A DNA stretch of 62,340 nucleotides, the filler included, from Nemertoderma westbladi (taxonomy: Eukaryota; Animalia; Xenacoelomorpha), in assembly GCA_032718475.1 (NCBI GenBank). It is 4 parts of 4 records of this genome, joined end to end, with 100 filler letters (N's around TTAATTAATTAA, not from the genome) between each part and the next. Parts side by side here need not be neighbours in the genome. Positions count along the whole stretch, not along the records: positions 19,095 to 43,484 come from JAUCBJ010004182.1; 3 more parts are not named here. One strand, written 5' to 3'. How positions within the stretch are numbered: position 1 is the first letter of the stretch; each line of letters starts with the position of its first letter. The position numbers and the translations under genes were made by a program. The notes below the pieces were generated by a model, which did no database searches, was not told the DNA's origin, and saw only the letters and a list, made by a program, of their open reading frames with translations. Shown here piece by piece: positions 1 through 62,340 of the stretch.

Positions 1-1186
1 TGATTATTGATATTCTTCAAGTAATAACATCCAATTATACTGATACAAAATTACAAACAGTAAAAGCAGTATGACGGTAGGTTAAGATATAATTAGATTG
101 CATTGAATCGTTTGTTTGATTGAATTGGGAAGATAATAGCTATGCTTTCTATAATTTAGCCTACTAATGTTCTTATAAAAAGGCAGAAAACATTTCGCTA
201 TTTCAACACGGTCTTAAAACACTGATAATAAAGTCTCAAAATCATAACAAAAGTCCCGTGACTTTAGCTCTCTTATTTTCCAAGAATCCCGTTCAACACA
301 TGTAATCAGCAGTGAGACAGGATAATTTCAGTTCAGTAGCTCGGGATTGGTCGAAATCAGAACTAACTCAACGCAGGGCTATGGGTAACTGGGGCAACCT
401 TCCCAAGCCGGCTGTCCAATCGAACAGCTCAGATCCCTCCTAAAGGATTCCAACGCCTTGGAAGGGGGAACTGGTTAGCAAAGAAAACAAATCAGTCATA
501 TCCCAGAAAAACCTTTACAGTAGGTTTCAGAGTATTTTAGCGTATGGGGGAAAAACTGGGTTGCGGGGCGAAGGGCCAGTTACATCCCACAGAAGCTTTT
601 ACAGAAATTTTCCAATTATGTTAACATAAATACAGTCTGACAGTAATCTGGTAATAGTCAGATAGTGCTGTAGTTGTAGTAGTAGTAGTAGTAGAGTAGG
701 TCAACGTCAACTGACTGTTTTTAAATGCAGATGTGATCAAGATGCGAGCGTAGCGAGCACGACAATTTTAACATTTCAGCATTTAAAGTAGGCAAACCGA
801 CTGTTTTCCAATGCAGAAATGCAGATGTCATTACCGGTAAATTGCGAGCGTAGCGAGCACGGAAATTCTGCTGAATCATGCAGGCTTTCATGGTTTTATT
901 GGTTTGAAGAATCTGACAATTGAAAAACTTTTGAAACAATAAGTAATGTTTTTAATGGTCATGCTCAACCTGTCCGTTTCCATTTGTCCACAGCCAGACA
1001 GTACTAACAGACTAAAGAGTAGATTTACAGCATAAGTATACAGCGAGCGAAGCGAGCGGACATTTTTCAATCTTTTTAAACCTATGGAATAATTTCAAAT
1101 AGACAGATAGAGCTGTAGAGTGGGATGTGTTGCTAGTGCACTGCTACGCTACCTCCTACTGTCCCAACCTGACCCTACATCCATAT

Positions 1187-1310
1187 TCGCGCCAGGACCG
1201 CCAGGATCCTCAATGCGCGCCACACGCCCCTGTCACTACGCGCCAGGATCCTTAATCCGCGCCACACGCCCCTGTCACTACGCGCCAGGATCCTTAATCC
1301 GCGCCACACA
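1187..1310. repeat. Short tandem repeat, ~42-bp unit, ~3 copies
   Basis: GCGCCACACGCCCCTGTCACTACGCGCCAGGATCCTTAATCC recurs in tandem; it explains the repetitive ORF 1120-1404. Confidence 0.85.
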
Positions 1311-2008
1311 TGTTGAGCAAACTCTACATAAATTCCAACCTGGCTCCATGCCAAATATCAGAATCATTCATTGCGTTCCCTATGACAAGATAGCTTTTTC
1401 CTAAACCATGCGAAAACACGCAAATATAGCGCTCACATCGCACAAATACCATTACGACACCCAATTTTTTGTATGAGCCTTCGCCATCCCTATATCTAAC
1501 TTTTGTCCAAATTTTGTTTCGATTGATTAATAAATAACTGAGATATCGCTCTGGACACACACACACATTACGGTAATAATGGTCACTTATGTCAAAGACC
1601 GTGAACCAATACAGTATATAGCCCTCAACTCCAGATCTTTCATGTATTCCTTATTTGCCATATTGCACTTCTGTGTATTCCAAGTTTGTACCAGTATCTT
1701 ATTTTTTCACCGTCTTAGTATAATTAGCCCAATCTATATCCTTTCAGCCTTATGCAACTATGACTATATTGGTTTTTATCTATACCGGTAATGTTCGTTT
1801 TTATTTAGTTTCACTTTCTTCCTATATTTTGTTGTCAATTAAACAATTCCAATTCCAGCTACCCAGCGACCGGTAGGCCTAGGTAGCTGGCGTACCCAGG
1901 TACCGCGTACCGGTACGTCATATTACACGATTACAGTGTACAGCATTACCGGTAATACAGTAATACCAGATTACTGCAGTAGGTACCAGGGTACTGTAAT
2001 ACAGTAAT

Positions 2009-2314
2009 ATGGTTTGTGATAAATGTGATAAAAAATTGGGGAAAGTTATAGTCCCAGATCCTTGGAAAACCGGATCTAAAAACAACACAGAAGGAGGTGG
2101 CCGAAAACTCCACGAGAATAAACTCCTTACCGCGAAGAAAAACCGTTTCTCTCCATATGTTGGGTCGACATTCGCGAAATGTAGGATATGTAAATCTAGC
2201 GTCCACCAACAGGGCTCCAGGTATTGCCAACAATGCGCGTTTAAGAACGGTATCTGTGCGATGTGTGGCAAGATGATGATTGACACACGGGATTATAAAC
2301 AGACGTCGGTGTGA
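2009..2314 (+). CDS. CRIPT: Cysteine-rich PDZ-binding protein CRIPT, coding region intronless
   Basis: 101 aa; starts MVCDKCDKKLGKVIVPDPWK, contains GGRKLHENKLLT and CxxC pairs (CRIC, CQQC, CAMC), and ends in the PDZ-binding tail YKQTSV. Confidence 0.96.
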   Translation: MVCDKCDKKLGKVIVPDPWKTGSKNNTEGGGRKLHENKLLTAKKNRFSPYVGSTFAKCRICKSSVHQQGSRYCQQCAFKNGICAMCGKMMIDTRDYKQTSV

Positions 2315-4393
2315 CAGTCACATGCTGACATGTAATTGACATTGGGACCGGTCTATCGGTGACTGGTACCGGTTGAACGCTGCCAGGTTCTGGGTAGCCC
2401 AGTAGGCAGGCATCTGTGCAGCCGTTGGCCGTCCGATCCGAGCAACTCGCTACTTGTGACTTGAGTCTACCTTCGCTGAATCGAGCGGCGATTTGTTCCT
2501 ATATGATTTGTTCAGATACCGACATCTGGACATACCGGCATAATTCCTAATGCTGTAATGCCTCTAGTCTATAACCAGATAACCTGCTGACCTGTTAACG
2601 TTACGACTGGAAGTTACTACCGGTACGCCAGTCGCTACTCTAGCTACCGGTACCTATACCTACGCCTACACCTACAGGAAACCTCTCCACGCTGCTCACC
2701 ATCGCCTCCGTTCCTTATGAACTTAGAAACTTATGAAAATATAATTTTCCCTTCCCGCTCAATTTATATCTTTTAGAAAAATTATGCCAAGTTTTCAGCG
2801 CTACTGCGGTGATATATTTTATTTATTTATATTTATTTCAGCCAAAGCCATACCGAAGTTCAGTAGTAAAAATAAACATTAACAAAACCAGTAAATAACA
2901 AACTGACAAAGTAAGGTAACATATGAAAAGTGTTTTTTTTTCTATTAATATAAAATAACTATACCGGTAGTAGGCCTATACTATACTAGACTTTCCAACA
3001 AACAAGTCTATTACTACTGTCGCATAGTCTATTTTCTATTTAGCAATTAATACTTAATCGCCTCTGGTTGCTTTATTTTAATTTTTGGAATACCGTATAC
3101 TGTATCTATTCTAGATAGGCCTACCATTAGAACTGATTTATTGTTAAACATGGTTGAAATGAAATGTTCTTTGAAAGTACAAAAATACAATTAATTAAGA
3201 AATATAATTAAAAATAAAATCCAGTAATATAGTTTCAGTTTCCGATGACACGGACCAACACAACTAAGTTCTACTCACCGTCCATTACCATACTGAGCCC
3301 GAATTTTAGAGTTATTTTCAACTTTTAAAAACAATAATTTAAAATTGTCTTTCGTGAAATCGTATCGCAAGTATCCATTCTTCACATTAGACTCAATATC
3401 GTATCTTATATCACTAGAAAGCTTACTTTGCAAGGATACCAAATTTTGTAGAGTTTCGTAATTCGTTTAGAAACAGCTGATTAATAATTTATCGTTCGCC
3501 GGGAGGCCATTTATTATATTTAATGTGTAGGTTACTTCACAGAGATATTGTATAGACATACCTTTGTTACCCAGCTAATAATGAAATATATATTACTTTT
3601 TAGAATGTTGTGTATTAATTAAATACTGTATAATAAATGGCCCCCATTGAACAATAATTCATGCAATCGTTGAATGCCAATAACTCAGCTGTTTCACAAC
3701 AAAACTCAGACTATACAGATAATAGATGGAAAACTTGTAACGGAATCTTTTTCATCAAGCATAAAAATCACTAATAATGTGAAGACCGGCCACGGGATTG
3801 TGAAATTTTACAAGATGAGGAAGATACACTTTTTTATAGCGCTTTTGAAAAATTCAAAGGGCAAATTATAAAATTATGACTCAGTAATAAAAAAAAATAA
3901 ATCCGGTAGACGCAGGCAAGTCTTGCTCGCTAAATATACACTTTTTGTTAGGAGTTTTTTGTAGCAAAGGAAACATTTAAATCCGGTCTGGACACTGGGC
4001 TGTAGTGAGAAACAGTGTCAAACACTCATCTCGTTTTTGTTCAATAACGTTTTGTTACATTTAGTGTGATATGGTCTATAACCCCTAATGGTATATTTTG
4101 GATAGTGTATCGTAATACTCTCTCCCAGTTATTTATGTTCTGCGTTAATGTACTAACTTTTATTATAGTTTGTGTTCGTTTGTCCAAAATATTGAATCAT
4201 ATTGACTGTAAATCCAAATAAATACAGCCGGACAATGTTTCCATGTTTATCTAACTTCTATTTGTTTTACTGTAATAAAGCAAAATAGCGATTTGGGGCC
4301 ATCCGAGAAAATATGTAATTTATTATTTGTGTTATCGTTATGGGTGAATGACATTATGGCATATTATGGGATGTATATTAATATTTCTCAGAT

Positions 4394-4651
4394 AGGGGGA
4401 AACTGGACGCAATAAAAATCCATCCCTCTCCAGGGGAAGTTGGACGTAAATAACAGCTGATTATTCTCAAAAATAAAACTGTAACCTGTTATATTGTCTT
4501 CAGTTTATTGTTTTGGTTAAAATAACGTGCCACTGTAACCTGCTCCTTTCACTAAATTGAGAATTTAACATTGAGGCGGGATATTTTATTTATTTATATA
4601 ATATAATATAATATATTTTATTTTTAATTGTTATTTGGGTCCAGTTCCCCC
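4394..4651. mobile_element. Possible small MITE upstream of JMJD7
   Basis: GGGGAAACTGGAC (~4396) and GTCCAGTTCCCC (~4639) form imperfect inverted ends; no TSD resolved. Confidence 0.3.
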
Positions 4652-4924
4652 CCCCCCCTCCCCCTGTCTCATATTTCTTATCTTATTGTTAAATCGAAAA
4701 TTGTCGGGCATCCCAATTTTTTGACACCCTATCCGAATTTGCGACCCTCTCATATTTTATAATCATATATATTTCCTGTAATCTCACCCCTTGGTTATTA
4801 AATCTCGCCCTATGATTATTCAATCTCATCTGTGGTTTTTCAATATCGCTTATGTTTATTCTATCTCGCCCTATGTTTCCATATCGCCCAAGTAACTTTT
4901 GTTGTTAATTGAAATAAATTAACA

Positions 4925-5857
4925 ATGCAACGTTGTTTCTCGGAATTATCTCAAGAAGCGAAAAGCCTTTACCTTGGCAACCAGGTGTCTGTATTAGACT
5001 CGCCACCCAGCCCTATAGAGTTCCTAAGAGACTGGGTCAGCTACAACCGACCCGTAAAGATACGCAACGCTTTATCGCATTGGCCCGCGTGTCGGACCTG
5101 GAGTCTGGATCACCTCGGGGAGAGACTGCGAGACACCGATGTGACGGTATCCGTGACACCCGACGGCTATGCGGACGCGGTACGCGAGGGAACGTTCCGT
5201 ATCGCCGAGGAACGTCGGATGTTGTTCCCACAGTTCGTGGAACTCCTCACTGGGGATCAACCACGACCCAATAGCGTCTTTTACGTACAGAAACAGAACT
5301 CTAATCTAACTGACGTTTCTGAGTTCGGCGGTTTGATGGGGGATATTTCGTCTCTCGAATGGGCTGATTTAGCATTCGGGGGTCAGGGAGTGAAGCCTGA
5401 TGCTATAAACATTTGGATAGGAGAAGAAAATGCTATTACTTCGCTGCATAAAGATTTTTATGAGAATATATATTGCGTTATACGCGGAAGGAAGGAGTTT
5501 ATTCTATATCCACCTACCGATCTACCATTTCTTCCGTATAAATCCTTCCCGGTTGTCTCTTATAAGGAGGCAACCGATGGTAATTGGGACCTCGTACCTC
5601 AAGAAGGTACAGTCCCCTGGATTGTTGTCGACCCCTTGCGGCCCGATTTAAACTCTTACCCAGAGTTTGGTAAAGCCACTCCTTACCGCGTAGTGGTAGA
5701 AGAAGGAGAAGTTCTATATCTTCCCAGTTTATGGTTCCATCATGTCAGCCAATCGCAAGGCTGTATTGCCTTAAACTTTTGGTACGATATGGCTTTTGAT
5801 GCGAAATACTGCTACTATCGATTTCTAGAAAATTTATTGAAATTAGATAAGACCTAA
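4925..5857 (+). CDS. JMJD7: JmjC-domain protein JMJD7 (lysyl hydroxylase family), coding region intronless
   Basis: 310 aa; PSPIEFLRDWVSYNRPV, VSVTPDGYADAV, YVQKQNSNL; Fe-binding HxD in TSLHKDFYENIYCV and distal His in LYLPSLWFHHV; ends NFWYDMAFD. Confidence 0.93.
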   Translation: MQRCFSELSQEAKSLYLGNQVSVLDSPPSPIEFLRDWVSYNRPVKIRNALSHWPACRTWSLDHLGERLRDTDVTVSVTPDGYADAVREGTFRIAEERRMLFPQFVELLTGDQPRPNSVFYVQKQNSNLTDVSEFGGLMGDISSLEWADLAFGGQGVKPDAINIWIGEENAITSLHKDFYENIYCVIRGRKEFILYPPTDLPFLPYKSFPVVSYKEATDGNWDLVPQEGTVPWIVVDPLRPDLNSYPEFGKATPYRVVVEEGEVLYLPSLWFHHVSQSQGCIALNFWYDMAFDAKYCYYRFLENLLKLDKT

Positions 5858-6544
5858 TACTGTAGCTAGTTTATTATTATATGTACAAGTACAAATCAAT
5901 GAGGTACCAATTTGATTAATACATTATTTCAATTTAATTTTGTTCTTTATCAATTCCAGTATACTTCACGTTCATGGGGCCTTCGCATTGGTCGAAAAGT
6001 AAGCACGCTTATCATACGGGCACCACTCTAGGGAGACTGGGGTACTACTGAGTCCCCACCACGCCAGGGTTTGGAAAACATTGTTTTTTGAAAAACTACA
6101 AAACAAGTGTTTTTATATAAATTAATATTATTATGTAGGCCAATATTTTTACGCACAATTCTTTCCCAGACCATGTAGAAATGACCCCACATAAAGAATG
6201 ATTCCCATAGTTAGTTTAATTTAATTAAAGATTCAGTGAATTATTAGCCTTCAAACATTTACCGACAGACGGACCGACAACCGTTGAACCACGTTCCACA
6301 CGTGGACTGAGAAAAGTCACCTGGTTAGCCTCAGTGCTTGTTACTAATTATTGTATGGGGGGGGGGGGGGGGGGCAGACCCACCCCATTTTCAAACTTTT
6401 CTCAACATTTATTTTTACTATTTAATCTAGAGCAGATTTTTATCAAGATTCCAAATTTGAAAACCGTTTAGCAATCCGTCAGTATGCCTGTCAGTCAATA
6501 AAAAAAGCGTACTATCTACTGTATCTAAACAATTCCCTACAAGG

Positions 6545-7190
6545 GTTTTCGTGGTCGGTGACTTTCATTTGGGTGGGAGAAAGACTTGGGGGTGACCTTC
6601 CAAAACAACCTCACATTCGGGAAACACATTGCCACCATCGCAAAGAAAGCCAATGGAATAACTGGCCTTATTGCTCGAACCTTTAAACATCTGGACAGTG
6701 TCACGCTAGTCAACTTATTCAAAGACCTCGTGAGACCAATTCTAGAATATGCATCCCCAGTATGGTCGCCACACCGTGTAAATGAAATACGACTTTTGGA
6801 ATCTGTCCAACGTCGGGTGACCAGACTATTTCTTAATCTCCGTAACTTAGCCTATCCGGAAAGATTAAAGCGACTAGGTCTCCCGACCCTTGAGTATCGC
6901 CGTTGTCGCGCCGACCTGATCCAGGTGTACCGTTACCTTGCGGGTATCGACAACGCTGACTGCAGCATGTTCGAACTTTACACGACTGGTCTACGCGGCC
7001 ACTCATTCAAGCTCCAGAAACTCCGTGCTCGGCTGCTGCAGAGAAACACGACATTCCACTTCCGATTCATCGATCCCTGGAACTCGCTATCCAATGCCGT
7101 TGTAACCGCCCCCAACCTTAACTCCTTTAAAACCCGTTTGAACTCCCACTTTAAAGATTTCCCGCTTAAATTTACTCATCATGGTGGTCC
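6545..7190 (+). mobile_element. 3' fragment of a CR1-group LINE (post-RT C-terminus of ORF2)
   Basis: EKDLGVTF, VRPILEYASPVWSPH, LESVQRRVTR, YPERLKRLGLPTLEYRR, LRGHSFKL, WNSL; RT core absent (5' truncated). Confidence 0.85.
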
Positions 7191-7716
7191 ATGTAAAAGT
7201 AAAATATCTTCCATAGTAACTCTTAACTTTTTACTCTTTTTACTTATTAACTTTTAATATATTTCTCGCCTTAATTAAAACTTTTATCACCACTTTTTAA
7301 CTTTTTCTAACCTTAATTAAAACTTTTAGATTGCCACTTTTTAACTAACTTTTTGTAACCTCTATTAAAACTTTTTTTTATCACCATTTAATTATACACA
7401 TTAGACCTCGTTAATATTTAATATCTCAATAACTAATTGACAAACTGCATTTACAGTATCTACTTTGATCCTATATAATCGACGTTTTTAACTACAGTAT
7501 GTACATTTAATAGTTTTTACTCGCGGCTTTACTGTTCTTTCTTAATTTAATTTTTAACTTTCTTTTAATTTTAACCAAATAATTAAATATAAGTTTTAAA
7601 AATGCAACCTATAATTAAATCAAGTTTTTAAATATATAAATTTGTTCGTCCTATTTGTGTAAACCATAATTTTATTTCACGTTCGACTTTGTGTAATTTA
7701 AGATATTTTTAAGTCC

Positions 7717-7781
7717 TAAAAAAACATGTGAAAAGTAATGTAAATTATGGCAATTTACATTACTTTTCACATGTTTTTTTA
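7717..7781. repeat. Perfect 30-bp inverted repeat with 5-nt loop
   Basis: TAAAAAAACATGTGAAAAGTAATGTAAATT-ATGGC-AATTTACATTACTTTTCACATGTTTTTTTA. Confidence 0.9.
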
Positions 7782-8264
7782 AGTATGATTTTATGCTACA
7801 TACTTACGTTTACGTACACTCTTATCAACTAACATTAATTAGTGCTAGGTATTAGTAGGTAAGGTACTTAGTTTGTTTCAGTTTAAATATTTTGACAGTA
7901 GTTTTATATTATGTCTGCACAGGTGCAATAAGCTTCTGCTTCCTCCACCTCATTATTAAACATTAAACATTTCTGATGTCATTATTTAAATTTGACCTCG
8001 TCGTTTCTGCTAAATAAATAGAGACACTTGGCACACCCAAACTGGGCCCATAGGAGATTCGCCCATGTGAAGAATACCAAAATTTCACTTTTCAGACGAC
8101 TTTTTATTGGAATTTTAAGAAGATTTTTTATTTTTCTTAATTTATCTTTATTAAGTGCTTTATAGCGCTTGTTTCTGTCTTATAACCTGTACATATATTA
8201 ATTCGTTTATTGTTTTGGTTAGATTTAGTCAGCCCTTCTGTAACCTGTGTTTTTGGTGAAAACC

Positions 8265-11200
8265 TGGTATTCTTCCTTCACATGGGGGTAACTGCAAACT
8301 GAAATATAACGGCATAAAGTCTGGTATTCTTCACATGGGCGTAACTGCAAAGTGAAATATAACGGCAGAAAGTCTGGTATTCTTCACATGGGCGTAACTG
8401 CAAAGTGAAATATAACGGCAGAAAGTCTGGTATTCTTCACATGGGCGTAACTGCAAAGTGAAATATAACGGCAGAAAGTCTGGTATTCTTCACATGGGCG
8501 TAACTGCAAAGTGAAATATAACGGCAGAAAGTCTGGTATTCTTCACATGGGCGTAACTGCAAAGTGAAATATAACGGCAGAAAGTCTGGTATTCTTCACA
8601 TGGGCGTAACTGCAAAGTGAAATATAACAGCAGAAAGTCTGGTATTTTTCACATGGGCGTAACTGCAAAGTGAAATATAACAGCAGAAAGTCTGGTATTT
8701 TTCACATGGGCGTAACTGCAAAGTGAAATATAACGGCAGAAAGTCTGGTATTCTTCACATGGGCGTAACTGCAAAGTGAGATATAACGACAGAAAGTCTG
8801 GTATTCTTCACATGGGGGTAACTGCACAGTGAAATATAACAGCAGAAAGTCTGGTATTCTTCACATGGGCGTAACTGCAAAGTGAAATATAACAGCAGAA
8901 AGTCTGGTATTTTTCACATGGGCGTAACTGCAAAGTGAAATATAACGGCAGAAAGTCTGGTATTCTTCACATGGGCGTAACTGCAAAGTGAGATATAACG
9001 ACAGAAAGTCTGGTATTCTTCACATGGGGGTAACTGCAAAGTGAGATATAACAGCAGAAAGTCTGGTATTCTTTACATGGGCGTAACTACAAAGTAAAAT
9101 ATAACGGCATAGAGTCTGGTATTCTTCACATGGGGTAACTGCAAAGTGAAATATAACGACAGAAAGTCTGGGTATTCTTCACATGGGGGTAACTGCAAAG
9201 TGAAATATAACAGCAGAAAGTCTGGTATTCTTCACATGGGCGTAACTGCAAAGTGAAATATAACGGCAGAAAGTCTGGGTATTCTTCACATGGGGGTAAC
9301 TGCAAAGTGAAATATAACAGCAGAAAGTCTGGTATTCTTCACATGGGCGTAACTGCAAAGTGAAATATAACGGCAGAAAGTCTGGTATTCTTCACATGGG
9401 CGTAACTGCAAAGTGAAATATAACGACAGAAAGTCTGGTATTCTTCACATGGGCGTAACTGCAAAGTGAAATATAACAGCAGAAAGTCTGGTATTCTTCA
9501 CATGGGCGTAACTGCAAAGTGAAATATAACGGCAGAAAGTCTGGGTATTCTTCACATGGGGGTAACTACAAAGTGAAATATAACAGCAGAAAGTCTGGTA
9601 TTCTTCACATGGGCGTAACTGCAAAGTGAAATATAACGGCAGAAAGTCTGGTATTCTTCACATGGGCGTAACTGCAAAGTGAAATATAACGACAGAAAGT
9701 CTGGTATTCTTCACATGGGCGTAACTGCAAAGTGAAATATAACGGCAGAAAGTCTGGTATTCTTCACATGGGCGTAACTGCAAAGTGAAATATAACAGCA
9801 GAAAGTCTGGTATTCTTCACATGGGCGTAACTGTAAAGTGAAATATAACGGCAGAAAGTCTGGGTATTCTTCACATGGGGGTAACTGCAAAGTGAAATAT
9901 AACGGCAGAAAGTCTGGTATTCTTCACATGGGCGTAACTGCAAAGTGAAATATAACGGCAGAAAGTCTGGTATTCTTCACATGGGCGTAACTGCAAAGTG
10001 AAATATAACGGCAGAAAGTCTGGTATTCTTCACATGGGCGTAACTGCAAAGTGAAATATAACAGCAGAAAGTCTGGTATTTTTCACATGGGCGTAACTGC
10101 AAAGTGAAATATAACAGCAGAAAGTCTGGTATTTTTCACATGGGCGTAACTGCAAAGTGAAATATAACGGCAGAAAGTCTGGTATTCTTCACATGGGCGT
10201 AACTGCAAAGTGAGATATAACGACAGAAAGTCTGGTATTCTTCACATGGGGGTAACTGCAAAGTGAAATATAACAGCAGAAAGTCTGGTATTCTTCACAT
10301 GGGCGTAACTGCAAAGTGAAATATAACAGCAGAAAGTCTGGTATTTTTCACATGGGCGTAACTGCAAAGTGAAATATAACGGCAGAAAGTCTGGTATTCT
10401 TCACATGGGCGTAACTGCAAAGTGAGATATAACGACAGAAAGTCTGGTATTCTTCACATGGGGGTAACTGCAAAGTGAGATATAACAGCAGAAAGTCTGG
10501 TATTCTTTACATGGGCGTAACTACAAAGTAAAATATAACGGCATAAAGTCTGGTATTCTTCACATGGGGTAACTGCAAAGTGAAATATAACGACAGAAAG
10601 TCTGGGTATTCTTCACATGGGGGTAACTGCAAAGTGAAATATAACAGCAGAAAGTCTGGTATTCTTCACATGGGCGTAACTGCAAAGTGAAATATAACGG
10701 CAGAAAGTCTGGGTATTCTTCACATGGGGGTAACTGCAAAGTGAAATATAACAGCAGAAAGTCTGGTATTCTTCACATGGGCGTAACTGCAAAGTGAAAT
10801 ATAACGGCAGAAAGTCTGGTATTCTTCACATGGGCGTAACTGCAAAGTGAAATATAACGACAGAAAGTCTGGTATTCTTCACATGGGCGTAACTGCAAAG
10901 TGAAATATAACAGCAGAAAGTCTGGTATTCTTCACATGGGCGTAACTGCAAAGTGAAATATAACGGCAGAAAGTCTGGGTATTCTTCACATGGGGGTAAC
11001 TACAAAGTGAAATATAACAGCAGAAAGTCTGGTATTCTTCACATGGGCGTAACTGCAAAGTGAAATATAACGGCAGAAAGTCTGGTATTCTTCACATGGG
11101 CGTAACTGCAAAGTGAAATATAACGACAGAAAGTCTGGTATTCTTCACATGGGCGTAACTGCAAAGTGAAATATAACGGCAGAAAGTCTGGTATTCTTCA

Positions 11201-14200
11201 CATGGGCGTAACTGCAAAGTGAAATATAACAGCAGAAAGTCTGGTATTCTTCACATGGGCGTAACTGTAAAGTGAAATATAACGGCAGAAAGTCTGGGTA
11301 TTTTTCACATGGGGGTAACTGCAAAGTGAAATATAACAGCAGAAAGTCTGGTATTCTTCACATGGGCGTAACTGCAAAGTGAAATATAACGGCAGAAAGT
11401 CTGGGTATTCTTCACATGGGGGTAACTGCAAAGTGAAATATAAAGCAGAAAGTCTGGTATTCTTCACATGGGCGTAACTGCAAAGTGAAATATAACGGCA
11501 GAAAGTCTGGTATTCTTCACATGGGCGTAACTGCAAAGTGAAATATAACGACAGAAAGTCTGATATTCTTCACATGGGCGTAACTGCAAAGTGAAATATA
11601 ACGGCAGAAAGTCTGGTATTCTTCACATGGGCGTAACTGCAAAGTGAAATATAACGGCAGAAAGTCTGGTATTCTTCACATGGGCGTAACTGCAAAGTGA
11701 AATATAACAGCAGAAAGTCTGGTATTCTTCACATGGGCGTAACTGCAAAGTGAAATATAACGGCAGAAAGTCTGGGTATTCTTCACATGGGGGTAACTGC
11801 AAAGTGAAATATAACAGCAGAAAGTCTGGTATTCTTCACATGGGCGTAACTGCAAAGTGAAATATAACGGCAGAAAGTCTGGGTATTCTTCACATGGGGG
11901 TAACTGCAAAGTGAAATATAACAGCAGAAAGTCTGGTATTCTTCACATGGGCGTAACTGCAAAGTGAAATATAACGGCAGAAAGTCTGGTATTCTTCACA
12001 TGGGCGTAACTGCAAAGTGAAATATAACGACAGAAAGTCTGGTATTCTTCACATGGGGGTAACTGCAAAGTGAAATATAACAGCAGAAAGTCTGGTATTC
12101 TTCACATGGGCGTAACTGCAAAGTGAAATATAACGGCAGAAAGTCTGGGTATTCTTCACATGGGGGTAACTGCAAAGTGAAATATAACAGCAGAAAGTCT
12201 GGTATTCTTCACATGGGCGTAACTGCAAAGTGAAATATAACGACAGAAAGTCTGGTATTCTTCACATGGGCGTAACTGCAAAGTGAAATATAACGGCAGA
12301 AAGTCTGGTATTCTTCACATGGGCGTAACTGCAAAGTGAAATATAACGGCAGAAAGTCTGGTATTCTTCACATGGGCGTAACTGCAAAGTGAAATATAAC
12401 GGCAGAAAGTCTGGTATTCTTCACATGGGCGTAACTGCAAAGTGAAATATAACGGCAGAAAGTCTGGTATTTTTCACATGGGCGTAACTGCAAAGTGAAA
12501 TATAACGGCAGAAATCCTGGTACAAACTCCGCTACTAATGATAACTTTCCTACTAAACTTCTAAGAACCATTGCTGAACCACTTGCTCACCACCTTACTT
12601 ACCTAATTAACCTATCTATTACTATTGGAAACTTTCCTGATTGCCTAAAATATGCTAAAATAATACCAAACTATAAGGGGGGTGATCCACTCGATCCAAA
12701 TAACTATCGCCCAATTTCTCTCTTACCGGTATTTAGCAAAATTTATGAACAAATTATATATTCCCAACTTCAAAACTACCTCGAACGCTTTTCAATTTTA
12801 ACATCACGACAGTTCGGCTTCAGGAAAAAAATATCAACATCATATGCCATATTAACGGTTACTGAAAAAATTCGATCTATACTGGACTCTAAAAACTCAG
12901 CCTGTGCTATCTATATCGACTTGAAAAAAGCATTCGATACATTAGATCACAACATTTTATTAAAAAAATTAGATACATATGGAATCCGCGGAACACCAAA
13001 AAATTTATTTCAAAGCTTTTTATCAAACCGGTCACAATCTGTTTCTCTAAATAACTGTCTTTCACCGCCTTTGCATCTGAGTTGTGGCACTCCCCAAGGT
13101 TCGGTATTATCACCACTACTCTTCTTACTATATATCAATGATCTACCTAACGCTTCTAACCTTCTGACCACCCTCTTCGCTGATGACACAACCCTTCTTC
13201 ATAGCCACAAAGATCTTGAACTACTAATTACTACTGCTAACTACGAGCTAGACAAGATCTCTGATTGGCTAGTCGACAACCGCTTATCACTAAACCTAAC
13301 TAAAACAGAATATTTCATATCCAGTAATCAACGGCACGACTGCTTACCGAAAATAAAAATAAAAAACAATAATATTAAACAGGTGGAGTGTGCGAAATTT
13401 CTAGGTGTATTGATGGACCGAAAACTAAATTGGAAATCACATATTAATTATATCCTCGCTAAAATTTGCAAAACATCAGGCATTTTTTATAAATTAAGGC
13501 ACATATTTCCCCTTGAAATTCTTCGCACACTCTACTTCTGTCTCGTACATCCGTATATTACATACTCTATATTAGCATGGGGTTCCACACATACAACGAC
13601 AATACGCCCGCTTAGAATCAAAATTAATAAAATAATTCGCTGCATAACTTTTAGCCACTACCAAGCTTCCTCTATCCCTATTTACAGATCATTAAATATT
13701 CTCCCCCTTGAATCTCTATTTAAATTTCACTTAGGCCAACTAGTTTTTGATGCTTTATCAAATACAAATCACCCTTTATCGACTCTATTTTCTAAATCAT
13801 CTGAATTTCATCATTACAACACCCGATCGTCCGCCTCAGGTAAACTAGTAATTCCTCTAACTCATCTACATGTCGCTCACCAATCTATCTCCGTGTTAGG
13901 ACCTTTATTTTGGAACAGTCTACCAAACAATATTATAAATATAAAATCCGCAACAATATTTAAACAAACATTAAAAAAACACCTGAAAGACAATATGACT
14001 TAAATAATATTAATATATAAATAAATAATTATAGTAATAATATAATAAAATAATACAATCATATTTAAAAAATAAAAATTAATCTATTAAGGGGCCGCAT
14101 GGTAGGATACTACACTTTTGGATTTATTATTTTAAATATTTAAAATTGACGAAATTAATTAAATACAATACAAATAATACTATAAATTCTGACAACCCGT

Positions 14201-17200
14201 GAGTACATATATTTTTACTACCCCCCCCCCCCCCCCCCCCCCAATTGGTTTAGCTGGAGGCCTTGACTAGCTCGGCTATTGCCACCAGCCATATAACCAG
14301 CCTGCACTTTTTAATATACATCTATACATATATATATCAATATTTCTATATTATAAGTGCGGTAAATAAATTTATATATATCTATCATGAAATAATATAA
14401 TAATTGAAATTGAAAAAAAAATTGAAATTGGTATTTTTCACATGGGCGTAACTGCAAAGTGAAATATAACGGCAGAAAGTCTGGTATTCTTCACATGGGC
14501 GTAACTGCAAAGTGAAATATAACGGCAGAAAGTCTGGTTTTCTTCACATGGGCGTAACTGCAAAGTGAAATATAACGACAGAAAGTCTGGTATTCTTCAC
14601 ATGGGGGTAACTGCAAAGTGAAATATAACGACAGAAAGTCTGGTATTCTTCACATGGGCGTAACTGCAAAGTGAAATATAACGGCAGAAAGTCTGGTATT
14701 CTTCACATGGGCGTAACTGCAAAGTGAAATATAACGGCAGAAAGTCTGGTATTCTTCACATGGGCGTAACTGCAAAGTGAAATATAACGACAGAAAGTCT
14801 GGTATTCTTCACATGGGCGTAACTGCAAAGTGAAATATAACGACAGAAAGTCAGGTATTCTTCACATGGGCGTAACTGCAAAGTGAAATATAACGACAGA
14901 AAGTCTGGTATTCTTCACATTAGCGTAACTGCAAAGTGAAATATAACGACAGAAAGTCTGGTATTCTTCACATGGGCGTAACTGCAAAGTGAAATATAAC
15001 GGCAGAAAGTCTGGTATTCTTCACATGGGCGTAACTGCAAAGTGAAATATAACGACAGAAAGTCTGGTATTCTTCACATGGGCGTAACTGCAAAGTGAAA
15101 TATAACGACAGAAAGTCAGGTATTCTTCACATGGGCGTAACTGCAAAGTGAAATATAACGACAGAAAGTCTGGTATTCTTCACATTAGCGTAACTGCAAA
15201 GTGAAATATAACGACAGAAAGTCTGGTATTCTTCACATGGGCGTAACTGCAAAGTGAAATATAACGGCAGAAAGTCTGGTATTCTTCACATGGGCGTAAC
15301 TGCAAAGTGAAATATAACGGCAGAAAGTCTGGTATTCTTCACATGGGCGTAACTGCAAAGTGAAATATAACGGCAGAAAGTCTGGTATTCTTCACATGGG
15401 CGTAACTGCAAAGTGAAATATAACGACAGAAAGTCTGGTATTCTTCACATGGGCGTAACTGCAAAGTGAAATATAACGACAGAAAGTCTGGTATTCTTCA
15501 CATGGGCGTAACTGCAAAGTGAAATATAACGACAGAAAGTCTGGTATTCTTCACATGGGCGTAACTGCAAAGTGAAATATAACGACAGAAAGTCTGGTAT
15601 TCTTCACATGGGCGTAACTGCAAAGTGAAATATAACGACAGAAAGTCTGGTATTCTTCACATGGGCGTAACTGCAAAGTGAAATATAACGGCAGAAAGTC
15701 TGGTATTCTTCACATGGGCGTAACTGCAAAGTGAAATATAACGGCAGAAAGTCTGGTATTCTTTACATGGGCGTAACTGCAAAGTGAAATATAACGGCAG
15801 AAAGTCTGGTATTCTTCACATGGGCGTAACTGCAAAGTGAAATATAACGGCAGAAAGTCTGGTATTCTTTACATGGGGGTAACTGCAAAGTGAAATATAA
15901 CCGCAGAAAGTCTGGTATTCTTTACATGGGCGTAACTGCAAAGTGAAATATAACGACAGAAAGTCTGGTATTCTTTACATGGGCGTAACTGCAAAGTGAA
16001 ATATAACGACAGAAAGTCTGGTATTCTTTACATGGGCGTAACTGCAAAGTGAAATATAACGGCAGAAAGTCTGGTATTCTTCACATGGGCGTAACTACAA
16101 AGTGAAATATAACGGCAGAAAGTCTGGTATTCTTTCATGGGCGTAACTGCAAAGTGAAATATAACGGCAGAAAGTCTGGTATTCTTTACATGGGGGTAAC
16201 TGCAAAGTGAAATATAACCGCAGAAAGTCTGGTATTCTTTACATGGGGGTAACTGCAAAGTGAAATATAACGGCAGAAAGTCTGGTATTCTTCACATGGG
16301 CGTAACTGCAAAGTGAAATATAACGACAGAAAGTCTGGTATTCTTCACATGGGCGTAACTGCAAAGTGAAATATAACGGCAGAAAGTCTGGTATTCTTCA
16401 CATGGGCGTAACTGCAAAGTGAAATATAACGGCAGAAAGTCTGGTATTCTTCACATGGGCGTAACTGCAAAGTGAAATATAACGGCAGAAAGTCTGGTAT
16501 TCTTCACATGGGCGTAACTGCAAAGTGAAATATAACGACAGAAAGTCTGGTATTCTTCACATGGGCGTAACTGCAAAGTGAAATATAACGACAGAAAGTC
16601 TGGTATTCTTCACATGGGCGTAACTGCAAAGTGAAATATAACGGCAGAAAGTCTGGTATTCTTCACATGGGCGTAACTGCAAAGTGAAATATAACGACAG
16701 AAAGTCTGGTATTCTTCACATGGGCGTAACTGCAAAGTGAAATATAACGACAGAAAGTCTGGTATTCTTTACATGGGCGTAACTGCAAAGTGAAATATAA
16801 CGGCAGAAAGTCTGGTATTCTTCACATGGGCGTAACTGCAAAGTGAAATATAACGACAGAAAGTCTGGTATTCTTTACATGGGCGTAACTGCAAAGTGAA
16901 ATATAACGGCAGAAAGTCTGGTATTCTTTACATGGGCGTAACTGCAAAGTGAAATATAACGGCAGAAAGTCTGGTATTCTTTACATGGGGGTAACTGCAA
17001 AGTGAAATATAACCGCAGAAAGTCTGGTATTCTTTACATGGGGGTAACTGCAAAGTGAAATATAACCGCAGAAAGTCTGGTATTCTTTACATGGGGGTAA
17101 CTGCAAAGTGATATATAACCGCAGAAAGTCTGGTATTCTTTACATGGGGGTAACTGCAAAGTGAAATATAACCGCAGAAAGTCTGGTATTCTTTACATGG

Positions 17201-17731
17201 GCGTAACTGCAAAGTGAAATATAACGGCAGAAAGTCTGGTATTCTTTACATGGGGGTAACTGCAAAGTGAAATATAACCGCAGAAAGTCTGGTATTCTTT
17301 ACATGGGCGTAACTGCAAAGTGAAATATAACGGCAGAAAGTCTGGTATTCTTTACATGGGCGTAACTGCAAAGTGAAATATAACGGCATAAAGTCTGGTA
17401 TTCTTTACATGGGGGTAACTGCAAAGTGAAATATAACGGCAGAAAGTCTGGTATTCTTTACATGGGGGTAACTGCAAAGTGAAATATAACGGCAGAAAGT
17501 CTGGTATTCTTTACATGGGCGTAACTGCAAAGTGAAATATAACGGCAGAAAGTCTGGTATTCTTTACATGGGGGTAACTGCAAAGTGAAATATAACGGCA
17601 GAAAGTCTGGTATTCTTTACATGGGCGTAACTGCAAAGTGAAATATAACGGCAGATAGTCTGGTATTCTTTACATGGGGGTAACTGCAAAGTGAAATATA
17701 ACGGCAGAAAGTCTGGTATTCTTTACATGGG
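8265..17731. repeat. 53-bp satellite DNA array, interrupted by a LINE at 12515-14428
   Basis: Unit GGTATTCTTCACATGGGCGTAACTGCAAAGTGAAATATAACGGCAGAAAGTCT, period 53 (GTAACTG at 8341 and 8394); roughly 140 highly similar head-to-tail copies. Confidence 0.97.
12515..14428 (+). mobile_element. 5'-truncated CR1/L2-group LINE inserted in the satellite; RT and C-terminus are open (ORF ends 14003)
   Basis: NNYRPISLL, QFGFR, YIDLKKAFD, GTPQGSVLSPLLFLLYINDL, LFADD; 3' UTR ends in an ATTGAA-type short-repeat tail at ~14403-14428; no endonuclease domain. Confidence 0.93.
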
Positions 17732-18217
17732 TCAGATAATCCCACCTCATATCTGATAAAAAAAATTATGATTCCTCTGAGATGGAGCGCACTTTACGCT
17801 AGATGCTATCTTATGTGAATAACCTAACCTACTGTAAGTCTGTAAGGTGTAATGCGTAAATAAATACAGTATAGTCAGTGATGTAATTCTTACCTCAATG
17901 ATATTTTAAATTTCAATACCTCTAGAACACAGAGCTGGAGATTTGTACTGTATATAGGAAAGGGAAAGTGCTGTAGAAGATACAAAAAAATACACCAGGA
18001 GTGCGAATACCCTAGGGACATTTAACCGGGGAGTGAAAATTTTATGTTACACCGGTAGTGCAAACAAACCATGGCCGTTACTAAGCCTAGCTAGATACGA
18101 TTAATACTGTAATACAGGATAGATGACTTGGAAGAAGTCATTTTGTTATACCTGTGCATCTTTTGAAGGTGTACCGGTATAATTCATCTGTGCCATATAT
18201 TCCTGATTCATTGAGAG

Positions 18218-18890
18218 TGTTCGCGCTTTCAGACTTTTGGCAGTTTAACCCACCAAATTAAGATGTCTTCTAGATATTAAATCAGTTTTTAGTCTATGAC
18301 AAGTATTTGATTCACTACACTAGTCGAAACCAATCCGTGCGCGACCATTCACCCGCTGGAGATTCCCGGGAGATTGGGTTCGACGGTTTAATTTTATTGC
18401 TATGTAAGCCTAATGTATTATTCGACTGACAGTATTATATAATCTCTGACAATATTATTCACCTTCGGGAATATTAACAGTTCCTTTAGGACGTGGCGCT
18501 TTATCTATATAAACAGAGTTATGACTTAAACTACTCACAACGATATGGCTTAATTATAATTCACATATATGGCGCATTCTTTAGGAATTGCTTCTTTAAC
18601 AGACTCACTCATACACAATGCTGCACAATACTGCACACTAATCTGCCAATCTTCACTGATTTTAGTCACATATAAAAGGAACACAGACTGACTCATGTAG
18701 GGTCTATCAAATAACATTAGATTCACTTCAAACCACTTTAACATAAGTCACAATCGTTTATCTGTAACCCTTCTCTCTTACCTTCGGTATATCAAGAATA
18801 TTGGGTTTCGGGGTTATTTATCGTTATTCCAAATATAATTATTCATCAACCATATTATGAAGAACTGACGGTAAATAGCAGTATAAAACA
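18218..18890. repeat. Dispersed ~670-bp repeat, copy 1 (inverted relative to 52383-53053); LTR-like termini
   Basis: Near-identical to the reverse complement of 52383-53053 (ORFs 18493-18675 and 52596-52778 are almost the same); ends TGTT...AACA; no TSD or PBS seen. Confidence 0.8.
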
Positions 18891-18994
18891 ACAATGAAAA
18901 CACTGATTGTTATGAGTTTGCAATGTTTCAGCAGTCAGCATGTATCATCAGTCAGCAGTGATTCCATGAGTTTGATCGGTATGTCAGTACCGGT

Positions 18995-19094
18995 NNNNNN
19001 NNNNNNNNNNNNNNNNNNNNNNNNNNNNNNNNNNNNNNTTAATTAATTAANNNNNNNNNNNNNNNNNNNNNNNNNNNNNNNNNNNNNNNNNNNN
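18995..19094. other. Artificial gap/linker
   Basis: 44 N + TTAATTAATTAA (stops in all six frames) + 44 N. Confidence 0.95.
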
Positions 19095-19096
19095 AG

Positions 19097-19276
19097 GAAG
19101 AATCAGAGGAGAGTAGCGATGACAGTGAGGAAGCATCAGAGGAGAATGACAATGAAAATGGACAGAAAATCAGAGTAGGGAATGGAAAAGTTATATCTCC
19201 AGCAACTGTTGTATATCGACCTAGGATTATGAACAGTAACAGTCGTACAGTTAATGCGAGACAGTGCAGAAGATAA
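19097..19276 (+). CDS. Possible acidic C-terminal end of an unknown ORF cut by the gap
   Basis: Open frame EESEESSDDSEEASEENDNENGQKIRV...RQCRR* begins at the gap edge; no family recognised. Confidence 0.25.
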   Translation, partial: EESEESSDDSEEASEENDNENGQKIRVGNGKVISPATVVYRPRIMNSNSRTVNARQCRR

Positions 19277-19660
19277 TTAGACAATTGAATGAAATGTTAC
19301 AATGTGTTATATCTTATATGTTACAATGTGTTATATCTTAAATGTTACTCTGCTATATGTATATGTATATGTGTTAATATTAAAAATATGAAAATAGTCG
19401 ACTATATTTCATTTTTCTTTTTCAACTTTGGATAAATAATATAGGGGTTAAACAAAGAACATCAAAACAGTTAAACAGTTACATTTAACATTTAGACAGT
19501 AAACAGTAACAGTAAACATTTACATGACCAGTTGCGGTGAATGGGGGCTTTTATAGAGGGAGGCTAGAATGGAGTTGTGAAAAAAGAATAATCTATTGTA
19601 AACCAGATGTTTCTTGAATTTTTCTCAGGCGTATTTAACAATAAAGTGGGTGAAGGTGAG

Positions 19661-20217
19661 GCTGTGGTTGTGGCTGTGGCTGTGGCTGTGGTTGTGGCTG
19701 TGGTCTGTGGTTGTGGCTGTGGCTGTGGTTGTGGCTTGTGGCTGTGGTTGTGGCTGTGGCTGTGGTTGTGGCTGTGGCTGTGGTTGTGGCTGTGGCTGTG
19801 GTTGTGGCTGTGGCTGTGGCTTGTGGCTGTGGCTGTGGTTGTGGCTGTGGTTGTGGCTGTGGTTGTGGCTGTGGCTGTGGCTGCGGTTGTGGCTGTGGCT
19901 GTGGCTGTGGCTGTGGTTGTGGCTGTGGCTGTGGTCTGTGGCTGTGGTTGTGGCTGTGGCTGTGGCTGTGGTTGTGGCTGTGGCTGTGGCTGTGGCTGTG
20001 GCTGTGGTTGTGGCTGTGGTTGTGGCTGTGGCTGTGGTGTGGCTGTGGCTGTGGCTGTGGCTGTGGTTGTGGCTGTGGCTTGTGGCTGTGGCTGTGGTTG
20101 TGGCTGTGGCTGTGGCTGTGGTTGTGGCTGTGGTTGTGGCTGTGGCTGTGGCTGTGGCTGTGGCTGTGGCTGTGGCTGTGGCTGTGGGCTGTGGTTGTGG
20201 TTGTGGCTGTGGCTGTG
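19661..20217. repeat. (GCTGTG/GTTGTG)n hexanucleotide microsatellite
   Basis: Directly visible; it produces the stop-free VA/CG/LW ORFs. Confidence 0.97.
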
Positions 20218-20288
20218 GGGAGTGCCTCAGGTCTTAAATCAGAGTCTTACAAATTCGAACGTTAACGAACAAATTCGAACGTTACTGT

Positions 20289-20360
20289 TCCACCTTGGTG
20301 TAGTGGTTGCTTTGAAATCACATCTCCAATAGGTCGTGGGTTCGATCCTCACATGGACCA
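20289..20360 (+). pseudogene. tRNA-derived sequence (SINE head or tRNA pseudogene)
   Basis: Pol III A box TGGTGTAGTGG and B box GGTTCGATCC at tRNA-like spacing; the anticodon arm does not fold cleanly. Confidence 0.55.
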
Positions 20361-21579
20361 GGGCAGTTTTTGTTCGATCGGCAATAGGCCTAACTATACA
20401 AAATGTAGTATTATTGCCTAGCAACCAATTCATAGCTACTGTATGATTTTCACTTTGAGACATTTCACCCTCTAGCAGCAGACTCGGATCTTCAGACTAC
20501 TCTGTTACTCCGCAAAAAGATATAGCCTATATTGTAATAGATACCGACTGGGGGGTCAAAATTAAGTAATAATATATCTAAAAAGTATCAAACACCTTGC
20601 CTCATGGCTCGCCCCTCAGAACTCTTAAGCAATATAGCTTCATAGTTTTTAATGAAAACTGGTAAACGAGATTTGTTACTTACGCATACCTCGCAGACTT
20701 AAGTAATTAATTATACAGTAGGTTACATCGTTTTGGGAGTAGGACCATTGGAAACAGCGCCCTCGAAAACCTCAGTACAAATAAAATTAATAAAGATTAA
20801 CAGGGTATAGCTTGTTATAATAAAACATAAATTATAATATGGTAGAACAATTCGGGTTGTAAATAAAAACAAATTCAATAAATTTAAGATAAACTGTATA
20901 TAACTTATGTATTAAATGAGGGCCTTATTTAATTATGTGCGGTTAGACGCGCGTGGACTGCTTCGCAATACAATGCGAAAGAATGCAAACTAATGCCATA
21001 CCAGATGTTTATTCTAATTTCTTGGTGAATTGTCGAGCTGTGGGTTTGAATAATTTAAGCTCTATGGCAGGCCCCATTCACGCAGGCCCCATTCACGCAT
21101 TGATGATTGGGTTAGTCATGCTATGGCTAATAAGAGCCCGAACAGCCACAGATTATTGAGGGGTTGAGCTAGGACCAAACTGGGGCCACTTTATTTTGGT
21201 GAAAGGGTATATTTATGTTTTGGGCCTCGATTGTGTCTTTATATTTAATTCTATCATTTTATTGTACGGCAAAAATAATACAAATGTATTGTATATTGTA
21301 ATGTACAGTGCCTATTGTATTGTATATTTCATTTGCTGTAGTACAATTTATTCATCTCGCGTCCCCCTATCTGATTGATTTGTATCAAATTAAATTGCCT
21401 TTGGCAACATTATTTGATACAAATCGATTGATTAAACAATTAATTAATTGTTTAATCGACCAATTAATTAATTGATTAATTAATTAATGACCTACTTAAC
21501 ACCCAAGGTGCGAAGTGGGTCTAAACTGTCGCCAAAGAGGGGTAACCATTACTACTAACCACCACCAATATCACCGAGG

Positions 21580-22360
21580 ATGACAGACCGGCGGCGGAGC
21601 AACCCGACCTCCTCCTCCGATCGTTATCTACATCGGCTCGGAATGACTCCATCTATGTTGCGCTGTGGGAGGCCATCGAGTCAGGGTTCCCTGCGATGTC
21701 CCGCCAACAGGCGGGAGTCCAACCCTACTGGTCCATTCAGGACGAATTATCAATCGATCGGGACCTGGTCCTCTACGGACACCGCATCATCATCCTGCGG
21801 GCAAACTGGCGGGATACGTTGGCGCACCTCCACTCCACACACCAGGGGGTTGAAAAGACCCTATGTCGGGCCCGCCAGACAGTCTACTGGCCGGGCATCA
21901 CTAACGATGTCTGGACAACCGTCTCCTCCTGCGAACCCTGCCTCACCCAATGGCCCAGCCTTGCTCAGGAACCCCTGCTGAGGGACCGTGAGGCCACACT
22001 GCCATTCCAGGAACTATCTGGAGATTTATTTTACCTCAATGGAAATAATTATCTCGCAGTCGCAGACAGATACTCCGGGTGGCCCGAGATCTATGGATAC
22101 ACCAGCCGCCCCACCCACCGCTGAACATGTACGGGACATATTCACACGGTTTGGTGTCCCCCAATGGTTTGGGTTGGATGGCGGCCCTCAATTCACCGAC
22201 GAGGCGTTTAAACATTTCTGACATACTTGGGGGGTCGAGCCCATCACCTCCTCCCCAGAATACCCGCAAAGCAATGGCCATGCGGATTCCACCATCAAGG
22301 CTCTCAAGGCGTTGCTCACAAAGACCGGGAGAAAACTGACTTTACCAGCGTTCCTGGAGT
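21580..22360 (+). mobile_element. Decayed Ty3/gypsy pol, 5' part (integrase Zn-binding domain and core)
   Basis: YWSIQDELS, LHSTHQGVEKTLCRARQTVYWPGITND..CEPC, DLFYLNGNNYLAVADRYSGW, FTRFGVP..DGGPQF, SSPEYPQSNGHAD; frameshift and stop present; cut after PAFLE. Confidence 0.9.
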
Positions 22361-23064
22361 TCCTTTCTTTAGTTTTACCTTGTCTATCGTCGCCCCTCCT
22401 CTGGCCTCCTTTAGCAGTTTCTGGGTCGCGTTGTAGGCCCGTCGAAGTCGATCAGAAACCCCGACGTCCTCGTCGCCGACCTCTTTTCCGTCTCTCCGGG
22501 TCCGGCGTCGTACCGTCGGCCCCACCGTCGCCGTTTCGGTGGGCCGCTCGTCGCCCTCGGCCTGTGGCTGGCCGGCGACATCGGTACCGACATCTCCTCC
22601 GTCTCTCCGGGTCCGGCGTCGTACCGTCGGCCCCACCGTCGCCGTTTCGGTGGGCCGCTCGTCGCCCTCGGCCTGTGGCTGGCCGGCGACATCAGTACGT
22701 CGACCCACGTGCCGTGTCGACTCGTCTCCTTCTCCTTCTAACTCGTTCTCTCGATCCTCCAACTCGACTCCCCCTCCTCTCGACTTGACTTCTGACTCCA
22801 GACGGCCCCCCTCATCCTGAACTTCCGGGTCACCCATTACCGATGGGTCCGGCGTTGTGTGCCTGTACCGTCTGGTTGCGGCCTCGCGGATCGTTAGCTC
22901 TTCGTCCGGGGTCCGCGTCGGTGTCGTCTCGCCTGACCGACTCATCTCCATTAACTCTAGATTGGTGGCTGGTAATCGCTGGGTTTAGTTGACTAGGGGA
23001 ACAGCTCGGATTTAATTACTGTGACGGGATCCAGGAAGGATCCCGGTTTATCCGGTTGTTTAGT
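22361..23064 (-). repeat. 704-bp direct repeat, copy B (matches 32251-32954)
   Basis: Offset 9890 bp; about 9 substitutions counted by eye; contains the leader, the gag start and an internal 111-bp tandem duplication. Confidence 0.93.
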
Positions 23065-23599
23065 ATCTATCTCTTCTCCACTCTCACCATAACTCTCTCA
23101 TACCCTCGGACATCCTCGTCCCTCACTCAGCCTCTTATTCTCCCCCCCCCACACTAGAATTGCGTCCGCACTCTCTCCGCACTTCGCACTATTACTCCGT
23201 CTCTCTTTGGCTACCTCATCCCTTCTGACGAGTCTCCCCCTCCTCTTGTGCCGTCGCACTCAAGAAGTGTGAAATCGTCTGGTGTCTCGTCCATAGTGCC
23301 ATAGTCAGTTATCCCCCCAGTCCCAGTAGCTAATTGAGAAAGGTTGTATGACTATAGTACTTACTCTGAACGTATATTTATTGCTAAACTACTGATCACT
23401 ACGTACGTACATATAATTGCACTTATTTAATTATTTTGCATCAGCTTAATTTGTACTTAATAGTTCATACGTCCCACGCGGCGCCTTCCAGGCGTACCAT
23501 GTCCAAGTCTCAGTTTCTCTCCCCCGGCCCTGGGAACCTATCTGTTCCTCTGGAGATAGTTCCCTCTGGCGTCCTCTTCCCTGGGTCGTTTCTTGGTTA

Positions 23600-26077
23600 C
23601 TACCGCTCCTCTGGGATCCGCTTTCGGACTTTCGCCGCCACCTCCCTACTGATCCCGGTTGTTGGCTCCTTGGGCGCTGGTGTTATTAGTGCCCGATATA
23701 GCTTCGCCGGTGGCCCCTCAGAGTGGCCCTGTTGTCTCCCTCTGGTGGCGTCCCATAGGATCATCTTCATTGCTCGCGGCACGTGCTCCGCCAAGAAATC
23801 CCTAAACTCCCCTCGGTTCTCTGGCGTCCACCTGTCCAAGTATCTTTGTGTATTCATCACTCCGGCATACGACGCCGCCGTTGCTACCTCTTGATAGGTA
23901 ATCGGTAGCCTCCGCTTTATGATTTCCATGTGAGCCTCCTGATTGATAAGGAAGAAACCCCACTTGAACTCCTGGGCCTTCATGCGCTGGCGCGTCATGG
24001 CCCCGACGTCGGCCCACTCCTCGAATCTTCTGAACTTCTCTTCGTCGTCCATCCAGTCACACTGGCGTCCGTAGTGTCCCCGAAAGTTGCACTTCGGACA
24101 TCGGTTATGCAACCGTGGACACGCCCCCATCCTGTGGCTCGGCTCTCGGCAGTAGAGACAAAAGGTTCCCTTTTGGAACCGGTACAAGCAGCTCCTTTCC
24201 TGGTGGGTCTGTCTCCCACAGTAGTTGCAACCGAGTACCAATGTCTCCCGCCCCACGTCGTCTTTCGTCCCAAGCGATCTCCGCGGTCTGTGGAGTCGCT
24301 GGTAGGCGAACTTCTCCACGTTGGTATCCCTGTCTACGTCGATCTCTCCGCCCCTCTCGGGCATCGTCTCCCCGAATACTATCCGTGGTGCCGTCCCCGG
24401 TTGCTCGCCCAACCTGATAGTGCTCCCCGCGAAATCCATCGCCGGCTCCTCGTGCACCCAGGTCCGCTTGCCGGATCTGTTCCAGAAGGCCCTCGCCCCA
24501 CTGGCCGTCACCACCCTCCCGCCAACCCAGTCCGTGTCCGAGTGGCCAATCCTCTCGATGGACGGCACCCCTCCGAACTCATCGTCGTCCTCCTCCTCCT
24601 CTGGCAGTGGCTCCAACCCCGGTATCCCGATGGATCCACTATGTCCCTTCCCGCCTTGGCTCTCACCCATAGCTCTCCATCCCTCTAGCTCCCTTAACTT
24701 CCTTGGCGGTTGGTCGCCTTCGGCGCCCGCTGGTATGGGCATCGCTTGCAACCCCAACGTCGACTGTTTCGGCGATCCCACCGTCCATCCCAGTTCTCGC
24801 CCTAGAGACTCCCCCGAACTCCCTGACGAAGTCCAATGAAGTTCGTCTAAGCCTGCCTGTTCCTCGAAGCCGTAACTCTGCGTCCTGGCCTCCTCTTCCC
24901 TCTCCTCTGCTTCTATCCTCTCCCGTCTAGCGACTTCTTCCAGTCGCTTTGCTTCTCGTCTATCCGTCTCTAGCTGCTCCCATCTCTGATACGGCGTATC
25001 TGTCTCCCCGTCTACCAGATGTCGGCTGTTGTAGTACACCGACTCGCCCTTCAGCCCCGGGTGGTCTACCAGACCGTCGAAGGCCATTTTAAAGGTTCTC
25101 CTGTAGCTTAGGGGTGATCCCGATAACAGAAATGCCGCTGGTTCCCTCTCGATAACCACGGTCATAAATAAGTTAAGCAAACTTATCATCATCCAATCTT
25201 CCTGCAGGATATATCGCTTCTGATATACCTTTATCGCTCCTCTGCGGAATTGATATACCTCTTGCTTACCCGGTCTCGCTCCCCACTTTAGCGAGTTCGC
25301 TAGTTCTGCTCCGTATTCTTCCCTGAACTTCCCCCAGTCCATCGGTTTGTGGCATACGAGCCCCAATAGTTGGCCCATTGCCACCGCCCCGCATTTGCCT
25401 GTGTTTCCGACTACCCCCAACCCATCCGGTGCCGCCATAGCCATGAAGACCTTCTGCATATCCAGGAGGTTGGTGGCGTCCGGACCGATGATTCTCTCCG
25501 CGTCCTCGCGAATCGCCGATCCTACTTTCGTCGTCGACTTCTCTCTTACCAAGACTTGTACCGCTTTCGGCAACCGGTTTAGTTTCGGCCCGTCCTTCTT
25601 CCCATACGTTCCTAGATCGAATAAGAAGATGTCCCCATTTGGCGCGGCCAAATGTAGGAGTATGGTCCTGGCCGACCCCGCTGATCCTCGTCTCGAACCC
25701 TCCTCGTCTTCCACGGTTCCCTCGTCGTCTAGGATCATATATCCTCCCCTGTTGACAGACTCTATGAATCTCTTCCAATCCTTCCTCGGTGATTCCCTCG
25801 GGTACTTCGGGATCCCGAACTTCGCCTCGTCCCCTTTCACTACGTAGTGGAAGTGTTGGAAGATCGTGTTGTCCAGCGACGGCGTCCCGTAGGTCCTGAC
25901 CAGCCGCTGTTCGTGCATCTCCCGGAAGTGATCCTGCAGCGCTCGTGCCGCGTGACCCTTTTCCAACCTCTCGTAGTATCCTCTCGTCTTCTCTTCCGGA
26001 TGCCTCTCGGTGAAATCCGCCAGTATCTCCTTTCCTCCTGACTCCGCCTTTCTCTTTCTGATCAATTTGCTCGCCAT
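23600..26077 (-). CDS. DEDDy-type (RNase D/WRN/EXD-like) 3'-5' exonuclease domain + acidic linker + three CCHC zinc knuckles, ~825 aa
   Basis: ExoI-like YMILDDEG; ILLHLAAPNGDIFLFDL; LPKAVQVLV; ExoII-like KVGSAIREDA; LLDMQ; ExoIII-like YQKRYILQED; knuckles CNYCGRQTHQERSC, CLYCREPSHRMGAC, CPKCNFRGHYGRQC; first ATG at 26077 in context GGAATGG. Confidence 0.75.
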   Translation of the reverse strand: MASKLIRKRKAESGGKEILADFTERHPEEKTRGYYERLEKGHAARALQDHFREMHEQRLVRTYGTPSLDNTIFQHFHYVVKGDEAKFGIPKYPRESPRKDWKRFIESVNRGGYMILDDEGTVEDEEGSRRGSAGSARTILLHLAAPNGDIFLFDLGTYGKKDGPKLNRLPKAVQVLVREKSTTKVGSAIREDAERIIGPDATNLLDMQKVFMAMAAPDGLGVVGNTGKCGAVAMGQLLGLVCHKPMDWGKFREEYGAELANSLKWGARPGKQEVYQFRRGAIKVYQKRYILQEDWMMISLLNLFMTVVIEREPAAFLLSGSPLSYRRTFKMAFDGLVDHPGLKGESVYYNSRHLVDGETDTPYQRWEQLETDRREAKRLEEVARRERIEAEEREEEARTQSYGFEEQAGLDELHWTSSGSSGESLGRELGWTVGSPKQSTLGLQAMPIPAGAEGDQPPRKLRELEGWRAMGESQGGKGHSGSIGIPGLEPLPEEEEDDDEFGGVPSIERIGHSDTDWVGGRVVTASGARAFWNRSGKRTWVHEEPAMDFAGSTIRLGEQPGTAPRIVFGETMPERGGEIDVDRDTNVEKFAYQRLHRPRRSLGTKDDVGRETLVLGCNYCGRQTHQERSCLYRFQKGTFCLYCREPSHRMGACPRLHNRCPKCNFRGHYGRQCDWMDDEEKFRRFEEWADVGAMTRQRMKAQEFKWGFFLINQEAHMEIIKRRLPITYQEVATAASYAGVMNTQRYLDRWTPENRGEFRDFLAEHVPRAMKMILWDATRGRQQGHSEGPPAKLYRALITPAPKEPTTGISREVAAKVRKRIPEER

Positions 26078-26549
26078 TCCGAACACTCACTCGCTCACCT
26101 GTAAGGTGGTGCCTTACCAAGGCGCAATAAAGATGAGTGATGTATCTAAGATGTTCTGTACGGTCCGATAATGGCCTATTCCCTACTCAACTGCGCCCTT
26201 TTAGCCTAAATTATTACTAATTAATTCTAAAGCTAGTAAATACACCCTAATTTCAATTTCTGTCAGTTACTTTTATTATGTTCCAGAATAACTTTCCTAG
26301 TGTTGTCATAATTTGTAACTTTCAGCCCTATTCTATTTATCTTAGTTTAGTTTTAATTCTACTGTCCTACTACTTACTATTGCCTATGGATTATTCTATT
26401 CTCTAATCCACATTCTGGCCTACTCTGTGGGCCTGTGCAGTACAGCAGTATGCGTCGCGTGGCCACACGATTTACCCAGCTGTACTCATATGCCCCCCTC
26501 TCGCTACTAACTGCTAACTAATATCTATATCTTATCCCTTCTACCTCTT

Positions 26550-27140
26550 ACTCTCTCTCTAACTAACGGTACTACGTACCCTCTAACTCTTACTCTCTCT
26601 CTAACTAATGGTACTACGTACCCTCTAACTCTTACCTGACGGTACTACGTACCCTCTAACTCTCTAACTAACGGTACTATGTACCCTCTAACTCTTCTCT
26701 AACTAACGGTACTACGTACCCTCTAACTCTTCTCTAACTAACGGTACTACGTACCCTCTAACTCTCTAACTAACGGTACTACGTACCCTCTAACTCTCTA
26801 ACTAACGGTACTACGTACCCCCTAACTCTCTAACTAACGGTACTACGTACCCTCTAACTCTCTACTAACGGTACTACGTACCCTCTAACTCTCTAACTAA
26901 CGGTACTACGTACCCTCTAACTCTCTAACTAACAGTACTACGTACCCTCTAACTCTCTAACTAACGGTACTACGTACCCTCTAACTCTCTAACTAATGGT
27001 ACTACGTACCCTCTAGCTCTCTAACTAACGGTACTACGTACCCTCTAACTCTCTAACTAACGGTACTACGTACCCTCTGACTCTCTAACTAACGGTACTA
27101 CATACCTCCTAACTAACTAACTAACTCTAGGTACTACGTA
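26550..27140. repeat. 32-bp minisatellite with an internal hairpin
   Basis: Unit GGTACTACGTACCCTCTAACTCTCTAACTAAC (GTAC at 26903, 26935, 26967); about 17 copies. Confidence 0.93.
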
Positions 27141-27299
27141 CCTTCTTACTGACTAACTTCTGCCTACTAACTGCGTACCTACTATGTACTATTATTTTAT
27201 TTTTATTTTTAATTTTTTGTGTGGGAAGGGCGTCTCACCCTCAATCCCACCCCCCTCAGTCCAAATTTTGGACGACTAAACTCTTCTGTAACTCCACTA

Positions 27300-28885
27300 A
27301 GGTGCCCCTTCTAACAGACAGGTAACACCTCTGCCCGCACCTTTTACGGATCTAACTCTTCCATCCCAGTCCAACCTATTGGACAACTCAGCGACCCAAG
27401 GGGTGATTCCTCCAGCAGGCAACTCTCCCACTGCCACCCCACAGGTCCTCTAATTCTTCGCTCCGCTCTCCTTGTCAATTCTGGTGGCCTTTTCTCCTGT
27501 CTTTGGAAATGCTGTCTGTTATTTATGTTTCTGATCTCGTGGTCGTCCCTTGGCGGCAAAGTGCCACCCTTCAACGTGTCGCCCGGCGGTATAATGCCGC
27601 CCCTGTTCTTCTCCTTAATCTTAGATGCCACCTCTGCTGGCCTCCCCCTTAATATGTGTGCTGGCATTAAAGGCCTCGACGACCCCCGTTCGTCCTTCGG
27701 TATACACGATCTCTGCCCATGAAATGCCCCTTCGCACTCTGTCAGTCCCGCGTGCGTCTGCAGCATGCCTCCTACTTTCCCGGCTCCTTTGTCCATCACA
27801 CGCCCACCCACGGGCTTCTCAGCCCCTGGTCTGGTCGTCTCAAGTCTTCTCCCTTTCCATTTAGTCCTCCTGCTCGGCCTCCCCCTTGTCGGCATGCCTC
27901 CCAACCGGACCGGCATCTCTTCCGGACACTCCTCCAGCCTGTCCCCCGGACATTTTGCCGTCCGCTCCTCTCCATCTCCATACCGACGCTTGCTGGGACT
28001 CTTGTTCCAACCCATCATCTCTAGATCTTCTGCATCCATGCCATTCTCCTCCGCCCACTCTCTTGGTGTTGCTTCCACTTCTAGCTGTCTACCACTATTG
28101 CCCATCTCTGGCCTCTCCTCTATCTCGTCGACAGTTCCTGGCACCATGCATCCTGAACTCTCAGACACATGGAATGGTATATTACTCTTAATTGGGCCTG
28201 TCAGTGTCCACCCGAATGGTGTTAATATCGCCACCGGGTCACACTGCTTGTCTTCGCCGAAGACCGTTTGCATTCTTTCGTGGGCCGTTGGGCAGTCCAT
28301 TCCTACTATGATGGATACCTTCCTAACGTCCACATCTGGGATTGAGAAGTCAATGTCGTCCAGGAATTTATATTGCTCGACCTCGATGTTGGTTGGCCGC
28401 CTGGCATTGATATTAATTGACTCTATCACTTGGATGGGGTCGATGGTTGCCCCATAGTCGCATCCCGGTGCCACCGCTGCAATTGCGCACCGTCCTGTTC
28501 TCATCTCCAGGATCTCATCTTTGCTAGAGATGGTTGTTACCGCCATTCTGCTTGGCCTCGTTCTCAATCCTATCTCTTCGGCCACCCATTCCTCGACTAA
28601 TGTGAAGGCAGCTCCACTATCGACCAGCATTAGTGTTGTTACTGATCGATTGCCTTCTCCAATCACTCGCACGGGTACTACCCCAAGTAACACCATTCCC
28701 CTCTTCTTCGCCCCTACTGTGCTCGTTGCCATCGTTTGGCCTCTCCTTTGACCGAACTTTACCGGCTTCTCCTTGCATTCCCTTGCTCTGTGTCCACTCA
28801 TCACACATCGCGAGCAGATTTTATTGCTCAACGCATAATCTATTTGATCTTGCCTAGGTAGCGCCTGCCAGTACCTGCAGTTCAT
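27300..28885 (-). pseudogene. BEL/Pao gag knuckle + aspartic protease + degenerate integrase C-terminus; RT/RNase H missing
   Basis: CSRCVMSGHRAREC; VLLGVVPVRV; LMLVDSGAAFTLV; VSIIVGMD; AILTPFGWTLTGP; later LTECE...RPLMPAHILRGRP and, out of frame, PLGR...DGRVRSVK; no RT motifs in between. Confidence 0.8.
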
Positions 28886-31800
28886 GGTTTGATGAAGCGC
28901 ATTTGCGTGTAGCTGGCATTTGCTCTTTGGGTTGTAGCCCTCCTTATACAGTGCATCGCGTCTAGCGTCTTAAGCACGATTAGCGCCTTTTCGACTTTGT
29001 TAGCGAACGTCTTAATGCTAACGGGATTATCCTGTAAGCCACCCGATGTTATGCCTCTCAGTGTCTGTCTGATGATCTTGGCCGGGTGCCCGTATTCCCT
29101 GTCCAGTGCCCGCCATGCTGTCGTGAAGCCGCCCTCTATTCCTTGATATTGCCTCACGATATCGTATGCTGGGCCTCCCATGTATACGTGCAGATATTTT
29201 AGGCACTCCGCCTGCGTCAAGTTTTTTGTTAGTATTTCGTTACTATACATACGCCGAAACTGTAGATATTCTTCCGGCCTACTCCCATCGAATTTGAATG
29301 GTTCCACGGGTGGTAACTCGATCCTCGTTTTCAACGCATCGATCAACGTGGCCATCCCCATCGCCTGCGCTTCCAATGGGTTCGATGGATGCTGTATAGT
29401 TTCTCCTGTCTGGTGTGGTTCGTCCATCCTATTTCTTGATTTTCTTTGACTTGGGTATGTCATCGGGGGTAGCGGCCCCCTCCATATTTCTGTGTCACAC
29501 GACCTATTTTCATCCAAGGGTCTCGTTGTTCTTGCTCCTATCGGGGTATATTGTTGATATTGTGATGGGGAATGTCACCCTGTCCCCCCCCCCCCACCGG
29601 TATGTTTGGTACTGGGGTTGATGTTGGGGCCCATACACCTATCCGCAATAATTCCCCCCTCCCCTGGGTATATGTTATGTCCCTGCATGCTGTAGTCATA
29701 CTGCTGTACTGGTACCGGTATAGGCCTATCAGCTTCTGGCCTACTCGCCGGTATGTATTCCGCGACTTCCGGGTTTAATCCCGTTGTCCGCGCTATCCTA
29801 TCGCCTACATTGCCTCTCTCAGTATGGCCTATGGTATGTGCAGTAAGGCCTACAGTATGTCCTACAGTCTGCATGTGTCGCTCGGGATCGAAGTTTATTC
29901 TTCTCGAATAATCCTCCCCGCGGCTACCGTATTCTCGATCGGTAGGTGTATTCCGTCGGAAAGTTTCTCTTCGATCCCCCTCTCTACTGTTCTCGTCTTC
30001 GTACCGGTACATCGCGTACCCCTCCATCGGCGCGTAATGCACCTCACCAGGTCGCATCTCTCCGGGGCGACGGCAATCTCCCGGAGTCCGACACCACTGA
30101 CTCTCTGTTCTCATCTCGACTACCGACGGCTCGCTATCCGTCCTCGCTCTTCTATCGTTCGCGGCGATACCTCTAATACTGTCTTCTCTTCTTCTCCTTT
30201 CAGTGGAGTGTTCCCGCTCGTGAGATCTCTCGTCGACCTCCCGGTTAAACCCCACTGTTCTTCTTCCCTCTTCTGATCGGGCTCGACGCTTCGTCCGCCC
30301 TCTCACGACGTCAACCTGACTCTCTCTGCTCGGTCGTACGCCGTTGGGGATACTCGCAATCCCCCTATTACTCTCCGTCGCCGGGTGTTGCGGTTTACCT
30401 ATTTCGGCCCGCGCATTATCCGCTGATGGCTGTGGAGCACTCTCTGCCCCCCCCTTTCGCCGCTAACTCGCTGTTGTGGGGCCCCTGTAGCCCCCCCCCC
30501 CCCCCACTCGCCACATCTAACTTCACTACCTCTCACCACGCTACCGTATCCCTCTCTCGTCGACACATCAACCCTAACGCGGTCGGGTCTATTCACCCCC
30601 GCCTCTCCCTCTGCTATTGCGTGGCCTACCAGGCCCTCTACTCCCTGCCTACCAACTACATGGCCTACCAGGCCCTCGCTGGGTCTACCCAACCCAGCCA
30701 CTCCCTGCCTACCAACTACATGGCCTACCAGGCCCTCTCTGGGTTGGCTCAACCCCGCATCCTCCGGCCTACCAACTACGTGGCCTACCAGGCCCTCTCT
30801 GGGTCTACCCAACCCAGCCACTCCCTCCCTACCAACTACGTGGCCTACCAGGCCCCCATCTGCCTGGCCATACATGCCCGACGTGTTCACGTTAATAGCA
30901 CCCATATTGGAAACGGAATTAATTTGTTCATTTGAAACAAAATCATTTCAATTATTTTGTAAATTCGGGCTTGGATCATTACTTAAATTATTTGAGTTAT
31001 TATTATTTTCTAAATTTAAATTATTATTCGGATTATTTTGCACGTTTAAATTGAAATTATTATTTGTATTTAAATTTAAATTACTGCTACTAGGTAAAGT
31101 ATTATTTGCTGCAATAAAGGGATTAGGGTTATCCAATACGGTACTATTAATATTAATGACGTCTACTATGGCATTATTATTACCCCCCCCCCCCCCCCCC
31201 GCCCATACGGTCACACCAGTCTTGGGTCTGTCGTGCGGTCCCTGTAAGTGGGGTATTAATAAATGTATCCACAGCCCCTGGCTCCTCGAAAATACTCGAG
31301 CTAGCCCCACTCTCAGATGCCCCTATTCGCACCAGTTCCCGTTCGCGCATGTGTATAGCTTTGTACCCTGTAAGCTCACCTTGGCGTTTCTCTAATTCTT
31401 TTCGCTCACACTCCTTCCTTGCCATTCTCTCCTTACACTCCCGTGCGTCGCGCTCGGCCAATTCCAACTCTCTTCTAGCCCCCTCCCTTCGTCTCGCCTC
31501 ACGCTCTCTGCGTTCATTTTCCTCTCTCGCCTCGCATTCTTTGCACTCGTTTTCCTCTCTCGCCTCGCGTTCTTTGCACTCGTTTTCCTCTCTCGCCTCA
31601 CGTTCCCTGCGTTCGCTTTCCTCTCTCGCTACACGTTCCTTACGTTCCGCCTCACGCTCTTTGCGCTCATTTTTCTCTCTCGCTACACGTTCCCTACGTT
31701 CCGCCTCACGCTCTTCTTGTTCCTTCCTCCCTACTTCCTCACACTCCCTAAGGCTTCTCGCGGCCCTTTCGGCCCTCTCTCCGGTTTCCTTAATCAACGC

Positions 31801-32835
31801 CATTTCCCTCTCTAGCAGCACTCTCCCCTCCTCTAACCGTCTACCTACTTCCCTTTGACCTTGCTCTATCAAATCGAGATGGTACGTGGCATTTATCTCT
31901 CTCACTCGTCTTCCTTTCACGGAGGATGTAGCAGACTTATCGGTTACAACGGATTCCCTCTGCCTTCCCGACCTACTGACTTTCCCCCGCCTCCCGGAAC
32001 TTCCTCCGACCGACGAGGCCGAATCCTCGGGGTTAACCTCGGATTCGCCCTCCTCAGGTCTCTCCCAACCCACTAATTTTAGTCCCCGGGCATCGACTAA
32101 GTATGGCCCTACGTACACTACGCTAGGTTCCATACCCCTACACCGCCATAAGTCATACAGTTCCTCGGCAACCCCTCTCGCTCTCTCCTTGGCCAGTTCT
32201 CTTTGCCCGAAGCGCATTAGATAATTAAAGTGTTTATTCGACTCACCTAGTCCTTTCTTTAGTTTTACCTTGTCTATCGTCGCCCCTCCTCTGGCCTCCT
32301 TTAGCAGTTTCTGGGTCGCGTTGTAGGCCCATCGAAGTCGATCAGAAACCCCGACGTCCTCGTCGCCGACCTCTCTTCCGTCTCTCCGGGTCCGGCGTCG
32401 TACCGTCGGCCCCACCGTCGCCGTTTCGGTGGGCCGCTCGTCGCCCTCGGCCTGTGGCTGGCCGGCGACATCGGTACTGACATCTCCTCCGTCTCTCCGG
32501 GTCCGGCGTCGTACCGTCGGCCCCACCGTCGCCGTTTCGGTGGGCCGCTCGTCGCCCTCGGCCTGTGGCTGGCCGGCGACATCAGTACGTCGACCCACGT
32601 GCCGTGTCGACTCGTCTCCTTCTCCTTCTAACTCGTTCTCTCGATCCTCCAACTCGACTCCCCCTCCTCTCGACTCGACTTCTGACTCCAGACGGCCCCC
32701 CTCATCCTGAACTTCCGGGTCACCCATTACCGATGGGTCTGGCGTTGTGGGCCTGTACCGTCTGGTTGCGGCCTCGCGGATTGTTAGCTCTTCGTCAGGG
32801 GTCCGCGTCGGTGTCGTCTCGCCTGACCGACTCAT
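28882..32835 (-). pseudogene. Disrupted, very long BEL/Pao gag (coiled-coil and low-complexity N-terminus + DUF1759-like capsid region)
   Basis: 29517-28882 reads RIELPPVEPFKFDG..YLQF..LKYL..AWRALDREYG; upstream pieces (32835-31180 E/R coiled coil, N-rich part, 20-aa GLVGHVVGR repeats) are separated by shifts at poly-G runs and by single in-frame stops at ~30948 and ~29575. Confidence 0.75.
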
Positions 32836-32954
32836 CTCCGTTAACTCTAGATTGGTGGCTGGTAATCGCTGGGTTTAGTTGACTAGGGGAACAGCTCGGA
32901 TTTAATTACTGTGACGGGATCCAGGAAGGATCCCGGTTTATCCGGTTGTTTAGT
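32251..32954 (-). repeat. 704-bp direct repeat, copy A
   Basis: Matches 22361-23064. Confidence 0.93.
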
Positions 32955-33453
32955 TCACGCGTCCACGCCGTGTGTGAAAGGTAAAAAGAGTTCGTGTCGT
33001 TCGTCGTATATAATAATCGGCTGTACGGGTATATAGATATAGGTATAGATATAGATAATGTTGTCGTACACGGAAGGCGGGATACGGTAATTAAAGTCCC
33101 GGTCCTTCCCTAGCTAAACTAACTAACCTAACTAGCACCAATATGATACTGAGATAACTGAACGAAATGATTACTGCCAACTGGCTATATTGCACGGGTT
33201 GGCCTTGTTACTCTACCTAATCGATGCCTTTCCCCCCTCTGATTGGTTGATACCCTTGTTGGCGCCCTTTGGAGTGTTCCCGTTCACTCCACCTGTTCTC
33301 TCTGGGTTAGGGGTTTGGCCCCTGACCCTCATTGTGTTTCTCCTTCCCATTTTGTTGGGGTGACACGAGTTGGTGATTACCCAATCTCGTGGCCCCCAAT
33401 ATTGCTTATCGGCTTAACTTTATGGGGTGTTAGCGGGATTGAATAAGCTAACA
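32947..33453 (-). promoter_or_regulatory. Putative 5' LTR (~507 bp) of the BEL/Pao-derived element
   Basis: On the minus strand it starts TGTTAG at the gypsy junction and ends CTAAACA; it contains CCAATCAG, a TATA-like AATATA and an Inr-like TCAGTT; no second LTR copy in the window. Confidence 0.55.
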
Positions 33454-33790
33454 CCAACACACAGCCGTGCGTTCCAGATGGAACACCAGCAGGCTCGCAC
33501 GGAGCTCGACTGGGCAGTGTCCGCGCTCCTCGAGTCGCACGGAGCTCGACTGGGCAGTGTCCGCGCTCCTCGAGTCGCAGACGGAGGGTTATAACACCCA
33601 CGCAAAACCTCTCACACCTCTAGCTGTGTGCGACCCGGTGCGGGTCCAAAACCTATCCACGAAAAGGTGGGACCGCACCGGGACGATTGTGGAATCGGGC
33701 CTCAACCGGAAGTACACCCTACGGACTCCGTCTGGCTGATGTCTAATTCGCAACCGTCGTCACCTACTCCGGGATACCTCCATAGACACC
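33454..33790 (+). mobile_element. Decayed Ty3/gypsy integrase, 3' part (continuation of 21580-22360)
   Basis: PTHSRAF...YNTHAKPLTPLAVCDPVRVQNLSTKRWDRTGTIV...RKYTLRTPSG*CLIRNRRHL; includes a 40-bp tandem duplication near 33496-33575. Confidence 0.8.
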
Positions 33791-33819
33791 CCAGTGACCC
33801 AGGACACAGTTGCCGGGCC

Positions 33820-35018
33820 ACCACTTTATAGAAGTAAAAGTGTCTGAGTCTGTACTCCCATATTCCCATTGGCGATATCTCCTTTGCAGAAGTGAAGGCT
33901 GCTGCAAAGAGCATTAAGACCAATCGTGCCAGTGGAGTAGATGGTGTTCCCCCTGATGTCTTTAAAATACCTGAGTGTTTAAAGCTCATCTATCCCATCA
34001 TAGTAGACATGTACCGAACAACAAGAGTCCCACAAGAAATGAAAACAAATAAGTTGGTGCCAGTTCCCAAGAAGGGCAACCTAACACTCTATGGTTCTTT
34101 TCGGGGAATCTCATTGATCTCGATTGCTGCAAAGCTATACAATAGGATTCTATTAAATCGCATCAGGGATCCCATTGAGAGACTACTCCGTGGAAATCAG
34201 AATGGGTTCCGTAAAGGTCGTGGGACCATGGAGCCCATTTTGGCACTTAGAAGGATAATTGAAGAATTATCAAAAAAGAAAGACAGGCATCTGGCTGTTA
34301 TCTTTGTTGACTTCTTCAAGGCCTTTGATTCAGTCTCTCGGTCACGTATGTTCAGCATACTTTCATTATATGGGATTCCTGATGAAATTATAGCAGCAAT
34401 CAGATCAGTATACGATGGTTCGACAACATTTGTGTCTACTGTTGACGGTGACGCAGAACCATTTGAAGTGTTATGGGGCGTTCTCCAAGGAGACACACTT
34501 GCACCATTCTTGTTCATTATTGTGGTTGACTATGTTCTAAGCATGTCCTTAGATCATTATAATGATGATGGGGTGATGATAACTCCACCTACTGGCTCCA
34601 GAAGTCGAGGAAATCCTGCCAAGTACCTAACTGATCTAGACTTTGCTGATGACTTAGGAGTACTCTCAGAATCATTAGAGGGAGCCCAACGGCTCCTCAG
34701 CTCATTAGAACATGCTGCTTCTAGTTTTGGTCTTTTTATCCGCCTCCGCTTTGCAGGTCATTGCTTTCGCCTTGAGGACCAGCCAGTGCATAATCTTGTA
34801 CTTTGGCAGCCTCATGGAGTGAATAAGCATGGTGGACAGCCCATGACTTTCTTGAGACGCATCTTAAAGGACACTGGCCTTAAAGATGCGAATGATCTAG
34901 CAAATGTCATGGGTGATAGGGAGTTGTGGTGGTGTAATTTTGTTGACAAGCCGGCACAGCATTCTTAAAAATGCAGCTGCAATGCAGCATGCCGATCCTA
35001 GTAGTAGTAGTAGTAGTA
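33820..35018 (+). mobile_element. RTE-clade LINE, 5' truncated and internally deleted (ORF 33892-34968)
   Basis: RASGVDGVP, PVPKKG, FRGISL, QNGFRKGR, FVDFFKAFDSV, GVLQGDTLAPFLF, DFADD, then a jump to RLRFAGHC; (TAG)n tail at ~34999-35018. Confidence 0.88.
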
Positions 35019-35464
35019 CATCATTGATCGATGACTTTGCGTTAAGCTGCAGTTGTTTTTCCATCGTTTTTCACTCCCACACACTCGACGTCCCATCCTC
35101 GATTGCGATATCTTTGCGCTTTTTTGCAGGAGTACTGCCAAAACCTAAATTAATTAAAACAAAAAAATGTACATAATGCAATAATTCATTTAATATTTAC
35201 TTAATTACATCCATTCATTATTTATTTAATTAATACATTACTATGAATATTATTAATTAATTATAATATAAATAGATTTTATTACAGTATTACACCAAGA
35301 TTTCCACTACAATATTTACATTAATATTAATAATAAATTCGGACCATTAAAATATAAGTAAAGTAAAACGAATCTATTAAAACGTAAGTTCAGGCACGTT
35401 TAAATAATTATAATATTATTGAATAATTAAATAAAACTTAAATTTATACAAGTATAACTACATA

Positions 35465-35753
35465 ATGTGGTCACTACTACAGTATGTGTACCCATGACCG
35501 GGATTTTTTTTGTAGTAGCTATTTTTTGCTACTTTTTTTAAAATTTTCTATGTCATATTAGCTATAGTTTTGTAAAAAAAAAATGTTCTAGAAAAATGTT
35601 CTAGAACAGAAAATATTTGTTCTAGAACATAATTTTTTTTACCTAACAATAGTTAACATGAAATAAAGCAGTTCTTAAAAAAAATTGCAAAAACTAGCTA
35701 TAGTAAAAAAAATATGGTCAATGATGGTACACATACTGTAGTAGTGCCCATAT
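35465..35753. mobile_element. Fold-back MITE (~290 bp)
   Basis: GGTCACTACTACAGTATGTGTACC ... GGTACACATACTGTAGTAGTGCCC inverted ends; the interior is also loosely palindromic. Confidence 0.75.
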
Positions 35754-36510
35754 ACTGTGTAGTGTAGATATGACTGTCATATAAGTCTATCACTACTACT
35801 CTATTATCTATATCACTATTACTAACCTGGATTATTTTTCTTTGGCCGTTCGAATATAATTGCGCAATCACCATCAATTGTCACCGAAAACGTACCGGTA
35901 AATGTTGAAGGAATAGCCGAAAATGCCCTAGTTTGCCGAAATAGAGAATCGGGATCCACCTCCGTATTATCCGCCCACCTATATTGAATTACTGTAGCTG
36001 TAGACCGTGTGACCGAACGGTGCTTAGATCGTGGCTTTTCTAGTTAACATTATTCCATTTTGTATAAAACAAGTGATGTGGTTGGAGAAACGTGCTAGGG
36101 GCTGCTACTAAGCAACAACCAATCGCGTTAATCCTGTTAAACCCTTTCCGGCCTGAATTAATTTAATTTAGGAAAAAAAATTGGTTGGTCTTGTTAATGG
36201 GTTAATTATACACCAAATAATAATTTTCGATGAAAAAATTTTCAAAAAATTATTTCCAATGTTGTTTTTTTTATTGTATACAAAAGTATACGTTAGGTAT
36301 ATGAAACATGTTCCCAATGTATACTTTTGTATACGAACTCTAGATTGTACGTACTTACTTACATACATACATCGTATAGTAAGTACATATTCTATATATA
36401 TATATATAATATAGAGAATATACAAAACATGCAACGAGCAGGCAATTTTAATGAAAAAAATTTAAATTATGTTTTTTCGGAATGAAAAGCTGTCAATACT
36501 TTGAAATTTG

Positions 36511-36682
36511 CCACTCAGCCTTTCATCCACAGGGGTCGATAAAATGTGTACCAGATAAATAACTGGGAGCAAATCTTGGGATAGGAGTAGCGCCCACCCC
36601 TACCCTCGGGTAGCAGCTATCGAAAGAGGAGCCTTCGGGTCGCCTCCGGCTTCGGCCGACTGTTTGCTTTGCTTGCTTGCTT
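36511..36682 (+). mobile_element. SINE 3' portion
   Basis: CTCAGCCTTTCATCC..GGGTCGATAAAATG.GTACCAG resembles a central domain I recall from several animal SINE families; GC-rich hairpins then a (TTGC)n tail. Confidence 0.5.
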
Positions 36683-36864
36683 GTGTGTTTTCACAACACA
36701 CGTTGTTTAAAAGCAACACAGAGCGACAAAAAAAACTTAAAATGAAGAATTATACAGTGAATGTTTTTTCTGTCAGTTTTGTTCAAATTTGAAAAAAACA
36801 GTTTCGACTAACTTTTTTCAACTGTTTGTATGTCTATCTGCCCTGCCTGTTTACTGTGGGTGTA

Positions 36865-37856
36865 CAACATCTACTCCCCAACGGTGGCTGCACCACATCT
36901 AATCCCCAATGGTGGCTGAATCATATCTACTCCCATGGCCCAATGGTTAACATCTACTCCATATGGTGGCTACACCACATCTACTCCCCAATGGTCAACA
37001 TTTGCTCCATATGGTGGCTACACCACATCTACTCATCAATGCTCAGCATCTACTCCACTATGGTGGCTGCACCACATCTACTCATCAATGGTCAACATCT
37101 ACTCCCCAATGGTGGCTGCACCACATCTACTCATCAATGGTGGCTGCACCACATCTACTCCCCAACGGTGGCTGAATCACATCTACTACCAAGGCCCAAC
37201 GGTTAACATCTACTCCACTATGGTGGCTGCACCACATCTACTCATCAATGGTCAGCATCTACTCCCTAATGGTGGCTGCACCAAATCTACTCATCAATGG
37301 TGGCTGCACCACATCTACTCCCCAATGGTGGCTGCACCACATCTACTCATCAATGGTGGCTGCACCACATCTACTCCCAAATGATGGGTGCGTCAGATTT
37401 ACTCCCCAATGGTGGCTGCACCACATCTACTCCCCAATGGTGGGTGCGCCAGATTTACTCTCCAATGTTGGCTGCACCATATCTACACCCCTACGGTGGT
37501 GGATGTACCACATCTACTCCCCAATAGTGGCTGCATCACATCTACTCCCAAGGCCCAATGGTCAACATCTACACCCCTATGGTGGCTACGCCACATCTAC
37601 TCCCCAATGGAGGCTGTTCCACATCTACTCTCCAATGGCGACTGCACCACATCTATCCACAATGGTGGCTGCATCACCTCTACTATCCTATGGTCAACAT
37701 CTACTCCCCATGGTGGCTGCACCACATCTAGGCCTACACACACCCCAATGGTGGAAGCACCACATCACACAAACGGTGGCTGAATCACATCTACTCCCCA
37801 ACGGTGCTGCACCACATCTACTCCACAACTGTGGCTGCACCACTTCTACTCCCCAA
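36865..37856. repeat. Degenerate minisatellite, ~28-bp core
   Basis: GGTGGCTGCACCACATCTACTCCCCAAT and variants in tandem. Confidence 0.92.
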
Positions 37857-39370
37857 CTTTATAAACCTAACGTAGACAAATGTATACAGTGGTTTATCAA
37901 TAACACTACCAGCCTACCTGTACTGTAAAGTTTATCCTGGAAGTATTATTATCTCATTGAACAATCCATCTTTGGAATACCCAATCAAAATTCTCAATAT
38001 CGCTTTGCCAAAGCATTTAAATAACCATCTTTCCAATGCCAGGTAGTCATCATGTCAATACCTGAAAACACGGCATCTAAAATCGTTTATTGAATCCTTC
38101 TACTACAGTTATCCAATCAGAATCGGTAATTTATAAGTAAAGGAAGTGTGATAGTGCCTCAATTGGATGAAACCAACTATAATTAGTTAAAATTATGGAA
38201 TTCGTAGTGAAATAAAGTCAGTGTATACAAAAATATACAGTCGGCCGGAAAGGGTTAACATACATGGAATACACGTTCGTGGGGACTTCGCGCAGCACGA
38301 GGCCTAGTTATTATATACAAATTAAAATGCAGCGACTGTATCACAAAATCAGGTTTTGAGAAATTTACCCACACCACCAATCAATCAAAGAAAGGTGGAC
38401 AGTACGTGTTCACCCCTTTTAATCTCCCCCCCCCCCCCCACCCTTCCCAACCACCAATACATAACCGCGACATCTACCACCCACGGAAGGGTAGCACGAA
38501 CTTATTTCCAATCGCACGTTAAATATGCAAAGCCAGGTGGTTTATAGGAATATAATAAACGCAGTACTCGTTTTCATTATAAGCCTCTTTGCGTTCGTCC
38601 TGTTTTGTATTTAAATATATTTCTTAAACGCAAGCTAGGACGATCTTTATAATAATAATAACTAGGGATGCGATCAATATGTGAAGCCAGGTGGTTTATA
38701 TAATAATTTAGTCAACGCAGTACTCGTCTTCATTATATGCCTCGTTGCGCTCGTCGCTTGTCCTGTTTTGTCATAAAATATTTTTCCTAAACGCAGACTG
38801 ACGATCTTTATACAGTTATAACTATGCGAAGTTTCGAAACTGTGCGAGTAACTGTTGATACATCTATGTGGAGATGTGTGATACAACGCCAACGCATCTT
38901 ATGCCGATGTAGTAATATGGGTATTGAAATAATATATTAAATCAATGTACACTCTTAAAGCTGCAGCGAAAAAATGTAGCTAATTTCCTAGGTTACATAT
39001 AAAATAATAATATTATTTTTAAGAACATTAATTTTACTACTTTGCAAAAATTCAATTAAAAAATAACCAGACATATACATTGTGGAATAAACTATTTCAG
39101 AAGCCTACAACAGCCATGCCATGGATTGTATTTATGTTATTATATCTGTCATTTAACTGAGATAGCAATAGTAGTAATAGTCGAACGGTTATGCGGCCCG
39201 TCCAGCCTATAATAAACACAATTCAGTGATTGGGCTGGAATAGCAATACTGGTTGCCTCTATTACAATTCCTCTCAGGTTAGTCTACAGCCACAACTCCC
39301 AGCAGCTAGCTCCACACCAGCAGAGACTTGACCAATAATGGGAAGGATTAAATTTGTACTCAATAATTGT

Positions 39371-40480
39371 GCGGTTTAATTACGTTTAGATCAATTAAAG
39401 ACACATTTATTAAAGCAAATCACTTAAACTAATTAAAAACTATAATAGAATGGCGTATGGGGATTATATCTGTATAATTTTTAAGTATAATTATTTAAAT
39501 CTTATACTGTAAAACAATTAATTTCCTTTAAAAGGCAGGTTGAAAATGGCGTTTTCACCGCAATCAACTTAATTAACTAATTAACTGCTATTATCTTAGC
39601 TTCTCGAAGGCCACACGGAAATTCTACTTGGAAAATTTCTAAACTTTTGCCAAAAAACATGTGTACCAAGTTTGGATAGATTTCATCAAAGATTGGCCGA
39701 GTTATTAACGTTTAAAATTGAACACGACAGAACGACAGAACGACAGAACGACAGAACGACAGGTTGATTAATGGTACCACTACGCTAAGGCTCACTCACT
39801 TCGTGGCTCGCCCCACACAGACTCTATAGTGTAATAGGAGGTAGGGAATGCAGGTTTCAATCTCGTTAGGTCTAGCTGGCAGCCGTGTGGCTAGTTACAT
39901 ACAACCCCCCTCCACTGGCATTCCCAGCAACTGGCTCCCTTACACACACATCCCCCATCTATGTACCAGCCAACTTGCAAGTTGGCCAATAAATGATCAG
40001 TATTTAATGAGAATCCATTTTTTATGCCGTTTTAATTACTTTAGATCAATTAAAGACACAATTATTAAAGCAAATCACTTGAACTAATTAAAAACTATAA
40101 TAGAATGGCGTATGTGGATTACATCTGTATAATTTTTAATTATAATTATTTAAATCTTATACTGTAAAACAATTAATTTCCTTTAAAAGGCAGGTTGAAA
40201 ATTGTGTTTTCACCGTAATCAACTTAATTAACTAATTAACTGCTATTATCTTAGCTTCTCGAAGGCCACACGGAAATTCTACTTGGAAAATTTCTAAACT
40301 TTTGCCAAACAACATGTGTACCAAGTTTGGATAGATTTCATCAAAGATTGGCTGAGTTATTAACGTTTAAAATTGAACACGACAGAACGACAGAACGACA
40401 GAACGACAGAACGACAGAACGACAGGTTGATTAATGGTACCACTACGCTAAGGCTCACTCACTTCGTGGCTCGCCCCACA
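39371..40480. mobile_element. Two near-identical ~450-bp units (39371-39817, 40026-40480), DINE-1/Helentron-like non-autonomous repeat
   Basis: Each has TGTACCAAGTTTGG, an (ACGACAGA)n microsatellite and a GC-rich 3' end; the duplication is clear, the family call is inferred from this layout. Confidence 0.55.
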
Positions 40481-42020
40481 GTATTGTCAACTTCAAAAAG
40501 TTCAGGTTACCATTATTCCAAAGTAATCAGATATTACAGTAGTTAAGCTGCTAGTGTTGTTAGTCAGTTAGTATTCGAGTAAGCCATAGAATATTATATG
40601 GTACAATACCATAATATATGCAAGAAAAAACAAAACCGTATGTAGTATAAGTGGATTAGTTTAATTACAATTTGTAAACTGTAAATGAAATATTTATAGT
40701 TAAGTCTATGGTTTAGTAATAAACATACTGTAACTGTACTTATACAATATCTCATTGAAGTACTTGCCACCCACGTAGTAATATTCAATGTGGGCAAATA
40801 CAGGTCTGACATCAGTTCATCAACCCGAAACTCGTGTTGCGTTTTATTCACACAACTTTTATGATACCAACCACTTCGTGCAAACGGGGTGGAAATGCTA
40901 TGCCGTAATGCCGACAACTGACAACCAACGCCGACAACCATTATTAAAGCTAATTAATGTTATTTATTAATTGAGGGAAAGGAACAGGTTACAGTGGAAG
41001 GTTAGTCTAACCAAAACAATAAACGAGAATTACGAACTCAGGTTACATTTTCATATTTGCAGTTGTCTGGTGGTTGACGGTTGTCGGCGTAGTGTTTACA
41101 CCCTTGCAAACGCTACATGATATCCATTCAATTGGTCCAAGGTCTGTCTGTAGCATTCCCGACACGCGAGTAGCAAAAATAAGTGCTGGCAGGCTGGACA
41201 GCGTGGAAATGGTTTAGTTTCGCTGTCGGTTCTCCTTTTATCAATTTTTTGTTTGTATCTCGATTACACAGAGGTTGTTGTGTACTTATTATCGCATAAA
41301 TTACATTCCACTACTTTTTTAATCGTCCCATTACTGCTCCCATACTGCCATGTAACTACTGTACCATGAGAAAGAATAAGGCCCCTTTAAGGCTTTAAAG
41401 TATTGAATTAACAAAACCTGCTATTAGGTATGGCTATTCGATTATTGTTGCTTCAATTACCACTGTACCTAGTGTTCTGCCTGACGCCTGACTGCTTTCG
41501 GTATAACTTGTAGGCCTATAATGAAACAGACAAGGCCAGCAAGGGTAGGGGGTCGGGCCTAATAGAATAGTGAATACTACCGTGGCTGAATGCGGCCAAA
41601 AAGCATTTATCGTCATTTCAGAAAAGAATGTATATAATTTCATTTTGATTCCAGCCATAAAACATTTACGGTAATTTCAAAATAAATAAACATATATATT
41701 TCATTTCAAAAAAAATTTATGCATATAATTTCATTGCAGAAAATGTATTTATTTTCATTTTAGAGCATTTAAAAAATATAATTAATTTCATTTAAAAAAC
41801 AAGAGAAGACAAGACAAGAGTGTCAATTTCATTTCCTTTTCATTTGTTCGTTGTATTAATAAACTTCATACAATGGCGACATGTAATTTAAATGAAAAGA
41901 AAAATAATACAAAAAATAAAAAAAAAATATAAAATATAAAAAAAAATACAGATACTGAGATATGGAATAATGGTAACCTGAACTTTTTCATGTTAGCAAT
42001 ATTCCATTCTCATTGACTCT

Positions 42021-42649
42021 GTGTTAAACAGGATTAACGCGATTGGTTGCTGCTTAGTAGCAGCTTTCTCCAACCACATTACTTGTTTTATACAAAATGG
42101 AATAATGTTAACTTGAAAAGCCATGATCTAAGCACCAGTTGTGACTAACGGTTCTGAATCACGCAAACTAGAAGAATGTTCCACTTCTATATTCTCATCT
42201 CCGGTAAATGTTCCAAACTTTACAGTTAATTGCGAAACAATTCTAGAATAGCTTACGTTATTATAATGTCGGTAAACTGTGCGGCGTACGACAACACATT
42301 CGTTCTCTGGGATAATATTCTCACGCAGCCATTTGTTGACATTTTGTTTGTTATAGTAACAATTCCCATTACTATCAGTAAGATAACATATGGCATCACA
42401 GGACCATCGTCGGCTGGTTGACTGGGTCATTCATAAATAGATATATGAATGGGTGCTGGTTCCAGCGTACTTCCAATGCCATTTATCATGACAACTCAAA
42501 TTCCCAAACGCAACATGTTCTAAATTCGTTGTCGGATAGTTGCCAACAGTATTTCCTGATAGTTGCTCCGGACTACCACCACTTGGACTTGAGTTGCAAA
42601 TAAAGTTTATTAATTTCTTGGTACTTCGGCTACCGGTACCCTCGGCCAA
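42021..42649 (-). pseudogene. Degenerate coding remnant, possibly DNA-transposon derived, with an inverted paralogue at ~35810-36140
   Basis: ORFs 42649-42431 and 42430-42128 are in frame across one stop; ~42021-42137 is a close reverse complement of ~36018-36140. Confidence 0.35.
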
Positions 42650-43484
42650 TGCTGCATTGATAACCGGTACGAAAATACTACTGCACTACTATCTATACTG
42701 CTATAAAGCCAGTGACCTGATACCGGTAGCCTTACCTGCCTACTTGCTGACTGGTAACAGCAGTATAGCATAGCACAGTCTGACAGTGTTTTATGAGAAG
42801 AATGTAATTTTAATTTAATGGAATCTTATACACTATTTAATTTACAATGTACGAAATGACCATATTAATTTCAATGTTTAATTTCACTTGTCTGCATGGC
42901 TGCTTGTTTTTTTAGATTATCTTTCGTTTGGCGGTCCAGTTCGCCATGCTTTCGATCCAGTTCGGTCCAGTTCGCCACTCTTTCGATCCACTTCGATTCA
43001 GTTCGGTCCAGATTCGTGTACAGTACTATCCAAATTAATCCCAAAACACCCAAAATAACTTAAAAAAAGCCATGATGGCTTCCTACCTTATCCTATACTG
43101 ATACTTGTGGTCAATGATAAGGAGGTCATCAGAGAGGGAATGTATATACAGTATATATAGGTGGTATATATCCAAAATAACGGATAGTTTATTTATGTAA
43201 ATCACATGATAGCATCACTGGAGCCAGGAGGAACGAACAAAAATCCCATCTTGGCAATCTAGTATCTTGTCTCAATGCTTAATTACCATTTATGGGAAAG
43301 GAGCATGTTACAGTGGCACAATATTGTAATCAAAACAAAGAATGAAAGTTAATTGAACAGGATACATTTATATTTTTAAGAATAATCAACTGTTATTTGC
43401 ATTGATTTTCCCCTGGAGAGAAATTATGAAATTGTTTTTTTTTGTTAAATGAACGGTTAAATGAAACCTATGAAAACTGTTCAT

Positions 43485-43584
43485 NNNNNNNNNNNNNNNN
43501 NNNNNNNNNNNNNNNNNNNNNNNNNNNNTTAATTAATTAANNNNNNNNNNNNNNNNNNNNNNNNNNNNNNNNNNNNNNNNNNNN
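43485..43584. other. Artificial gap/linker
   Basis: 44 N + TTAATTAATTAA + 44 N. Confidence 0.95.
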
Positions 43585-44037
43585 TATTTTAAATTTTCTA
43601 CTGTTTAAATGTTTGGTGCAAAATAACACATATATTATTAAATTTTCTAATGTTTAACTATTTGGTGCAAATTAACCCACTATTATCAAGTTCCTCAAGC
43701 CACTCACTCACCCGCAATTAACTACCTACTGTATAAATTATGTTTACTTAGTTATTTTTAGCATCTACTGTAAAGGTGCAACATACCGTACACACGGTAC
43801 ACGTATGCAGCCTGCTGACCGGCAGTCAGTGCTTAGGCAGTAGCGTCGTAGCCCCACCACAACTACGCAACTGCGCTACCGGTACTCATAATGTTTAACT
43901 GTTTTAATTAGGCCCCTAATATTTCAATGTAAATTTCCCGTTATTTACTGTAAATGCTGCTTGGTAGGTACCCTAAACTTTTAAATTGAGAACTAATTTT
44001 AAATTTAATTACATTTTAACGTTATTTTATTTGAATA

Positions 44038-44079
44038 TACCGCTGAAGACGCCCGGTAGGGTGAAATGGCCATACGGTA
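44038..44079 (+). ncRNA. Minimal type I hammerhead ribozyme in the 5' pseudo-LTR
   Basis: TACCG-CTGAAGA-C-GCCC(GGTA)GGGT-GAAA-TGGCCA-TA-CGGTA: stem I TACCG/CGGTA, core, stem II, palindromic stem III. Confidence 0.8.
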
Positions 44080-44150
44080 AATAATTAACTTCATTTTTTA
44101 TATATCCACGTGGTGAAAGACCCTTCCTTGCCTTTATTAATCCTGTAATT

Positions 44151-47100
44151 ATGAATACGCCACGTAAAACGTCGTTCCGGTTAATCCAAAACCTAAGTTT
44201 AACACCAAGGGCAGCAAACGACGTTCGGATGTGTCTTAAAATTAGGATCCACCAAGCACGCACTAAATACCAAATCCAATACTTTAAATCCGCCAGGGAA
44301 TCCAACTTCCCGCCTTCGTTCATTGTTCCTAGAATCAGCCAGATCCTGAAGTTCTACCCTTCGCTCTACAACGGTCTACTCGCACGAGTATTTAGAACTG
44401 AGATCAGCGATAGATTTAGTAGACTACGCAAACTGAAACGCGAATTCAAATACCACCTTAACAGAGTACAAGCGAGCGCACGGTACAACACTGATAGCAT
44501 CAACTTCTTAAATTACTGGCTACCGGTAGTAGAGGACAGAGAAATCGACGTAACGTGTTACCGTCTAGATTACAAATACAGTTTCGACTGCGGCTACGAG
44601 ACAATGGACAACATCCTGCGCCCTCCAAGCCACCCGGATACCAATCGACGGTTCAATGTTAAAGATATCGCTCCCGAAGACGCCCAAGCTACCAACCCCT
44701 TTCCCCAAGCGCAAGCACCAGTCACCAATCTTTCGAGTATCACATTAGACAAAGACCAGCACGACTTACTAGGACTCGGTTTTACCTTTATTCCCAACAG
44801 AGGTATAACGAACACCGACCGTTTCGATAGCCACGTCGACATGGCCATCGCAGCGACCAAACTCCGCAATCGGTGTCGGAGATTAGCGGACCACATTCCC
44901 CCACCCACCAACGGCAACCACGGATCGTACCCGACCATTCTAACCCCCACCCACCGACCGATCCTCCCGCCAACGGATACGTTTGCCGGCGCGTTACCAG
45001 GGCAACCACCAAATTCCGCCATTAATAAACCGAGCACCCGTAAGTCGGCACAACGCTGTTTGTTTCCGGCACTAAACACCGAACAAACATCCGATGTGGA
45101 GCCAGCACCGCCGATGGCCCCAACACACACATACATACCAACTACCCCACTCAATGACCCCCACAACCTGCCGTCCCACCCACCACCGTCGCGAGGCCCA
45201 TGCACGCTCCTAGACACGCCATCATCGCGAACACGTTCGAAAACGCGAACACCGACAACACGCACCCTACCACGAGTGACGAAGCTAAATACGATTACCG
45301 AACAACCCAATATCGACCCGGAACCACCCGACCCCCCATTCTACCGCCACGCGAGATACGTCGCCCCCCGCGCCGACGACCCTGGCATAGAATCACTTAT
45401 ATACGACCTACACAAAACAACCAACTCAATTAATCTACAGCGGTACAACAACCAACACCCCCCTAACTTAAATAAATCCCAACTCACTGCTCTCCAATCT
45501 CTTAAGAAAATTAAAGATGTCTCCTTCCTCAAAGGAGATAAAACCGGTAACATTATTCTATTAGATACCGCCGATAAACACTTTGAAATCCTAAGGATCC
45601 TCAACGACACTACAACCTACGAACAACTAACTAAAGATCCAACTGCCCGCTTCCGTGTCAAATGTCGAGCTCTACTACGTGAACTGTCGTTACGCAACCC
45701 CGAACTCCAAACGCACCTATTTCCCAATACTTTTACCACAGGCCACATTTTTATCTCCCTCAAGGATCACAAACCCAAAGAGGAATGGATCCAACACCCA
45801 AACGGTAAACTAATCCCTAAAGGCCGACCAATTATATCCAATACTGACGCCTTTTTCTCACCACTTTCTAAACTGATGCATTTCTACTTACACCCTTTAG
45901 TCACTAATTCGTCCAACTATCTCTGTAGTTCATTACATTTAAAACACACAATGCCTACCCACCTTAATAACTCATCATGTACTCTCATCGCTGTAGATGT
46001 AGTCGATATGTTTACTAGTATTCCACACGAGCTCGGGTTACAAGCCACTATGCAAACACTCACCGAAGACCCATCCCTGCCACACCGGTCTATATTCACG
46101 CCATATCAGTTATGTCTTATACTAAGATTTCTACTGTACCATAACTTTTTTAGGTATAGTGACAAATTTTACCTCCAAATCTCTGGTGCGCCCATGGGAG
46201 GCTCACATAGCGGTGATTATGCCGTTATAGCCTCATGTAGAGTCCTCAAGCGAGCCCTAAATACCACCCTTTACTCAGCCCAGTATTTTAAAACACTCGT
46301 CGACGACAGTATTGTTGAATTCGATAGGGAACTCAACACCAATGAGTTAAGTGGTTTGAAAACGTCACTCAACCAAGCCTGCCTCGAACTATACAACACG
46401 AACTCAATACAATTCACCATAGAACATTCCTACTCCACCTTAAACTACCTCGACCTCACAATATACCGCCAAGATGACAAACTACTTACCCACCTATATA
46501 AGAAGCCCATGTCCAATAAACTACCCATCCTCTACGCTAGTTTTCACCATAAACCCACCCTACTCGCAGTTGTTAAAGCTGAAATCCTCCGTTACCGCAG
46601 ACTTACTGACTCAGATAACCTTTTTAATGTCACCCGCCATAATTACTTGGAACTATGCAAACTTAGAGGATACCCACTCAACTTCTTACTATCAATGTAT
46701 CTATGGAAACCAGCCAAACAGTTACCCACCACCTACACCACTATACAGCAAACTTACCCTCCCCCCATCTACATACCCACAACTCCTTATTTTTTAACAT
46801 CCATGTCCAAAACCATCGCCCGGCATCAAAATCACCTCAGTAACATAGGTATTGCCATTAAACCCGTCCCACGCAACCTCCCAAACCTTGGACAAATGCT
46901 TATACGTAAACTAGACCCACTTATCCCGGTAGGTAATCACCAATGTCGCGCACCCCGTTGCTTATGCTGTCTAGCAATTACAAACCCTCGTAAAACACAC
47001 TGGAACGAATCCATTTACGGCCGCTTTAACTGCAAATCCCACAATGTGCTCTACATTATATCCTGTAGAACTCATCCGAGTGATTTCTACATCGGCCAGA

Positions 47101-47342
47101 CGGAACAATTCCTCCACGACCGACTCAATAAGCACAGACATAGTATTAGGGAAGCCCGTAAAGGCTGCGACCCAACTAGCCCCGAAATCCTTCTCCTACA
47201 ACATTTCACTAACTGTGAAATAGACAAACTGACCGTAACCTGCTTTAAACAGTTCCGCAACCACCAGCGACGAGTTCATGCAGAGTCCTGTTACATTAAT
47301 ATGATCCACCCAACTCTTAATAAAGTTATACCTTCTATGTAA
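44151..47342 (+). CDS. Penelope-like RT + GIY-YIG endonuclease polyprotein (1063 aa, uninterrupted)
   Basis: KGDKTG, KDHK, KGRPIIS, AVDVVDMFTSIPH, YLQISGAPMG, LVDD, LNYLDL, LYKKP; Cys linker CRAPRCLCC (Neptune-like); NVLYIISC..FYIGQT..RLNKH..E. Confidence 0.93.
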   Translation: MNTPRKTSFRLIQNLSLTPRAANDVRMCLKIRIHQARTKYQIQYFKSARESNFPPSFIVPRISQILKFYPSLYNGLLARVFRTEISDRFSRLRKLKREFKYHLNRVQASARYNTDSINFLNYWLPVVEDREIDVTCYRLDYKYSFDCGYETMDNILRPPSHPDTNRRFNVKDIAPEDAQATNPFPQAQAPVTNLSSITLDKDQHDLLGLGFTFIPNRGITNTDRFDSHVDMAIAATKLRNRCRRLADHIPPPTNGNHGSYPTILTPTHRPILPPTDTFAGALPGQPPNSAINKPSTRKSAQRCLFPALNTEQTSDVEPAPPMAPTHTYIPTTPLNDPHNLPSHPPPSRGPCTLLDTPSSRTRSKTRTPTTRTLPRVTKLNTITEQPNIDPEPPDPPFYRHARYVAPRADDPGIESLIYDLHKTTNSINLQRYNNQHPPNLNKSQLTALQSLKKIKDVSFLKGDKTGNIILLDTADKHFEILRILNDTTTYEQLTKDPTARFRVKCRALLRELSLRNPELQTHLFPNTFTTGHIFISLKDHKPKEEWIQHPNGKLIPKGRPIISNTDAFFSPLSKLMHFYLHPLVTNSSNYLCSSLHLKHTMPTHLNNSSCTLIAVDVVDMFTSIPHELGLQATMQTLTEDPSLPHRSIFTPYQLCLILRFLLYHNFFRYSDKFYLQISGAPMGGSHSGDYAVIASCRVLKRALNTTLYSAQYFKTLVDDSIVEFDRELNTNELSGLKTSLNQACLELYNTNSIQFTIEHSYSTLNYLDLTIYRQDDKLLTHLYKKPMSNKLPILYASFHHKPTLLAVVKAEILRYRRLTDSDNLFNVTRHNYLELCKLRGYPLNFLLSMYLWKPAKQLPTTYTTIQQTYPPPIYIPTTPYFLTSMSKTIARHQNHLSNIGIAIKPVPRNLPNLGQMLIRKLDPLIPVGNHQCRAPRCLCCLAITNPRKTHWNESIYGRFNCKSHNVLYIISCRTHPSDFYIGQTEQFLHDRLNKHRHSIREARKGCDPTSPEILLLQHFTNCEIDKLTVTCFKQFRNHQRRVHAESCYINMIHPTLNKVIPSM

Positions 47343-48749
47343 TGCAAAGTAATTTAACCATGTTAATCCTGCCACCCACCCGATACTAACTACCTACTGT
47401 ATGTAGACTTATTTATTAATAATTTGATACATTTATTAAGTGCAATAGCTACTGTATAAATATGCACTTAACTCAACTTAATTCCAGTAACATAATTGCT
47501 TAGTTTTAATCTTTGATATTATTTTAAATTTTCTACTGTTGGTGCAAAATAACACATATTATTAAATTTTCTAATGCTTACTATTTGGTGCAAAATAACA
47601 CATCTATTATCAAGTTCCTCAAGCCACTCACTCACCCGCAATTAACTGCCTACTGTAAAAATTATGTTTACTTAGTTATTTTTAGCATCTACTGTAAAGG
47701 TGCATCATACCCCTACTGTATAAATATGCACTTAACTCAACTTAATTCCAGTAACATATTTGCTTAGTTTTAATCTTTATTATCAAGTTAAATTAGTTCG
47801 GTAACAGTTTATACTTTCGATAATTCAAGCAGTTTACTATAGTTCTTACTAAAAGGCCGGTGTTTCTGGCTTAGACAGCAATAACAACAAAGTATCAAGA
47901 AAAAACAGTAAGACTGGACACTCTCCTTATGATCGACTAAAAGCTACACGTCGACAGGAAAAATCGCTCTGATTGGCTCAAGCCAAACAAAGAACCACAC
48001 ATCCAATGGCTGTTTCCATGTCAGCAACCAGCTGTTAGATGTCGTAATATGAATCATCACGGCTAAGCTGTGAAAGGTAGTTGGTGCATTACAGGTTTTT
48101 TGCCTTACCATGTCCACTAAAACACGTATATAGCAGAATTACTTTTATGTCCGTTAAAACACCTGTAAAGGTACCTTGCGGGCGAGGGGAATATATATAC
48201 AGTCAGAGAACCCTTTTAGAGTATTCCAGCGCCTGGGGGGGAACTGGCCAGCAAAGGCAAACGTATCAGTTATCCCACAAAAGCTTTTACAGATATTATT
48301 TTAAATTTTCTACTGTTTAAATGTTTGGTGCAAAATAACACATATATTATTAAATTTTCTAATGTTTAACTATTTGGTGCAAATTAACCCACTATTATCA
48401 AGTTCCTCAAGCCACTCACTCACCCGCAATTAACTACCTACTGTATAAATTATGTTTACTTAGTTATTTTTAGCATCTACTGTAAAGGTGCAACATACCG
48501 TACACACGGTACACGTATGCAGCCTGCTGACCGGCAGTCAGTGCTTAGGCAGTAGCGTCGTAGCCCCACCACAACTACGCAACCGCGCTACCGGTACTCA
48601 CAACGTTTAACTGTTTTAATTAGGCCCCTAATATTTCAATGTAAATTTCCCGTTATTTACTGTAAATGCTGCTTGGTAGGTACCCTAAACTTTTAAATTG
48701 AGAACTAATTTTAAATTTAATTACATTTTAACGTTATTTTATTTGAATA

Positions 48750-48791
48750 TACCGCTGAAGACGCCCGGTAGGGTGAAATGGCCATACGGTA
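48750..48791 (+). ncRNA. Minimal type I hammerhead ribozyme in the 3' pseudo-LTR
   Basis: Identical to 44038-44079. Confidence 0.8.
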
Positions 48792-51123
48792 AATAAACAA
48801 CTTCATTTCGTATATATCCACGTGGTGAAAGACCCTTCCTTGCCTTTATTAATCCTGTAATTATGAATACGCCACGTAAAACGTCGTTCCGGTTAATCCA
48901 AAACCTAAGTATAACTCTTGATATCTACTGTATGTCATAATCTAGTTCTTTTGACATTTTCTTTTTGGTAAATCTCAGTATAGAATGATCCGCTTCATCC
49001 ACATGTGATAAGGTAGGTTCAATATTCCTGTTTGGTTGGGTTATTAGCATATAGCTATTGAATGCGTAGATTTCTTACAATTCATGGAACTTAAATTCGT
49101 TTATACAGTAGTTTGCTTGGCATTACCTAGGTAAACTCCGAGGTCAACCTGTAGGGGAGTCTGATGACTCTAGTCCCGACCCGTTAACTAGTACCGGCCC
49201 GCTAACCACATTTTATCTATTGACTTTTGAATATGATCAATTTTTGAGATTTTACAAGCTATTTTTTTTACCAGATACAATACAGTAGTTACTGTTTTTT
49301 CCAGGTGGCCCCCATAATATCATATGAATGTTCGAACTAGTCATTTTAGAATTTTTTACAGTAATTGCTAGGCTTCCTAATTAATTCGATTAGCTATCAT
49401 CAACTGTTATATTTCTAGAGAACTACAAGTCCCATTTAAATACAGAGACCTGGAAACTCACTAGCTATTCCATGAAGAAAACACTAAATGTGAGTAATCA
49501 TAGGCCTAACTAATGATCAATAACTAATAATCATAACTAATGATCATCATTAGTTATGAATTCCAAACCCAATTCTCCATATCGAAAAGATCACCCAAGA
49601 AAAAGTACTGTTGTACCCAACTCAAAATTTGGAATATTATAAATATTATTATATCGTATGTTGGAACGCAGGAACATACTATACTGTACAGTAGAATCCA
49701 CTCTAATCTACTGTACTTTGCTAGGTTATGCACTTTATCTGTACTATCCCCTTACGGTATCGATTTATGAAGACGGGTACAATAAAATAAGATGCACAGT
49801 AGGCCTACAGTAGAAAGGAGCTAAACTGGAAATAACAAATATAGTTACCGTAGAAACATCACCTAAATGTTATAATCGCTGAAATTTGTAATATTTAATA
49901 ATTATGTTAACACGTAAACATGTCAGGTTAGGACATAAATATCAGCCCAATTTAGATTCTTAACCTTGTCTAAAGTTACAGAAAGGCCACGCTAATAAAA
50001 TAAACATAATTTAACTAACTTTGGTGCATATTTTGTAACTAATTGTATAATTAAAGGTGTTTGAAATCGAAACACTAAACTTGAATGCCCTCTCCATAGC
50101 AACAGGATCTAAAAATCAGACAAAAAAGATTGTCATTATTTCGTAAATGAACTCTATATTGACTTTGTAGAAGATTTCAATCCATTATGACATGCTGTTT
50201 TGGAGTTGCTATGCTTTAAATGATAATTACGTGGTCCTTAGCAACTAGGTAGTTATTTCAAAATGCCCAAAGTCAAAAATTTTAAAAACGCCATTTCCTC
50301 AATAAGTGGGACCTATAGAACTCAAAACATCAAAAAAATTGAATCCGTCCAAAAATTTTCGGTATACCATTGTGGCTGCCGGACTAATTAGTTCATAAAC
50401 AGAAATGACTTTAAAAAATTTATTCACAACCACTTAATTATTTTTACTAGTTTTTTTTCATTTAATATTATAAAAAAATATATAAATAAGAAAATTAAAA
50501 TTGACAGTTTCCAAATAGGTTTCTATTTTCAAAAATACTAACATTGATGAAAAATACATTTAATACAAGTTTTAATAAACACATAGAATAAAAAAAAATT
50601 TGAGAAAAAAAGCATTTTTCCAATTCGCTACTATTTTCAAAAATACTAGCATTCATGAAAAAATAAATTCTCCACAAAAAATATTTTATCCAAAAACACG
50701 AGCTAGTCAAAAAAGACTAGCTACCAAAAAAATTTAATATACATTTTTTGGTCGCATGATGTTCCAGAAGACAAAGAACACAAGCTAGTACCGTTACAAA
50801 AAGAGGGTGGGTCACCAATAGCAGAAAAGTACCAATAAAAAGAGGTGTTTTAACTAAAAATTAATAGCTATAATTATCTGATAGAAGATATAGTAATTGT
50901 TCTAGAACAATAAAAACAATACTGATAATATATTACATAGGCCTATTATAGGCAAACAAAGATAGAAAAAGTGCCAACATGGAAACTTTACCGGTAATGC
51001 CTTAATAAGTATACATGCATCAACACATTTAAGTAGCTACAATTGCTTATGAATTCTGGAATTCAAATATATTGTGTACAAGACAACGCACATTATTTAC
51101 ATATAATTAGTAAATGTCTTCTA

Positions 51124-51144
51124 CCATGGAATACTAAATATACA

Positions 51145-51184
<40 letters not shown>

Positions 51185-51217
51185 TGTATGTATACATGTA
51201 TATTTAGTATTCCATGG
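51124..51217. repeat. Inverted repeat around a (TA)n tract
   Basis: CCATGGAATACTAAATATACAT ... ATGTATATTTAGTATTCCATGG. Confidence 0.85.
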
Positions 51218-52382
51218 GATACCCCTAATGCAGTGAGCAGTAACAGAGTAACACACATGGTAACATAACAACAACGAAGCAGAAATCATCCACCCGCAGT
51301 GCAGTGCTACCGGTACTGGACCAGTACCATATCGTCTGATTGTACCCCCTAGTGGAATCCTTACAAAAAGCGCGCCGGATAACGCGCCAGATATTATGAA
51401 AATCGCGCCGCGCCTAGTAATATTGGAAATCGCGCCGCGCCAACACTCTGAACTCTATAAATTGATGTGCACCAGAAAAAATGTAGCATACAAATTAAAA
51501 TACATTCGGCGCCAGTTAAGAATATATGCACGCCAGGAACTAATTTTGTTTTGAGCTCACTTAACATGCCACATACTGTATGATACAACAATTAGGCCAT
51601 CAGCACTGTAAAAGCTTTTACTGAATTGTCCGGTTATTTTGCCTTATTTTTCCCGTAAAGTACTCTGTAGTTGGTTTACCAGGCATAAAAAGGCCGTGTC
51701 CTTGCTGTACTGGTGTTTTAGCGGACATAAGAGCTATTTCTTCTGTATTTGTACTTTAGAGGACATAATCCGTAATTCCGTGACGTAAAAGCTCGATACT
51801 CTTGAAAACAGTGTCGCTACTGTAAAAGCCTTTGCTGAATTGCCCCGTTATTTTTATTATCTTTTACATTAAAATACTCCGTAGTTGATTTAATAAGTGT
51901 AAGAGACCGTATTATTGCTGTATCTGTGTTTTTAGAGGATCTAAGACCTATTTCCTCTGTATGTGTACTGTGAAAGGCATATTTTATGATTCTATGGCAA
52001 TTCGTGACGCAAAAGGGTGATAGCTACTCTTGAACAGTAGTTACTATGACTACGGTTAACAGCTGACATTCATACGTGTTGATTTCCTTTGTTCTACGGC
52101 GTCTCTCAGCTCAGTCAGCCAATGAGAGCGTTTTTGTGGCTCCTTGTACAGAGAATTTCCGAGAAATGACGAAATGCCTATGTGCAGTGTTTATTCATTC
52201 AGTCTTGAGCCAAAGAAAGAACGGCTTGGAAGTATTTTTGTGCTGTACTGCTTTTTAGTCGTACACTGGTAGGTTTAATTATAAAGGGCATATATCCTTT
52301 AACTGCATACTGATGACTGATGTCTGCATACTGCAGTACTGCATACACTGCATACTGTGTAACATTGTGCATACTTTTATAT

Positions 52383-53053
52383 TGTTATACTGCTATTTAC
52401 CGTCAGTTCTTCATAATATGGTTGATGAATAATTATATTTGGAATAACGATAAACAACCCCGAAACCCAATATTCTTGATATACCGAAGGTAAGAGAGAA
52501 GGGTTACAGATAAACGATTGTGACTTATGTTAAAGTGGTTTGAAGTGAATCTAATGTTATTTGATAGACCCTACATGAGTCAGCCTGTGTTCCTTTTATA
52601 TGTGACTAAAATCAGTGAAGATTGGCAGATTAGTGTGCAGTATTGTGCAGCATAGTGTATGAGTGAGTCTGTTAAAGAAGCAATTCCTAAAGAATGCGCC
52701 ATATATGTGGATTATAATTAAGCCATATCGTTGGGAGTAGTTTAAGTCATAACTCTGTTTATATAGATAAAGCGCCACGTCCTAAAGGAACTGTTAATAT
52801 TACCGAAGGTGAATAATATTGTCAGAGATTATAATACTGTCAGTCGAATAATACATTAGGCTTACATAGCAATAAAAATTAAACCGTCGAACCCAATCTC
52901 CCGGGAATATCCAGCGGGTGAATGGTCGCGCACGGATTGGTTTCGACTAGTGTAGTGAATCAAATACTTGTCATAGACTAAAAAGCAGATTTATTATCTA
53001 GAAGACATTCTAATTTGGCGGGTTAAACTGCCAAAGGTCTGAAAGCGCGAACA
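52383..53053. repeat. Dispersed ~670-bp repeat, copy 2; LTR-like termini TGTT...AACA
   Basis: Reverse complement of 18218-18890; AATAAA at ~52871. Confidence 0.8.
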
Positions 53054-53429
53054 TTAAAGGATATAGCTTCTTTATTGCAGTAAGCAATAAAGTTGAAAGT
53101 ACCGGTCAACCGGTAAACTTGAACGGTACATCTGTAGGTCAGTAGGCCCAACTGCAAGAACCGGTACTGCTGTAGGCCCGTAGGTCCCACTGCTAGAACC
53201 GATACTCCTGTAGGTCAGTAGGCCTAACTGTCCTAACCGGTACTTCCTGTATAAGTACAGCAGTATTATTCGATTGTGGTATTGTATACCAGTAGGCCTT
53301 AATAATTAATCAGGGAGGGCCCGCCCTGGTTTTTTATTGAGATTTTTACTCATTTCTGTCAGTTTTATTTGTTAGTAGGCCAGTATTGAACAGAAGGCGT
53401 GTTAGCCTGATCAGATTGTACAGACAATT

Positions 53430-53995
53430 TGTAGGCTGAGCTGTTGTCTGATTGCTGTTAAGTCTGAACGGATTGCAGTGTGTGTAGAGCATCTGTCCGA
53501 TTAAGTACGGTTAGGAAGTTTGGGCAACCAATGCAGTAAGGTAAACCCCAATTAAAGAATAAGTCGCACTACTGGGTTAGAGCGCATACTCCCTAATCAT
53601 TTCGGAGTCTGCATGTCCTGTATTTTATTTAGGCTTGAGAGTAATCTGCCATCGTTTAGTCTGTACTTTGTTTGTGTAAGTCTGTACAGGTAGCGTATAA
53701 TTTTATTTGGATAACTTGTAGGCTGGATAGTTGTCTGGCTGTTATTAAGTCTGAACGGATTGTAGTGTGTGTAGAGCATCTGTCCGATTAAGTAAGGTTA
53801 GGAAGTTGAGGCAGCCAATGCAGTAAGGTAAACCCTCAATTAAAGAATAAGGCGTACTACTGGGTTAGAACGCATACTCCCTAATCGTTTCGGAGTCTGC
53901 ATATACCGTGGTTTGTTTAGGCTTGATAGTAGTCTGTCAGTATTTAGTCTGCATTTTGTTTAAGTGGTTTGTACGCGTTGCGTAATATTTATTAT
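53430..53995. repeat. Tandem duplication, ~287-bp unit x2
   Basis: AGTCTGAACGGATTG at 53461 and 53748, with co-linear flanks. Confidence 0.85.
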
Positions 53996-55313
53996 TCAGA
54001 GTTTATGCGATTATTCGCAACATTCATTCCCTAAGTTTGTTCCTACAGTAATTGTGTTTGTTATACATACCGTTATAGTTAAATTAACCCCGGTACTATA
54101 CGGGCTGTTTGGCGTAGGTAAAGACTGGTGATTTTGTGCATCGGTCACTCCAGCAGATGCCGTGGTTCTTTTAGCTGTTCAAGTATATTTAACTACTGAT
54201 TGTCTGTTATATAAGTACTCGTACCTAATTTAGGGTTTAGTGTACAGTGCTTTCCTGAAGTAATTATTGTAGCCATTATATTTGTGTTGTAAAGTGGTTG
54301 ATAGGCACATTCGATTAGCTCTATTAACTTCTAGGTAGGAACACTCCGTGATACATAACGTAGAACCTATAGCGATACGGCTATAGGTCGTCAGGCGGTG
54401 GCATTTTCCTATCTAGACAACACAGTGTATTTACTACTACTTATTATTTCAAATACCGTAGTACCCTGTCCGCTGTAATAATCAGTTTCCTAACCCTTTG
54501 TTAGGCTGGTTTGTAGACTTCTTGTAAAATTACCCTAAAAATTCGTATTTTGCGTTTTTGTAAATTTTTGTGTTTATTTAGAGATTGTAATCTCACCCGA
54601 ATTGTACGTAATTTGTAGTATTAAGTAACTTAGGTAAATTAGTATTATTTGTTTTAGTGTCCTGTACGTAACACTTCACTGAAAGCGCACCGCTTTGTGT
54701 AGTGATTACTCCCCAGAAATAATAACATTTATTTCAAACATTGACAAAACCCATTAAAACGGGTATATATATATTATAAATCAAATCTAACGATTTATAA
54801 ATCGTAGGCCTACCATACAACCATTAGGTCTCAATATCAGTTGGATTACTGCTCAAATAACGGTAATAAAGTAAGTAAAGTAACAAAGTAACCCTAAAGT
54901 AACAGAAATTCAATTATTTAAAATAATTGATATACCGGTATTTACGATAAGCCTATTATCTTTATTTCTATAAATCTAGGCTGAAATTATACCGGTACTT
55001 GTAATTAATTCTATTTCAGAATTATATATCCTACAAACTGTAAGCTGTATACCGGTACTCCGATAGGCCTATTATATATTTATATATATTTGTGCTAAAA
55101 TTATACCGGTATCCTGTGATAAACCTAGTCTGTAATAATACTTATATAGTTATATATACTATAAGTATACCGGTATTCTAATATATTATATATATATCAA
55201 GCTACACTGAGTAGCAATACCGGTAATTGATTACTAGGCTAGCAATTAATACTGAGTTACTAGACTTGCTTAGACTGTAATATAGCAGTAGGCATTCAAC
55301 TATACATACAAAT

Positions 55314-56453
55314 ATGTCTGATACTAGGCAGAACCTGTCAGACAGTTTATTAGATGTAACTATCTGCGACTCAGATAGAGACGTACAAACGTCTGGTCGT
55401 AAATCCAGTTCACCTCCCACTGTGAGGAAAGTCATCCCTCCAGTAGTAATAACAGAACCTAAGCTAGTCCAACATCGTAGGTCTATCATAGGCACTCGAG
55501 CTCAGGTCAAGCGAGACCAAAGGGCAGCGGAACAGCAACAACCCGCTAGTCAAGAACTTATTCCTCAGCGGCCCAGCAGCTCCAGTAGTGATGATACTGT
55601 AGAGCTGACACCCGAGAGAGGAGCAGAGATGACGGATGCGGTTTATACGGATCCCCTTCTCATCCTTCCTGCAGCCGTGCTCGCCGGGTTATTGATCGCA
55701 GTGGAAGAACACCAGATCGATTGGGCGAAGAGTCAACGGACAACTAGAGATAGCTACGCGGGCTACACTAGTGAAGAACTGAAGTCTATTGTCGAGTCGC
55801 AATGGAACTTCCCCGGACCCGGACTCCCGTTTGATTTATCAGAAGCTGCCTGGGAAGACATACACCGGATGGGAGTAGCCAAGGAAACCATCGATCCAGC
55901 TGTATGGAAGAGGTCCGCAGCCGGATACGCACAGGGATTCTTCAGCTCTATGGAGCGAATAGAAAAACAACTTTTTCAACAACCTCAAGGACCTCAAGAG
56001 CAGGGATCGCTGCTTTATCAAGTTAGAGAAAGGGTTCTGCGGATTAGGCTAATCTTATCCGCCTTTGAAGAGGCTTCTAAACGAAAGCAAGACACGTCGT
56101 TGCAAGTTGCCGTAAAGACTTGGTTTCAACGGGTGAGTCGCCAGGTTCAAGGAGCAGCTCAGTGGAAGGCTCAGTTGGAGGAGCGCTCAACCCATGGAGA
56201 ATCAACAGACGCTACTTTTTCCCAAGTGGAAAGTGAAGCGACGGCAGAGAAACCGCATAAGAAGGATGCCATTGATATCTATCTGTCAGACTATCAGCGT
56301 TTTGTGGGAGATGAAGAGTTGAGGAGAAGGCTAGAGGGACTTAGCCCTAATAGCGAAGGAGCCAAACTTGTGTTAGATGCGATTGATGTGGATAGGTTAG
56401 CGGCGAACCAAGCTAAATTCGATGAACAACTCCGCATCGCTAGAGAAAGAGAA
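55314..56453 (+). CDS. Unknown protein, 380 aa or longer, truncated by the gap (possibly a retroelement gag/ORF1)
   Basis: ATG start, long open frame of non-repetitive composition, GC-richer than the flanks; no motif recognised. Confidence 0.55.
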
Positions 56454-56553
56454 NNNNNNNNNNNNNNNNNNNNNNNNNNNNNNNNNNNNNNNNNNNNTTA
56501 ATTAATTAANNNNNNNNNNNNNNNNNNNNNNNNNNNNNNNNNNNNNNNNNNNN
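56454..56553. other. Artificial gap/linker
   Basis: 44 N + TTAATTAATTAA + 44 N. Confidence 0.95.
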
Positions 56554-57983
56554 TGAAATATATTACAATAACTATAATCAGAATCAAGGATAACCCTTAT
56601 TTCATCAGGCCTACGGCTACAGTATCCCCAAACGAACCTACAGCGATGTGTGTGTACGCCGGTGCATACTCCCTATAAAGGACCATCGCATGCCTGCTGT
56701 CTCCTATCCTAACTTAATTTCGATTTTATCTGTCTGTCTGTATTTGGTTTTTGGGAAATCTAGTAAAAGAAAAAGACGAACAATCCAACTGTCTGACGAG
56801 TGCAAGGTCCAGGATATAATCCACCTAATCTAAGTATAACCGAAAAGCTAGGACGTTGACGCTATTCCGGTTAGATAAGGCTGCTTTATTCCACTGCAGT
56901 ATTGGATGATAGATTGCTGGATTGGTAAAAGATAATATAAGATAACACAATAATCGATAATATACTTGCATTTTATTTTATTTCTGCAATTTGCCGTTAC
57001 ATATAATAAATAATCAATTTATCTATTTCATAAATCCTGAAATCTGACAATAGTCTAATGCTAATGACTGAATGAGATAATAAGGGTATTATCGGGCATT
57101 AATATGTAATAATACCGTATAGTTCTGTAGTTCATAAAATAGTTACTGTAGGTTAGTACAATCTGACATCTGACCAAGCATCTGACAAGCATTATATCTG
57201 TATATTAATTATAGGCTAAAATAAACTAACTAACAATCTAACCAGCTAACGGTAACAATCTAACTAACAATATAACCAGCTAACGGTAACAATCTAACAT
57301 CAGAATATTAGTGGGCAAATCCGCACATGTCAGACATGTGGGGTTGAGACTGTCAGACTGCAAACAGCTTACTGCTGTTGTACTGACTAGCTATTTTACA
57401 GCTGTCAGTCTGACTGTTCTGCATTCTGGTCACGTGGTCAGCTCACGGTCGACTCTTAATAATTAAATAATGAAAGTAATTATGTATAATGTATTTAGTG
57501 CTGCGAACTGAAATGTATTATAATGTAGGTTGGTTATTTATGCTTATACTATATTATATTAAAATATTTGAGTTACGAGGAGATGGTGAACACACTCCTC
57601 CGCTGAACTGAGTGAAACTTAGTTCAAAAAAAATATTGTCACCTCTCATCGCAGCGAATATAAACACGCACCTATACTAAAATAATAATGATTGAGCCTT
57701 CTGCCTGTTTCACTCAAAACGAAAATAATGCATCTCATTAATAAAGTATAAATAGTACAAATAGTAATACAAATAGTAATAATATATAGATCTGACACAG
57801 TCACAGACTACCTACCTTCATGTAGTTAGTTTATATAATATGGAGATGACATCGTCACTACCTACTACTTATACAACGTCACTACAGTACAGTACTATAC
57901 ATGGTCCGGTATTAGTGTTGGTTATATCCAAGGTTATGTTATTACCGGTTAAATATTGGTATTGTTTTATACCAATTCTAACC

Positions 57984-58105
57984 ATGAAGCCCTGATGCGG
58001 CTGCAATGGTAAATCTGGGCGGTGTTCAAAATGTTTTTGTGCTCGAACGCCCAGAGGATGCACCAATTGTGCTCCACAGTCTAATGGGCGTTGTCAGAAT
58101 CCCAA
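57984..58105 (+). pseudogene. Cys-rich (CXC-like) N-terminal remnant, possibly from a CRE-like non-LTR element
   Basis: MKP*CGCNGKSGRCSKCFCARTPRGCTNCAPQSNGRCQNP, read by hand; one stop; family call from recollection. Confidence 0.35.
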
Positions 58106-58410
58106 CGGGTCAATAGGTTCGCAACCACTCCCTTCCCCAACTACTGTTAGTGATGTTACGGGGCATCTTCCCAACTTGTATCCTCTGACACAGTAGCCAC
58201 AGGCGGAGGTATCGATGGGATCCCGTTTGATTCATCTATGACATTAACAGCAGGTGGAACTTTGACGTCACTGGTTCCACCCAATGTTTGTGCCCACATC
58301 TGGCTGGACTCAGCCACATCTCCGGCAAGCGCCCTTTACAACAGATCTAACGTTTACGGGGTAATGGACTATTTATTGAAACACTCTCATCTAAAAGCTC
58401 TGGATCACTC

Positions 58411-59066
58411 TGCCAAAGTTTTTGGTGGGAGCCCCCTGGTCCCCAAAGTGTCTGGTGGGAGCCACCCGATCCCCAAAGTGCCTGGTGGATGCCCCCCAAT
58501 CCTCACAGTGTCTGGTGGGAGCCCCCCAGTCTCCAAAGAGTCTGGTGGGAGCCCCCCAGTCTCCAAAGAGTCTGGTGGGAGGTCCCCGGTTCCAAAAGTG
58601 TCTGGAATTGACCCCCTGGTCTCCAAAGTGTCGGAAGTTGATTCCCTGGTCCCCAAAGTGTCTGGTGGGAACCCCCCGGTCTCCAAAGTATCTGGTAGGA
58701 GCCATCCAGTCCCAAAAGTACCTGGTGGGAGCCCCCTGGTCCCTAAAGTGTCTGGTGGGAGCCCCCCGGTCCCCAAAGTGTCTGGGGGGAGCCCCCAGTT
58801 CCCAAAGTACCTGGTGGGAGCCCCCAGTAGCCAAAGTGTCTGGTAGAAGCCCCCCCGGCCACCAAAGTGTCTGGAGTTGACCCTCTGGGCCTCAAAGTGT
58901 CTGGTGGGAGCCCCCTGGTACCCAATGTGTCTGTTGGGAGCCCCCTGGTCCCCAAAGTGTCGGGAGTTGATACCCTTCTCCTCAAAGCGTCTGGTGGGAG
59001 CCCCCCGGTCCCCAAAGTGTCTGGTGGGAGCCCCCCGGTCCCCATAGTGTCGGGAGTTGACCCCAT
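58411..59066. repeat. 30-bp GC-rich minisatellite
   Basis: CCCCAAAGTGTCTGGTGGGAGCCCCCTGGT and variants, about 22 copies. Confidence 0.93.
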
Positions 59067-59344
59067 GGTATGGTTCTCGCTTCCACCAGGAGTTTGCCCG
59101 TTGAAGTACTCTGCTGCGATAGTATGGATCCAAAGAAGGTAAAGTTGAGAATGGTGGTCGACGCTTCTGCTAAAACAAACGGGAAGTGCCTCAATGACTT
59201 TTTACTTGAAGGCCCCAAAATATACCACTTGGAGAGTTGTATATGGGTTATTGCTATTCAGAAATGGGAATCACGCCTTCACCTATGATGGAATGTTCAA
59301 TTACAAATACATAGAAGGAATGTTCAATTAGGTCTGAGTGACAG
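59067..59344 (+). mobile_element. BEL/Pao reverse transcriptase fragment (decayed)
   Basis: KVKLRMVVDASAKTNGKCLNDFLLEGP, then after shifts FRNGNHAFTYD..IEGMFN (motif A region). Confidence 0.75.
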
Positions 59345-60815
59345 TCATCATCATCATCATAATGTTTTTTATGTACCCACAATAGCCGCTTGAGGTCTGA
59401 TGACCTCATTTACAAGCGGGTTGTGGTAAGGCATGTATAACATTAGAGTGATATACAGAAGTACAATTTTTACCGGTAAATTAAGTAAAATAAACAAAAA
59501 GTTTAAGAGTTAGATCCGTAATGTAAAATCTGGATTTTTCTATTCGTTGAATCGTTATATCGTCATATTTTCTTCGAGCCATTTTTTGCAGTTAACTGCA
59601 AACGACTTCAGTGAACGAGATTCGACCAGTGTGTTAGGAATTTTGTTCCATAACACGCTGGCAGAGTAACTGAAGGTCTTCTGAGTGGCGCTGAGGTGGG
59701 TTTGTGGCAAGATAACGCGATGTGTGGTGGCGTGGCGGGTTGGGTAATTGTGAGATTCCGAAGCGAGTTGGAACGATTTAATTAGATAATTCGGCGCAGT
59801 TTTGTTAACAATTCGATATGCTAGTTTCAACTGGTTGAGCATCACCATTTTCCTTACGGAAAGCCATTTTACCGATGCCAACTCTTGATTTCCGATGTGT
59901 GACAACCTGTAATTTCTCTCGCCGTTTATCCATCGAATTTTCTGGTGGTTAAATATCATTCGAACTAACGAGTTCTGGTGAGATTGGAGTTTACTCTTAA
60001 ATTTCTGCTGACAGAAATTATAGTAGCAAACATTGGCATAGTTAAAGTACGGCAGAGCGAGAGCCGTTGCGAGATTCTTCGCAGTACGAGTTGAGAAACA
60101 TCTCCGTTGTTTCCATAGAAACCCGACTGTTTGTGATATTTTTCCCATAATCGCCCTGCCGTGCTCCTCAAATTTAAGCTGCTCATCTATTATTACTCCG
60201 AGATATTTCACCTTCTTCGATTTCTCTACTCCTGAAACATTGTACTTCTCATCGATTTTCTGCATCATCATTGGAGTTCCAAAAAACAACAATTTGCATT
60301 TATCTGGGTGCACTGTCAGTTTATTATCGATAAACCATTGAGACAGCGCAGCAAATTGTGATTCCATATTGCACTTCAGTTCGTTGATGTCCTTCGAGCA
60401 ACACTGTAGCGTTGTATCATCTGCAAAAAGCTTGATGCTAGCTATAGTGGTGTCTATGGAGCATCCAATGTCGTTAATAAATATGGAGTATAGGATCGGT
60501 CCTAAAATTGATCCCTGGGGTACTCCATATGAGACAACCTCCTCATCACTAGTCTCCCCTTTGATACTGACACACATTGTTCGATTGGATAAGTAGCTCC
60601 GGAACCATTCGACACTCTCATTGGATAAACCAATAGCTGACAGCTTCCGAAGCAGTAGACTGTGCTCTACACAATCGAACGCCTTTTTGACGTCGAGGAA
60701 CAGCATTCCTGTGTAGACATGTTTATCTTTACTAAACTGAATCGAATCGCACGTATCTACTAGAGTTGTTTCGGTAGAAAAGTTTTTTCTAAATCCACTC
60801 TGGAAGTCAACGATG
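59345..60815 (-). mobile_element. 5'-truncated CR1/L2-group LINE (ORF ends 59555)
   Basis: FQSGFRK, FLDVKKAFDCV, GVPQGSILGPILYSIFINDI, LFADD, VKYLGV, WNKIP; 3' UTR stem-loop at 59386-59419 and (TGA)n tail at ~59345-59360. Confidence 0.92.
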
Positions 60816-62340
60816 ATGTGCCGTAAGTTGCAAAGACTCAATAATAATTAGTCAACAATCATTGGTTTACCCGACTTTATTAATAATTAACACACCGTGT
60901 GATTCTATTACAAACAGAGATATATTGAAGGTCAACCAGGATTCGCCTTAGTTTAGCTTATCTGGTAGGAATGATACCAATTATATTGCAAGATAGATAA
61001 AAATAAAAATATACAGTACTCGGCAATCCAATAACCAGTATTGCCAGTAATCATTATTCACATGTCTGAATGTCTTATATATTGACAGAAGACTGAATCA
61101 CTGCTACTGATTTAGGATTATAATTAATTACCCACGTCAGTAGTGCAGCTCTGTACCAGTAGTCAGGTTACTGCTTTTCAGTTTAATATTGCAGCATCCT
61201 AACTACAGTTATTAATAGGTACGCAGAGCTAAAATATTATTAAGGCAGTATTGTCCGCAGTATACCAAGATAATAAGACTTGGTATATCAGCACCCATCC
61301 GCCCATCCATAATACAGGGCTAAAAACCTGTGGGTTCGCAATACTCTTTTTTACCAAATGTGTTTATATTCATGTATATATTCAATATTCAAACGAAATA
61401 TCAGAATGTCAGAATGTAGGAACGCCTGATAGGCTATTACGGGCTAATTGTACTGTTGTGCTATTACTGCTCCAGGGAAAGTAAGACTGTCATACCGGTA
61501 CGGATTCAGAAATATATAGATGTTGAAAGTTTTTTATATTCTTTATTGTTTCTCAATCAGTCAATACCTAGAATTACATTCCCTTACGCCTTACTTCCAT
61601 ATCTTGAATATATGCCGATCGGTCAACCTTTACTGCGGAATTGATGAACGTTAATACTGTAAATTCCTGTAAAACTTACAAATTCTCGTTCAACCAGGTC
61701 GCGAACCCCCTTAGCCTGTAGGTAAACACCGCTAAGTTAAAACCTGGTGGTTTTCTCTCAATATCCGGAACAGTAAAAAAGAGTATTGAATCTCAATTAA
61801 TTCCGAAATTAATCAGCTGATCAGTAAATATCGGTACTGCTGTACTGGCAGACAGGCAGACTGGTAATAATCATACCTTTTCTGCTTATATCTGTTTATC
61901 GGTACCGGTACCTACCTACCTTTCTGCCGGTACCCTGGTACCTGTCTAAGTCTAACAGTTACCGGTAGGGCGTAGCCTGCATATATTTAAATTTAAATTG
62001 TAGGTCAATGGTTAAAACTGCTGAAACGTTTGGTTTTATTAAAGGTTCAGGTTGTATTGCATAATTACCGGTATTAATTTTTCAGTCAGTCTGCACCTGC
62101 ACATTACGGATTAGCTAATTATCCAGTAGGTAGGCCCTACTGCCCTAGGCTGCTAGGTCTAAAATTGCAGTAAGTTTGGATCATCTGATCATCATACTGA
62201 ACTGTCATATTGTCACTGACTGACAGAGCCTACCGGTATTTAATTTATACTGACAATTAACTAGCTAACCTAGTCCTGTCTGCCTGTAGTCACCTTTCAG
62301 ACTTTGTAACTGTAGGATTAATACAGTAATAGAAGTCGCC

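Follow-up and report, generated by a model that had tools for sequence, protein, structure and literature searches.

The window analysed here, a 62,340-nucleotide stretch of DNA from Nemertoderma westbladi, contains on its minus strand a long open reading frame, ORF3, inside a ca. 11.1-kb insertion in a Gypsy integrase. ORF3 lies behind a BEL-type gag, a protease and an integrase tail. This order within one insertion agrees with the original prediction, which had placed the gene downstream of pol in a BEL-type element. The features of the locus are as follows.

21546..22360, plus strand: left part of the Gypsy-type integrase hit by the insertion, continuing at ca. 33454-33740 (contig joint 22359 to 33454, two runs)
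22361..23064, minus strand: second copy of a 704-bp segment, the present 3' end of the element (repeat comparison and contigs)
23377..23382, minus strand: AATAAA, candidate poly(A) signal ca. 220 nt past the ORF3 stop (sequence reading)
23600..26077, minus strand: ORF3, comprising a DEDDy-type exonuclease, a long helix, a disordered acidic linker, three CCHC knuckles and a conserved helical extension
23768..24058, minus strand: conserved helical extension after the knuckles, F-x-x-x-A-x-x-G-x-x-T-x-x-R...WGF (confident model, no named family)
24059..24229, minus strand: three CX2CX4HX4C zinc knuckles (aa 617-630, 640-653 and 660-673), Cys and His mostly invariant in homologue alignment A1
24848..24994, minus strand: long charged helix (aa 362-410), then a low-confidence linker up to aa 610
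25073..25864, minus strand: exonuclease domain (aa ca. 72-335), assigned by EXD2 profile match, E. coli RNase D register and VIA-align to Nibbler
25213 and 25201, minus strand: ExoIII residues Y289 and E293, in the exonuclease domain
25504, minus strand: ExoII residue D192, in the exonuclease domain
25729 and 25723, minus strand: ExoI residues D117 and E119, in the exonuclease domain
near 26100, minus strand: candidate splice acceptor upstream of ORF3 (sequence reading)
26544..27158, no strand assigned: tandem array of a 32-bp unit separating the end of pol from ORF3 (repeat analysis)
27297..27365, minus strand: integrase C-terminal remnant, DGRVRSVK...CLLE (no Pfam match)
27366..28150, minus strand: ca. 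0.8 kb replacing reverse transcriptase (RT), RNase H and integrase core (contig depth ca. tenfold below the flanks)
28502..28675, minus strand: aspartyl protease (DSG; E 1e-5), preceded by the gag Cys-His knuckles
28885..32835, minus strand: broken gag with DUF1759 at 28957-29292 (E 1.5e-10 to 2.8e-11)
32251..32954, minus strand: first copy of the 704-bp segment, leader and gag start (98.7% identity to the second copy)
32955..33453, minus strand: 5' terminal segment of ca. 500 bp, starting TG at 33453, a candidate 5' LTR without a partner in the window (no second copy found)

The insertion is delimited by an empty site, as contigs from two runs, representing a related Gypsy copy, join position 22359 to 33454. 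Measured in the contig's own coordinates, the window apparently lacks about 87 nt of the target, so a deletion has probably clipped the 3' end of the element. This copy shows neither paired TG..CA LTRs nor a target-site duplication, and no recognisable primer-binding site, which is a description of the copy and not of the family. The 704-bp direct repeat was considered as an LTR and rejected, since it holds the start of gag, is not bounded by TG..CA and has a summed depth similar to that of the interior. A G tract is located at 23142-23150, between the AATAAA and the second 704-bp copy, and a polypurine run at ca. 27250, past the end of pol.

The coding part upstream of ORF3 is degraded, as had been claimed. 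The gag-protease region is broken near 31183, 30948, 30500, 29575 and 28960, with three of the five breaks at G homopolymers, and one gag G run varies in length among copies. Two gag Cys-His knuckles were seen and a third was not. No match to RT, RNase H or integrase core was obtained in the three minus-strand frames of 27200-30400. We take DUF1759 to be a BEL marker, and the remnant at 27297-27365 presumably derives from the BEL/Pao integrase tail that it resembles. DUF1759 is given only as a gag domain in PMC5933816.

Copies of the element were traced through a search of sequence runs, which listed seven runs from four studies, six of them containing the stretch or part of it. The family is plainly many-copy: 6,707 contigs from run X1 and 3,859 from run X2 lie on the 2.9-kb ORF region, and ORF3 is not a peculiarity of this copy. 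None of the runs is listed as RNA; run X6, RNA by guess only, contributed eight low-depth pieces on the same region, which do not bear on expression. Summed depth in X1, which does not equal copy number, reached 47-67k on ORF3 and 13-95k on gag-protease, compared with 446 on the adjacent Gypsy fragment. Contig depth drops ca. tenfold at 27514-28014, where this copy lost pol, and the 15 joints with most support, out of 358, include none that jumps over this interval, suggesting that most copies carry a different sequence there, likely a fuller pol. The loss of RT probably belongs to this copy rather than to the family. ORF3 is likewise skipped by none of these 15 joints, and no single contig spans both pol and ORF3.

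ORF3 itself runs from an ATG at 26077 to a stop at 23600 with no internal stop or frameshift and encodes 825 aa, which confirms the uninterrupted frame claimed earlier; in 200 Markov-simulated versions of the element, no ORF exceeded 229 codons. The three exonuclease motifs, LDDEG (aa 116, nt 25732), KVGSAIRED (aa 184, nt 25528) and RYILQED (aa 288, nt 25216), and the three knuckles (24229-24188, 24160-24119 and 24100-24059, minus strand) are found where they had been reported. The protein lacks a transmembrane segment (top 19-aa hydropathy 1.35), on which ground an env role was rejected. Neither inverted repeats nor introns were found around ORF3, and an Rfam scan returned nothing credible, with the hammerhead absent.

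Assignment of the exonuclease fold rests on homologue profiles and a predicted model rather than on a Pfam match of ORF3. The proposed check with DNA_pol_A_exo1 and zf-CCHC was negative for ORF3 alone, and of 45 homologues two reach DNA_pol_A_exo1 just under the cut-off. A phmmer search of ORF3 against the PDB gave weak knuckle matches only, the best being trypanosome RNase D (TbRND, E 0.18), and a profile of the C-terminal knuckle-helix module likewise retrieved only weak knuckle matches there. Profile A1, a homologue alignment of 36 rows that is also the basis of the AlphaFold model, matched EXD2 (E 2.9e-15), TbRND (7.5e-6, mostly through the knuckles), Egalitarian (2e-4) and WRN (5e-3). An hhalign comparison with E. 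coli RNase D (E 2.6e-6) places its residues D28/E30, D85 and Y151/D155 onto D117/E119, D192 and Y289/E293 of ORF3, and D117, E119 and D192 also align with EXD2.

Single-sequence prediction of ORF3 gave a pLDDT of 34, and the fold is read from the A1-based model. Here the exonuclease reaches mostly 77-94 over aa 101-310 and adopts a DnaQ-like alpha/beta fold, aa 409-610 are disordered, and aa 611-770 are again confident. VIA-align returned Nibbler (Z 13.9, rmsd 3.4, 204 aligned), NrnC/diDNase (13), TbRND and WRN (12.9 each), and Rrp6 and RNase D (12.3). Among the Foldseek matches listed against the PDB, all 42 are exonucleases of DEDDy fold or complexes containing one, with Egalitarian and EXD1 at the top. 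An Atlas search with the exonuclease domain led to DNA_pol_A_exo1 clusters (0.93, family on 34% of members), and a BFVD search to generic viral exonucleases only. As modelled, ORF3 thus holds a DEDDy exonuclease fold with its acidic set in catalytic register, and the domain called earlier from its motifs is upheld by both the EXD2 profile match and the structural neighbours Nibbler, RNase D, Rrp6 and WRN at Z 12-14. Since the structural neighbours are tied within ca. 1 Z and include DNases (diDNase, WRN, the apPol exonuclease), the fold does not separate an RNA from a DNA substrate. ExoIII had been called atypical: its acid is indeed not Asp, but Y289 is followed by E293 in a YxxxE arrangement instead of Y-x-x-x-D, with E293 at the place of RNase D D155, making the motif less atypical than thought. 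We consider it likely that the predicted exonuclease is catalytic.

A phmmer search over 1.84 billion representatives yielded 83 homologues with E no higher than 0.001; in 82 of them the best match lies in the knuckle region. The knuckle-helix module is present in 81 of the 83. Exonuclease and knuckle-helix module occur together, in constant order, in 37 of these distant homologues, corresponding to 37 of the 41 that have at least 450 aa, a count that is partly circular because the profile was built from 35 of the homologues. Built without the query, the profile scores ORF3 at 92 bits and the reversed sequence at 1 bit. The two-domain homologues represent at least 37 clusters under 50% identity. 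Of the homologues, 30 were looked up; each has no name or is labelled "hypothetical", and their contigs measure 2.5-30 kb, with many at 9-13 kb. Homologue loci were not found in metagenome, viral or prokaryote genome contigs. The 37 two-domain homologues were compared at the protein level, and host genes or passengers of other elements may be among them.

The catalytic residues vary within this family. The D-E-D-D/E set is retained in 18 of 35 long homologues, with ExoI D in 22, ExoI E in 24, ExoII D in 22, and at ExoIII a D in 17 or an E in 9. Glu at ExoIII also occurs in five deeply diverged homologues whose site is complete in every other respect. In the remaining 17 of 35, at least one acidic residue or the aligned region is missing, suggesting that catalysis is dispensable in some lineages. 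A quick exonuclease-domain tree, with the rotifer ORF3s left out, is long-branched and unresolved overall; the subclade of P0040, 61, 77, 80, 81 and 82, which has lost the acids and kept both domains, is well supported.

For the analysis of selection, we used a selected subset of variants, the 40 best-supported of 511 rows, of which 39 lie in the ORF and one outside was dropped; one further ORF3 row from a wider contig comparison was added before variants were split by frequency. Of the 39 listed in-ORF variants, 28 change a third codon position (P 1e-6) and 25 are silent, where a share of 0.33 would be expected if they were transitions. In the class shared among copies (rough pN/pS 0.14), 25 of 32 variants are synonymous, including 13 of the 15 within the exonuclease, compared with none of the eight letters private to this copy (Fisher P 8e-5), a class biased toward sites fixed elsewhere. 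No private change affects a catalytic or zinc-binding residue, and among the listed variants the E293 codon shows synonymous variation only. Listed indels inside ORF3 comprise one of 3 nt, besides three in the last eight codons; the flanks carry indels of 1-2 nt. That shared variants are mostly synonymous and private ones all nonsynonymous points to selection on replicating elements, not on this copy. Judged from these variants, purifying selection on ORF3 acted while elements replicated, and this copy, having lost most of pol, likely decays passively.

The original idea of a cargo maintained by selection thus holds at the level of the element, and the shared variants argue against neutral decay across copies. 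The accompanying notion that the ORF is kept within an RT-less element does not fit the depth drop where pol was lost or the private changes, all eight of which alter amino acids. Domestication of this copy was rejected on the same 0/8 count. A difference in lesion density between ORF3 and gag-pol, suggested as a further sign of selection, was not significant in this copy (five breaks in ca. 4.7 kb of gag-protease versus none in 2.5 kb of ORF3, P=0.12) and, with three of the breaks at G homopolymers, was discarded as proof.

Nematode BEL (Cer) elements may carry an RNase D-like extra domain, in which case BEL elements with an exonuclease cargo would already exist, and no knuckle fusion is known from them; our literature search found no text confirming exonuclease cargo there. 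For rotifers such cargo is documented: according to the main text of PMC5408684, together with PMC6431247, DEDDy ORF3s occur in the bdelloid rotifer LTR elements Juno and Vesta and in Athena/Terminons. The rotifer proteins are described with a DEED motif and no departure from neutrality, an auxiliary role being only argued (PMC5408684). Like them, ORF3 is a stand-alone RNase D-like DEDDy ORF past pol with no transmembrane segment, an altered acidic motif and an unproven role. It differs in its BEL/Pao-type carrier, in its D-E-D-(Y)-E motif, in the purifying selection visible here, and in the triple CCHC knuckle and helical module to which the exonuclease is fused, although the two were compared by description, not by sequence; "CCHC" is absent from the main text of the rotifer paper (PMC5408684).

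In design, ORF3 resembles TbRND (Z 12.9), in which tandem CCHC fingers come after a DEDDy exonuclease. TbRND is described as a host guide-RNA trimmer with four fingers and a 28-aa linker (PDB 7C42/7C45; PMC7797062), and deletion of its zinc fingers reportedly cut RNA binding and cleavage (PMC7797062). TbRND is also the best Atlas match of homologue P0005 (0.86, a lead only). Unlike TbRND, ORF3 has three knuckles, ca. 280 aa of helix plus disordered linker, and one more module at the C-terminus; it resides on a mobile element, and identity is 14-15%. The exonuclease profile scores EXD2 at 59.6 bits versus 10 bits for the exonuclease part of TbRND, suggesting that the shared Exo-CCHC design is likely convergent. 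The fusion, which the original prediction did not recognise, has a precedent in TbRND as described in PMC7797062, and it is undescribed in the BEL/Pao literature found, a search confined to main texts with subscription papers largely outside its scope. EXD2, Nibbler (MUT-7), WRN-exo, EXD1 and Egalitarian (PF01612) share the fold and the ExoI-III register; EXD2 comes first by sequence profile and Nibbler by structure. These are host genes without the CCHC triple, at 9-16% identity. Among other mobile elements, Dada DNA transposons are described with a DEDDy domain within the transposase (PMC3706591), and the BEL/Pao element Sinbad with a DSG protease and a triple Cys-His motif (PMC554778). The ORF3 family therefore resembles TbRND by design and rotifer ORF3s by position. 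DEDDy ORF3s in rotifer retroelements and the Exo-CCHC combination in trypanosome RNase D were already known; new are the EXD2-like profile, the triple knuckle with its conserved helical extension, and the BEL-type carrier.

On balance, we lean towards ORF3 being the third gene of a many-copy BEL/Pao-type element, a predicted 3'-to-5' exonuclease with knuckles likely gripping single-stranded RNA that likely aids replication, most probably by trimming or tying up host small silencing RNAs. The protein, presumably expressed from its own or a spliced transcript, would hold single-stranded RNA with its three zinc knuckles and feed the 3' end to the exonuclease active site for trimming; by trimming or tying up host small silencing RNAs, it would help the element replicate. 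RNA rather than single-stranded DNA is a probable substrate by analogy with the TbRND design and with Nibbler, Rrp6 and RNase D as neighbours. Host small RNAs are our tentative choice of target because the gene is accessory, Nibbler and EXD1 are among the structural neighbours, and the binding module persists in dead variants; we give somewhat less credence to RNA or cDNA of the element itself as the target. An anti-silencing role, as predicted, is plausible.

The same fold and selection evidence would fit an active nuclease working on the element's own replication intermediates, such as the 3' end of genomic RNA, primer RNA or cDNA ends. Such a role has been proposed for the rotifer ORF3s (in the main text of PMC5408684) and for the Dada transposase DEDDy domains (in the description given in PMC3706591), gag-like knuckles could bring the protein to the particle, and a primer-binding site could not be made out in this copy. 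We nevertheless regard this as rather unlikely: Sinbad is described with gag-pol only (PMC554778), which suggests that no core replication step needs ORF3, and the dead homologue subclade better fits a binding or decoy role. That same subclade, with its acids lost and both domains kept, could instead mean that ORF3 serves, in the manner of EXD1 or Egalitarian, as a scaffold or pseudo-nuclease that binds RNA, with the knuckle-helix module as its conserved core and with weak or absent cleavage, and the Glu at ExoIII, the top homologue scores arising entirely from the knuckle module and the position of Egalitarian and EXD1 at the head of the Foldseek list point the same way. ORF3, however, retains D117, E119, D192, Y289 and an acid at 293, shares its Glu with the five diverged homologues whose site is otherwise complete, and has 13 of 15 shared exonuclease variants synonymous, which makes this reading improbable.

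The gene could also belong to a mobile unit of its own, or be a host gene that was captured, in either case lodged within the BEL remnant and foreign to the BEL family. The polypurine run after the pol end and the tandem array that parts pol from ORF3 would fit a boundary between two units, the 3' LTR is missing, pol and ORF3 share no contig, and the homologues were compared as proteins. The flanks of ORF3, however, carry no inverted repeats or introns, its depth is similar to that of gag-protease, no best-supported joint skips it, the entire block is missing at the empty Gypsy site, and the many homologue contigs of 9-13 kb are close to the element in size, although this last point is weak. 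We therefore hold a nested origin to be very unlikely and retain the reading of ORF3 as a gene of the BEL/Pao-type element.

What retroelement DEDDy ORF3s do has been a question ever since they were described in rotifers, with neither selection nor activity shown there. To this question the ORF3 family adds clear signs of element-level purifying selection and a candidate RNA-gripping module with a characterised parallel in TbRND, and it offers natural active and dead variants as well as an intact single-ORF protein suited to assay. More speculatively, a large, ancient and unnamed family of retroelement exonuclease-triple-knuckle proteins, with active and dead branches, may serve counter-defence, trimming or sequestering piRNAs or siRNAs with the fold that host Nibbler and EXD1 use to make them. 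If small RNAs are the target, ORF3 would be an enzymatic silencing suppressor carried by an animal retrotransposon.

Besides the BEL element, the window holds the following features:

4913-5857, plus strand: intronless JmjC/Cupin_8 gene (E 3e-71)
8276-17731: 53-bp satellite of about 140 copies, broken by a LINE-type RT ORF
12453-14003: the LINE-type RT ORF interrupting this satellite
18995-19094, 43485-43584 and 56454-56553: three gaps, each consisting of N runs flanking a TTAATTAATTAA spacer
33823-34968, plus strand: truncated LINE RT fragment, with a contig depth (summed over sequencing-run contigs, not a copy number) 20-30x that of the BEL element
44085-47342, plus strand: intact 1085-aa ORF with RT-like motifs and C-terminal GIY-YIG-like motifs
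55281-56453, plus strand: open frame of ~390 aa, extending into the gap at 56454

The JmjC/Cupin_8 gene, which we take to be JMJD7-like, is the sole clear host gene observed in the window, and a family search with the ~390-aa frame gave no match. A ~650-bp repeat occurs twice, at 18218-18886 and 52385-53053, in opposite orientations and with almost the same sequence; 33 kb separate the two copies along the window, a distance that spans joins between records. The LINE family represented by the truncated RT fragment is very abundant. For the 1085-aa ORF, which we presume to resemble a Penelope-like element, a Pfam search returned no match.

The BEL element itself begins with a short hairpin in its first 26 bases (33428-33453, minus strand), the last 7 of which are the reverse complement of the first 7. 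Homologues of the ORF3 protein that this element carries (handles beginning with P) include several domain variants: P0001 contains two knuckle-helix modules, and P0024, P0063 and P0100 have a long N-terminal extension ahead of the exonuclease. Both domains are kept and the catalytic acids are lost in P0016, P0042 and P0082, as well as in P0040, P0061, P0077, P0080 and P0081, the last five of which form a supported clade.
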